From Chiloscyllium plagiosum (lineage: Eukaryota), in contig NC_057735.1 of assembly GCF_004010195.1 (NCBI RefSeq), forward strand, positions 2,055,308 through 2,119,307: 64,000 bases of DNA. The letters run 5' to 3'. A program made the position numbers and the translations under genes. The notes under the pieces are model-generated. The model did no database searches. It was given only the letters and a program-made list of their open reading frames with translations, and was not told the DNA's origin. Shown here one piece after another: positions 1 through 64,000 of the stretch (its first letter is position 1; every line of letters starts with the position of its first letter).

Positions 1-297
1 AAAGTAGAGGACCCAGCACCGATCCTTGTCGCACTCCACTGGTCACAGGCCTCCAGTCTGAAAAACAACCTACCACCACCACCCTCTGTCTTCAACCTTT
101 GAGCCAGTTCTGTATCCAAATGGCTAGTTCTCCCTGTATTCCATGAGATCTAACCTTGCTAATCAGTTTCCCATGGGGAACCTTGTCGAACGCCTTACTG
201 AAGTCCATATAGATCACATCTACCACTCTGCCCTCATCAATCCTCTTTGTTACTTCTTCAAAAAACTCAATCAAGTTTGTGAGACATAATTTCCCAC
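1..297 (-). mobile_element. CR1 LINE ORF2 reverse-transcriptase fragment
   Basis: ORF 92..274 reads IEFFEEVTKRIDEGRVVDVIYMDFSKAFDKVPH, a typical CR1 RT motif; continues beyond the window start. Confidence 0.9.
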
Positions 298-299
298 CA

Positions 300-796
300 T
301 GTTCAGTTCTTTTCCTGAGGTTTCACACACGAGGTGCAATTCACACACACCAACTTCAGCAAACAGTTAAAGTTTATTAAAGCCTGTATAAGCCAGGTGA
401 CCCCCTTTGACACTTGTCACAGGTGCACAGGTTGAGTCAAAAGTTGCCCTGAACAAAGGAAACATATCCCCTTTATACAGGTCAGTTGCAATGCTTACAG
501 ATCCTCTGGCCACTCCCCCACAGTCACATGCCACTCAAGACAACCCCCTGTCCCTCCCTCACAGTTACATGTTACCCCAGGTACAATGGTAGGATGAGGT
601 CATCTTTGGAGATAATATAAATGTAAATACCTTAATCCTGGGGAATCGTTATGCAAATGATTTCCTGACTCTGTGATTCCCCAAGACAGTGTAGGTGTGA
701 TGTGTCCTAGCTTCGGGGTGGCCCTACAAATGAGTTCTGGCTCCGCTACTTCCCCAGACAATGTAGGTGTGGTCACTTCAGCATTGGAGATAATCA
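300..796 (-). mobile_element. possible solo LTR
   Basis: Begins TG where the CR1 fragment is cut; minus-strand AATAAA (~373) and TATAAA (~472) in LTR order. No clear TSD; right boundary uncertain. Confidence 0.3.
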
Positions 797-1436
797 TGCA
801 AGTGAATCTAATTGGCTGGGGATGGCTATGAAAGTATGGAAGAGATTGAATGAGAGTTTAGTTTGATGATAGTAGGAGTAAACAACTGTCTAAATGAAGT
901 GTAAATTACAATGGATAGGCATCCATATTCCTGCAGGAGATCTATGAGACAGAACGTTCAGCTTGCAGTCTAACTCTTTAATATTACATTATTGTCCGGA
1001 GAGATATTTCCATTTAATCTTTTAACATGACAACCTGACACCATCCTCCCTCTCTTTCACCTGATTGTGCAGCTTCCCTTTTGGTTTTTTCCCTCCTTTT
1101 CACCTGTCCCCATCCTTTCTTGTTATGTCTTTAACTTTCTGCAGTTGTGACAAAAGATAAACTGATGTGTGTAAAGGGGAACAATCATCACTAGCAACAG
1201 CCATATGAAAGAAAAGTGGAGAGTAGTTATTTCCTGAAATGATTGAATTCAGTGTTGAGTCTGGAGGGTGACAATGTCTCATTGGAAGATGAGGTGCTGC
1301 TCCGGAAATCGAATGTGGCCAAGGTCTGACTGGGAGTAGTGGCACAGTGATCACGTCACTGGCTAACTGATCCAAAGGCCCAGCTGAATACATAGAACAG
1401 TGGTTCCCAATCATTTCAATAACATGAAATGATTGT

Positions 1437-1757
1437 GGGCGGCACAGTGGCACAGTGGTTAGCACTGCTGCCTCACAGCGCCTGAGACCTGGGTTCAATT
1501 CCCGCCTCAGGCGACTGACTGTGTGGAGTTTGCACGTTCTCCCCGTGTCTGTGTGGGTTTCCTCTGGGTGCTCCGGTTTCCTCCCACAGTCCAAAAGATG
1601 TGCAGGGTCAGGTGAATTGGCCATGCTAAATTGCCCGTAGTGTTAGGTAAGGGGTAAATGTAGGGGTATGGGTGGGTTTCGCTTCGGCGGGTTGGTGTGG
1701 ACTTGTTGGGCCGAAGGGCCTGTTTCTACACTGTAATGTAATCTAATCTAATCTAAT
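1437..1757 (+). mobile_element. tRNA-derived V-SINE (shark HE1-type)
   Basis: A/B-box head (TGGCACAGTGG...GGTTCAATTCC), V-domain core TGTGTGGAGTTTGCACGTTCTCCCCGTG...GGTTTCCTCCCAC, (ATCTA)n tail. Confidence 0.9.
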
Positions 1758-2729
1758 GGTACACTTCAATGAGACAACTGCATGACACACCTAATTTTTT
1801 CAGCTGAATTGCCCACACATGTGACATTTATTTGCATTGACAAAGATTACAGCATAGTGCGTACAACCAGCTAAAGAAGGATTTCGAGCAATGGATGTGT
1901 CAAATCCATTGGTAAAAACACTGCCTTAAACACAGTCATGTTTTCAAAATCTGCTCACCTCAACTATTTCTAACTGTTGATGGCTATACATCTCTTCCCC
2001 ACACTGCACTCCATCAGGCGATTGAATTTCACAGATGATATTTCATATTTGTAACAAAATTTTTGAGGTGTACTTTTTACTAAATAATAAACATATGATT
2101 GACATTCAGTGGATTAGAGCGAAATGCAAAAGTGTGTAAATTGAAATTTCCTGGGTTAGTGGGAAATCTGGGCCTTCTGGACATGCAGAGATTTTCATCT
2201 GAGGGAGACCACCTTTATTTAAAAACCAGTGACCAAAGAAACTATTACTTCATCTCAATTTCACCCTTTGGCTGCCTGTATTTAAAATGTTGAGGTTTAA
2301 GAATCGAAAGACCAATACCTCCTCTTTTATTCTGATGAATAATTTTCACGAGTTTTAGGAGTTGTAAATTTCGTTGCATACATGACTGTTTAAGATAAAA
2401 TGATGTTTGTTTTATATTGATTTACATGACCTTGGTAAAATATTTAATGGCACACTTGGGCAGACAGAGAGTATACAGTATTCAGAGCCTTTAAATAAGA
2501 GGATTGGAGGTTGTGCTGAATTTATATAACCTCAGCTGTAACATTGGAGAACCTGTGCCATTACCCCTCAATGTTTTTCATACAGCCCTCCCCGGCATTC
2601 AGCAAACTTTCTTCACTGTCACAGGCACCCAACAGGATTTTCCGATTGGTGGTTATCAGTATGTCTGAGCAGTGCTACCTCAGTAACGTAATGTCAGGCT
2701 GCTGCTAGATACAATTCATTTACCATTGA

Positions 2730-3545
2730 GGTACAATACTAGTGGGGACAGGTCTGTCACTGTATAACACTGGGGTACAGTACTGGTGGGGATAGGTCTG
2801 TCACTGTATAACACTGGGGTACAGTACTGGGGGTGACAGGTGTGTCACTGTATAACACTGGGGTACAGTACTGGTGGGCACAGGTCTGTCACTGTATAAC
2901 ACTGGGGTACAGTACTGGTGGGGATAGATCTGTCACTGTATAACACTGGGGTACAGTACTGCGGGTGACAGGTGTGTCACTGTATAACACTGGGGTACAG
3001 TACTGGTGGGCACAGGTCTGTCACTGTGTAACACTGGGGTACAGTACTGGTGGGGACAGATCTGTCACTGTATAACACTGGGGTACAGTACTGGTGGGCA
3101 CAGGTCTGTCACTTTATAACACTGGGGTACAGTACTGGTGGGGACAGGTCTGTCACTGTATAACACTGGGGTACATTACTGGTGGGGACAGGTCTGTCAC
3201 TGTATAACACTGGGGTACAGTACTGGTGGGGACAGGTCTGTCACTGTATAACACTGGGGTACAATACTGGTGGGAACATGTCTGTCACTGTATAATACTG
3301 GGGTAGAGTACTGGTGGGGACAGGTCTGTCACTGTATAACACTGGGGTACAGTACTGGTTGGACAGGTCTGTCACTGTATAACACTGGGGTACAGTACTG
3401 GTGGGGACAGGTCTGTCGCTGTATAACACTGGGGTACAATACTGGTGGGAACAGGTCTGTCACTGTATAACACTGGGGTACAGTACTGGTGGGAACATGT
3501 CTGTCACTATATAACACTGGGATACAGTACTGGTGGGGACAGATC
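2730..3545. repeat. 44-bp minisatellite, about 18 copies
   Basis: Unit ACTGGGGTACAGTACTGGTGGGGACAGGTCTGTCACTGTATAAC, period 44 (e.g. 2767 to 2811), head-to-tail with no spacers. Confidence 0.97.
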
Positions 3546-4492
3546 TTTTGTTGCATAATGCACAAGTCATTGAGGGGATGATTTATGAGTTTCAGACATT
3601 ATGTATAGAGGCTGAAGTGTGTTTCCTTTGTGTGTAAACCCTGATTCTATGACTGACTCAGTGTGAATGCTGTCTGCATTGCTGTCTGTGCTGTGTTAAA
3701 ACCAGACTGTAGAGGCTGAAAGGGGAAATAAATCCACCAGCTCCTGAAGCTGGTGGTTTTGGGTTTGGTCCCAGATGGCCTCCCCACAGAGAAAGCAGCA
3801 GCATGCTGCACCCTCTAGCTTCCTGTTCAGATTGGCCCCAGGAGGTGAGAGAGGGCAGCGGGCGTGATTCTGTTGCCGTGTTTAATTCATCTGCCTTTTG
3901 GTCTCATCCCCTTGACCATACTGAATGATTTAGACCTGCTGTGAACTGAGAACACAAACCTCTACATTACAAAGTGTTTGCTTTTTGCCAGGACTCAGTT
4001 TGTCTCAACTTTGAAGCCTCCGATTCTGCTCTCTTGAATGTTCGCCGTTAGCCATTTCCCCAGCCTTCAGTTGCCTGGATTCCTGATTTTGAAATTCCCT
4101 CCCTAAACCTCTCAGCACCTCTATCTCTCTCTGCTCTTGTAATATTTAATACACTTCCTACATTTGGTCTCATAGTTTTCTTGTGAAGTGCATTGGGAAG
4201 ATTTTATGAGGGTAAAACAATGTTGTTATCGTAACATTCTCACCTCTGATCTAGTCCAGAGGCTTCAGTACATTAGCCAGGCCGATGGTCAGTGTGCAGT
4301 GCTGGAGGAGTGTAGCATGATTAGTAATGCCATGTTCCCATCTCTCTTTCTGGACGTTCCCATGAGATTATTTTGAAGAAGAGGGAAGTTCTGCTCAGCT
4401 CGATGACCTGTCAGGTATTTATATCTCAGCCAAGCAGATTGTCTTGTCATGATCATCTTGCTGTATTTGGGATCTTACTGTGCACTATTTAT

Positions 4493-4815
4493 GGGTGGCA
4501 CAGTGGCACAGTGGTTAGCACTGCTGCCTCACAGCGCCAGAGACCCGGGTTCAATTCCCGCCTCAGGCGACTGACTGTGTGGAGTTTGCACGTTCTCCCC
4601 GTGTCTGCGTGTGTTTCCTCCGGGTGCTCCGGTTTCCTCCCACATCACAAAGATGTGCAGGGTCAGGTGAATTGGCCATGCTAAATTGCCCGTAGTGTTA
4701 GGTAAGGGGTAAATGTAGGGGTATGGGTGGGTTTCGCTTCGGCGGGTCGGTGTGGACTTGTTGGGCTGAAGGGCCTGTTTCCACACTGTAATCTAATCTA
4801 ATCTAATCTAATCTA
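4493..4815 (+). mobile_element. V-SINE (HE1-type)
   Basis: Nearly identical to 1437-1757, (ATCTA)n tail; inserted in an older Deu-SINE-like remnant (~4250-4490). Confidence 0.9.
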
Positions 4816-5719
4816 AAAATCTAATTTAACTGCTATGATCGTTTTTTAAAAATATACTTCATTAGCTGCTAATTATCTTGTGAGAGACGCTATAGAAATG
4901 GAAGTCTTTCTTTCCACCTTTCCCTGGAACAACCTGTCAACATTCCATCCCAAATCTCCCACTTAAAGAATGATTGTTGAGGGGAATGTCACCTTCCTAA
5001 CATTAGCCTTGCTGGCTGGCTATTTGGCCTCAGGAGGTATCGCAGCCCAGACTGATCCTGTAGGACTGCAATAATGGGTTTAGAGGTGGCAGCTGGAGGA
5101 TGGAAGTGAATTTCATGCATGTAGCTGTGTTCAAAAGAAAAAAAGTAATTCACCTTTTGCCTTGGGGCTTGTCCTAGACTAGTCAGTTGGTGATTGCTGT
5201 TAGAGATGTTATTTCAGTAATCTTTATATAATAAATAGGACTGAAGTGTGCAACAAGTAGAGTTTCTGTAAGTTCAGTATTGTATTTCGTTTTCAAGATT
5301 TGGCTTTGCTGGGCGTTGGTAATTTTATCTTTGAAAAATGTTTCAATTAACTGTTTTTGATTTGAGAAGCATATTTTCTGTATATGTTGGCATCAGGAAT
5401 ACACTCAACACATTATGAGCTGTGGAAAAGATGGCTAATGATCTAACTAGGTTAGGAATCCAGGGATGACAATTAATTTGAGAAAGCTCTGGCATTGTAA
5501 AGGTTAATAAGGTCTCGAGTTCTAGAGTTTGAAGTGAATGCAGTTGTAATGTCGCTGTACGCAGTGGTATACATTCGCTGTGCAGATCATGGCTCTGTTA
5601 TAATTCTTTCTGCTGTTACAGGGACCTGAATTTAACACCTAGCTGGATTGTTCATTGTGCTGAAGGTTTCAAATCCAGCATTCCCTCGATACTGCACTCG
5701 ATTGTCAGCCAGGATTACA

Positions 5720-6680
5720 TCATGCCACATAATGGACTTATTAGCAAAATAAAAGCCCATGAGCTTAAAGGGGCAGTGACAGCCTGGATACAAGATCGAC
5801 TAAGAGGCAGAAAGCAGGGAGTAATGGTGAACACTATTAGAACCACTGCTGTTATTGAGTATGTACCTAAATCCAGGTCAATGTTTATGGGACATAATTT
5901 TGAAGCGTGCAGATGATCAGAAACGTAGAAGACAGTGAGGAGATCACATACAGACTGCAGGAGGATGCAAACTCTTGAAGGGAGCAGACACATGACAGCT
6001 TAGGTTTAATGTGGTGAAGTATGAAGTGATGTATTTTAATAGGAAAAAATGTACAGAAGCAAATTTAACTAAATGGTATAAATGTGCAGAGGGTGCAGTG
6101 GTGGCTGGATATATACAGATTTACAAAGATGGCAGGAAAGATTGAGAAATTGCTTAGAAGCCTGTATGGTATTCTTGGCTTTGTAAACTGAAGAATTCAG
6201 TGCAAAACCAAGAAATTTATACGAAAACTTTAAAAATCCCTGATTCAGCCTTAGTTGGAGTGATGTGTCCAGTTCTGGGCACAGACTTCAGGAAGGAAGT
6301 TAGAGGAGGTGCAGAAGAGATTTCCTGGAACTGTACCAGGGATTCAGAACTCCAGAGAGACTGAGGAAGGTGGAGTTCTCCTTAAATCAAAGTTAAAAAT
6401 CACACAACACCAGGTTATAATCCAACTGGTTTATTTGGAAGTACTAGCTTTTGGAGCGCTGTTCCTTCATTAGGTAGCTGTCCTTAACTCAGAGAAAGTT
6501 AAGGAAAGATGTAACAGAGCTTCTCTTAATTTTATTGTGTTTGATAAAATAAACCAGAGAAAAAGATTAGCTAATGAACCAGGGCAAATATTTTCCAGAG
6601 CAGGGGAGTAAGATTAATCAATAGCGTTTTCAAAGAGCAAGCATGGGCTTGATGGGTCAAATGGCTTCCTCATGTGCTGT
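5720..6680 (+). mobile_element. degraded CR1 LINE 3' portion
   Basis: PHNGLISKIKAHELKGAVTAWIQD and later CVQFW-like remnants with stops and frameshifts. Confidence 0.75.
6390..6480 (-). mobile_element. short Penelope-derived insertion with mutated hammerhead motif
   Basis: Minus strand tac-CTAATGA-A-GGAA-CAGCG-CTCC-AAAA-GC-TA-gta followed by AATAAA; flanked by direct repeat TCCTTAAATCA (6379-6389) / TCCTTAACTCA (6481-6491). Confidence 0.6.
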
Positions 6681-6841
6681 ACAAATGCAAGATGTGCTCG
6701 CAATTATAGCAGAGGGGCTGCTGTGATACCCAGGATAGAGTTCATTGGTTTCTTTCACTGCACTACAGTTTGTTCATTTGACTTACGGTGATTGCTTCAG
6801 GTTGTGTGACTGTCTGAACATATTTTGTTTCACTTCTACAG

Positions 6842-6904
6842 AATCGGAGGATAGTGGCAAAGATGTGAGAAAGAAGATTGAAACAATGAGGCTCATTAGA
6901 GAAG
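6842..6904 (+). CDS. ATXN7L2: ataxin-7-like 2, internal coding exon (ESEDSGKDVRKKIETMRLIRE)
   Basis: ttctacag acceptor, G|gtaagg donor, phase 1-1; resembles the segment preceding the first zinc finger of ataxin-7 family proteins. Confidence 0.85.
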
Positions 6905-7155
6905 GTAAGGGAGTGGGCTGGATATGAAGGACTGAAAACAGGTACAGTCACTTCATTCTGAATGATTTGAAATTCCCAATTTCACTGGTGTTGAGGGGGG
7001 TGGGGGAATGGAATGTTTACGGGCTGTGGTTATGGGTGGCAGATTGATGGTATGAAACAGGTACAGAGATCAAGTTTACCCCTTCCTTTACCCTCCTGTT
7101 CCCAGCTTTCTGTGTGTGCGCGCGCATGCACTAGCTAATTTCCTCTCTGTTTCAG

Positions 7156-7260
7156 ATATGCCAATCTTTGGTCATTGTCCAGCCCATGACGAGTTCTTCC
7201 TTGTGGTGTGTAACCAGTGTGGACAGGTAGTTAAACCTCAGGCATTCCAGATGCACTGTG
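7156..7260 (+). CDS. ATXN7L2: ataxin-7-like 2, zinc-finger exon ([35 protein letters not shown])
   Basis: tttcag acceptor, G|gtaagt donor; strongly matches the ataxin-7 family N-terminal zinc finger. FGHCPAHD and adjacency to CYB561D1 favour L2 over ATXN7 or L1. Confidence 0.93.
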
Positions 7261-7678
7261 GTAAGTTATTTTGTGTCTCAGTATCTTTGGGTCTTTCAAA
7301 GGAAACAAGACATATCTGCTTTCAGTGAATTGGATACTGCAGAGAAATGCTGACCTAAACTTTCTCAGATATCAGCTGTCCCTCACACAAGTTCTGAGCT
7401 TGAGAAAGGTTACATCAGCATCATCTTTGGATTCACTCTGCCTTTCAATCACTGTTCCCTTCCTTTGGCAGTATATAATCAGAACAGTGCAGAGGGGACT
7501 GCTATCTTGGAATTTTGAATGGCAGTACAGAAACACAAGTCATTATCTAACCCCATGCTTTACCTGCCTTGGGAGTGTTTGATGGGGACAGTGTGGATAG
7601 AGCATTACTTTCAGTTTAACACAGTGGAGGGTGCTTTAGTCTGGATCCAGCCCTGTGCTATGCCCACCCTGAGAGTGT

Positions 7679-8178
7679 NNNNNNNNNNNNNNNNNNNNNN
7701 NNNNNNNNNNNNNNNNNNNNNNNNNNNNNNNNNNNNNNNNNNNNNNNNNNNNNNNNNNNNNNNNNNNNNNNNNNNNNNNNNNNNNNNNNNNNNNNNNNNN
7801 NNNNNNNNNNNNNNNNNNNNNNNNNNNNNNNNNNNNNNNNNNNNNNNNNNNNNNNNNNNNNNNNNNNNNNNNNNNNNNNNNNNNNNNNNNNNNNNNNNNN
7901 NNNNNNNNNNNNNNNNNNNNNNNNNNNNNNNNNNNNNNNNNNNNNNNNNNNNNNNNNNNNNNNNNNNNNNNNNNNNNNNNNNNNNNNNNNNNNNNNNNNN
8001 NNNNNNNNNNNNNNNNNNNNNNNNNNNNNNNNNNNNNNNNNNNNNNNNNNNNNNNNNNNNNNNNNNNNNNNNNNNNNNNNNNNNNNNNNNNNNNNNNNNN
8101 NNNNNNNNNNNNNNNNNNNNNNNNNNNNNNNNNNNNNNNNNNNNNNNNNNNNNNNNNNNNNNNNNNNNNNNNNNNNNN
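7679..8178. other. assembly gap (500 N), probably hiding ATXN7L2 exons
   Basis: N run; sequence between the zinc finger and the end of the SCA7 domain is missing. Other gaps at 37678-38085, 48292-48330 and 50013-50515. Confidence 0.95.
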
Positions 8179-8384
8179 AGGAGTGTACTGGGGCGCCACC
8201 TTGCCTTTGATGAGTTGCTGGCAGAACATCGGGCAAGTTTGAAGAACAAGGAGACTGGTAAAGAGAGAAAGCTGCAGGCTAAGGAGACGGTGCCGCTCTC
8301 TCTGGGTCAGGAGGCCGCTCCGGGCCCGGTGATGTTGGGGATCTCTCCAAACCGGCCAAAGCTTGCCGCCTGCTCTGGTGCAAG
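8179..8384 (+). CDS. ATXN7L2: ataxin-7-like 2, 3' part of SCA7-domain exon (RSVLGRHLAFDELLAEHRA...)
   Basis: R-x-V-x-G-R-x3-F-D-x-L-L-A-E-H matches the end of the SCA7 domain; AG|gtacag donor (phase 2); 5' end lies in the gap. Confidence 0.88.
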
Positions 8385-10544
8385 GTACAGTCCAAGTTTC
8401 CAGGATTCTGGGGTTTCAGCGTTTTGACAGGGAAGGGGGAGTTCAGAGATGTCATTCAGGGAATCTAGACCAAAATAAATCTTAAATTCAGACCATGGCC
8501 TTTCAGAGGAGGCTGCTTTTACCTCATCAAGATTCGGAGAAAACTGGACGAGTCTCCCCCAGAAAATTATGAAGAATTCTGGGCTCAATTGGATTTGTAA
8601 GCCTGGGATTAAAGGACTTTTATTGGGTGAGGGCTATTGAGGTTTTGGTGCAAGGTGGGAGAATGAGTTGAGTGCAGATCAGCTATGATTGAACAGACTG
8701 CCAAAGGAAACTCAAAGTGGCTTCCTCCTGAGTCCATGTAACAGACTTGAGGGGCTGAATTGCCTGCTCCCTTTTGATGTTGCTGAAGGACCTGTGGTTA
8801 CTTCACTATCTGGGCTGGTTAAGTCCCATGTTTCTTTGCTTTGAGCTGTGGTTGCTTGCTCTCACAAGGCTGCATGAGGAATTCTACAATGCTGCATTGG
8901 AAGTGTCAGCCTGAATTCTGGTGTCAGGTCCATGGAATGTGTTTCCGAGGTGAGAGAGTACTGCCGCAGATAAGGCACAATTATTAGACTTTTCAGGTGA
9001 TCAGGAGGGTAGAGCATTAACTGAAGCTGACCTTGAACTTTGAAATTTTTTTTTTCCAGAATCGATATATCTGAAACTTGCATGTTGCAGCTTATTTCAC
9101 GTTGCACAGAAATCACAGAACAGGCCATTCGGCCCAACTGGTTCCTGCTGGGGCTTATGCTCCACATGAGCCTCCTCCCACATTCTCCAGCTAATTCAGG
9201 TGGGAATCAACCTTTCCAACACAGGAAGCAGGCATTGACAGCCTGAGAGCATCCTGATTTCAACCGATTTATTTGGCAATCTTTTTCATTCCACACTCTC
9301 AGCATCACATTATTTTTCAACAGCACTTCAGCCAAGATTAATAAACCCTTTTGTTTTTAATGCAAGTAAGTAGGTCCCATGTAGCAGTATGTAGGCATTG
9401 GGCTGTTATGGTCTTCCAGTGTACAATTCCAGCCTGTGCCACCAGATGGTACACTTACTCCTGGTCTGCTGGTTGCAGCTTGCACAAATTGCTAATATGA
9501 ATCTTCCATTTGGTCTTGATTTGAGGTAACTCTCTAGTAAGATGTACAAATAACCTGATGCAAGGAGGTATTTTGCAAAAATATATCGTGCAAAAACACT
9601 TTTAGTTTACAATAAGTGAAACTATCAATTTTATATAAAATTGCATTCTGTGCAGTAACTTAATACAAAATCATAAATTTGGTGTGCTATCTATATTGTG
9701 TTACTTTTAACTGATGATGGCTGGACTGGGAAGGAATCTGGTTAATGTCAGTAGGGATACAATCAGTAACTCAATGTGCTGGGGGGAGTAGTTACCAAGT
9801 GTCAGTGAGAGAGTTGGATTAAGAAGGCATTGGGAGAGGGAGATTGTTGAGTGACATCGATTTTTGTGATACGTAGATTCTCTCACAATCAGTCTGTGTT
9901 AATATTAACAACTGACCTGGCATTAGCTGTTTTTGTGGAAGAGAGTTCCAGACTTCTCCCACTCTTTCTGCTGTATGAGTATTTAATAATTTCACTCCAC
10001 AAACATCTGCAACACCGTGCAAACCCCCACACTGTTGCTAGACCCTATCCAATACCTTCCAGTCCCTGCTATACCCAAACTCCTCCAGACCTGATACCCA
10101 CCCTCCTTGTCTTCTGCCAAACTCGATTTCTTCCACCCACCCGAACCTCCCCAAAACTGCATGACTTACCACTTTGTACTTTGGCACCCCATGCACTTGT
10201 CACCCTATCTCCTTCCCACTTCTCATCCCATGTACCTGGTACTCTGCTCAGCTGTCCCCTACCCTACTGTCCCAGCACCCTAACATCATGGACTTGCACA
10301 GCAATTGTCAAAGTGAACCTGTAAATTTCAGAGTATAGAAGCTGACTGCTGGGAAATGCGCAATGTGGTTTTCTTTCCCCTGCATTATGAGAAAACTGTT
10401 TGAACAAAAGTACAGCTGTGACCTCCTGCGGGATCCCTGATCTCACACTCATATCAGAAATGTGGAGCATCCTCTTTTGTGAATGAAGGGCCAGAGTGGC
10501 AACCCACATGAGATTGCCATTCCTTGGAAAATCTGGCCCACTAT

Positions 10545-11960
10545 ACTGAAAGCCTTGACCAAATCACCCTTTTAACCATCCATATTTTAGGGAATATAAT
10601 CCTAGTTTGTCATTGCAATTTAACTTTTGGAGTACAGCTATAACTGTGGTACATTAACACTGCACTTCATCCAAGGCCAGTGTGTGTGAACCAGGATGCA
10701 AGTCAGCCTCTCTGGCCTTTTGCGTGATTCAGTTCAATAATGGTTGATCCAATTATGCTCTCAACTCCATATTCTTTTCTCCTCCCAATAAGTTTTGACT
10801 CCCTTTTAGCTATGGTGATCAGAACTGTTCACTGTAATTCCAGGTGAGTTCTTACCAATGCTTCTCACGACTAAAAGATTATGTCTACCCTCTTGTATTT
10901 TAATCCTCCAGGTACAAAAGCCAGTATTCTCTTGATTTTTCTTTTGATTTTTGTCGCTCATAATATTTTAGTAATCTGTGTACCTGGAGTATCTCTGGGC
11001 CTCTGTGGTTTCTAGCTTTTCACCAATTTAAAGTAGTCTATTCTTTTATTTTAATCCAAATTGAATGACCTCACATTTGCCATTTGCCACACTTTTGTCC
11101 ATTCACTAGTCCTCCAATATCTCTTTGTACTTTCCAATCTTTATTGCATCAGCAAACTTGGATATATGGCTGTCTATCCCGTTGTCTAAGCCATTAATGA
11201 ATGCATTGACTATGTGAGAGTGGAATCCCTCTGGGACAATGCCTGTCCCGTTCTGCCAATTCAAACTCCTGGTCGTTACTTGTACTCTCTATCTCCTGAG
11301 GCTCAGCCAGTTCTCCAGCTGGTTCAACGATTTATCTTCAATGTCATGAGTCTCAGTTGTAACTGATAGTCTCTAGTGAGGGATCCTGTTGCACATCTTC
11401 TGTACATTAATGTAAATAACATTTGTGGACATTCTCCAGTTCATGATTTTAGTCTCCACCTCAAAATGTATAACCAGATTTTTCAACCATGACTAACTCT
11501 TTACAAATATTTGCAGGTTCTCTGTGATAAATGAATATTTTTGAGGTGTTGAGCACTCCTAATGTTAATTATAAACTCCACATAAAAGATTCTAGGCTAC
11601 CTGGTTGATAATTCCCTAGTTTGTTGTTCCCTCCTTTCTTTAATAGCAAAGTTACATGGGTGGTTTTTCAATCTGAAGGAATCGTTTTCAAATTGAGAGA
11701 AATTTGAAAGATTGTAGTTAGATCTCCCGTGTACAAAGATCTCCCGTGCTTCTTTTAAGACTTGATATGAAAACATCAGTTTCTGTGCACTTCTCATAGT
11801 TTAATGCATTAATGTCTCCATTGCTATTACCTTGCTGAAGTTAAAGTTGTTGATTCCCTGCTGTCAGTGATAATTTCCTTGAGAGTTTTGATATGCTGAT
11901 CTCTTTCTCTGCTGTGAATACTGAAGCAATGTCATCATTCGGTATTTTGGCCAGTTCCTT
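10545..11960 (-). mobile_element. old degraded CR1 LINE
   Basis: Minus-strand remnants of RT motifs (e.g. KFAD from TCAGCAAACTT near 11150) with many stops. Confidence 0.65.
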
Positions 11961-12681
11961 GATTTCAATAACAATGACACCACTATCTTTGCTAATTTGA
12001 AAACATTTTTATGTTAATTGTGATATCATTTTTGCTTCTTTTCAGGCTGCGTTTTTATAGCTCTTGCTGTCTGTTTTGTCATCCTCTGTGCTTTATCGTC
12101 TCTTTCGTATTTGCGCCGTTTTGTATTTTTGTAAACTTGTTCTTTACTGTTAATGTGTTTCTGAGATCTTTAGTTGTCCGCAAATGTACCTTTGACAAGT
12201 AGAAATTTCCCCTTTAAAGGTATAAATTGATGCTGTGTAGCATTAATTTATTTTTGAACACTACCTATTTATTGTTTGTTGCTTTGTACATTAATGGATT
12301 TGCCCAGTTTACTGTAGACTATATCTGTGTCAGCTCATTGAAATCAGTCTATCTTAAGTCAAGACTTTCACGGTTCATCCTTTCAAACTGTATTAAATTT
12401 GGTCGTGTTATGATCACTATTTGACAATGCTCTTGACCTTTAGGCTGTTAATTAACTCTAGTATATTACTAATCCTCCTTGAAGGCATGTATCTGTGATA
12501 ATCACCAAGTCATACCATCACCGGTTATGCAATCCTCGTCCAAGACACACATCATCAATACTTCGACGTTTTTCACTGTTCCTTCAGTGTCACTTGGTCA
12601 AAATCCTGGAATTCCCTCCCTAAAAACATTGCGGGTTTACCTACAGCGCGTGGACTGCAGAGATTCAGGAGGGCAGCTCAT

Positions 12682-12893
12682 TGAAATAACTCCACAGAGG
12701 CTGGTATCCCATCTCCAAGACCCCCTTTATTTACACATGGAGAGTCCTTGACACTGATCCAGCTCCCTCAGAGTGAACAGAACCCCTGACACTCCTGTTT
12801 ATACCTGTCAGCCAGGGCTCCCTGATTGGACCAGATTAACAGCCCCAGTCAGGGAACTCAGATTCTGAGGGCCACCTCACTGAGCTCGTTACA
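12682..12893 (-). mobile_element. 212-bp solo LTR
   Basis: TG...CA ends; minus-strand CCAAT, TATAAA, AATAAA in order; flanks CTCAT/CTCAC; interrupts another repeat whose uninterrupted form is seen at ~41400-41560. Confidence 0.7.
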
Positions 12894-13210
12894 CTCACAA
12901 CACATCTTCTCAAGAGCAATTACAGATGGGCAATAAATGTTAGCCATATGCCATGATCAACATTTCAAGTTCATTCAGTTTGATTTTTATACGTGGAATA
13001 TTTGAATAAAGAATGCTTAATCGAATCTCCCACCGTTCAATATTCTCCCTTTCTTTGATGAACACAGATATTCAGTTGACCCTTAGCTGCATTACATGGA
13101 AATGACAGCCCTCTACATCCACTGGCTGTGGGTTCAGGGTTTGTGAGCTGCTGCACTAGGCTGGGCTCGCTCTCCCTGCTCTGTTCATGTTCTTTATTTC
13201 CTTTCCACAG

Positions 13211-13403
13211 GGTTTTTTTGCAAAGTGATCTGATTGAAAATGAGAAACCCTCTGATCCTGTACCACATCCTGAGCTCCCGTACCCTTTGTTCAGGTTTGA
13301 GATAAACAGCCGGCTATCGAGTGAGGAGAGTGATGGGGAGATGACCGAGGAAGCTGAGAAGCTGGATTGTCACTATTCACGCTTTCATCCAAAGCCTCTG
13401 GCA
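13211..13403 (+). CDS. ATXN7L2: ataxin-7-like 2 exon (VFLQSDLIE...SRLSSEESDGE...EKLDCHYSRFHPKPLA)
   Basis: ttccacag acceptor, GCA|gtacgt donor, phase 2-0; SRLSSEE and LDCHYS..HP.PLA are ataxin-7 family motifs. Confidence 0.9.
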
Positions 13404-14526
13404 GTACGTACTCTATCAGTTCCGTTGCTCTCTTTGATGCTCATTTGTCTTTCTGGGAATGTTCATGTTTTAAATTCACCCTGCTGGAGACCAAATGAGA
13501 TTGGGAAACATCTGTAACTGGGTTGTCTTATTCAGTCCTTGCCATGAAATGTTTTTATTTACTTAAATGGAATGATACAGCACAGAACGAGGCCATTCAC
13601 GCCATCGTATGTGTGCTGACTGCTTGAAGGAGTGGTTCAATTAATTGTGTTCTCCTGCTCTTTCCCTTTAACTCTGCAAATTATCCTTCAGATATTATCC
13701 AACTCTATTTTGAATGTTGCTGTTTAATCTGCTTCTATCCCCCTCTCAGCTATGTATTCCAGACTGCAGTTGCTGCATAAAAGATAAATGTTCCCTGCAT
13801 TCACATCCCTCCTTCCTTTGGATGTTTTTCTAAAATCTATTAGTGCGAGCCCTCCTGCATGTGGAAATAATATCTCCTTATATACAATGGATAGTACTTC
13901 CAATTGCTTAGCACCTTCCCTACCTAATGACGTCCCAGAATCTGTGACCAAGAAAAGATATTTTCTGTAATGTTGGAAAACCAGCAGCATTTTTGCAATT
14001 TCCCACATCAACAGTGATTTAATGAGCAGGTAGTCTGTGTTAGTGATGTTTTAGTGATGTCTGAAGGATATTGGCCAAGATACTGCAGACAGCTCCCCTG
14101 TTCTCTTTGAATATTGTCGTGGGATCTTACCATTCACTTAAGAGGGCAGGTGGAGGTTCAGTTTAACATCTCATCTGAACATCAGCTCCTAATACAGTGC
14201 ACAGCTTTCTCAATGAGGACAGATCTGATGGTTTTAACACGAATTGCATCTCATGCACTCAAGTTCACTCACGTTCACTTATTCACTCCACATGGCTTTG
14301 AATTCTCCTGTACTAAGCCAGGGGAGAGCGACAGATTCTCCTGTTAGTTATGGCAGATACAAGAGATGTCATTTCTGTCCTCAGTATGAAGGCTTAGGAG
14401 GAAATCGACTGTTCTGTAGCCAGTGAAATTTTCAATTGAGTCCCGTCAATCACGACAGCTATTTGGAGGAGAGGGTTCTCCGTTCCCGTGTCGAAAGAGG
14501 TGCTGCCTAACGTTGGCAATGAACAG

Positions 14527-15094
14527 TGTTATGGACCAGGCCAGACCTCCTCAAAACTCTTTATGAAGGTAGCGCAGATCCTAACTTTTTCTTATTTTAA
14601 GGGAAGATGTGGGTGGATATTCCAGGAGTGATGCAGCTGTTTAAACCCCTCAGCTTTAAGCAAAACAGAATTTATTTACACACTACAGTTGAAGTATGAA
14701 CAAAAAAAAACAGACCTTACAATAACAACTATTTGGAAACCCAACCGACTGAAAATTGCAACTTAACGAAGGAGCCGTTCCAATCCCCGCAACAGCCCAT
14801 AAACATACCCCTTGGTAAATGAACACAGGCAAGAGAGATTTCAGAGAGAAGAGTCAGGCAAAAAACATCTGTTGAGGCATGGAACCTTGTTTACTGTAAC
14901 AGCTTCCCTGCTACCAGCAGCTCCTGACTGCCTGCTAAAACAAAATCTAAACAAGAAAAAAACCTGAACTGGCCACTGTTCTGCCATTGTTTAAATTAGC
15001 CACTTCCAGACATATCGGCACCTCGGCCTTTACGACCCCTCTTGAAAAAAAACCAAGGACAAAATAATCTTGGTAAAGGGGCAGCATTGTCACA
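14527..15094 (-). mobile_element. solo LTR (~570 bp)
   Basis: TGTTA...TCACA ends, flanks ACAG/ACAA, minus-strand AATAAA near 14671; a related terminal segment appears at ~28920-29015. Confidence 0.55.
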
Positions 15095-15232
15095 ACAATC
15101 CAATTTTCAACAAGTCAGAATCTTTCATAAATTGTGCACAGTTTAACTATGAATTAGAAGGTGGACTGGTATAACTTTAAAATATAAAAACAATCTCTGG
15201 AAATAGTGGGTCAGGTGGCATCTATGGGCTCA

Positions 15233-15537
15233 GAGAACATAGAACGTTACAGCACAGTACTATCCCTGCTATCTGTCCTACATCTATCACCCTCAATTTA
15301 AATCTATGTCCCCTCGTCGCTATCTGAGGAAAAAGGCTCTCACTGTCCACCCTATCCATCCCTCTGATGATCTTATATATCTCAATTAAGTCACCTCTCA
15401 ACCTTCTCTCTAACGAAAACAGCCTCAAGTCCCTTAGCCTTTTCTCGTAAGACCTTCCCTCCATACCAGGCATCATCCTGGTAAACCTCTTCTGAAACCT
15501 TTCCAAAGCTGCCACAATCTTCCTATAATGCGGTGAC
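15233..15537 (-). mobile_element. CR1 LINE 3' fragment
   Basis: ORF 15222..15554 ALERFQKRFTRMMPGMEGRSYEKRL...RGDLIEIYKI plus TTCTATGTTCT tail. Confidence 0.88.
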
Positions 15538-15767
15538 TTGAAATATTGGCTCATTGAGCTGAACCATTAACACTGCCCCTCTCGCTGCCAATGCTGAGTA
15601 TTTCCAGCATTTTCTATATTTATTTCAGATTTCCAGCTGCTCTGGTAATTTGCATTTGCAGAAATTAGTTGCTGATTCACCTCCCTAACCCAGCATTCCC
15701 TTCCCTCTTATTGGGGGCCAGCAAGGTTTACCAATCTGCATCTCACTGTTCCCTTTCTCTCTTCCAG

Positions 15768-15889
15768 TTTTGCACTTTCGGAAGCCGGATGATTAGTCGG
15801 GGCTGTTACGTCTTCAACAGGCGCTTTGATCGTTTCCGTATGGCCCTTAATTCCATGGTAGAAAAGCACCTGAATTCTCAGATGTGGAG
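15768..15889 (+). CDS. ATXN7L2: ataxin-7-like 2 conserved exon (FCTFGSRMISRGCYVFNRRFDRFRMALNSMVEKHLNSQMW)
   Basis: cttccag acceptor, AG|gtcaga donor, phase 0-2; highly conserved ataxin-7 family block. Confidence 0.95.
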
Positions 15890-16371
15890 GTCAGAACATT
15901 ATCCTTTTTCTTGACTGGATATTCTCTTATATTGAGATGTGGGTGGGGATTTTGTGTGTGTGTCTCTGTGTGTGTGTCTGTGTGTTTCTCACCTGCAAAT
16001 GAAAATTTATGTTGTGCTATTCCCAACATCAGCAATCTTGAACTGCTTTACAGACTGTGAAATATTTTTGACTTATCGCCCCATTGCAATGTCATAAATT
16101 GGGCAACAAATATAGGAACTATCCTGCATAAATGACTCTCTTAAACTGAAAGACAGCACCTTCAATAGTACAGTGCTCCCTCAGTCAGGCTCCCTTAATA
16201 GTCCTTCTCTATGAAACTGTATTACCCCTGGACTGTCTTAAAACCGTGCATTGCTACCTGTGTACTGAACCCCCATAGAGCACTGCTCACTCAGTATTTT
16301 CCCATCAACTGCCATGTGCTTCATCAGTGTTTCCTGTGAAACAGTGTTGCATTATCTCTGACTGTGAGGGA

Positions 16372-16850
16372 TTCCCTCTGGACTCCCCTCTGTACCCACT
16401 CCATGAACTGTTCCCTTTGGACTCCACTCTGGGCATTGTTCCCTCTGTGCACTGTTCCCTCTGGGCACTGTTCCCTCTGTACCACCCTCTGGGCACTGTT
16501 CCCTCTGTACCCCCCTCTGGGCACTGTTCCCTCTGGGCATTGTTCCCTCTGTAACCCCCTCTGGGCACTGTTCCCTCTGGGCACTGTTCTCTCTGTACCC
16601 CCCTCTGGGCACTGTTCCCTCTGTACCCCCCTCTGGGCACTGTTCCCTCTGGGCACTGTTCCCTCTGGGCACTGTTCCCTCTGCACCCCCCTCTGGGCAC
16701 TGTTCCCTCTGCACTCCCCTCTGGGCACTGTTCCCTCTAGGCACTGTTCCCTCTGCACCCCCCTCTGGGCACTGTTCCCTCTGGGCACTGTTCCCTCTGC
16801 ACTCCCCTCTGGGCACTGTTCCCTCTGGACTCCCCTCTGGACTGTCCCCT
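16372..16850. repeat. compound minisatellite (16-bp CCCTCTGGGCACTGTT interspersed with 12-bp CCCTCTGYACYC)
   Basis: Directly visible tandem units; explains the repetitive ORFs in both orientations. Confidence 0.95.
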
Positions 16851-16972
16851 GACCGTGTGGGGTTCCCTGTGATAGTCGATGAGAAGATCAGCCTGGATAC
16901 GGCAGTCTGGGTGTGCGAGTGATGGAGACATCTTGATGATATCTAACTCTTGTTCTTTTGATTTCATTGCAG

Positions 16973-17804
16973 AAAGATTCCTCCAGCCACGGATCCACAG
17001 AGCACGCCACTGGCTGTCCCAACTCCAGCCCCCTCCGTGCTTTCTCTCCCATCTATTTCGTCTATTTCTGGATCTCTGTCTGCCTCAGCTTCTTCCCCGG
17101 GCGTGGAACTGAAAGCAGCGTCCTCGCCTGTTAGCCTTGTTGGAGCTCGAGGCCCTCCTGAGCCACCGTCTGCGTGCTGCCGCGCACTCCCTCCGCTGAC
17201 CCCTCCAGCCCGCATTCCCTCCCCCTCTTTGAGTAGATCACCCTGGACCAAGAGCAGCCGGGCGCCTGGGTTTCACTTGGAGCTTGGTCCCATCGGCGAT
17301 GCGTCTCTGAGCAAACACAAGAAACCAGGGCCTGCCTCCTGTAACCTGCCCCCTCCCTCCGATTCCCCCCTCAAAAGAAACTGTGTGTTGAGTCTGGACA
17401 GGATAAGTGCTGCCCCTCCTGGCGGGACGGCCCTCCACCCTCCTCACTCGAATACCTCTTCACACAGGGTGAGCAACGGACTCGGTGCCCATGGACCCAA
17501 AGCAGGACGCTCAGGATCGACCGCAATTCTGGGCCTTTCAGGGAACTCCCTCAAAGGGAATGGCAGGACAGTAGAACAGTTTGGTCCCAAAAAGGAGGCC
17601 CGCTTGTGTGCAGCTCTCAACCCAGCTTCGCCCCCACAGCCTCCCACGTCCCCAGCACGGACCGAGGGCAGGAAGCGGAAGAACGCAGCCTCCTGCTCGA
17701 AACCCACGAAAATAGCCAAGGGCCCCGACGTCAGCAGCGTCCAGAGAAAGAGAGAGGAGAGCCTGGCAACAACACGACCTCACAGCAACTCTCACCCACA
17801 CAAG
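16973..17804 (+). CDS. ATXN7L2: ataxin-7-like 2 large Ser/Pro-rich exon (KIPPATDPQ...GRKRKN...HSNSHPHK)
   Basis: ttgcag acceptor gives W-R-K-I-P-P as in the family; 832 nt open in frame; KRNCVL and GRKRKN motifs; AAG|gtaccc donor, phase 0. Confidence 0.9.
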
Positions 17805-17849
17805 GTACCCCAAACTCTTCTCCCTCTGCACACCCCAACGAAATGGAGA

Positions 17850-20800
17850 GGATAGGAGCAGGGGTAGGCCATTCTGCCCTTCCAGCCTGCCTCACCGTTC
17901 AATACCAGCATGGCTGCTCATGCAATCTCACTGTCCCATTCTTGCCCTCTCCCCATCCCTCTTGATCCCTTTAGCCTCCAGACCCACATCCAGCTCCCTC
18001 TTGAATCTACCTAATGAACTGGCCCCAACAGCTTCTTGTGGGAGAGAATTCCACAGGTTCACAATTCTCTGAGTGAAGAAATTCTTCCTGATCTCAGTCC
18101 TGAATGGCTCACCCTCTATTCTTAGACTGTGACCTCTCGTTCTGGACTTCCCCAACATTGGAAGCATGCTTCCCACATCTAGCCTGTCCAGTCCTGTCAG
18201 GATGTTATATGTTTCTATGAGATCCCCCTCATTCTTCTAAATTCCAGCAAGTCCAAGCCCAGCTGAGCCAGTCCCTGGGGAAACCTATCAAATAACTCCA
18301 AGGGACGAGTGCTCCTTTGTAGCTGGATGCTCCTTGCCAGTGGTGCTGCTGTACCTGGCTAGGGAGGAGCAATGGTATTTGGGCTCCTCATCCCTATTTA
18401 TCATCCAGGGTTCCTTTTCCCCCTGTGAGTACGGAGTGTGTGAGTGTGTGCACGGGTTGGATGGAGTCATGTTGACATCCAGTTGATGGTACTGAGGTTG
18501 TGTAGCTCACTGCCAATCTCCATCCAGAGCAAATTTTCAGCCATTGTTGCCTCCCTTTTGTGAGAAGGTGGAGAGTTTTTACCCCATTTCTGAAAGATCC
18601 TTGTGACTGGCGAATGTGAATATCGGGCTGATAGTAACTGTCTGTTTGCACAGTCATTTAAAAGTTAATGGTGTAAAAAGAGGCAAATTGTGGTAGTCAG
18701 ATATCATTGAGTCATAGAGGTCTACAGCACGGAAGAAGGCCCGTCAGCCCATTGATCTGCACCAGTCAGAAATACCTTAGTCAAAAACCTGAACTGTTGC
18801 AATCCCATTTTCCAGCACTTTGCCCATAGCCTTGGCATCACAGGTGCACATCCAAATCCTCCTTCAATGTGGTGAGTATTTCGGTCTGTCCCACCCTTGC
18901 AGGCAGTGAGGTCCAGATCCCAACCACCTTCGGTATGAAAAGATCTGTCCTCACATTCCATCCCCCCCCCCACCACCAAAACCTCCTACCCTTTCCTAAA
19001 TCGATAAGGGGAAAAGGTTTCACCATGTCTACGCCCCTGATCATTTTAAACATTTCCATCTTGCCCCTCCAAGGAAAACAACCCCTATCTATCCAACCTC
19101 TTCATAACTGAAACTCTCCAACCAAGGTGATATTTTAGTAACTCTCCTCTGCGCCCTCTCCAGTGCAGTCACATCCCTCCTATAATATGGATTCTAGATC
19201 TGTGCACACGACTCCAACTGAGGCTTAACCAACATTTTATAAAGTTCCAGCATAACCTCCCTGCTCTTAACCTCTATGCCTTGGCTAAAAGAGGCAAATG
19301 TGCCTTCTTAACCATTTTATCCACCTGTCTTACTGCCTTAAGAGACCAGCGGGCATGCACATCAAGGTCCTCCTGTCCCTTGTGTATTCCCTTGCCTTGT
19401 TCCCTCACGCTTCCATTTGCCACTGATGGGCCCATCTGACCAGTCCATCTATATAAAGTACAAAACCTTATAGCACAGGAACAGGCCCTTCGGCCCTCCA
19501 AGCTTGTGCCGTTCCACATACTCTATCTAAACCTGCCACCTATTTTCTAAGGATCTGTATCCCTCTGCTCCATGCCCATTCATGTATCTGTCTAGGGACT
19601 GGCTCAGCTGGGCTTGGACTTGCTGGAATTTAGAAGAATGAGGGGGATCTCATAGAAACATATAACATCCTGACAGGACTGGACAGGCTAGATGTGGGAA
19701 TGATGCCATCGTTCCCACCCCTAACACCCCCGCTGGCAACGCATTCCAGGCACCCGCACCCTCTGCGTAAAGAACCTTTCACATATATCTCCCCTAAACT
19801 TTTTCCCACTCACTTTGAACTCGTGATCCCTACTAATTGAGGCCCCACTCTTGGAAAAAGTTTCTTGCTATCCACCCTGTCTACACCGCTCATGATTTTG
19901 TAGGCCTCAATCAGGTCCCCCCTCAAATTCCTTCTTTCTAATGAAAATAATCCTAATCTACTCAACCTCTCCTCATAGCTAGCACCCTCCATACTAGGCA
20001 ACATCCTGGTGAACCTCCTCTGCACCCTCTCCAAAGCATCCACATCCTTTTGGTAATGTGGCGACCAGAACTGTATGTAGTATTCCAAATGTGGCCGAAC
20101 CAAAGTCTTATACTATTGTAACATGACCTGCCAACTGTTGTACTCAATACCCTGTCCGATGAAGGAAAGCATGCAGTATACCTTCTTGACCACTGACCAC
20201 TGAACTGACCTGTGTTGCCACTTTCAGGGAACAATGGACCTGAACACCCTGATCTCTCTGTACATCAATTTTCCCCAGGACTTTTCCATTTACTGTATAG
20301 TTCGCTCTGGAAATGCATTTGCCTGGATTGAACTCCATCTGCCATTTCTGTGCCCGACTCTCCAATCTATCTATATTCTGCTGTATTCTCTGACAGTCCT
20401 CTTCACTATCTTAGTGTCATCTGCAAAGTTGCTAATGAGGCAACTTACACCTTCTCCAAATCATTTATGTATATCATAAACAACAGTGGTCCCAGCATGG
20501 ATCCCTGTGGGACATCACTGATGACAGGTCTCCATTTTGAGAAGCGCCCTATTATATCCTCCTATAATCTAAGATTATCCTTCTCATTGTTTACCAACAC
20601 CATTTTTTGTATCATCCGCAAACTTAGTGATCAAGCCCCTCCCTTATATTTAAGTCTAAACCATTTATATGGATCACAACAGCAAGGGATCCAAAACTGA
20701 TAACTGTGGAATCCCACTGGACTCAGACTTCCAGTCACAAAAAGACCTTGCGGTCATCATCTTTCTGCCACTCAGCCAATTCTGGGGCCAATTGACCAAA

Positions 20801-21105
20801 TTTCCTCTGATGCCAAGGGATTTGACCTTCACTATCACTCTCCCATGCAGGACCTTACCAAAAGCCTTGCTGAAGGCCAAGTTTATTACATTCAATGCAT
20901 TGCCCTCATGTACAGATCTGGTCACGTCTTCAAAGCATTCAATCAAGTTGGTCTCCCTTTAACAAGACCATGCTGGTTGTCTTTAATTAATCCCTGTTTT
21001 TCCAAGTGCAAATTATTTCAGTCCCTCAGAATTGATTCCAGTAGTTTCCCACCACTGAGGTTAGACTGACCATCTTGTAGTTTCCTGGCTTACCCTTTGC
21101 TCCCT
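17850..21105 (-). mobile_element. cluster of at least four CR1 LINE fragments (17850-18276, 18710-19380, 19466-20545, 20590-21105)
   Basis: ORFs with VRPHLEYYIQFWSPHY, RGDLIEAYKIM, FFTQRIVNLWNSLP and FSKAFGKVLH motifs. Confidence 0.9.
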
Positions 21106-21884
21106 GAGCAGAAAGCTGAATTAGTGTTTTCTAAATAGGGGGAAGTTCAGAACTGTAAAGGAATGGAGAGATTTCAAGATCTAAGCAGGAACGAAGGGAA
21201 ATCTAGAGGACAGATTGAGAAATATTTCCAAAGACTAATGGAGCATTGGCCTTTCTCTCAAGGGACTGGAGTACAATTATGCTGCGGCTGTACAGAGTGG
21301 GAAGACTTTTCCAATACCTTTCCATTCAAGCCAGGCTATTCCGGTGGGGGTTGTCAAGAAGTACATTTTCACCCAAAAAGTAGGATTCTGGTGAAGGAAA
21401 CGACAGATGGATGAGCTCATGATGGAACTAGGATGAACCTTATAAAATCAGGGTGTGATTCAACTGGACGCCAGCGTAGGTCATTGAGCAGGGGCACCTC
21501 CAGGGTGGATGCACATCCATAACCAGTGTGTAACTTGGAAGCCTTGTCTCTGCTGTGCTCGATGGTGTTGGTTTCAGAGGAGAGAAAAAAAACCTGTGAC
21601 TAACCATGTATGAGAGTTTCTGGCATGTGCAAAGTGCTAGCCAGAGTTTGGGCATTTGAAACAATCATTAATCTCACCTTAAACAAGCAAATTCTTTCTT
21701 GCTTCTAGCCTCTGCGGAGGAGCACCATGTTTTCAGATGGAGGATTAAACGTAGAGTTGATCAATCTATACCATGCGTGTAGGACTAGGAATTGAATACT
21801 TTCCTTTGTCTTTCCACTGAATTGGTGATCCTCAGTTAATGTGATCTCATTTCTCCACATCTGAAACGTTCTGGTCACATCACC

Positions 21885-22230
21885 TGTGACTCAGTGGATA
21901 GTCAGAAGCAACAGTTTACCTCTGATTTTGAAGATCACTGGTTAAAGCCCCAATTCAGAGACTCAAAACACACAGCCGAGGCTGCCCCTCTGCAGCATTG
22001 CGAAAATGTTGTATAGACACAGGCTCTGTCTTTCAGATAAGACACTAAACCACCTGCCCTCTCAGGTGGATTTAAATGATCCCATGGCACCATTCCAAAG
22101 AGGATCAAGTGTACGGGGTCAATATTTACATCTCAACCAACATCACTTGGAGAGATTATTTAGTCACTATTTCGTTGCATTTTGTGGTGGTTTATTGTGT
22201 GAAAATTGTTATGTTTCTTACATTATACTC
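21885..22230 (+). mobile_element. Deu-domain SINE-like remnant
   Basis: GTCTTTCAGATAAGACACTAAACC...TGCCCTCTCAGGTGGA...GATCCCATGGCAC...CAATATTTA resembles the DeuSINE core; similar remnants at ~13900-14200, ~32000-32660 and ~61900-62080. Confidence 0.6.
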
Positions 22231-22249
22231 TTCAGAAATACTATAGAGA

Positions 22250-22815
22250 TATTGCCAGGGTTGGAGGATTTGAGCTATAGGGAGAGGCTGAATAGGCTAG
22301 GACTGTTTTCCCTGGAGTGTTGGGGGCTGAGGGGTGACCTTATAGAGGTTTACAAAATTATGAGGGAAATAGATAGGGTAAATAGACAGGCTCTTTTCCC
22401 TGGGGTGGGGGAGTCCAGAACTAGAGGGGAAAGATATAAAAGGGACTTCAGGGGCAACCTTTTTACACAGAGGGTGGTACGTGTATGGAATGAGCTGCCA
22501 GAGGAAGTGGTGGAGGCTGGTCCAGTTGCAACATTTAAAAGGCATCTGGATGGGTATATGAATAGGAAGGGGTTAGAGGGAGATGGGCCAAGTGCTGGCA
22601 AATGGGACTAGATTAGTTTAAGATATCTGGTTGGCACGGACGAGTTGGACTGAAAGGTCTGCTTTTGTGCTGTACAAATCTATGACTCTACGAGTGCTCT
22701 GGGGAAAGGGGCTGGGTGCTGGCAGGTGGGACTAGATTGGTTTGGCATATCTGGTCAGCATGGACGAGTTGGACTGAAGTGTCTGTTTCTGTGCAGTACA
22801 TTTCTATGACTCTAT
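22250..22815 (+). mobile_element. CR1 3' end with a second tandem 3' tail
   Basis: LPGLEDLSYRERLNRLGLFSLE...WNELPEEVVEAG; two successive 3' UTRs each ending TCTATGACTCTA. Confidence 0.88.
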
Positions 22816-22904
22816 GTCCCGTAGTTGTGAAAATAAAAATGCACATTCTGAGAGTGAGTTTGTTTCCTCAGCGTTAATCTTTCTTTTCCTCCTATCATCT
22901 CCAG

Positions 22905-22922
22905 GCAAAAGTGCGTCCCTGA
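22905..22922 (+). CDS. ATXN7L2: ataxin-7-like 2 terminal coding exon (AKVRP*)
   Basis: Long polypyrimidine tract plus ctccag, phase 0; AKVRP-stop resembles the short PKARP C-terminus of ataxin-7. Confidence 0.75.
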   Translation, partial: AKVRP

Positions 22923-24224
22923 TGACAAGTTGGTCCTAGTTTCCCAGAAACGTCCATCCATCAGTTGCCACCTCCAGACCTTCACTCACACAAACCGGAC
23001 ATCGTCCAGGCTATTGGGAAGTCTGCTGCGCCACAGGCTGTTTATGCACAAATCACTGCAGACCCTCACACTAGCCGCCTTAGTCGGTATGAACTATTTT
23101 GTTGACCTTTGTGTCTGTAGCAGGAGTCACTGCACCTTGTCATCCATTTGTTTTGTTTGTTCTCTGCTTCCGATCTGTCCACTCCGAGGTTACACCTTTG
23201 TGGTTGTTTAACGTGGCATCCTTGCTGTGCACTGGTAGGAAGAGGGGCAGTTTCCAAATGCGTGCCAAATGGTTGGTGAGGTGCATATTCAGTGATTTGG
23301 CCTCCAGAACAGTGGAGAGTGAAGGGAAGTGTTCCGACCATGTCTTCAGTCTGGGTGCCCAGCATCGGGCCCAGGTCTCCTGATGGCATTGTGCCTTCCC
23401 CCTGTCCCCTCCTCCACCCCTGTCTCCTGACCCACACCAGGGGTCAATCCCTTAGGTGCCGGACACCTGTTGGGGGTAATTTCTCCGGGGAGCCGTTCCT
23501 CTCAAGTGACTCCCAGGTGATTCAGCATCATGGTCAAGAACAAGAGCCGACCTCACGCCCAGTCCACTGAGGCTCTGCATTGTATCCCTGTTGCTCCCTT
23601 AGTCACCATATTGGGCATTGCCCATTCCTCATATTGAGCAGTCTCGGTGAGGGCTGAAGGTTAAGGGACAATGGCTGTCACCAATTTGATGTTCTTACTG
23701 AATTGGAAGAACCAGAATGTGTCAATCACAAATCCAAGAGTCAGGAGAAAGACGACGCACAGGATCTGGAGATGAATGGGTTGCTTTTTTTTTACCGTTT
23801 CTCAACATATTACATAATGAAGAAGCCACAATGTCACCATTTCCCAGAATGCAGGTCTGGCATGGAAGATTTCTTTTCAAGAATCTCTTCTTGCCTGTGC
23901 AATCCTTACAGACTGAGGTAGAATCCTCTGAGCCAAGGAATGCTTTGATCTCTGGTAACTAGTAATAATGTTTGCCCTTAAAACATGATTGCAAATAATA
24001 CCTTGGCTGTCTGCCACTTGGTGATAGTGTCACCATCAGTGACCCTGTAATTGCATTAATTATGGAAGCATGTTATTAACTTCCTGCCCCCTCACTACAA
24101 CTGAAGTCTTTTGAAAGTTCTAACTGTCGTACAACATGTCTGCCCAGTACTGGGTGACACTGCCAACATGTATTTGTTAAAGTGCATTACCTAAGATTGT
24201 ACATTGGCTCCATGTGGTATTTGT

Positions 24225-24580
24225 CTTTATTCATTCATGGGAGGTGGACATCACTGGCTAGGCCAGCCATTTAATGCCCATCCCTAATTGCCCAGAAGAC
24301 AGTTAAAACAGTTAAGAGTCAACCCCATTTCTGTGGGATTGGAGTCATTTGTAGACCAGACCAGGTAAGGATGGCGGCTTCCTTACCTGAAGGATGTGAG
24401 TGAATTAGATGGGTTTTTCCAACAAGTGATAGTTTCATGGTTATCATTAGACTCTCAATTCCAAATTTTACTGAATTCAAATTCTACCATCTGCCATGAT
24501 TCAAATCTGGGTTCCCAAACACTACTTGAGTTTCTGAATTAATAGTCTACCTATTGAACCGCTGGCTATCACAGTCCCCA
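24225..24580 (-). mobile_element. unclassified interspersed repeat (retroposon-like)
   Basis: Shares CAGTTAAGAGTCAACC..ATT.CTGTGGG...AGACCAGGTAAGGATGGC with copies at 25925-26200 and 29143-29465, and inverted at ~51860-52110. Confidence 0.7.
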
Positions 24581-27500
24581 ATGAGGTTTGCAAGACTCAG
24601 TACTAAATCAGGCTACACATTGGGTGAGCAGTTTGAAATAGCATTCTGCTCTCTCACTGACCCTGACAAATAGGTGCTCATCTAGATTCACATTTTAACA
24701 AGAGACATCAGTTGGTGTGGGGCCTACACTGAAGAGAGTTCCATTCGGTCACCATTGCAGAGAGCTGGTGCCTGATCCAGCAAGGAAGGACTAATTTACA
24801 ATATCCACTGCAGAATTATTCACCATGTGGACTATGTTACAAATAGCAGGCTGCAGATGTTCACAGGTAGAGAGTTGGTATTTCCCCGAGAGGTCTCACA
24901 AAGTCTGAGAGAGGATTTGTGGAACTTTCAAATCTGATGGGTTGAGTGAGAGATTCAAGTCTTCCTTCAAACTATTTATAAAATCTCAAATCATCCCTTA
25001 CTCTATGATAAACTGAGCAAACATTTCACATATTTGATTGCTGCTCAGTACTCCTCACTTGGAGCAGGAAAGCTTCAACAATCTTATAATTTCATTCCGT
25101 TACTTCAGTATTTCTGTTTCTGCTCAACCTATTTTATCAGCCTTTTTGAGAAATTATGGCTTTGTTTTATTTCTCATAACTTTTTTTCATTATATTACTA
25201 TACTTTTTTATTATTATTTTTATACATATAATTATTTTGCTGTACATTTCCTACAAATAGTTCCATGATTTAGTGACCGAGGGTCAGCACTGAGCTATCA
25301 ACTGTCTCTTCTGGTGGTGATGTATTTTTCCCTTGACAAATATTTGGAATATTTGGCTTGAAAAACAGTACAAATCATTTCAATGTTGTTGTGCTCTGTG
25401 AGTGACAAAGGATTAGGTTACAGATGCAGATGGAAGCTAAAGGTATACTGTTAGACTTGGTCATCTGCACGCTGTTTTCACTGTAGCCATTCCATTTTTG
25501 TGGCTGGGAGCTTATTCACAGTTTGGACAAACTCTGAGATATATCAGGTTTAGTTTAACCTGTCACGTCCACGGCAAATATTGCTCTTTTGACTGAGGAA
25601 TGAGACAATGCCAACACAGGCTGTGCCTGTGTCAGATCTATGAACAACCTCTTCCATTAGTCTTACTCCTATCTGCCCTTTTCCCACAGCCCTGCAAATG
25701 TTCTCTTTTCAACTTTTCCTTGTATATCCAACAAGCTTGAACAGGGAGTGAAATCGGGTGTCAGTCTAATTACTGCAGCTTCCCGCTGGGCAGCATGGGT
25801 TAAAGTTAATTCTACCATTTATGGATTTATTTGTGCTTTTGTGGGATGTGTTTTACTGGAGAATGAAGCTGTTCCAATATCAGGAACCAGTATCAGTTGT
25901 CCTCATTACTAAGCACTCCTGGATTTATTCATTTATGGGATTTGGGTGTTGCTAGGCTAATTTTTATTGCCCAGAGGGCAGTTAAGAGTCAACCACATTG
26001 CTGTGGGTGTGGAGTCACATGTAGGCCAGACCAGGTAGGGATGGCAGATTTCCTTCTCTAAAGGAAATTAGGGACCCAATGGGTTTAAACAGTAATTAAT
26101 AGTGGTCACCTTTAGTTTTTGGTTCACCCGATGGTATTCAAGCCCACCTCTTCAGAGCATGAGCCTGGGGTTCTGGATTACCCTGTCCAGTGTCATTATC
26201 TATAGTGTTAGGTGAAGGGGTAGGTGCAGGGGAATGGGTCTGGGTGGGTTGCTCTTCGGAGGGTGGGTGTGGACTTGTTGGGCCGAAGGGGCTGTTTCCA
26301 CACTGTAAGTAATCTAATCACTATCCCACTGTCTCTGCTTTGCAAGATCTGCCCTCTACTACCTGTTCAATGCCATACCAGATCGTGTTCACTGACAATC
26401 CTGATGAGATCAGCCTCCTTGACCTACAGTGTGAGTGATTTCCATCTTTATGAATCCCTTCCAGCCTCTTTCCTCACCCTTGCTCTTTCCCTTGCTTCGG
26501 CACAACATCGTGGGCCAAAGGGCCTGTTCTGTGCTGTATTGTTCTATGTTCTACGTTCCCGCCTTTGTAAACCTCTCCAGAGCTTGCTCCAGGTTCAATC
26601 ACTTTGGTTCTTGGACCTTTTGTCACAGCTGCATTTATTCCTCCTACCGACTTGCAACCTGTGTGTGGAACTGTCTTCTCTCAGCTACATCCCCCTCACT
26701 GTCTGTCCTATGTTGCTCCCCTTCTTTAAAAACTTCCTTAAAATCTGTCCAGTTATGCTTATCGTCATAGCTCCCCCTACTGTCAGACTCTCATTTTTCA
26801 TCTGTTTCTCTGTGAAGTGTCTTGGTCCCTGTACCTTAAGAACACTGTAAATCTGATGAATTAGGGCTCTCCTCCTCTTCAAATGAGCATCCCTAACCTT
26901 CTTCCTAACCAGTGTGACAGCTTTCCATTTTCCACACTTGCTGGGTTTTGCTTTCTCTCACTAAGATCACCAGTTTTCTGAAAGTTAGTCCCAAATCAAG
27001 AAAATTGGCACGAGACGCTGGATCCAGACTGTGCTCGACTTATTTTGCACACCACCCCAATGGTCAGCAAATCGAGGAGCCTTTGAATCCATCAGTCTCA
27101 GCTGTAATGGAACCCAGCTCCCTGAGATAACAGGAGGGATTCTGACTAACAATCTGAACCAGTAAACCCATTTCTCTTGGTACCCGAGTGCCACTTGCCT
27201 TAAAACAGCCAATTCAGTGGAGCACTAAAGTTGACCCTCATAATAAAGATTCATGTGACTGAGTAACAGAGAGCCTTGGGAATATTAATACTGAACTAGT
27301 GTCACTCATGGAGATATAAAGCTTAGATGTTTAAATGTCTGAACAGTTTTTAATAGTTCTGTACTGATAATTATGCAAATATCTTTTGTATTGGCACATT
27401 TGTCTATAATATTTTACAGTTTGAACTGGTCAAATATATATCTATAAATACAAATACATAAATATCGTGACCTAATGTTACAAATGCCAGATGTAATGCA

Positions 27501-29579
27501 TTAAAGAGAACAGAGAGGTACCTCAGTAATTGCCGAAGAGCAGTGAATGATCAGAATGCAGACTGTTGCACTGATGGTAGTAATGTAGTTTATTGTATAG
27601 ATCAAAGCATCAAAACCTGAATCAGGTTTCGAATATTGTTTCAATTTTTAATTTTTTTTAATACAAGTGGGAGCCGGGGCTGGGACATTGGATCTGGATT
27701 GATTTTGTCAAATTGATTGGAAGCTGACGGACTCCACAGTCCATCCTGAAGCTCCCCATGTTGATGTAAACCAGGGGGAATGGTCTCAAGTGCGGGGGAG
27801 GGAAACATTAGGTGTGATATAAATCCAGTGTGGGGAATTTTACATGCTCTTACATGCTCATTTCATAGCAATGTGCAGAGTGAGAAACAATTTAAAACCA
27901 AGAAAACATAATGGGATTTTTAAACTCTGTGGAATACCATGGTAACTGTTAAAAGAAGCAGTCGGGAAAGCTCAGAGAGAGAAGAAAATAGGATTATACA
28001 ATTTTTTCCCTGGTTTTAATTTTGGATGCCCATTATTACTGCTTCATGATCAACCAATATCTACCCATCATAATCTTTTATTATCTTGAAGACTTCTTGG
28101 TAGATCACCTTTTGCAGAGTTTAGAGCATAGGACCAGCCCAGTTGGTCAGTGTGATTTTTACACTCCACACAACTCTCCTACTAATCTACTTCCTCTCAA
28201 GCTATCACATATCATTTGGTTCCTTTCTCACTTGTATATTTATCTGGCTTCCCCATAAACGTAGCTATATTATTCACTGCAGCCATTCTCTGTGGTAGCA
28301 CATTTGACATTCTCATCATCCTCTGTGCATAGACATTTCTCCTGAATCCCTGACTAGATTTATTCATGTCTGCACGTCTCCTGCAACTACATATCTCTTA
28401 TCAAACCTCTTTGTAATTTTAAAGATTTCTGTCAGTTCACTCCTCTGCCTTCTCTTTTCTACTTGGGTCTGCGTTTGAATGAGAGTCTAAAATCAAAATG
28501 TTGGAAATCTTGAGACAAATAATTTTTACAAAAAGTGCTTGAAATGCATGGCTAGTCAATCAGCACCTTAAAAACCAAAGGCAGATGTGGGGGTGGGCGT
28601 AGGATCGGGCCAGCCTCCCTGGTATTGAATGGTGCTTCTAATTCCACATAGCCACAATCTTGGAGGTTGAACAACAATGACTGCTCCCATACTCCTCCTC
28701 CTCCAGCACCTGGCAATTCGCCTCTCCCCCCAATAGTTGGTGGGCACTCCCATGCTTTTGGTGCCCACTTTCCAGTTAGAGAGCTGACCGCTCCCCTTTC
28801 TTTATACAGGTCACTTCTAAAACATGACCACTTTGGCCTGAAGTCTCATCAGTTTACAGATAAACAAAAGGCCTCTCAAAATCCTTTTCATCTCTGTACC
28901 AAACCAGACTGATCGGAGCCTGGCCTGGTTTATTACCCCTCTGAAAGAAATCAAGGACAGAGTCTCCTTGAGCCAAGGAACAGCTTTTAGGGAAAAAAGG
29001 GACTAGCTTTGTGATAGTAGCAACAGCCAAATTTTCATTTACTGATGAAGAATCTTATTGAAACATTCATCTCTCTTGTTTTATTATATCAAGGCACCCC
29101 AACTGGAAAGGGGAATAAAACTGGGTCTGGTGTTAACTTTTTTTTATTTGTTCATGGATGTTGACTTCACTGACTAGGCCAACATTCCCTAATTGTCCTG
29201 AAGTCAGTTAAGAGTCAGTGACATTGCTGTGGGTTTGGGGTCACCTGTAGGACAAACCAGGTAAGAATGGCAGAATTCCTTCCCTAAAGGACTTCCGTGA
29301 ACCAGATGGATTCGACCAATTGGCGATGGTTGCCATTAGGCTGGCTTTTTATTCCAGATCTTTTTTTAAAAAATTGAATTCAAATTTCAAAGCCATGTCC
29401 TGAACATCAGCCTGGGGTTCTGGATTACTAGTCCAGTGACCTTACCACTACACCACCAACTCCCCCAACTTGGATTAGTTGCAGCTCAAGTTCTTTCAAG
29501 CTAGAAGATAGGGAATCGAGCAATTGCCTCAAATATGGGCTGCTGCTCTGGCCTGTAAACTGACAGTTATATTTAGTAA

Positions 29580-29815
29580 AAATAGAAGCAAAACACTGCA
29601 GATGCTGGAAAACTGAAAAAAAAAGGAAATGCTGGAGGAACTCAGTGGGTCTGGCAGCATCGGTGGAGAGAGAAACAGAGTTAACATTTCAGATTTAATG
29701 TGTATTTTGTTTTGGAAAAACAAGAAGAGTCAAATATGTTCCAAAACATTAACTCTGTTTTTGTCTCCACTGACACTGCCAGACCTGCTGAATATTTCCT
29801 GCATTTTCTATTTTT
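29580..29815. mobile_element. old Penelope-derived fold-back element
   Basis: CTGCAGATGCTGG head as in the younger copies; arm AAATGCTGGAGGAACTCAG..GTCTGGCAG..AGAGTTAACATTT and its reverse complement at 29743-29810. Confidence 0.6.
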
Positions 29816-30369
29816 ATGATTATTTTTAGTTACTTTTTGTTTAATACTTAATTATTTAATTCTATACTCATTTATCATTAGAAAATTGCTAGTTATTTTA
29901 GAAACCTGATAATATCTTATTCATTCATGGTACGGGGCTATCACTGAATTATAAGTTGGAACTGATGACAGATATAAGGACAAGTCTGTTGTGCCAAAAT
30001 ATTCCCCATTGTGTGGCTGAGCTGAATAGGAATGTCTGATCCTTGAAACCATCTTTGTACAATGTTAAAGTTAGTTAAAGGAGGCTTTTCAGAACATAAC
30101 AGTTATTGACAGTTATAGCTTAGAAAGGCAAAGGGTCTGCGTGAATGTCTGGTGATTCCCACTGGAAACGAATAGTTAAAGGTGAGATGACAGTCCACTG
30201 TAATGTACTCATTACCTGGAACACTCTGGCTAGGTCTGCCTTTGTGTGGCTGGTGTGCAGAGTTATGGGCTGAGCAATAGAGAAGTAAGAAATGTTGGTC
30301 TTCATGTGGCTGCTTTGAGAGCTATACATGACCTTGACAAATGAACTAGCTTTGCATGAAGCCAGTTTG

Positions 30370-30945
30370 AGAAACCCAGTAAGGGAAACATCATGTGAAA
30401 TAAGTGTAGGTTATTTGGCTCTTCGAGCTTACTCTACCATTCAGTAAGATTGTAACTGATCTTCTATCTCAGTTCCAACGTCCAGCCATATTGTCATATC
30501 CCTTAGTATCTGAAAATCTACCCACCACTTTCTTAGATATATTCATTGACTAAGCATCCATCACTCTTGAGGGTAATTTGAAATATTCATAACACCTTGA
30601 GTGAATAAATTTCTCATCTCAATCAAAAATAGCTGACCCTTTATTTTGAGACTGTGACCCTGTGTTCTACATTCTACAGCTAAGGCAAACATTTTCTAAT
30701 GTAAGGCCTGGTGTACTCAATTTCTTTTTGTAGGACAAACCTTATTCCAAAAATGGTCAGACAAACCTTTGCTGCCCTAAGGAGTGCAACAGTATCATTT
30801 TTTATGTAAGGAAACCAAACTTGCCCACCATATTCCAGCTCTAGTCGCACCAGTGTCCTATACAATTGCGATAAAACGTCTCTGTATTTGTACTCCAATT
30901 TCTTTACAATGAAGATTAAAGAAGCAAAAATATCTTGGCTCAGAC
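30370..30945 (-). mobile_element. degraded CR1 3' fragment
   Basis: LEYKYRDVLSQLYRTLVRLELEYGGQVWFPY in ORF 30680..31033. Confidence 0.8.
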
Positions 30946-31877
30946 AGAGATCAAATTTCTCAAAAGTTGCCAGAAGCAGTGCTGTGTAAAAGAATTCTTT
31001 TATATCCGCCTTGCCTATGTTCTTTTTCCACATGATGCACTTTTAATTTCATGCACAATGTGTTTAAGCTGAGTCCAGTGCAATACAACAGCTTTGGGTC
31101 AGCTGAATTATTTCTGAATTAACCACTTGTGGCTATTGTGAAATGATCAAGGAAGACAATGACAGTGAATAGAAATGGATTTCAGCAGGCTTCATGCTGA
31201 TCAGCATTAGTTCAGAGTCAACCCCTCTTGTGGTCCCCATCTCTAAAAATAGAAACACACATACTGAAGGTGCTGATCCCTGAGGTTTGGAGTATTTGCA
31301 GAGTGGCCAAACCATGCCAATGGTGAATGTTTAATTGGTTGTTTCACCACTGAATGCCTCACAGCTTACCTTAATTGTCTCTTCACAATAATTTCCCAGT
31401 ACATATGCTTTCTTGAAAGGATCACTGGATTGTAATCATGGGTAGAAATCCAGATTGATTTTAACAGAACTCCCCTGCTCCATCCCCTGTCAGGATCAAT
31501 AACTATTGGAATCCACAATCTGACCCTAGTCAATATCCCCTCAAAATTATTTGTTCATTTGAATCTTAAAGGGGACAAATTCTGGGCAGCATCTACCAAA
31601 CCTTCTGGGTTGTTGTGTGACTGCAGACATGGAAAGCTTACATGGAAATGTTGCTTTCGGATTCCAACCCACTCATTCTGGGTGTCATCCACACTGCTGC
31701 CTCCATACCCCATTCAAAACTGGCTCATTGCAAGGCATGCTGCCACCAACCCCTTCCCCCAACCTTTCTGCACCTCCCACCCATATTTGAAAATGTTTGG
31801 TTTGAATTATTATGACTAATATTTATGGGATTTTTTTATATTGACTTTAGACCTCAATGTTCTTTGGTTTATAAGCA

Positions 31878-31980
31878 AATAAATGTATAATTTATAACAT
31901 CCAAACAGACAGTTTGAATAAAGATTTTTTGTTGTTTATCTCTGTTTGGTGAACAATTTGGATATTTTTTTTAAATAAAG
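31878..31980 (+). terminator. candidate ATXN7L2 polyadenylation region
   Basis: Clustered AATAAA (31878, 31917, ~31974) with downstream U/GU-rich tracts; use is inferred only. Confidence 0.3.
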
Positions 31981-33221
31981 TTTTATTAGAATTTTTGTAG
32001 TGTCCTGTCTTATCTTCACATTATATCAGACAACTCAGAGATGTCACAAAGCACTTCCCAGATCTTTCAATACATTTTGAAGTCAACTCATTGTTGTACA
32101 GACAAGCATAGCAGCCACTTCGGATACAATATGGATGCTACGAATGTAAGTGAGGTGAATAATGAAATTCTGTTTAATGGTTTTGGATATGGAGGAACAC
32201 TTTCCCAAAAGATCCAGTGGAACTTCCCCAATCTCCAGTTGGTGCTTTGGGATCTTTATTATTTGCCTCCATCAATTACAACAGGCTAATTTGACCTTGG
32301 GTTAGCATTGCACCCAAATGCTGTTTCTGAAAATACAGCAATCTTGCAGTATCAAAATGACAACATGTATAATTGACATGCACACTGGAACAGGAACACT
32401 TGAAATTAAGAAAAGGCATTTAAATAGTGCCTTTCATGATTTTCTGCATCATAAGATCCCAAAGTGAGTGACCATAGTCAAATAACTAGTCTCAACATTA
32501 TTTGAGAAATAAGAATTGGCTAGGATAACAGGGAAACATCTGTCCTACTTTGAAATAAATGCCATTGCCGGCCATGGTTTTTAATCTCATCTCAAAGCTA
32601 ACACCTCTGACAGTGCAGCATACAATGGGACTCAGTCTAAATTGGGTGCTCAGGGCTCTGGTGAGTGACTTAAAGAATAAATGAAAACATTTTCTCTGGT
32701 GATGGGGAGAAGTGGTGCAGCCAGGTCATTTACTGGAGATGTCTGGAGCACAGAAAGAACGGATGATATTGAAAATTGAACTCACTTGCAAGAAAGACAC
32801 TGAGACAAAGAAACAGTTCAAAATTGTGATGAGAGCTTCATTTGGTAATGTAGTAAGGATGACAAAGGTTGCTGGTTGGATCTATAATGTAGGTCAGCAT
32901 AAGTGGCCAGAGGTCACTTATTTCTGTTCGAAAACAAAATACAGATGTTGATGCTGGAATCTGAAATTAAAATAGAAAATGCTGGAAATACTCAGCATAA
33001 ACCCCTCATCAGATCTTTCCAGCACCACATACTCCACTTTGTGACTTCTAGATTTGACAACTATGATCCTGCATTGTTGGTCTTCCATCTTTCATTCTCC
33101 ATAAACATGAGCTCATTCAAACGTCTTCCTGAATCCTAGCCTGCAACCAGCCCTGTTTCCCAATCTCCTGGATGCTCACTGCATTACATTGGCTCCTGGG
33201 TCTGACTGCATTTATTAAATG

Positions 33222-34470
33222 CAGTCAACACAGCTTTGTGAGGGCAGGTCATGCCTCACAAACCTTATCGAATTCTTTGAGGATGTGACTAGTAAGGTTG
33301 ATGAGGGTCGAGCTGTGGATGTGGTGTGTATGGACTTCAAGGCATTTGATAAGGTTCCCCATGGTAGGCTTATTCAGAAGGTCAGGAGGAATGGGATTCA
33401 GGGGAACATAGCTGTCTAGATACAGAATTGGCTGGCCAACAGAAGACAGCGAGTGGTAGTAGAAGGAAAATATTCTGCCTGGAAGTCTGTGGTGAGTGGT
33501 GTTCCACAGGGCTCTGTCCTTGCCCCTCTATCGTTTGTAATTTTTATTAATGACTTGGATGAGGGGATTGAAGGATGGGTCAGCAAGTTTGCAAATGACA
33601 CAAAGGTTGGAGGTGTCGTTGACAGTATAGAGGGCAATTGTAGGCTGCAGCGGGACATTGACAGGATGCAGAAATGGGCTGAGAGGTGGCAGATGGAGTT
33701 CAACCTGGATAAATGCGAGGTGATGCATTTTGGAAGGTCGAATTTGAAAGCTGAGTACAGGATTAAGGATAGGATTCTTGGCAGTGTGGAGGAGCAGAGG
33801 GATCTTGGTGTGCAGGTACATAGATCCCTTAAAATGGCCACCCAAGTGGACAGGGTTGTTAAGAAAGCATATGGTGTTTTGGCTTTCATTAACAGGAGGA
33901 TTGAGTTTAAGAGTCGTGAGATCTTGTTGCAGCTCTATAAAACTTTGGTTAGACCGCACATGAAATACTGCGTCCATTTCTGGTCGCCCTATTATAAGAA
34001 AGATGTGGATGCTTTAGAGAGGGTTCATAGGAGGTTTACCAGGATGCTGCCTGGACTGGAGGGCTTATCTTATGAGGAGAGGTTGACTGAGCTCGGACAT
34101 TTTTCAGTAGAGAAAAGGAGAAGAGGGGAACCTAATTGTGGTATACAACATAATGCGAGGCATAGATAGAGTCGATAGCCAGAGACTATTTCCCAGGGCA
34201 GAAATGACTAACACGAGGGGTCATAGTTTTAAGCTGGTTGGAGGAAAGTATAGAGGGGATGTCAGAGGCGGGTTCTTTACACAGAGAGTTGTGAGAGCAT
34301 GGAATGCATTGCCAGCAGCAGTTGTGGAGGCAGGGTCATTGGGGACATTTAAGAGACTCCTGGACATGCATATGGTCACAGAAATTTGAGGGTGCATACA
34401 TGAGGATCAGTGGTCGGCATAACATCATGGGCTGAAGGGCCTGTTCTGTGCTGTACTGTTCTATGTTCTA
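33222..34470 (+). mobile_element. relatively young 5'-truncated CR1 LINE
   Basis: GRSCLTNLIEFFEDVT, GVPQGSVL, KFANDT, VRPHMKYCVHFWSP and TTCTATGTTCTA tail; frameshifts and a stop make it non-functional. Confidence 0.95.
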
Positions 34471-36804
34471 ATGCTTCAATTTTAAAATTCACATCCAAAT
34501 TTTTGAATCCCTCCATGGTTTTTCTATCCTTATCTCGATCCTCTCCCACAGCCCCCATGAACATTCAAGGATCTCTGCACTTCATTTGAGCATCCCTCAC
34601 CTCAGACACTCCATCATTGGCGAGCTTTCAATTGCTTGTGTTCCAATCGCTGGAACTCCCTTCTGAAGTATCTGTACCAACCTTGAAGAGAAGGCTGAGG
34701 GGAAAATATCATTTTCAAATTCTCGAGGGATCTGGACAGAGTAGATATGGACAAAACTCTTCTCACCTGCAGAAGTATAGATAATCAGAGGTCATAGTTT
34801 AAAAATCTTTGGCAAAAGATGCAAATGTGATGTGTGACTAGCTTGTTTTTATATGGTGTGCTGGAGGCAGGTTCATTTGAAACAAGGTATTAGATAAATA
34901 TTTAAATAACGTGCAGACTTAATGGAAAAGGCAGCAAGTTGAGAACTAGAACAAACAAAACGGGCTGAATTCCCTCCTCCTGCACTGTAATAATGGAGAT
35001 TCTTTCACTTCTTTAAGGCACTGCATAAACCTCACCTCCTTCATCAAGCTTTTGCTTCCCACTCTTAATCTCCAATGGCTGAATATTATTTTGTATGATT
35101 TAAACACCTGTCAATGTTTTACCATGTTAAAGGTATTTATAATACAAATTATTGACAGTAACACAGTGAAGACTGAGGGGCGGGGGGAAGAGAGAGGCAG
35201 TTTGCTATTTAGAAATATGCTGCATTTATTCACACCAGACATGAGCAGGTAGGGCTGAGATGGTGGTTGTGATGGGGACAGAAGATTGGACTGCAAACAT
35301 TGAAAATGAAACAAGGCATAGAAGTCAAAAATCTTTTATTTATCGTGATAACACTGTTATATGCAAATAGAGCACATCTTGTAGCACACAAGTATGCTTT
35401 CACATGATGAGCATCACACCAGAAACACAGGGCAGGGTTACAAAGTGATAAGGTAAAGTGAACAGTGATAGGAAAGAAAAGAGAATAAGAGGCTAGTATA
35501 GTGACCACGCTTCCAGGCGAGGTAAATATAGAGGAGAATCAGGCAACGAGATTGATCGAGAAATCAAATTTATTGTCTTTCTGTGAAAGCTGCAACTTTC
35601 CTAAACTAGTCCTCATCGATTTGTTCAGTCAGGCTTGTAACATTGTAACTTATGCATAAACAATTACTATTTTTGATTCTTTCAGTGACATTGTAACTCT
35701 CAATTATTGTATGCAGGGATCTAGGCAGAGGGTGCAGGTTGTGGCTCATTTACAACAGCCATATACTGAAGTGATGAATGGTGAGATAAGCTCAAATGAT
35801 ATGTTTGTTGTTCACTCTCAGTTGTGTTCTTCATGAAGTTTCAGGATGCCAGAAATCTGAATACTTTCAAATTCCAACCCATTTTCATATTCCATTCTCC
35901 TTGAAATAACTCAATGCATTCTATTTGCAGCTACCTGAATAAATTATGAACAGGCCTGGAGACTTGTAATCCTCATTACCAGAGCTGCAGAACATCTGCA
36001 GTACTAATTTTGTTCTTCCTTCTGCTGCAGACAAGCCTGCTGTTGCCCAGACTCTGCTTGGTCTGTAATATTTTGGCACTCTGTCTAACACACTCTGAGT
36101 GCAATGAGCCAGCCTGACTTTCCCAAACAGGAAATGCTAACTCCTCAAAGAACTACACACTAGCACTACCTCCAAAGGTAATACAATTTGTGAAGGGAAA
36201 TAAAGACATATCTCCTGTCAGTTGCCTTGTTCTATTGCATTCACAAAGCATTGATGTTCTGCAACAGGAGGTGGCTAGGTAAAGAGACAGAACCCCTATC
36301 CCAGCTTGGAAAAATGGACCCATATCATGTAATTTTGTACAACTTGTCATACATTTTGTGGAAATGATTCCATGTTTGCTGACTGATCTCGGGCCACTGC
36401 CATTTCCCTTCACTGTCTGTCTGAAGTTGCTCTTTGACCCTCACTGATATAGACACGGGACAAGTCATCAAACTGAAGAGAAGTGAAGAAAACCCAACTG
36501 AGTTCACACTGTATGATCATGAGCCTCATTTAGGCTCACATGCAATCCTATTGCAATGTTATCCAATCTTAGCTTGTTTCGCTGATTGTTCTTAGATGAC
36601 TCTGTCCTCTGAATCCAATGGCTTTCTGTGTGGAAAAAGACAAGCAGGTTATCTTGCATAAGAAACAAATTGCAGGAAAAGGTCGGCAACATTGCATCAC
36701 ACTGGAAAACAGTTCACTTAGGGATTTCCATTGCACTGATGAAAATATTTGCAGAAATTTGCATGAATAGACCAGGGCTGTTTTCCTTAGAGTTAAGAAG
36801 ATTG

Positions 36805-36925
36805 AATGGGCTTCGCCCGAAATGCCGATTCTCCTGCTCCTTGGATGCTGCCTGACCTGCTGCGCTTTTCCAGCAACACATGCTTCAGCTCTGATCTGCA
36901 GCATCTGCAGTCCTCACTTTCTCCT
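36805..36925. mobile_element. single arm of the Penelope-derived short element
   Basis: GGGCTTCGCCCGAAATGCCGATTCTCCTGCTCC...GCATCTGCAGTCCTCACTTTCTCC, the reverse complement of the family head. Confidence 0.75.
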
Positions 36926-37458
36926 ACTTAATTAGTGCCTACTAGCATTTCACAAGTTTTTAAATGACTACATGAAATGCCACAACATACAAGGCGACTG
37001 TCCAAGTGCTGCAAAATGTGATGAGAATGAAGATGGCTGATGCATCAAAGGGCCTTTGCCCCTGCCATTATATCTCCTTTGCTCAAACTGCACTGACTGA
37101 CACCCACAGATATCTTGTCAAATAGCTATGAACATGCACGGAGTTAACTTTCAGGTAAAAATAAATGGAGTACTCCAGAGTGTGAATTTAGAGTTGAGTG
37201 TTTTGGTCTATCGTTGGCAGAATGATGGATTCTTGTGATAAACATTTTTTTCCCTCCAATATGACTGTGCCAAGGCAGCTTATCACTACCTCCAAAGGTA
37301 AAACAATTTATGAAGAGAAGCACAGACATACCTCCCGGTAGTTGCTGTGCTCGCAGGAAGTTGATGTATTGTAACAGGACATATGCAGGTAAAGACAGAC
37401 AGCCCCTGTCCCAACTGGGTGCATGAATCAGACTTCCTCATGGCTCCTTCCAAGAGGA

Positions 37459-38308
37459 CTAGGCAAAAGTGAGGACTGCAGATGCTGGAAATCAGAGTCT
37501 AGATTAGAATGGTGCTGGAAAAGCACAGCAGGTCAGGCAGAATCCGAGGAGTAGGAAAAAAATCCATGTTTCGAGCAAAAGCCCTTCATCAGAAATGAAG
37601 GCAGGGAGCCTCCGGGGTGGAGCAATAAATGTGGGCCCGGTGGGGGGGGTGAAGGGGGTGGGGATGATAGGTCAGAGNNNNNNNNNNNNNNNNNNNNNNN
37701 NNNNNNNNNNNNNNNNNNNNNNNNNNNNNNNNNNNNNNNNNNNNNNNNNNNNNNNNNNNNNNNNNNNNNNNNNNNNNNNNNNNNNNNNNNNNNNNNNNNN
37801 NNNNNNNNNNNNNNNNNNNNNNNNNNNNNNNNNNNNNNNNNNNNNNNNNNNNNNNNNNNNNNNNNNNNNNNNNNNNNNNNNNNNNNNNNNNNNNNNNNNN
37901 NNNNNNNNNNNNNNNNNNNNNNNNNNNNNNNNNNNNNNNNNNNNNNNNNNNNNNNNNNNNNNNNNNNNNNNNNNNNNNNNNNNNNNNNNNNNNNNNNNNN
38001 NNNNNNNNNNNNNNNNNNNNNNNNNNNNNNNNNNNNNNNNNNNNNNNNNNNNNNNNNNNNNNNNNNNNNNNNNNNNNNNNNNNNNCCACCCTCCTCTCTA
38101 ACCTATCACCTTCATCCCCACTCCCATCCACCTATTGTACTCTTTATTACCTTCTCCCCAGCCCCACCCCCCACTCCCATTTATCTCTCCACCCCGGAGG
38201 CTCCCTGCCTTCATTCATGCTGAAGGGCTTTTACCAAAACCATTGATTTTCCTGCTCCTCAGAAGCTGCCTGACCTGCTGTGCTTTTCCAGTACCAATCT
38301 AATCTCGA
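37459..38308. mobile_element. Penelope-derived fold-back element (gap in the centre)
   Basis: Inverted arms on either side of the N run; exact 15-bp direct repeat CTCCTTCCAAGAGGA at 37444-37458 and 38309-38323. Confidence 0.8.
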
Positions 38309-40257
38309 CTCCTTCCAAGAGGAGTCTCCCCCAGCTAGTGGCTGGTAGACATTACTCTCCATGAAGGCATGGCTGCTCTGATTGTATGCAAGTGGAGCAT
38401 AACTGACAAAAAGTCCATCACATGTAAATCACTGATTCTTCCCTTCAGCTTTGCACAGTTTTACGCATGAGCTTATATCTTTTCCAAAGTAAGATTGAGA
38501 CTAATATGAAGTATACACACAGAAATGGTAAGGAAGGGATGTGATTGTGGGTAGCTCCATTTGGAGAGCTTGAACAAGCAGACAGGAGGATGAGGAGGCC
38601 CTCAAACTCAAAGCTTGTTCTCTTGTCATTACATACTGCTATGGTGCATCAGGTTCTGAAACTACAAGCAAGCTACACTAAGTGCACACTCGCTACATAG
38701 TCCACTAAACATTTAGATGACAGAATTTCCGAGTCTTACCTAATACTTGCCAAAAATCATTCTTCCCTCTGTTTGCAACCAGTCAAGCTGCCAACCAGTT
38801 TGCCACTGTCTGCACACCCCCAGCCCACAAGTATACCAAGTTGCAATCGATCACATTTAGCATGCCTGTCAGTTCAACAACTGTTCAGCAGCAGATTTGC
38901 GTGCACCAGAAAGAGTTTAGCAAGTGGCGCCTGTGTATCCTTCACCATCCACCAGGTCACAGCCAACATCAGCTTGGCCACGAACATTGGGAAACTCAGC
39001 AATCAGATTAACTAACTGATTGTGTCTGTGTGCATAGGTAACACATTCACCAGTCATCCACAAACATGTAATTTTGTGTTGCCCCACCAATGTTCCTCAC
39101 TGCCCCTCTGCCATTCTGTTGTTCCTCTGATGATAGCATGGTTTGTTTGTTCATAATGGATCTCAAGATAGTGGTGAGCTACTCTGTTCAACTACTCCAG
39201 TCCAAATAACTGCTTTTAAGGAAGATTAATCCTACAACTCAATGCAACAGTGAAGCCTCATGCAAAAAAAAACGTTATATGCAAAAAATACTGATTGGCT
39301 TTGAGGGGAACTTACAGATGGTAGTGCTCCCATGTGTCTGCTGCCTTTGTAGGTCATGTTTTTGGAGGGTGCTGTTGAAGCAGTCTTGTCCAGTCATTAT
39401 AGTGCATCATATATAGTACGTACTGCTGCCAGTGGCAGATGGAGGAATGCTGAAAGAATCAGATGGGGGACATTACAGAAGAACAGGCAATTATGTTGTT
39501 CTTTTTTTCTCGTTTGTTGTAAATGACTGGATAATATTTCAAGTTAAGATTTTAGAAGGAAAAACCAGAAAAAAAGGGAACTCTGCACACAGTCAGGCTG
39601 ACACATCTGTAGCCTCCTTTTCTCTCTCCTTTCTTAAACAGAGGGGTGACATTTATAATTCGGGCAGGTGGAAGCTGTATTAGCAGGGTGGTATGTTAAA
39701 GAAAGTGAGCATAACTCAGTTAGTTTTAGAATCGTTTTGGAAAAGGATAAGAACACTCTGGAACTCTGTGGGTCCAGCAATGAGTGGGCTAACAGTTTTC
39801 AGCAGAGGGGTTATTTTGCAAGTGAAGCTGATGGGTTTATGGTCCTCTGCCTGCAAACAAGGTTTGTCAGTTATCTGAACTGTTTGCACCATGAGCAAGA
39901 CTGACAGAAACTAGGTCAGACCAGAAGAGAAACTAGCAAATCTGCAGCAACCAAAACCTCTCTCTCAGTCCTCTGCACTAAATCACTTTAGTCACTCCCA
40001 ACTGGGCTGACAAGTGGCATGTAACATTTGTGCCACACAAATAGGTAAGTCCCCTGGGCCGGATGGGATTTCTCCTAGGATTCTCTTGGAAGCCAGGGAG
40101 GAGATTGTAGAGCCTTTGGCTTTGATCTTTATGTGGTCATTGTCTACAGGAATAGTGCCAGAAGGCTGGAGGATAGCAAACGTTGTTGCCTTGTTCAAGA
40201 AGGGGAGTAGAGACAACCCTGGCAATTATAGACCAGTGAGTCTTCGGTTGTGGGTAA

Positions 40258-40982
40258 GGTTTAGAGTGTAGGTTTGCTCGCTGAGCTGTAGGTTTGATAT
40301 CCAGACGTTTCATTACCTGGCTAGGTAACATCATTAGTGGCAACCTCCAAGTGAAGCGAAGCTGTTGTCTCCTGCTTTCTATTTATATGTTTGTCCTGGA
40401 TGGGGTTCCTGGGGCTTGTGGTGATGTCATTTCCTGTTCTGTTTTCTGAGGGGTTGATAGATGGTATCTAGATCTATGTGTTTGTTTATGGCATTGTGGT
40501 GGAGTGTCAGGCCTCTAGGAATTCTCTGGCATGTCTTTGCTTAGCCTTTCCCAGGATAGATGTGTTGTCCCAGTCAAAATGGTGTTTTTTTTTCATCCAT
40601 TTGTAGGGCTACAAGGGAGAGAGGGGCGTGTCTTTTTGTGGCTAGCTGGTGTTCGTGTATCCTGGTGGATAACTTTCTTCCTGTTTGTCCTATGTAGTGT
40701 AGGACACTCCAACCACGACACCATAAACAAACACATAGATCTAGATACCATCTATCAACCCCTCAGAAAACGAACAGGAAATGATATCACCAAAAACCCC
40801 AGGAACCCCATCCAGGACAAACATATAAATAGAAAGCAGGAGACAACAGCTTCACTTCACTTGGAGGTCGCCACTGATGATATTACCGAGCCAGGTAATA
40901 AAACATCTGGATATCAAACCTACAGCTCAGCGAGCAAACCTACACCCTAAACCTCAACCTGAGCTACAAACCTTCACAAACC
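40258..40982. mobile_element. Penelope-like element remnant with inverted pseudo-LTRs
   Basis: ~250-bp inverted arms (40258-40508 / 40703-40954); minus strand encodes HHFDWDNTSILGKAKQRHAREFLEA, resembling a PLE GIY-YIG C-terminus; 10-bp direct repeat TTGTGGGTAA at 40248-40257 and 40983-40992. Confidence 0.85.
40871..40910 (+). ncRNA. minimal type I hammerhead ribozyme motif (mutated); inverted copy at 40301-40340
   Basis: cca-CTGATGA-T-ATTACC-gagcca-GGTAAT-AAAA-CA-TC-tgg; the minus copy reads cca-CTAATGA-T-GTTACC-tagcca-GGTAAT-GAAA-CG-TC-tgg. Their consensus restores the full core. Confidence 0.7.
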
Positions 40983-41142
40983 TTGTGGGTAAAGTGTTGG
41001 AAAAGGCTATAAGAAATAGGAGTTATAATCATTGACAGAGGAATAAGTTGATTAGGGCTAGTCAACACGGTTTTGTGAAGGGTAGGTCGTGCCTCACAAA
41101 CCTTATTGAGTTCTTTGAGAAGGTGACCAAACAGGTGGATGA

Positions 41143-41336
41143 GGAGAAAGTGAGGAATGCAGATGCTGGAGATCAGAGTCAAGAGTGTGGTGCTAGAAAA
41201 GCACTGCAGGTCAGGCAGCATCCGAGGAGCAGGAGAATCGATGTTTCGGGCAAGAGCCCCTTCATCGGGATTCTTGCCAGAGACATTGATTCTCCTGCTC
41301 CTCGGATGCTGCCTGACCTGCTGTGCTTTTCCAGCA
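41143..41336. mobile_element. Penelope-derived fold-back short element
   Basis: GGAGAAAGTGAGGAATGCAGATGCTGG head; inverted arms around ~41268. Confidence 0.8.
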
Positions 41337-42225
41337 GATATATGGGAACACCCACCATCTTCAAGCTCCCCTCCAAGTCATTCACCATCCTGACCTGGAA
41401 ATATATCACCGATCCTTCTTTGTCACTGGGTCAAAATCCTGGAAATTCCTCCCTGATGGCATTATAGGTCAACCCACAGAAGGTGGACTGCAGCGATTTG
41501 AGAAGGCAGCTCACCACCACCTTCTCAAGGGGTAACTAGGGACAGGCAATAAATGCTGGGCCCGCTGGCCATGTTCTTAAAAATCCAAGAAAATTAGCTC
41601 ATCCCTTTTTCAGTGGATACTGCGAGTAGTGCTTTTGAATTGGGGAAGTCATAGACCTCTCGTAAATATAACAGCCACTCAGTGCCTCTTACAAACAATT
41701 GGGAGCATTCAGAGAAAGGAAGATTGGGCAGCAGGAACCAAACAGATCCTGTGAGCAAAGACTACAGAACTGCTTTCCCAGTATTCACTTCGGCCATGGG
41801 TTTCATTTCTCTTTTTATATTTATTTGTGGGTTTGTGAAAGGGGGAATTCATAAGGGGTTTAGAGTTTTATTTTGTAGAGTTGACTGAATTTAATTGGTT
41901 ACCTACAGCTGGAATCTAGATACTTGTAATAAATACTGATTCTTGTCAAGGACAGAAAATATGTGAGTGCTTTCTATCAATCTGAAAATCAGGTAGTTTG
42001 GAGATTTTGCCTATATCTTTAAAAGCCTGTAACTTTCAAGAGGACTCCAGGAACAGCAAGATTTAATGCTGACACGTTACCACAGTGAGTTGTGTCAATG
42101 GAGGCAAGGGAAGGGTTATCTGGGGCCCTGGCAGGAATTTTTACCTATGTCTGGCCACAGTTGAGGTGCTAAAGGACTGGAAAACTGACAACATGACACC
42201 TTTATTAAAACAAAGAATGGAAGAG

Positions 42226-42438
42226 GCGAAAGTGAGGACTGCAGATGCTGGAGATCAGAGTCAAGATTAGAGTGGCGCTGGGAAAGCACAGCAGGTCAGA
42301 CAGCATCCAAGGAGCAGGAAAATCAATGTTTCAGGCAAAAGCCCTTCCTGATGTAGGGGTTTTGCCCGAAACGTCGATTTTCCTGCTCTTAGGATGCTGC
42401 CTGACCTGCTGTGCTTTTCCAGCACCACTCTAATCTTG
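42226..42438. mobile_element. Penelope-derived fold-back short element inserted in a CR1 remnant
   Basis: Inverted arms; flanking repeat AAAGAATGGAAGAG (42212-42225) / AAAAAATGGAAGAG (42439-42452); motif CTGATGT-A-GGGG-TTTT-GCCC-GAAACGTC. Confidence 0.8.
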
Positions 42439-44400
42439 AAAAAATGGAAGAGACATGCAAGGAAACTGTAGGCCAGTCAGTCTTACCTCAGTAGTGGGGG
42501 AAGCCCCCTTAAATGGGGTTTATCAGGGCTTTGTACTGGGTGATGCACATTGTTAAAAGGGCAATGAGTTACAGAACAAAAGGTGAGAGCTTAGAAGTTA
42601 ACGAAGATTACAGAGACCTTGATGAGTACAGCCATAGATTCCTGAACATAGCAGTTTACCACTTCTATGTACCATGCTTACTTTTCACATCTTCTCTCTA
42701 TTTAGATTGTGGCTTTAAAATAAGAGAAAGACACTGCTCTAAACCATGATCTGTGGAAAGAGATGTTGCATTTCAAATAAGTGACTGGAATGTTGAGAGA
42801 GATATTAACGTTCCTGCGTGTTGAGACTACAGAAGACAAGACTGTAAAGATGATTCAAGATGGCACCAACACCACAGGGCTCCTTGCAAACTCCTGAGTG
42901 CAGATTTTATTCTAACATTACACACTATTAAACCAAAGACTGTCTTGTTACTGTTGATCATGGTCCAAGCACCTCCTACGCAGTGTAACCTGTATACCTC
43001 ACTCTTCTAATTATCCTATGATCCGATTATCCTTACTTACTATAATCTGCCCGTACTGCTCACAAACCAAGATTTTCACTGTGTTTAGGTACACCGTCGC
43101 TTGTGAATTAGAAAGCATCTCTCTCTCCATTTTCTAAGAGTGGAAAAGTTAAGACAACATTCCACAAAGCTTGATACCTTCTCTTTCTCCTTTAATTCGC
43201 TTCTTGAAGGAAAATTGGAAAACTAGCTTCAAAGGTATCGAATTACAAAACTCCCAAAAGGAAAGACAGCATCCATAACCTCACCTAATTTCTGACAATT
43301 CCAGGAAAAACAAGGTTTCATTTCAAAGCTGCTACTACAGTGAGTCATGAGACAAAGCATATACACACTGATTTTGTTAGTCAAAGAAGAACGTTATACT
43401 CAAATGGTATTAAAAAACCCAGTTAGGTCACAACTACATGACTGCACATAGTTCTGATCCCCACATTATAGGATGTGATTGCATTAGAGAGGGCACAGAG
43501 GATTGCTACTTGGGCTGGAGGGTTTGTGCTATGAGGAAAGATTGGATACATTAGAGTTTCTTTCCTTGGATCTGTGAAGGTTTAGAGGGAAGCTGAAATA
43601 GGAGTATTATATTGTGAAGGGCATAAATAGGGGCAGGCACCTTTCTCTTAGTAGATTGGTCAATGAACTGGCCAAAGATTTAAGAAAATTAGAAGGCTAA
43701 GAGGGAAACCGAGGAGAAATTACTTTGCCCAGAGGGTGTTGGATGTCTGCAAATCACTGCCTGAAATGGTAGCTGACTCAGAAACTCTTTGTAATATATA
43801 AGTAATTAGAAATTTACTTGAGATGCTATGGCCTCCAAGGCTACGTTCTTATGTGCTGTGAATGTCTAAGAGTGTGAGACTTGTATTTTGCTGTTGTAGT
43901 TAGGTTTTGGGAAGTGGGAGGTTAGTTACTCACACCAGAATTCCCAGCATGTGACCTGCTCTTTCAGCCTCAGTATTTATCAGTTGGTCCAGTTTAGGCT
44001 TTTATCTATAGTAACACCCCACTACCCTGAATGTTGATAGTGGGGGAAATACAAACACATCACCATTGCGTGTGAAGTGAATCTGGGTGAATTCTCTTTT
44101 GTTTAAGATAGTTATTGCCCGGCACTATCATAGAAGCAAGAGTAGGCTATTCAAGCCTGCTCTGCCATTCAAGAAGATCATGGCTGATCGGACTTGCCTG
44201 GCAGCTTCCTGATGGGCTGGGCTGGTGTCCTCCTTAAGCCAACATTTTCCTGGTGGTGGGTGAGGCCGGTTCCTAGTGGCGAGGCTGATGTACTCATATC
44301 GTGACCAGGGCATGTTCTTTGTGGCTTGTGAGGTGCTTCACAAGCATCTTCCTTGTACTTGCTCTGGGATTTCCTCATTGCCTCTTGTGGTATGACAATC

Positions 44401-45196
44401 TTACTGTCTTTGTTGCTGTCCTGGCACACTGGACTGAGCAGGGATGACAACATTAACACTGTCAACATACATCCCTTTCGGTCTTTCTGTCGTACACTGC
44501 CTCTTCCTACTGAATGTCTCCTCAGCACATGATCCCTTTGGCCCTCCCTGCTGCTTAATGGGCGGTAACTGACAATCACGAAGCTTCAGCAGTGCCTGAA
44601 TGGCTGTCTCATGGGAGGGACTCCATGTGGCAGCATATGTTTGTGTGGCAATGCTTCTTTTACTGACCCCTGAGGTAAATATCCCTAGCTGAGAAACAGC
44701 TGCAGGATCTGGAGATGGATGCAGACGGGCATATGAATGCTCCACAATTTCCCGAGGTGTATCTTGCCAATTGAGTGGCACATCACTGGGCCCATAATTC
44801 TCATCAAGACATTCTATATCCTCTTCCATCCCTTGCTGCCAATGTTGAATTTGCCGATCCAACCAGTCTAGTTGCCTATGGAAACGCTTTGTGTCACTCT
44901 GCAGCATGGTGCGTGACAGCTGTTTCCATCTGGTGATCAGTAAACTGTGTTTCTCTTCGGTGGTGAGAGGGTAGGGTTGCTGCTGTACAATTGATACGCC
45001 ATCTGCCATGGGTTGCCATGTTCTGCGCTGGCGACAGTCAGGAGCCAGTCGTTCCAAAGACAGGCCAAGATGCCGTAAAAGATCTGGATCCAGGATGTGG
45101 CCGGAGTGTATGAGATGGTAGGCAGTGACACACAACCGGTTCTTGTTCGGGTCAAGATGAATTGTGATGCAGGCTTCACAACCCATCGCAAGATAC
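44401..45196 (-). CDS. ZSWIM3/ZSWIM9-like Mutator-derived protein, exon 3 (YLAMGCEACITIHLDPNKNRLCVTAYHLIHSGH...stop)
   Basis: tttcccag acceptor, phase 2 compatible with exon 2 (AG+G=Arg); 796 nt open in unique sequence; supplies the second Cys and the His pair of the Zn site. Confidence 0.8.
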
Positions 45197-46212
45197 CTGG
45201 GAAATCAATACAGAAACAATTATGTCAGGAAAGATTAGAAGACATTAAATGCCTATTAATCCCCATCAACTCCACCCTCAGCACGTATCTACTCCACCCA
45301 CTAAAAACTGAAAAAGGGTCTGACCCCCCTCACAAAGTCATCATGCCTCAATTTCTACAAAGCCTATATAACCAGCGAATCTCCCCCATCAAGTCTCTCA
45401 CTATACCAATCCCTACTGAGTCAATAAACTGTCGCCACTAAGGAGTATCTCCCCTGATTACCAGTGGATCTGTCTTTTGGATTTTCAGGATGTATAGCTG
45501 AGGATAGACTCTCACCAATTATCTTTCCCCTCCCATCTCAGACTCTGTACATCAGCAGCAGCCAGTCTCCAATTCTTAAATGTGGAAAACAGCAAATCAA
45601 CAGTAAACACGTTCATAAAAATGGCCAGAAATAGGGAAAACGTGAAAACCTTTTGTCTTGCATTGCTTGGGAATGGAACACAATACTAATTAACTATCAT
45701 AGGAAAGGTAGAATAATGGAGACTGGCAATCTCTGCTACATTTCCATAGCAATACACTGACCGACGATATATCACCTGCTTCAGCCCCTTGTTTCCTTTC
45801 AGCAACAGCTCTGGTACTTTCCCAAACAATTATATTTCACCAATGGCAGAAGAAGCCGAGCAAAAATGCAAGTGTTAGTCTGAACAGGACAGGAACGACA
45901 AAGTGAATGGGAAAGGGAACTATGCAACAAGCAGGACAGCAGCAGGCCTGAACAGGCAATCTCAGAAGCCAAACCCTGTAACTACAGACAAATCTTCCAA
46001 ATACACTGTGCCATTGCTCAATCAACAATCTGCACATGATTCACCAAGGAATGGAAATCACAGCGAGAGACCTAAATTAAGTTAAACAAAAACATACATA
46101 CTGAATGCATGCTTGTCCAAGTCAAGATGTTGAGGATTGCCAATTCAGCCAGTATGGTAATGGCAGGTGCTATGTCCACCTGTACAGAGAGGAAGAGGTG
46201 TCGGTTCTCACT

Positions 46213-47716
46213 TGCGAGGAAGAGGATGGCCAAAGTGAGGGTAGGGCTGATCAGGGATAGTGGAGAAAACTTGCGCCTGGAGTCAGAGGAAGTAGGGGAG
46301 GTCCTTACTGAACATTTTGCTTCAGTATTCACTACTGAGAGGGACCTCCATGTTTCTGAAAACAGCGTAAAACAGACTGATTTGCTCGAACAGGTTGATG
46401 TTATGAAGTAGGATGTGCTGAAAATTTTGAAAACTGAAGGATAGATAAATCCCCTGGGCCAGACTGGATATACCCTAGGTTACTACAGGAAGCGAAGGAA
46501 GAGATTGCCTTTGGCGATGATCTTTGCATCCTCATTGTCCACTGGAGCAGTCCAGATTATTAAAGGGTGGCAAATGATATTCCCTTGTTCAAGAAAGGGA
46601 ATAGGGATAACCCTGGGAATTACAGACCAGACAGTCTTACGTCAGTGGTGGGCAAAGTATTGGAAAGAATTCTGAGAGAAAGGATTTATGATTACTTGGA
46701 AAACCATAGTTTGATTAGACATAGTCAGCATGGTTTTGTGAAGGGCTAGTTGTGCCTTACAAACCTGATGGAACTCTTTGAGGATGTGACAAAACATGTT
46801 GATAAAAGTAGAGCAGCGGATGTGGTGTACACGGATTTTAACAAGGTGTTTGATATGGTACCCCATGGTAGGCTCATTCAAAAAGGAGGGAAACAGGGAA
46901 ATCTGGCTATCTGGCTACAGAATTGGCTGTCCCATCGAATACAGAGGGTGGGGATAGATGTAAAGTATTCAGCCTTGGGCTCGGTGACCAGTACTGTTCC
47001 GCAGGTATCAGTTTTGGAATCTCTGCTCTTTGTGATTTTTATAAATGACTTGTATGAGGAAGTGGAAGTGTGGGTTAGTAAGTTTGCTGATGACATGAAG
47101 GTTGGTGGAGTTGTGGATAGTATGTTGCAACAGGTTGTAGGTTGCAACAGGATATTGGCAGGATGCAGAACTGGGCTGATAAGTGGCAGATGGAGTTCAA
47201 CCTGGAAAAGTGTTAAGTCATTCACTTTGGAAGATCAAATTTGAATGCAGAATACAGGGTTAAAGGCAGAATTCTTGGCAGTGTGGAGGAACAGAGGGAT
47301 CTTAGGGTCCATGTCCATAGTTCCCTTAAAGTTGCCAACCAAGTTGAAAGGGTTGTTAAGAAGGCATATGGTGTGTTGGCTTTCAAGATGTCGAGAGGCA
47401 TAGTCAGAGTGGATACCCAGAGACTTTTTCCCATGGTGGAAATGTCTATTATGGGGGAACATAATTTTAAGGTAATTGGAAGAAGGTTTGGGGAGATGTC
47501 AGAGCTAGGTTCTTTAACAGTGCAGGTACATGGAATGCACTGCCAAAAGCAGCAGTAGAGTCAGATATATTAGGCGCAATTAAGCGACTCTTGGATCGGC
47601 ACATGGATGATAGTACAATAAAGGGTATGGAGGCTATTCTGATCTTAGAGTAGGATAAATGGCCGACACAACACTGAGGGCCGAAGGTCTTGTACTGCGC
47701 TAGACTGTTCTATGCT
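46213..47716 (+). mobile_element. CR1 LINE ORF2 fragment with internal deletion, in intron 2 of the minus-strand gene
   Basis: KKGNRDNPGNYRP, SQHGFVKG, KFADDMK motifs; GTTCTATG tail; several stops and frameshifts. Confidence 0.93.
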
Positions 47717-47849
47717 CTGCCGCCAGCCCCACCAGTAATCTTGTTCAGGGAATCGTGGCTATCATAAGGGGGTACTGCATCTGAACGCAGAACAAGATCT
47801 GTGTTGAAAATCTCACCTTCATTCAAAGTTTGGCAAAATGAATAATTAC

Positions 47850-48016
47850 CTCTGTTTGGGTCTCACCCCAGTGGATCGAATGCGTGGCTGTCCATAGTGG
47901 ACACACTGCAGATTCACTGAGGTGTATTTGAAGTGACCTGGAATTGGTACTGTACGTGTCTCATTTGCCTTCTTAACCGTATGGGTCCTAGACTTTTTGA
48001 AGATGCTCCCTGTTGC
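47850..48016 (-). CDS. ZSWIM3/ZSWIM9-like protein, exon 2 (ATGSIFKKSRTHTVKKANETRTVPIPGHFKYTSVNLQCVHYGQPRIRSTGVRPKQ)
   Basis: tacttacag acceptor, AG|gtaatt donor, phase 0-2; KY-x5-C-x-H-x-G pattern of Mutator/FAR1-type DNA-binding domains. Confidence 0.82.
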
Positions 48017-48441
48017 CTGTAAGTACAACAATAAATGACAGTGAAACCACATTCATGAGACTGTAAAACAGAAGTACATCACTGTCGAAAACATGCCATC
48101 TCTCACTTGTTTCTTCACCCTTTCCCCTCCTCATCACTATTCACTCTGCTGTCCTCCCCAACACCATCTCCCTCACTCATCATCGTCCTCCTTTTCCCAC
48201 CTCTCTTAGCCTCACATCTCTCTCATCCCCATGGCATCTCTCCCACTTCCATTCACTCCCATGTCACCCCAACCTGCATCCTCCTATATCCNNNNNNNNN
48301 NNNNNNNNNNNNNNNNNNNNNNNNNNNNNNCCCTGTCCCCTCACAGTCCCCCTTTCTGTAACCAATCCTCCCAACCCTCCTCCATTCCCCCCACTCTCTC
48401 CTCCCCTCCCCCTCCCCCTTTAACCCCACGGGGTGGGGAAC

Positions 48442-48543
48442 CTGCTGGAAAAGCTCCAATCTGCAGCTAAACTCGTCGAAGCTCTCAAACTCCAGCGTTC
48501 CAAACATGTTGAGAAACTGCTGCGTGGTGTCGAGTGAATTCAT
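48442..48543 (-). CDS. ZSWIM3/ZSWIM9-like protein, exon 1 (MNSLDTTQQFLNMFGTLEFESFDEFSCRLELFQQ)
   Basis: ATG in GGCATGA context, CAG|gttccc donor (weak), phase 0; F-x-S-F-D-E-F helix typical of the start of this domain. Confidence 0.75.
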
Positions 48544-48694
48544 GCCTCAGAATCAATTACAATAACTGAATGATTTATATTTGTGAATATTTGGGGTATC
48601 CGGTGGCGAGTGACAAGAGGAGAATTGATTTAAATTCTCCAGAACCTGAGGGAACCAGCCTGGGAATATTTTCAAATTGCCGAATATAACCGAT

Positions 48695-48784
48695 CACTTC
48701 CTCACTGCGCATGTGCGGCTCCGAATGTGCATTACGTCGTCGACAATATGCGGTGACGTCTGGAAGTGACCGCGCGTGCGCAGT
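48695..48784. promoter_or_regulatory. CpG-rich promoter module: ETS/GABP-, NRF1- and CRE-like sites
   Basis: CACTTCC 48695, TGCGCATGTGC 48706, TTACGTC 48732, TGACGTC 48754, GGAAGTG 48762, GCGCGTGCGCA 48772; CpG-dense in an otherwise CpG-poor window. Confidence 0.7.
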
Positions 48785-48848
48785 ACCGTCTGCCCGCCTC
48801 CCCGATACGTAGGGTTGAGTGTAGGGGTGTGTGTGACGCAGGGTCGTA

Positions 48849-49373
48849 GGAGCAGGTGAATCGACGTTTCGGGCATAAGCCCTTCATTAGGAATGAGGCC
48901 TGTGGGTTGGGAGATAAATGGGAGAGGGGGGGTGGAGCTGGGAAGGTAGCTGAGGGTGCGATAGGTAGACGGAGGTGGGGGTAAAGGTGATAGGTCGGAG
49001 AGGAGGGCGGTGATAGGTGGGCAGGAAGATGGACAGGTGGGACCGGTCATCAGGGCGGTACCAAGATCTGGGGTAAGGTGGGGGGAGGGGAGATGTGGAA
49101 ACTGGTGAAATACACATTGATCCCGCGGGATTGGAGGGTTCCGAGGCGTTCTTCCTCAGGCGTCAGGTCCTCCATTGCCAGACCCTAAGCACAGGATGCC
49201 TGGAGGAGGAACGCCTTATCTTTCCCCCACCTTACCCCAGATCTTGGCACCTCCCTCATGACCTGTCCATCTTCCTTCCCACCTATTAGCTCCGCCCTCC
49301 TCTCCGACCTATCGCCATTACCCCCACCAGCGTCTCTCAGCTACCTTCCCCTCACAGCCTCATTCCTGATGAA
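48849..49373. mobile_element. Penelope-derived fold-back element inside the intergenic promoter
   Basis: Inverted arms ~48883-49086 / 49223-49373; the loop encodes LHCQTLSTGCLEEERLIF (PLE ORF C-terminus-like); minus-strand CTAATGA-A-GGGC-TTAT-GCCC-GAAACGTC at 48863-48890. Confidence 0.75.
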
Positions 49374-49439
49374 CGGCTGTCGACTCCCGGATACACAGGG
49401 CCCGCTCCCGGAGTCACCTGATCCCCCGCAGACCCGTAC

Positions 49440-49620
49440 CACAGCCCCGCCCCGAGCGTCACCATCCCTGCGGGCCCGCCCCCGGAGTCAACAGCCCCGC
49501 CCCTTAGGTAAGTAACCCCGCCCCCGGGGTCACCAGCCTTGGGCCCCCACCCCAGTCACCGCTTCCGGACCCGCCCCGGATGTGGGGCCTGTTAGGTCAA
49601 GCTTGGGGTGGGCGGGAACT
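49440..49620 (+). promoter_or_regulatory. CYB561D1 proximal promoter, GC-box cluster / CpG island
   Basis: Repeated CCCCGCCC (Sp/KLF-type) at 49445, 49495 and 49515, ETS-like CTTCCGG at 49562; immediately upstream of the ATG. Confidence 0.7.
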
Positions 49621-49657
49621 GAGACTCGGGCGGTGGCGGACCGGGACAGGCCCATCG

Positions 49658-49826
49658 ATGAGGAGTCCGCAGCGACTCCCAGAGCCCCTGAACGGTTGGG
49701 CCGAGCCGGGAAGCTCATGGGCAAGCGGCCTGCTGCCCTGCCTCAGGAAGGCGGCTGTGGCGGCGGCGCATATCAGCGCGATCGGACTGAGCGTGTACCT
49801 GGGGCTGCTGAGCCGGCTAGGGACCA
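49658..49826 (+). CDS. CYB561D1: cytochrome b561 family member D1, exon 1 (MRSPQRLPEP...LRKAAVAAAHISAIGLSVYLGLLSRLGT)
   Basis: First TM helix with AH...SR.GT; A|gtgagt donor, phase 1. Start codon choice inferred (an in-frame ATG also lies at 49580). Confidence 0.85.
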
Positions 49827-49850
49827 GTGAGTACCCGGGAGGGCGAGCCC

Positions 49851-50012
49851 GCACCCCCCTCCCACCCCCGTCTCGCGCGCGCAACCCGTCTCGCGCGCGC
49901 ACCCCCCCTCCCACCCCCGTCTCGCGCGCGTGCCCCCTCCCACCCCCGTCTCGCGCGCACCCCCCTCCCACCCCCGTCTCGCGCGCGCACCCCCCTCCCA
50001 CCCCCGTCTCGC
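49851..50012. repeat. GC-rich ~30-bp minisatellite (CACCCCCCTCCCACCCCCGTCTCGCGCGCG) running into a gap
   Basis: Five or more visible copies at the start of CYB561D1 intron 1. Confidence 0.9.
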
Positions 50013-50515
50013 NNNNNNNNNNNNNNNNNNNNNNNNNNNNNNNNNNNNNNNNNNNNNNNNNNNNNNNNNNNNNNNNNNNNNNNNNNNNNNNNNNNNNNNN
50101 NNNNNNNNNNNNNNNNNNNNNNNNNNNNNNNNNNNNNNNNNNNNNNNNNNNNNNNNNNNNNNNNNNNNNNNNNNNNNNNNNNNNNNNNNNNNNNNNNNNN
50201 NNNNNNNNNNNNNNNNNNNNNNNNNNNNNNNNNNNNNNNNNNNNNNNNNNNNNNNNNNNNNNNNNNNNNNNNNNNNNNNNNNNNNNNNNNNNNNNNNNNN
50301 NNNNNNNNNNNNNNNNNNNNNNNNNNNNNNNNNNNNNNNNNNNNNNNNNNNNNNNNNNNNNNNNNNNNNNNNNNNNNNNNNNNNNNNNNNNNNNNNNNNN
50401 NNNNNNNNNNNNNNNNNNNNNNNNNNNNNNNNNNNNNNNNNNNNNNNNNNNNNNNNNNNNNNNNNNNNNNNNNNNNNNNNNNNNNNNNNNNNNNNNNNNN
50501 NNNNNNNNNNNNNNN

Positions 50516-50885
50516 AGAGGCTGAGAGGTGACCTTAGAGGTTTACAAAATTGAGGGCATAGATAGGATAAATAGACAAAGTCATTTCCCTGGGGTCGGAG
50601 AGTCCAGAACTAGAGGGTATAGGTTTAGGATGAGAGGGGAAAGATATAAAAGAGACTTAAGTGGCAACTTTTTCGTGCAGAGGGTGGTACGTGTATGGAA
50701 TGAGCTGCCAGAGAATGTTGTGGAGGCTGGTACAATTGCATCATTTAAGAGGCATTTGGATGGGTATATAAATAGGAAGGGTTTAAAGGGATATGGGCCG
50801 GGTGCTGGCAGGTGGGACTAGATTGGGTTGGGATATCTGGTCGGCAAGGGTGGGTTGGACCGAGGGGTCTATTTCCATGCCGTAC
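50516..50885 (+). mobile_element. CR1 3' end
   Basis: EVYKI...NFFVQRVVRVWNELPENVVEAG; same subfamily as 22250-22690. Confidence 0.9.
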
Positions 50886-50894
50886 ATCTGAGTC

Positions 50895-51035
50895 TGACAT
50901 CACCAACCCAAGGAATCTCAAGCATATAAGTAGAAAGCTTCACCACTGGTGCTTCATCTGGAGGCTCACTGATGTTACCTAGTATGGTGAAACATCTGAA
51001 AGCAAACCTTCCAGCTCAGTGAGCAAACTATATCC
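50895..51035 (+). mobile_element. Penelope pseudo-LTR remnant with degenerate hammerhead motif
   Basis: Related to 40780-40945; tca-CTGATG-TTACC-tagtat-GGT-GAAA-CA-TC-tga at 50966-50999. Confidence 0.6.
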
Positions 51036-51083
51036 CGTGCCTACTTATATCCACATTCTTGAATGATTAAATCAAAAATAGTT

Positions 51084-51381
51084 ATTAGATTAGATTCCCT
51101 ACAGTGTGGAAACAGGCCCTTTGGCCCAACCAGTCCACACCGACCCTCCAAAGAGTAACCTACACAGACCCATTTCCCTCTAAATGACACACTTAACACT
51201 ATGGACAATTTAGCATGGCCAATTCACCTGACCTGCACATTTTTGGACTGTGGGAGGAAACCAGAGCATCCGGAGGAAACCCACGCAGACACTGGGAGAA
51301 TGTGCAAACTCCACACAGACTGGAATTGAACCTGGGACCCTGGTGCTGTGAGGCTACAGTGCTAACCACTGTGCCACAGTG
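51084..51381 (-). mobile_element. V-SINE (HE1-type)
   Basis: Reverse complement of the 1437-type SINE with (TAGAT)n tail. Confidence 0.88.
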
Positions 51382-52249
51382 TTCTCAAATCCGAAACCCT
51401 CCTGCTTGATATTCTGTTTTGAATTGGTACTTGGAAAAGGCATGAATCGAGAAGAAATGATGTGGTAGAGGGAATGAAGATTTGGCAGGAAGGGACTGAG
51501 CATAAAGCTCCCCCTTCTATTAGCTACCGAGGAGGTCACATACAGATTAAAGTTTTCTTCTAATGTAATAGTTCACAAACTGAAAGCATGTTACTACTTC
51601 TCAGTGTCCTATTTCCAAATCCCACGAGTCATCTTTGTCGCACTCCCAGATAATGGGAAGTGTTGTATGTGCATTTTTCTGTCTGTAAAAACCAGATTTT
51701 GCTACACAAGAGGCTTAAGATAGATAAAGAGAACATATTTGATGTCAGCTGGTTCAGTCCCAACTTCTATCTCCTTTTTTGGTGCTAGTCACTGTGCCCA
51801 GAGCTGTACTGACTATTGATTTAACCTAATTAAGTTGGTAATATCAATGGGCCAATAATTCAGAGCCTTAAGTTAATGGACTAGTTTAAATCAAAGCAGC
51901 TAGAAACTCTAATGACTGTGAAACTCCCATTTATTGTTGTAAAAGCCTGGTTCACTCATTTTCTTTAGGGAAGGTAGTCTCCTGCTCTTAGTTGTAAGTC
52001 AGACTGGGTATCTCCAGATCCACAATGATGTGGTTGGCTCTTGGCGACCCTCTGGAAATAGGCTGAGTGTGGTACTCAATTTAAGCACAGTTAGGAATGG
52101 GCAACAAGAGCTGAAACAGTAGAGAATCACTGTTAGAACAGCATCCAAACAGTGTCTTTTATAACACATCAATAATTATTTTATTATTCTGGCTTGTCTC
52201 AATGCTGCACTTGTGAATGTTCACCCTCTGAATATCTGCTCTTTTCCAG

Positions 52250-52287
52250 GTCGTTTCTCTTGGCACCCAGCTTGCATGACTACAGCT
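52250..52287 (+). CDS. CYB561D1: CYB561D1 exon 2 (SRFSWHPACMTTA)
   Basis: ttttccag acceptor, GCT|gtaagt donor, 38 nt, phase 1-0; FSWHP carries the first heme His. Confidence 0.92.
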
Positions 52288-53319
52288 GTAAGTGTTATGC
52301 TTTGTAGCCCGCAGATAATTTGAAACAGAAGTATTCCAGTGCTCTGAAATAAAGAAAAGAGAATGTTTAATGTACTGATTAATTCAGTGAATTTCTTTTG
52401 TGTGCAGTTATTGCAACATGCAGATTTTACCTTTTCTGTAGGATTGTCATTGAGGTCTACAGCATAGGTGTCCCAGAATCCTTGAACCATTTGTGAAATT
52501 TCAATCCTGTTCCCATCCTGAGTTAATAACTAGAAGGATCTTGGGATTTAGTTTTAATTTTGCTTTATCCACCAGTGAGGTATTGACAGGACCCCCTTTC
52601 CAAACCAAACTGGGTACTGAATTCTCAGGCAGGCCTTTTAAATGAGTACAAACAGACCATTGTTACATGTGTTTGAAGACCAGGGGTGCAGACCTTGGGG
52701 CCTGCTGGTTTTGAACCTGTACAGATGTGGAGTGACTCTTAACAAGAATATTGTGTCCTGTACATTGGATAAGCAAAATCTCACTTCTCTGAGGGAGCCC
52801 AAAAAGCTAGCTATCTGGTGAAAGAATAATGATTTTTCACAATGATTTTTAAAGGTTTCTCTGTCTGCATACACTTTGTGCCAGCTGTTCTTGTAGCAGT
52901 TTCAACGTTTACATTCATAAATCACAGCTTCCTACTTAAACTGCTTGTATTCTGATCTCTTAAGATATTGAAGTTGCAACCGTGAGTAGCAGGGTTTAAC
53001 TCTTTGTGTGTGTAAATTTATGATTACATCATAAGGCAAGAATGTTTGGCATTAAAATAGGGCTAATTACATCTGTGTATTTTGCACTCTAATCACACCT
53101 GATAGTTATGAATAGTCTTGACTCCCGAAGCCCCTCTTGTTCTGCTCTTTAAAGCTGTCTTGCTTGACCAAAGTTTTGATCACCTGGTCTTAATTTGTGC
53201 CTCCATGGTAAATAGATTTAGTAAAGTTCCTGTGAGGGGCTTTGGGACTTTCACCACATCAAAGATGTCAAATAAATTGTTAAACTGAAAGAACTACGGA
53301 TGCTGTAAATCAGAAACAA

Positions 53320-53349
53320 AACGTTTCAGGTTGAGTAACCCTTCCTCAG
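53320..53349 (-). ncRNA. hammerhead core motif in a truncated Penelope-derived remnant
   Basis: CTGAGGA-A-GGGT-tactca-ACCT-GAAA-CG-TT; core intact but no pairing stem I. Confidence 0.5.
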
Positions 53350-53539
53350 AACCAAAAGAGATGGTCTATTTTAAAATAAAAAAAACGTTAGGAACAGTGT
53401 GATGACACTGACAATTGTGACAGCAACAGTCTGTCTAACAAACCTTGCTTAATTCAAATCATGGGAGAAAGCTGGGAATTAATGAATTCATCCTCTGCTG
53501 ATTGGAAAGAAATGGGTGGATTTCTGGCTCAATTTATCT

Positions 53540-54080
53540 GTCCTTTTACTGGAAGGGGATTGAAATGCAAGGACAAGATGGACTTGTTACATTTGCGTGG
53601 GGTTTTTGGTGAAACGCAACTAATGTGCAATTTTGGACTCCATGTCAAGGAAGAATATGTTTTACATTGAAGGCAGTGCAGCAAAGGCTTACTGCATTGA
53701 TGTGTCTGGATGACTGGCTGAGTAAATTGGTTCTCTACTCTGGTGTTTAAAAGAATGAGGTGATGTAACTGAAACATATTAGATGTTGACTGGACTCAAA
53801 AAGGTTAACACTTAGATTTTAACTCCTCTCTGGGGAATTTAGAACATGGGGTCATTATCTTAGGATAAGTGGGCCAGCCATTTAGAATTGAGATGAGAAA
53901 TGTCTTCACTCAAATTAACCTTTTGAATTATCCCCAAACATTCTGGATAATCAGTTCTCATTTAAGGCTGAAATGGATGGGTTTTGGTTCCTTTGAGGAG
54001 GAAGGGTTATGAGGAGCAGGCAGGGCATCAGCTGTGATTGTATCAAATGGGATGGAACAGGCTAAAGGAGCTGTACACTT
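53540..54080 (+). mobile_element. degraded CR1 3' fragment
   Basis: Remnants of RGLKCKD, VQFW, RMR.DVTETY and FRIEMR motifs. Confidence 0.7.
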
Positions 54081-55377
54081 TTATTCCTTATGTTATTATT
54101 TCTGCTCGGGCTAATTTGGTGTCAGAAGTGCTTGAAAACATTTTCCTTGATGCACGCATGAACTGCTTTAATAAGATGTAAGTGCAGTATTCCAACACTA
54201 ATGTCAACAGCCCTTGCTCAGTTGCTTTCCTAGATTCAGTAGAGCTGCTATTTCCCAAAAAAAAAGCCATCTCTCACATTGGCCTTATTGGTTTTCCACA
54301 GGTACCCTTTACAAGTTACAGCTACACGTGTGAAAGATGTGCACTAAAAGTATGGACTGGTGTGACTTAGACACGGTCTACACTGGACTCTTGCTTTTGT
54401 TTCTTGGGACAGTGACTCTGTATGCCACGTTTCCCAGCTCCCACTGAATGCTTCACTCCACAAATAATACATGGATTTCATTAGAGCAAGGTGTCTGGAG
54501 TACAAGCAAGCATCTCTCTGCTTTCCCCTAACTGTATTGCGTAGACTTAAACATAGACTAATTTGATAAACCTGTAAGCCGTGGATTGTGAAAGATGGGA
54601 CTTTTACATAATGCAGAGTTGTGTTGATGTTGTCAGTTGCATTTTCCTGAGTCAGGTTGATGGGATGTGTAGGCATAGAACATTCTTCCATGGCTCGGTT
54701 CTCTGCTTTCAAAGGGAAGCAGTTGCCATTTATCTAGGGAGGTGTGAAATTATGGATGTCATTTGGAGGTGGCCACGGCTGTAATAGCCATGGAAAATTG
54801 TGGATTGTGAATCTTGTGACCTGACTTAGTGACACCAGTCCTAGCAGTGCTCCATTGAATTGACACAGTGAACATAAATGCAGAACACAGGCCACTCTGT
54901 CACTTTGCAGCAACTATGACAGTTGTGGCATTGTTGGAAATCAGGTTGCCTCATGGCTTCTACCAGAGCAGAGAAGGAAATGTTAATTATTATGGTTTGG
55001 CAATGTATTTCATAAAATTTGGATAATGAAAAGCTCAGTTTGTGTTGAAATGTTCAGTTCATGAAAGGCTGCAATAGCAAGCAGTGTGCAAGTTTGCTTT
55101 GGTGAAAACTAAGATGTTTAAATCCTTTTCCTCACTCTGTTGCTGGTATGTGGAAAATATCTACACAAAGAAATAACCAAGGATCTATGTGATCCTTGTT
55201 GGGTTATGGCAACTTCCATGTAGACTGAAGGAGCACTAGGTCCAATTGTTGCTCGAAGCCAATCTGGTCCAGTTGAGGAACTATCGGTGATTCCTATGAG
55301 ATGTGCAACTTGTTGGTATCGGTTAAGGGCAGAATCAGTCCCACCAGTCATGGCCTGGCGATGAGTTCGTAGAATTC

Positions 55378-55722
55378 TCTACAGTGTGGAAGCAGGCCAA
55401 TTCGGCCCGTCGAGTGCACACTGATCCTCTGAAGAGCATCCCATCCCCCTACCAGCCCAGCCCCCTACCGCAGCCCTGAATTTCCCTTGGCTAATCCATC
55501 TAGGCTGCACATCCCCAGACTTCATGCAGCAATTTAGTGTGGCCAATCCACCCCAACCTGCAAATCTTTGGACTGTGGAGGAAACCAGAGCACTCGGAGG
55601 AAACCCACATGGACATGGGAGAATGTGCAAACTTCACACAGGCAGTTGCCTGAGGCTGGAATCAATCCTGGGTTTCTGGTGCTGTGAGGCAACAGTGTTA
55701 ATCACCTAGCTACTATGTTGCC
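55378..55722 (-). mobile_element. V-SINE (older HE1-type)
   Basis: V-domain reverse complement GAGGAAACCAGAGCACTCGGAGGAAACCCAC...GAATGTGCAAACT. Confidence 0.85.
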
Positions 55723-56197
55723 TACTGACAGCATTATGTAGGGTAGCACATTATGAATGGTCAATTATCCAAAATACCAGAGGTTGCAGGTGCTGTTTAG
55801 CATAACTGCATCATGTGGATGTTTGCTTTTTAATTTTTAATTCCTGTGTTAACAACAGATGCTTGAACTTAGTGCACTGTTAACATTGTAAAGCCCATCC
55901 CAAAACACTTTGCAAAAGTGTCATCAAACAGGATTTGACACAGTGATTTTAGGTTAGATAGTCAGATGTTAGGCCAGAGTTAGGGTTTTAAGAAAAAGAC
56001 ATTTTGGGAATGACTCTTGGAGTTTAGGGGTCTTGGCCATTGAAGTCATGGCAGTCAATAGTGGAGTGCTGAGGATCAGGGATGCTGAAAGGATTAGAAC
56101 TACAGCAATGAATTGTCAGTCTAACCCCATAGCAACCTGACATCAAGGTTGGATTGAAGCTGATTTCATTGACTTTGTGCCTGTTTTGTTTTTCCAG

Positions 56198-56701
56198 GTT
56201 TGTTTTTGTATGACTGAGGCCATTCTGACCTTTTCACTGGACAGTTCACCCTTCTTCTTTTGTTCGATTAAAGCCAAGGTACGAATTCACTGGATGATGC
56301 AAGTCTTTGCCGCCATTTTTGGCTCAGTCGGTCTTATCTTCATTGTCTCCAGCAAGAACATCTCCGAGTCTCTGCACCTGACCTCATGGCACAGCTTCCT
56401 CGGCCTAGGGACTCTGATCGCAGTCTGTGGCCAGCTACTGTGTGGACTCTTCCTTTTGTTTCCACAATTAATTAACACTTACTCTGTGGCCCGGCTACGG
56501 CTTTATCATGCTACATGTGGTTTGGTGACTTATCTGATGGCCACAGCTACAGTGGTACTGGGTCTGTGCTCAGATTGGTTCAAATCCCAGGTTAACGGAG
56601 TTTTGTGGTACATTTGTTTGATTGTACCAGTAATTCCAGCTCTCGTCATCATGAACCAAATCAACAATGGCTACCTCTCCAAGAAGAAAATAGAGATTTG
56701 A
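56198..56701 (+). CDS. CYB561D1: CYB561D1 exon 3 (VCFCMTEAILTFS...KKKIEI*); full protein 236 aa
   Basis: tttccag acceptor, phase 0; EAIL.FS....FFFCS.KA..RIHW, HLTSWHS and LYHATCG supply three more heme His; multiple TM helices. Confidence 0.95.
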   Translation, partial: VCFCMTEAILTFSLDSSPFFFCSIKAKVRIHWMMQVFAAIFGSVGLIFIVSSKNISESLHLTSWHSFLGLGTLIAVCGQLLCGLFLLFPQLINTYSVARLRLYHATCGLVTYLMATATVVLGLCSDWFKSQVNGVLWYICLIVPVIPALVIMNQINNGYLSKKKIEI

Positions 56702-59700
56702 TGTGTCACTGTTAACAGTTATTGCCGCAGGCAGTGTGAACACCACCTCTCAGTTATACCAAATAAGAATGAACCTGAAACCTAATGTGAAGCTGGCAGA
56801 GTAATTCAGCAATTGATTGGCCTGAGCAAATAACTTTCTCACTTGAACAAGCTTTTAAAAATCTTTAGTACTGTATTTTCACCATTGATTCCACATTTGG
56901 CTTGGTGGCAACTGGGAATAACTGTTGCTTTTGGCAAATTGCTGCCTTCCTGCTCACTGTAGGCTCTGATAATTGCAATTCTAATTGCTAATGGGGGCAA
57001 TTGATTTTTAAGTTAAGGATCAGATGGATATAAACAAGCATCTTTGTGAATTGCTATTTGGACATTGCTGCTGTGAATTGGGAGGGTGATTATATGCTTG
57101 ATGTTCTAAGCACCTTGAACACACTATATTACATGAGAGTTGCAAAACCTTTGCGGCAGAGGGAGGAGGAATCTAGTCAACTGGATCACTCAGTTTGCTA
57201 CACTGTACTGCCTGTCAAAATATAGCAAATATTTAAAATCACAAAGTGCAGCAACATATGCCGATTTATTTTTGTATTTGTATAACTGTTAACAGTGAAT
57301 GATAATATTACTCTTAGGATAAATAAGCAGTGCTGCATCTCAAATAATTCTTTAAGTTGTTGCAATCTGAGGTTTCCGATCCTTTGCACCATGTCTAGAG
57401 CTTCGTTACAGATATAATCAATCCTGTGAAATAATCAAGTTGTTAAATTATACTCGTGAACTTTGTTCGGGCCTCTCTGCTCCTTTAGGGAATGAATAAG
57501 GTTTGTGATTAGCTTGTGTGTGAGAGAGTCGAATAACGTTATACTCATTTGTTGTGCTGCATGTGACTTTATCCTCCAGTAGCTTGGTTTTGTTACAAAT
57601 TTCAGGATTTAAAAAAAAATCTATTTCTTCAAGCAGCCTAATAGAACTTAAACTTAGGCACTGGAATTAATTGGATAGTCAGAAGGAGTCACCCACCATG
57701 ATCTAAAGTATGTTCCAGCTACAGTCAAGACAGGGAGAGAGTGGGAGTTACAATTAGATCTAATTAAGGGGTTCAGAGGGTTTATATGTAGAATAATGGA
57801 TACCTAGGAACAAGTTACAGATTGTAATACATCAGTAATTGGAGTTATATGTAGAGCAACAAAAATCTGGAAATTAGTTACAGCTTGGATTGTTGAAGCT
57901 GAATGTGCAGTTCATGCCACATTCGATTAATTAAGTCAATAGCTGGGCAATAATAATGTTTGTTGGAACTTATCAAGTCTTTAATTATAGAGCTTAACTC
58001 AATGTATTGCTGAAATTGCACAGACTGATGGTTTAGAGAGCGAGTGCGTCACTGCTGGAATTGAGAGATCCTTGTTGTTCTGGGAATTCCAGGTACAGGC
58101 AGTGAAAAGGATGACAATCTCAATTCAGTTTCTGATGTGCCACAACTCAGGCTTGATCCTAATTTCATCCCTGTGTGCTTAGCTGATCTAGAAAATGGGA
58201 ATGGTGCAATTGTATGAGAAGGTATACTTTTTGTTTTTGGAGCTTTATTGAAAAATGAAAGACCTCAGTTGTACTGAGTTTATTTGTCCTTGAATTGGGC
58301 AGTGAGTATGCTTGCCACTGCCTTGTTTTCAGCAATAACTCCTGTACTATATTAATGACCAAACTTTTCCAGAAATTTAAACTATGCAGTCAATATCCTG
58401 GACTATCAGGCATTTTGAAATTGCTTCTTTTTTACTTAATATTTTATATCTAATTAGCTGCAAGTGCTAAGTTGGTCCGAAAGGTTGCAGTATATTTTTT
58501 TAAACAAAAAGTCTGGTTTCTGATCTAGCTTTAGTTGTACCAGAGTTGAATCTTGGCTATATTGTATGTGGCTCAGTAACTTAACTTTATGCATGATTGG
58601 AGAGGAATTAATATCAGGCCGGCATCGTGCCCATTTTACTTTTCTGTATTGTAAGGATCCTTTATTCTCGGAGGCAGCTTTGTTCTCTTGCAATGTCTAT
58701 TTGCTGGCACCAGAGGTTGTAGTTCCCCAGGCTTTTAAACGAGGCTTGAATGTTACTTACATTCAAGTAACATTGTATGAACCTCTCACTTTGCCCCTAC
58801 TTTGCAATGATTTTTGAATGAATGCAATCAAATAATGATCCTTTATCTGATCTGTACACTTTCCAAATAATGGGGTGACTAGAAAAATCACAACAGCTTA
58901 AAGATAATGTGCAGAAAACGGGCATGGTTTCAAGCAGATTGAATGCTTGTTGAATATGGGGCAGATGTTATACTGTCGGAAACAAAACCTTTGTTAGAAT
59001 GTTTGATTGCTGTCTCTGCCGTTGCCCTTCTCTAACACCTAAAAGCCACATGACTTACCCAGTCTGGTGTTTGCAATGGGACCTTATAATACAATTGAAG
59101 CGGTTTGCTGGCGATGTCAAACAGGTGGATTGTTCTGTTAGTGGCTCACCCTGAGCTATATCCTCCAACAGTACTTAATAAATAGCACCAGCTATAGCTT
59201 CTCCATCACTAACAAAGGTTTTCAACTTTTTCTTTCAAGTTTGATCCTCAGTGAATACTGTACATACATGTATAATGGACTCATGGTGCATATGATCTTA
59301 AATTAAAGTCAGCCGGTCCACTTAGAAGCTTCTATGTTAAAGGAAGTTGCAGGCTGGCTAAGCACATAAACCCCAATTTTTATAATGTGCAGTTTACACG
59401 CTAGGTTCTTTAATCAGGCTATTGAATGGCATTTCAGATTGATTGCTGTGTGAAGTCTGACAGTGAAGCACTTCAATGCGGCACTAGCTTATCAGGCAGG
59501 ATTATGCACTGCACGCTTTGTTCAGTTTGTAAGGTGGCGTGAATCCCAAATGAGATGGGTCATTCAGCTTACTTGAATTCTTCCACTGTGCCTCCTACTG
59601 TCTTCATAATCCCCCCTCCCCAAATATACCGCTGGTATGATTACCTAGTTGCACTGTAAGTGTTTCCACGGTTTCACCTGCAGCCCTCTACAAGCTGACA

Positions 59701-61687
59701 TGAGCAGTATGATTTGAATATTAATGTAAAGTTCAAACTCTTTCCTCCTGCTGGGTTTCCTACTACCTAAGAATCCAATGAGTCATTTGGATTTTATGAT
59801 TTAATCTATTTAAAGCGCTCTCTAACATAAGAATATAATCTTTTCAAAAACTTGCAGCCTGTCATTTTCCCAGCCACCTGTTTGTTCCTCGACCCTGTCT
59901 TCGGTGAATAATTGAATACAAAACAGAGGTAATTAGCTCAATCACTGCACCGTGCTGAGTAAGCTGATTCCTGGTTTTACTTATGCTAGTGTGAAGTAAC
60001 CATAGTCAGGCCAGGATTCTCATCCCTTGTTCCTGTCAAGTAACCCCACAGAGCCTGTGTGCATGCCGAAAGCATATTAGATAAATACCGAAATGAGGTC
60101 AATCGCGATATCACTTGTGGGCAAATAGCCCACATAAGCTGTAACCCTCAATTTGGGAGTTCGATGACAAGTATAGGCTGGATGCTTGCAACTGTTTTGA
60201 CCAAAATGAGTACCTTAGACCTGTCGTAAATGTGTGGTACTGAGTTGTTTAGGAATGAAATCAGGAAGCAAGCACAGGATAGTGGAAATTTGCAATACAT
60301 GTCCTCCCAAAAACCTGTGCATGGTCATGGACAGTGGCAGGTGTTAAGCATGGTGCATTCAGTGGAAGAATTAAGACTAAGGTCAATGGAATTTTTTTAG
60401 GCCACGTCTTATATTTAAGCAATTCCTACTATTTAAATCAAATGACAAGGACCAATTTAAAGAGTCCAATCTATTGAAGATCGGTAACATACCTGCAAGT
60501 TTCAGACTTTTAACCAAACTGATTTTATTTATGAGAAATGAAAACTAACTTTATTTTTGAAAAGTATCAGATTTTAATTAATGTTTGAGGAGAATGCTAT
60601 GTTTTCATGTACTAAAAATAAAATGGCTCTTTGATTTGATTGTGCACGTAAACTGAACAATTACTGTGGTCTGTCCTTTGAAATCTGTTATTTGATGACA
60701 CTGATGGCTTTTTACCATTAATGGGATGTGAGCATTGCTAACAATGTCAGTGTGAGCTGCCTTTTTAGGGACTAACTCAGTTTAGCTCTATCACGGGTGT
60801 ATGAATTTGCATTCTTCCTTTTGAACCATGAAAATGGACTGAAGCACTTTGCACTGATCATATCAGGAGCACAAGGTAGTGTAAGGTTAATCAGCTGTAA
60901 ATTCACAGTGACACTTCTTACTTGTGCAGCAAGAGAAAGAATGGGTCCATTGGCCCCTGGGTTTGTTTCATCGTACAATTGGATGCTTTAAAATGTGCTG
61001 TATAAATGGGGCAGGGAAAAGGCAGTCACGCAGCCACCGCCACTGCATCTGACCCCCCCCCCCCCCCCAAAAAAATACTGAAGTCTGTTTAGTTCTGTCA
61101 GATTCCCCACGACTGTTTTTAAAATTAATCCTTTCAGCTAGTACCCTTCTAACCCTGGTGCCATTGATCGATAACACATTGTGGTGTTTGTTGTCATTAG
61201 GGATTATTGTGTTTTAAAATGTGGTCAGTCTTGCTATTGAATTCAATTTTGTGCATAGCAAGATCCTACACGTGGCATCAGAAATCAATGACCTAAGCTC
61301 TTGACCATGTTGGCTGAGCCAAGACTTCCTGACCCTGTTGAGATAATGCCATAGGGCCGTACTACCTATGACATCTGACTGACTTGTGGAGAGTCACTTT
61401 TGTTTAGTATCAAGCCGAACATGGAACTGTCCCTGACAGAGAGTTGCAGTGTGAGCTGCAATGTGTGTTCTACTCATTATAACCTACAAGTTTTGGATTT
61501 TATTTGTATTGCCTGTTAGTTTCTGATGAGCTTTCAAACTTTGTTACAGGTTTCCACAACTCTAATCTATTGAATAATAAAAGTTAGGCTTATGTTGTAC
61601 AGCTGTATTGAAATAAGATTGCACTAAAGTTATAATTTTTTTAAAAAATGATTATGTACTTTGCACCATCCTTTAAAATGTTCCTTT

Positions 61688-61693
61688 AATAAA
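61688..61693 (+). terminator. candidate CYB561D1 poly(A) signal (alternative at 60617-60622)
   Basis: AATAAA at the end of ~5 kb of repeat-poor AT-rich sequence after the stop codon. Confidence 0.35.
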
Positions 61694-62926
61694 GGATATC
61701 TTGGTTTCTTGAATTGCGCAGAGGTCTTTCCATTTGAATGGTTTTCTTCCAGCTTCATAAAAACAATCACAAATGCCAGGCTGTCAATTCTGCCAATGTT
61801 CAAGGGGTTTGAGGAATAGTCACCTCGTAAACATAATGTTCACCTAAGCTTGCAGCAACAAGGTCACATGTGAGACACATTAAGCATACTTGTGCACAAA
61901 AACCAAGGCTGACTTGTCAGAGCAGTCGTGAGGGAATGGCAATGCTCCAAGTGCTGTCTTTCTGATGAGATACTAAACTGACGTTCTTTCAAAGAAATCA
62001 CAGGGAGATCTCCCAATGTCCCTGTCAAAATACTTCCAGCTGTCCGTTAGTGCCATTTATGTGTACAGTTTGCTTTGCAAAATGTGACTGGACGCTTGGT
62101 GAAATGGTAAGGTTGAGGAGGGAGGGGTGGTGGCATATCAGTCCCCTTGTGATCCCGTTCCCCTTCCATCCTCATGCTGCATAGCACTGTCCAACTACCA
62201 ACTTCATAAGGCAGAGAAAAACATTAGTGACTCTTCCGGGTGACTGATTTTCTGTCCTGGACCCACACTCCAGCATTGCTTCCACCACCATATGAGCCCA
62301 TATTCTTAAATCCATTCAGTGCCCCAGTCCACACTACAGACCTGGGGGAAGTGGGACCCCTTGTCATGTGGCATAAGTGAGTGGAAAAAATCTGGGTAAC
62401 TTATTGGAAAACATTGCTTCAGGAGGTAAGTAAATGAAAACCTGCTGTGACTGAAGTGTCCTCCGAGAAACTGGAAGAAATGCACTCTCCAATTTAATGC
62501 TTTATGCAAATACTTTGGATATTGGAGATATTCATGTTTGGTTGTTTAGGGGACGAGGTGGTGAATATGTAGTTGAGAATTCCACCGATTGTGTTTTTAG
62601 TTCTGTTCTGACAGAGGGGCACCCATGACCTGCCTCTTTGCCCCTCTTTATTACTGGCAGCATCCTTGAAGTCACCAAGAGTTAATGTTTAAAGATGACC
62701 TTTGCTCCAATATAAAGAGATCTTCATACGGTCATTTCCCCATCAACTTACAAAAGTGCACATGGTGCCAACTGGGATATCTAAATTTCTCCACAAAGTG
62801 GGTATGGGATGCAGGAGATGTTAAAACCTTACAGAAAGTGCAAAGCAGACTCATAGAATAATAACAAGAATGAGGGATTTTAGATACAAGGAAAGATTGG
62901 AGAGATCGGGCTTATTCTTCTTGGAG

Positions 62927-63131
62927 AAAGTGAGGACTGCAGATGCTGGAGACCAGAGTTGAAAAACATGCTGGAAAAACACAGCAGGCCGGGCAGGAGA
63001 ATCGACGTTTCGGGCATAAGCCCTTCTTCAGGAATTCCTGAAGAAGGGCTTATGCCCGAAATGTCGATTCTCCTTCCCCCTCGGATGCTGCCTGGCCTGC
63101 TGTGTTTTTTCCAGCACCACATTTTTCAACT
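62927..63131. mobile_element. 205-bp palindromic Penelope-derived element with back-to-back hammerhead motifs
   Basis: Palindrome centred on GGAATTCC (63031-63038); 16-bp direct repeat CTTATTCTTCTTGGAG (62911-62926) / CTTATTCTCCTTGGAG (63132-63147). Confidence 0.85.
63004..63031 (-). ncRNA. minimal hammerhead motif with intact core; mirror copy on + at 63038-63065
   Basis: CTGAAGA-A-GGGC-TTAT-GCCC-GAAA-CG-TC: CUGANGA, 4-bp stem II, GAAA, palindromic ACGT in place of stem III, GUC cleavage triplet; stem I is weak. Confidence 0.65.
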
Positions 63132-63267
63132 CTTATTCTCCTTGGAGCAGAGGAGATTTTAAGAGGTGACCTTTATTGAGGTGTTCAAAGTTATGAGCAA
63201 CATTGACAGAGTAAAAAAGGATATTGTTTCCACTGGTTGGTAAGTCAGTAACTTGGGGTCACCATAG

Positions 63268-63590
63268 TGCGGCACAGTGGCTCAGTGGTTAGCACTGTTG
63301 CCTCACTGCTAGGGACCCTGGGTTCAATTCCAGCCTCGGGCGACTGTCAGTGTGGAGTTTGCACGTTCTCCCTGTGTTTGCGTGGCTTTCCTCCGGGTGC
63401 TCCAGTTTCCTTACACTGTCCAAAGATGTGCAGATTAGATAAATTGGCCATGCTAAATTGCCTATAGTAATCAGGGATGTGTAGGTTAGGTGCATTCGTC
63501 ACAGGAAATGTAGGGTAACGGGTCTGGGTGCGATACACTTCAGAGGGTAGGTGTAGACTTGTTGGGCTGAAGGGCCTGTTTCCACACTAG
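63268..63590 (+). mobile_element. V-SINE (HE1-type)
   Basis: A/B boxes TGGCTCAGTGG / GGTTCAATTCC and V-domain core. Confidence 0.88.
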
Positions 63591-64000
63591 AAATTCTAAA
63601 AATGCAAATTCTCATACATTTCCAAGGTTGTTAGGAGAGAGATGAGGAGAAACCTCTTAGTGTTGTTAGGATTTGGAATGTGCTGCCTGGGAGAGTGGGG
63701 GAGGAGGTTTCAAAAAGAGAGGTGGGGTATGTATTTGAAAGTGATGGAAGTTAGAGAGCTGTGAAGATGGGGCTGGAGAGTGGAGTGAGCTGGGTAGCTC
63801 TTTCAGGAGCCAGTACAGATATGGGCCAAGTGCTCTCCTGTATTGTAAAATTCTATGATTCTACGTACCTCTGGTTTTGTGAAGAATAATGTATTGGGAA
63901 TTGTTAATCTGACAGTATTGCTCACTCACCAAGTGAGAATGGAGGATATCAAATCCCCCCCCAACACCCACTTCCCTAAGGATGAACATAATGCAGACTA

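Follow-up and report, generated by a model that had tools for sequence, protein, structure and literature searches.

Transposase domestication is well known as a kind of event. In the available part of Babu et al. (2006; PMC1702500), yeast Aft2/Rcs1p and plant FAR1/FHY3 are described as stand-alone WRKY-GCM1 transcription factors derived from Mutator (MULE) transposases. Animal MULE transposases (PF10551) include Muta1 of Aedes (PMC5499845, available in part) and the horn-shark proteins that we call P0180 and P0016, and a 2019 survey was unable to confirm the presence of the Mutator superfamily in vertebrates. In the accessible text of PMC4938643, the Drosophila KP polypeptide is an internally deleted transposase that retains its DNA-binding part; it dimerizes, to judge from the title of a reference cited there. 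ZSWIM3, ZSWIM1 and ZSWIM9 have been grouped together (PMC10236294, excerpted text). Here we describe a shark gene that resembles each of these systems in part.

We analyzed a 64,000-nucleotide stretch of Chiloscyllium plagiosum DNA (contig NC_057735.1), referred to as the window. A first-pass annotation had proposed that three segments on its minus strand join through GT-AG introns, in phases 0 and 2, into one frame of 354 residues. Indeed, exons of 102, 167 and 796 nt (Table 1) splice into 1,065 nt, that is, 354 codons and a stop, and this was the sole GT-AG combination among 81 tested (up to 1 nt around the proposed boundaries). The predicted protein, P0005 in our set, is letter-for-letter RefSeq XP_043572264.1 (LOC122563022, C. 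plagiosum). The gene had been called hidden and possibly uncharacterized; it is uncharacterized but not hidden, since RefSeq already lists it as an uncharacterized LOC. Exon 1 has a weak donor (GTTCCC), its 34 residues are all identical in Chiloscyllium punctatum and Hemiscyllium, and the broken family copy L026, a fossil, has a stretch homologous to it. Over residues 35-93, 42 of 59 positions are identical to the horn-shark transposase (71% over exon 2).

Table 1. Features of the locus in window coordinates
Feature	Position	Strand	Remarks
3′ untranslated region	44198..44400	-	spliced-contig coverage; extends further in run X6
Exon 3, coding part	44401..45196	-	796 nt; codons 90-354; C96, H120, H123; deletion junction; hairpin; disordered tail (predicted)
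Helical hairpin, residues 163-210	44836..44979	-	C-terminal module of the transposase; predicted to form the homodimer interface
Internal deletion junction, codons 131/132	45072..45087	-	P0180 residues 186-600 lost; about 1.4 kb of L026 without counterpart here
Intron 2, phase 2	45197..47849	-	2,653 nt; counterpart in sister fossil L026 about 580 nt
Alternative acceptor in intron 2	46170..46200	-	exon start 46179; loose ends in runs X3 and X8
Decayed LINE pieces in intron 2	46242..47614	+	antisense; RT-like ORFs; repeated elsewhere
Exon 2	47850..48016	-	167 nt; codons 35-90; beta strands, first zinc ligand C72, basic insert
Intron 1, phase 0	48017..48441	-	purine-rich; 39-N gap inside; L026 has homologous stretch
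Exon 1, coding part	48442..48543	-	102 nt; codons 1-34; first zinc-domain helix and strand
CpG-rich proximal region and 5′ leader	48544..48840	-	single-copy
Short alternative first exon, RefSeq isoform X2	~48732-48705	-	inside 48544..48840
Two inverted SINE-like repeats between the head-to-head genes	48844..49378		very high depth
CYB561D1, head-to-head neighbor	49580..56701	+	exons ~49580/49658-49828, 52252-52290, 56198-56701; synteny anchor

The two proposed splice joins were sought in public sequencing contigs from runs whose RNA status was assigned by the search tool as a guess. The intron 2 join is borne out: the intron is absent from contigs of three of the four runs aligned (X1, X2 and X7), the X6 contig carries the join with one other letter, and a loose contig end in X3 reads into exon 3. 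The intron 1 join (48442/48016) was not seen directly in six contig runs. Two contigs begin at 48441 with 10 and 26 unaligned letters and contigs break at 48019, which are indirect signs only of splicing, and the contigs of X1, X2 and X3 continue into intron 1, which they retain. The raw single-cell runs X19 and X20 returned 0 reads and hence no junction information. Splicing to the alternative acceptor at 46179 brings a stop 3 codons on and, by translation, loses three of the four zinc ligands; the acceptor and its stop are common to L026 in the alignment. This early-stop splice reaches a depth of 6.6 in X3, versus 6.1 for the productive one, and among the forms listed for X8 it stands alone. 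The LINE pieces of intron 2 are not in L026, so they were inserted after the split from it. The claim that the intron holds a decayed CR1 stands as to repeated, reverse-transcriptase-like DNA, and the pieces are presumably CR1-like.

The first-pass annotation had read the N-terminus as a zinc domain of the WRKY-GCM1/FAR1 type, and the profile and structure searches agree. In Pfam, the whole protein matches ZSWIM3_N at 40.5 bits (cut-off 27.8) and DUF5575_N at 30.5 bits (cut-off 24.1), single exons scoring under the cut-off; a match to CEL_III_C (E about 0.1) was dismissed as noise. The ligands C72, C96, H120 and H123 are conserved in 75, 74, 67 and 68 of 76 aligned relatives, respectively. A structure model gives four strands and pLDDT mostly above 90 over residues 1-130. 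Yeast Aft2 bound to DNA was the first match in both structure searches, with middling scores (Foldseek E 0.028; VIA Z 7.0, rmsd 3.3, 100 residues aligned), and WRKY domains rank after it in Foldseek. ESM Atlas matches all fell below 0.9 and serve as leads only. We predict an Aft2-like WRKY-GCM1 fold with these four residues as ligands and with putative zinc and DNA binding.

The origin of the protein becomes apparent from P0180, a 731-residue horn-shark protein. It is a near-complete transposase with the D-D-E residues and with ZSWIM3_N-like, MULE (57.2 bits), RNaseH-like (99 bits) and weak SWIM matches, and its alignment covers the two halves of the window protein, separated by a 415-residue gap. 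The window copy has lost these roughly 415 residues, which comprise a segment that we take to be helix-turn-helix-like, the DDE core and SWIM; P0180 residues 186-600, including D295, D359 and E470, are absent, and there is no MULE Pfam match. It thus lacks the DDE RNase H core with CxxH motif that marks an active, autonomous MULE. Fourteen other loci in the C. plagiosum genome match the family. The genome thus has many dispersed relatives, but these are not duplicates of the gene: all 13 fetched are broken copies of the parent transposon, interrupted by stops or frame changes, and 10 of them still contain parts of the RNase H core. L026 and the gene are colinear throughout three exons and two introns, with nucleotide identity of 65-74%, and L026 comes out as the sister of the carpet-shark genes (UFboot 100). 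The trees used for this placement were a 13-row tree and a 20-row FastTree, from which the fossils L029, L031 and L032 (<120 mapped residues) were excluded. The gene is an internally deleted member of a MULE transposase family of sharks. The proposal of a host gene derived from a transposase is supported by the P0180 alignment, the broken dispersed relatives and the intact frame.

What the deletion left downstream is a helical hairpin, 23 of 48 residues identical to P0180, with pLDDT of 83-91 over residues 171-210. The C-terminal half, too, is transposase-derived, and the deletion fuses the hairpin to the zinc domain, which had gone unnoticed. Two copies are predicted to pair through residues 163-210: the dimer score was 0.48 versus 0.23 for the best of three controls, a value outside the calibration of the tool because zinc was included. 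At least 42% of contacts recur between runs, and pLDDT is at least 67. In microbes, 21 of 30 solved pairs and none of 23 single chains scored at the mark for a dimer; in eukaryotes, 17 of 29 pairs and none of 30 single chains did so. The tail after the hairpin is predicted to be disordered and contains a degenerate motif, presumably AT-hook-like. With that motif degenerate and the helix-turn-helix-like segment downstream of the zinc domain missing, DNA binding may be weakened.

The gene lies head-to-head with CYB561D1. A CpG promoter had been placed upstream of it: CpG o/e is indeed 1.0 at 48501-49000, but the larger GC island (~49350-50013) contains CYB561D1 exon 1. The accession of the gene adjoins that of CYB561D1 in both Chiloscyllium species, by accession numbering, and records for Hemiscyllium and Stegostoma put it on the CYB561D1 chromosome. 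Judged from these accession and chromosome records, it is fixed at one orthologous locus across these species; a whale-shark gene model was not found. A search with SCA7 gave no match within the window, and the name of the left neighbor is therefore unconfirmed. The promoter and exon 1 DNA matched the window alone, in a search whose first-look filter misses short pieces of about 70% identity such as L026 exon 1. As annotated, terminal inverted repeats were not found, nor were target-site duplications, in the window or in four fossils, and cross-matching of the ends gave the same result; at 30% divergence, they may have decayed.

Our preferred reading, held with moderate confidence, is a carpet-shark host gene that arose from an intron-containing MULE transposase by deletion of its core and whose product is likely a zinc-dependent, predicted-dimeric, DNA-binding regulator of transcription. 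Since the cutting core is lost while the zinc domain and the predicted pairing hairpin are kept, the protein likely acts as a gene regulator in two copies. The dimer would bind short, paired motifs that derive from the transposon ends and today lie dispersed over the genome; being unable to cut DNA, it would repress or modulate nearby genes. Both the inherited early-stop splice of intron 2 and the weak donor of intron 1 would restrict how much full protein is made. The gene may at first have owed its retention to repression of the transposon family from which it came. Such repression may instead be its sole job, as in KP, with the protein binding transposon ends or poisoning transposase oligomers through the hairpin. 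A DNA-binding domain and a dimer module without a catalytic core parallel what the accessible text of PMC4938643 gives for KP, deleted forms in three shark lineages each carry both modules, and the hairpin is predicted to dimerize. KP, however, belongs to the P/THAP superfamily, is mobile and many-copy and takes part in living invasions, whereas the shark gene is fixed and has outlived its own family in the C. plagiosum genome. No active partner was found there, because the fetched relatives are all broken and about 30% diverged and the 3′ DNA of the gene matches L026 only; the zinc domain has nevertheless stayed nearly invariant among hemiscylliids. We consider KP-like repression as the sole job unlikely.

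The gene could also be a nonautonomous transposon remnant, passively transcribed from the CYB561D1 promoter and slowly decaying, its open frame owed to past constraint or luck. The head-to-head arrangement with a CpG-island gene fits, as do the frequent intron 1 retention and early-stop splicing. Over two-thirds of the protein the codon signal is flat: residues 131-354 show none against L026 (p = 0.53), and the hairpin differs at 40/29/29% by codon position. Run X6 carries radical amino acid changes; 20 X6 differences among those listed give dN/dS of 0.36-0.51 (p 0.02-0.11). The Stegostoma protein is only 77% identical, versus 98% for CYB561D1 to Rhincodon, and its model is short at the N-terminus, starting at residue 94 with exons 1-2 not covered. 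Against passive decay, the window gene has 0 stops or frameshifts where L026 has 27 breaks (5 stops and 22 frameshifting indels), and neutral simulation put the probability of no stop at 0.001 with 15% divergence in each lineage and at 0.015 with 10%. Differences from L026 over residues 1-130 show a third-position excess (24/19/37%, p = 0.002; noncoding parts 25-38%), all four zinc ligands are retained, and among three hemiscylliid proteins 1 of 130 residues varies in the zinc domain versus 18 of 224 beyond it (p = 0.0025). The branch to the window gene is 0.19 versus 0.56 to L026, the latter inflated by alignment error. Residues 1-130, the zinc domain, are the only part with a clear signal of purifying selection, and a decaying remnant is in our view improbable. 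Least credible, to the point of deserving almost no weight, is the idea that the gene is orthologous or paralogous to ZSWIM3 or ZSWIM9 of vertebrates and has diverged. The resemblance noted at first holds for the domain family, given the ZSWIM3_N and DUF5575_N scores, and NCBI labels the horn-shark relatives "ZSWIM3"; the nearest relatives, however, are shark MULE transposases. The gene nests with fossils in a shark transposon clade (96/94), the window protein has neither an RNaseH-like nor a SWIM domain in Pfam, and a separate, distant gene of the C. plagiosum genome (G000:C37) has ZSWIM3_N and RNaseH-like domains and a long branch. In these trees, which contain no human or named bony-vertebrate ZSWIM3 or ZSWIM9, the gene appears not to be an orthologue of either.

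Like Aft2/Rcs1p and FAR1/FHY3 as given in the available part of PMC1702500, the carpet-shark host gene has an insert-containing C-C-H-H zinc domain, has lost the transposase domain, finds Aft2 as its top fold match and occupies a single fixed locus across related genera. It differs in being a vertebrate gene, in its in-frame internal deletion, which keeps the transposase C-terminal hairpin, in the H-x2-H spacing of its ligands and in that parent fossils and parent introns are still visible. With animal MULE transposases, as far as the available text of PMC5499845 describes them, it shares the zinc domain and the C-terminal hairpin, and its intron positions are those of MULE fossils; unlike them, it is without the DDE core, has no terminal inverted repeats that we could find, and is single-copy and fixed. 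Our literature search, outside which most subscription journals lay, found no description of the gene or of MULE domestication in sharks. MULE terms are absent from the main text of the Squalomix preprint (10.1101/2025.06.08.657570), and the available portions of PMC5381603 and PMC4948706 hold nothing specific to the gene. Against the backdrop of Dupeyron et al., this case brings into view a gene of MULE origin along with its broken sisters and with horn-shark relatives that are nearly intact, so that the transition from transposase to host gene can be traced with a resolution of a few codons.

Lamniform sharks and the horn shark (XP_067870466) have other deleted copies at other places. Their breakpoints differ, which suggests repeated taming. 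We tentatively propose that a true Mutator family invaded the shark lineage and kept its activity until recently in horn sharks, where XP_067866046 and XP_067904632 are young copies. Its taming would have occurred on at least two separate occasions, perhaps three (in carpet, lamniform and horn sharks), with a different deletion removing the catalytic core in each case and sparing the zinc domain and the dimer hairpin. If so, the path from transposon self-repressor to lineage-specific transcription factor would be convergent; should the deletions in lamniform sharks and the horn shark prove genomic, the family would amount to a natural replicate experiment on which parts of a transposase hosts keep. 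The Carcharodon and Cetorhinus genes were considered as orthologues and rejected, as they lie off the CYB561D1 contigs and group with other fossils (93). The NCBI "ZSWIM3" labels in the horn shark probably denote transposon copies.

Joining the three minus-strand segments of the window gene (LOC122563022) through their GT-AG introns gives a single frame of 354 codons, as the first-pass annotation had proposed. The protein (P0005) matches, residue for residue, RefSeq XP_043572264.1, annotated in Chiloscyllium plagiosum as "uncharacterized protein LOC122563022 isoform X1"; a model of the gene is thus already public, though without a name. The zinc domain recognized in the same annotation is found by Pfam in the whole protein, with ZSWIM3_N at 40.5 bits and DUF5575_N at 30.5 bits, both above the cut-off; since the domain is divided among the three exons, single ORFs give no domain match.

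Only one of the two proposed junctions was recovered in public sequencing runs. In four runs from four studies, whose RNA nature is presumed, intron 2 is skipped at the predicted sites in the contigs of three, and the contig of the fourth has the join with one letter differing; the intron 1 join was displayed in none of the runs compared. Two contigs start at the intron 1 donor with 10 and 26 unplaced letters and other contigs end at 48019, which fits splicing of intron 1. Contigs of runs X1, X2 and X3 read into this intron. A second acceptor at 46179 is spliced to exon 2 in X3 and X8, and translation then meets a stop three codons downstream. Given this read-through and the early-stop acceptor, only some transcripts would yield the full protein.

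We searched 1.84 billion representatives for homologues at E up to 0.001 and obtained 180 matches, the best-scoring being shark proteins. Two of the matches, P0180 (731 aa) and P0016 (443 aa), are horn shark (Heterodontus francisci) copies on separate chromosomes, 92% identical when aligned here, with MULE and RNaseH-like domains and the D-D-E residues. They look like young, slightly damaged MULE transposase copies, because the CxxH motif in P0180 no longer has its Cys and P0016 stops short. NCBI names them (XP_067904632.1 and XP_067866046.1) "ZSWIM3" or "ZSWIM3-like". Aligned to P0180, the window protein matches both flanks of a 415-residue gap (186-600) that spans a helix-turn-helix-like segment, the catalytic core and the SWIM finger.

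The shark's own genome holds at least 14 further loci matching this transposase family; all 13 that were fetched carry stops or frame changes, and 10 of these retain pieces of the core. Among the fetched loci, the sister fossil L026 (near 40.265 Mb on G000:C6) lines up colinearly with the window gene through every exon and the two introns, with a nucleotide identity of 65-74%. It has about 1.4 kb at the position of the deletion junction and is free of the LINE insertions found in the window gene. This colinearity indicates that the introns and the early-stop acceptor were inherited from the transposon, not acquired after domestication. A search for terminal inverted repeats recovered none, and the case for mobility is therefore dispersal plus the transposase domain. 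A tandem array with a unit of about 540 nt (G000:C6:40268500-40271499, L026:7000-10000) immediately follows the fossil.

Within the aligned region, L026 carries 25 indels, 22 of which shift the frame, along with 5 stop codons; the window gene shows none of either. In a neutral simulation, the frame stayed stop-free in 1/1000 runs at 15% divergence, 15/1000 at 10% and 67/1000 at 6%. Differences from L026 at codon positions 1/2/3 run 24/19/37% in residues 1-130 (p=0.002), 40/29/29% in 131-215 and 30/30/29% in 216-354. Among C. plagiosum, C. punctatum and Hemiscyllium, 1/130 residues vary in the domain versus 18/224 elsewhere (p=0.0025). From the 20 listed differences of run X6, dN/dS comes to 0.36-0.51, with weak significance. 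Identity to the Stegostoma gene model, which lacks residues 1-93, is 34/38 at the domain end and 40/48 in the hairpin; outside these two parts, 121/166 residues match. By these sequence comparisons, the zinc domain is under constraint, and in the remainder it is mainly the frame that is maintained.

An AlphaFold2 model from a 76-row alignment has pLDDT mostly >90 at residues 1-130 and 83-91 in a hairpin at 169-210, with a disordered tail. DNA-bound yeast Aft2 was the top match in both fold searches, with middling scores; WRKY domains rank after it in Foldseek. A homodimer of residues 1-218 is predicted to pair via residues 163-210 (score 0.48 versus 0.23 for the best control; at least 42% of contacts common between runs, pLDDT at least 67). 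Two papers describe repeated recruitment of this zinc domain from MULE transposases into stand-alone transcription factors (Babu et al. 2006, PMC1702500) and probable oligomers of the Muta1 transposase binding its ends (PMC5499845). On the simplest reading, the window protein would be a dimeric DNA-binding regulator with dead catalysis. It may plausibly have first served as a KP-like repressor (PMC4938643); no active transposase partner for such repression was found in the C. plagiosum genome.

The gene adjoins its head-to-head neighbour CYB561D1 in both Chiloscyllium species, and in Hemiscyllium and Stegostoma its orthologue shares a chromosome with CYB561D1, as judged from the order of accessions and the lengths of contigs rather than from DNA. 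Proteins of 558-559 aa from Carcharodon and Cetorhinus (P0009 and P0011; LOC121269736, LOC144669988) and three horn shark proteins lie on contigs other than those holding CYB561D1. A tree of 13 rows recovers L026 as sister of the carpet-shark genes (UFboot 100) and a cluster of the lamniform genes with fossils L022 and L023 (support 93). The missing stretches differ, about 255/276-519 in lamniforms versus 252-631 in horn shark P0013. These gaps are taken from gene models and may be introns drawn across decayed DNA. All deleted shark copies compared retain the zinc domain and hairpin. P0009/P0011, a separate deleted copy, also keeps the helix-turn-helix-like part and SWIM; a short isoform of each lacks 94 residues, consistent with the same early-stop splice. 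In Pristiophorus japonicus (P0014), a related zinc domain is fused to repetitive sequence and to a cluster of cysteines at the C-terminus, and the family thus occurs beyond galeomorph sharks too.

A separate gene at G000:C37:9371980-9384227 (L003, L004, L034, L035) scores 37.5 bits for ZSWIM3_N and 107 bits for RNaseH-like, and sits on a distant, long branch apart from the window-gene family. It is a better candidate than that family for a ZSWIM3-type host gene. Its first catalytic Asp is kept and the second apparently substituted; a partial tandem duplicate of its first exon lies about 440 nt upstream.

The existence of MULEs in vertebrates is doubted in PMC6446971. Both the domestication of transposases and the origin of transcription factors from MULEs have precedents, and our literature search found no publication describing the window gene. 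What is new is that the path from fossil family to gene can be traced, together with signs of repeated, convergent deletion among shark copies.

Other features observed in the window
Feature	Position	Strand	Location	Remark
Putative ataxin-7 family gene exons	13080-17855	+		Resemblance
Short-period tandem repeat	16300-16950		Within intron of left neighbour	Open in several frames

The tabulated exons resemble those of an ataxin-7 family gene, and human gene order would lead one to expect ATXN7L2; an SCA7 search gave no match in the window. At position 49628, a CYB561D1 exon-1 contig of run X1 carries a 9-nt in-frame insertion.
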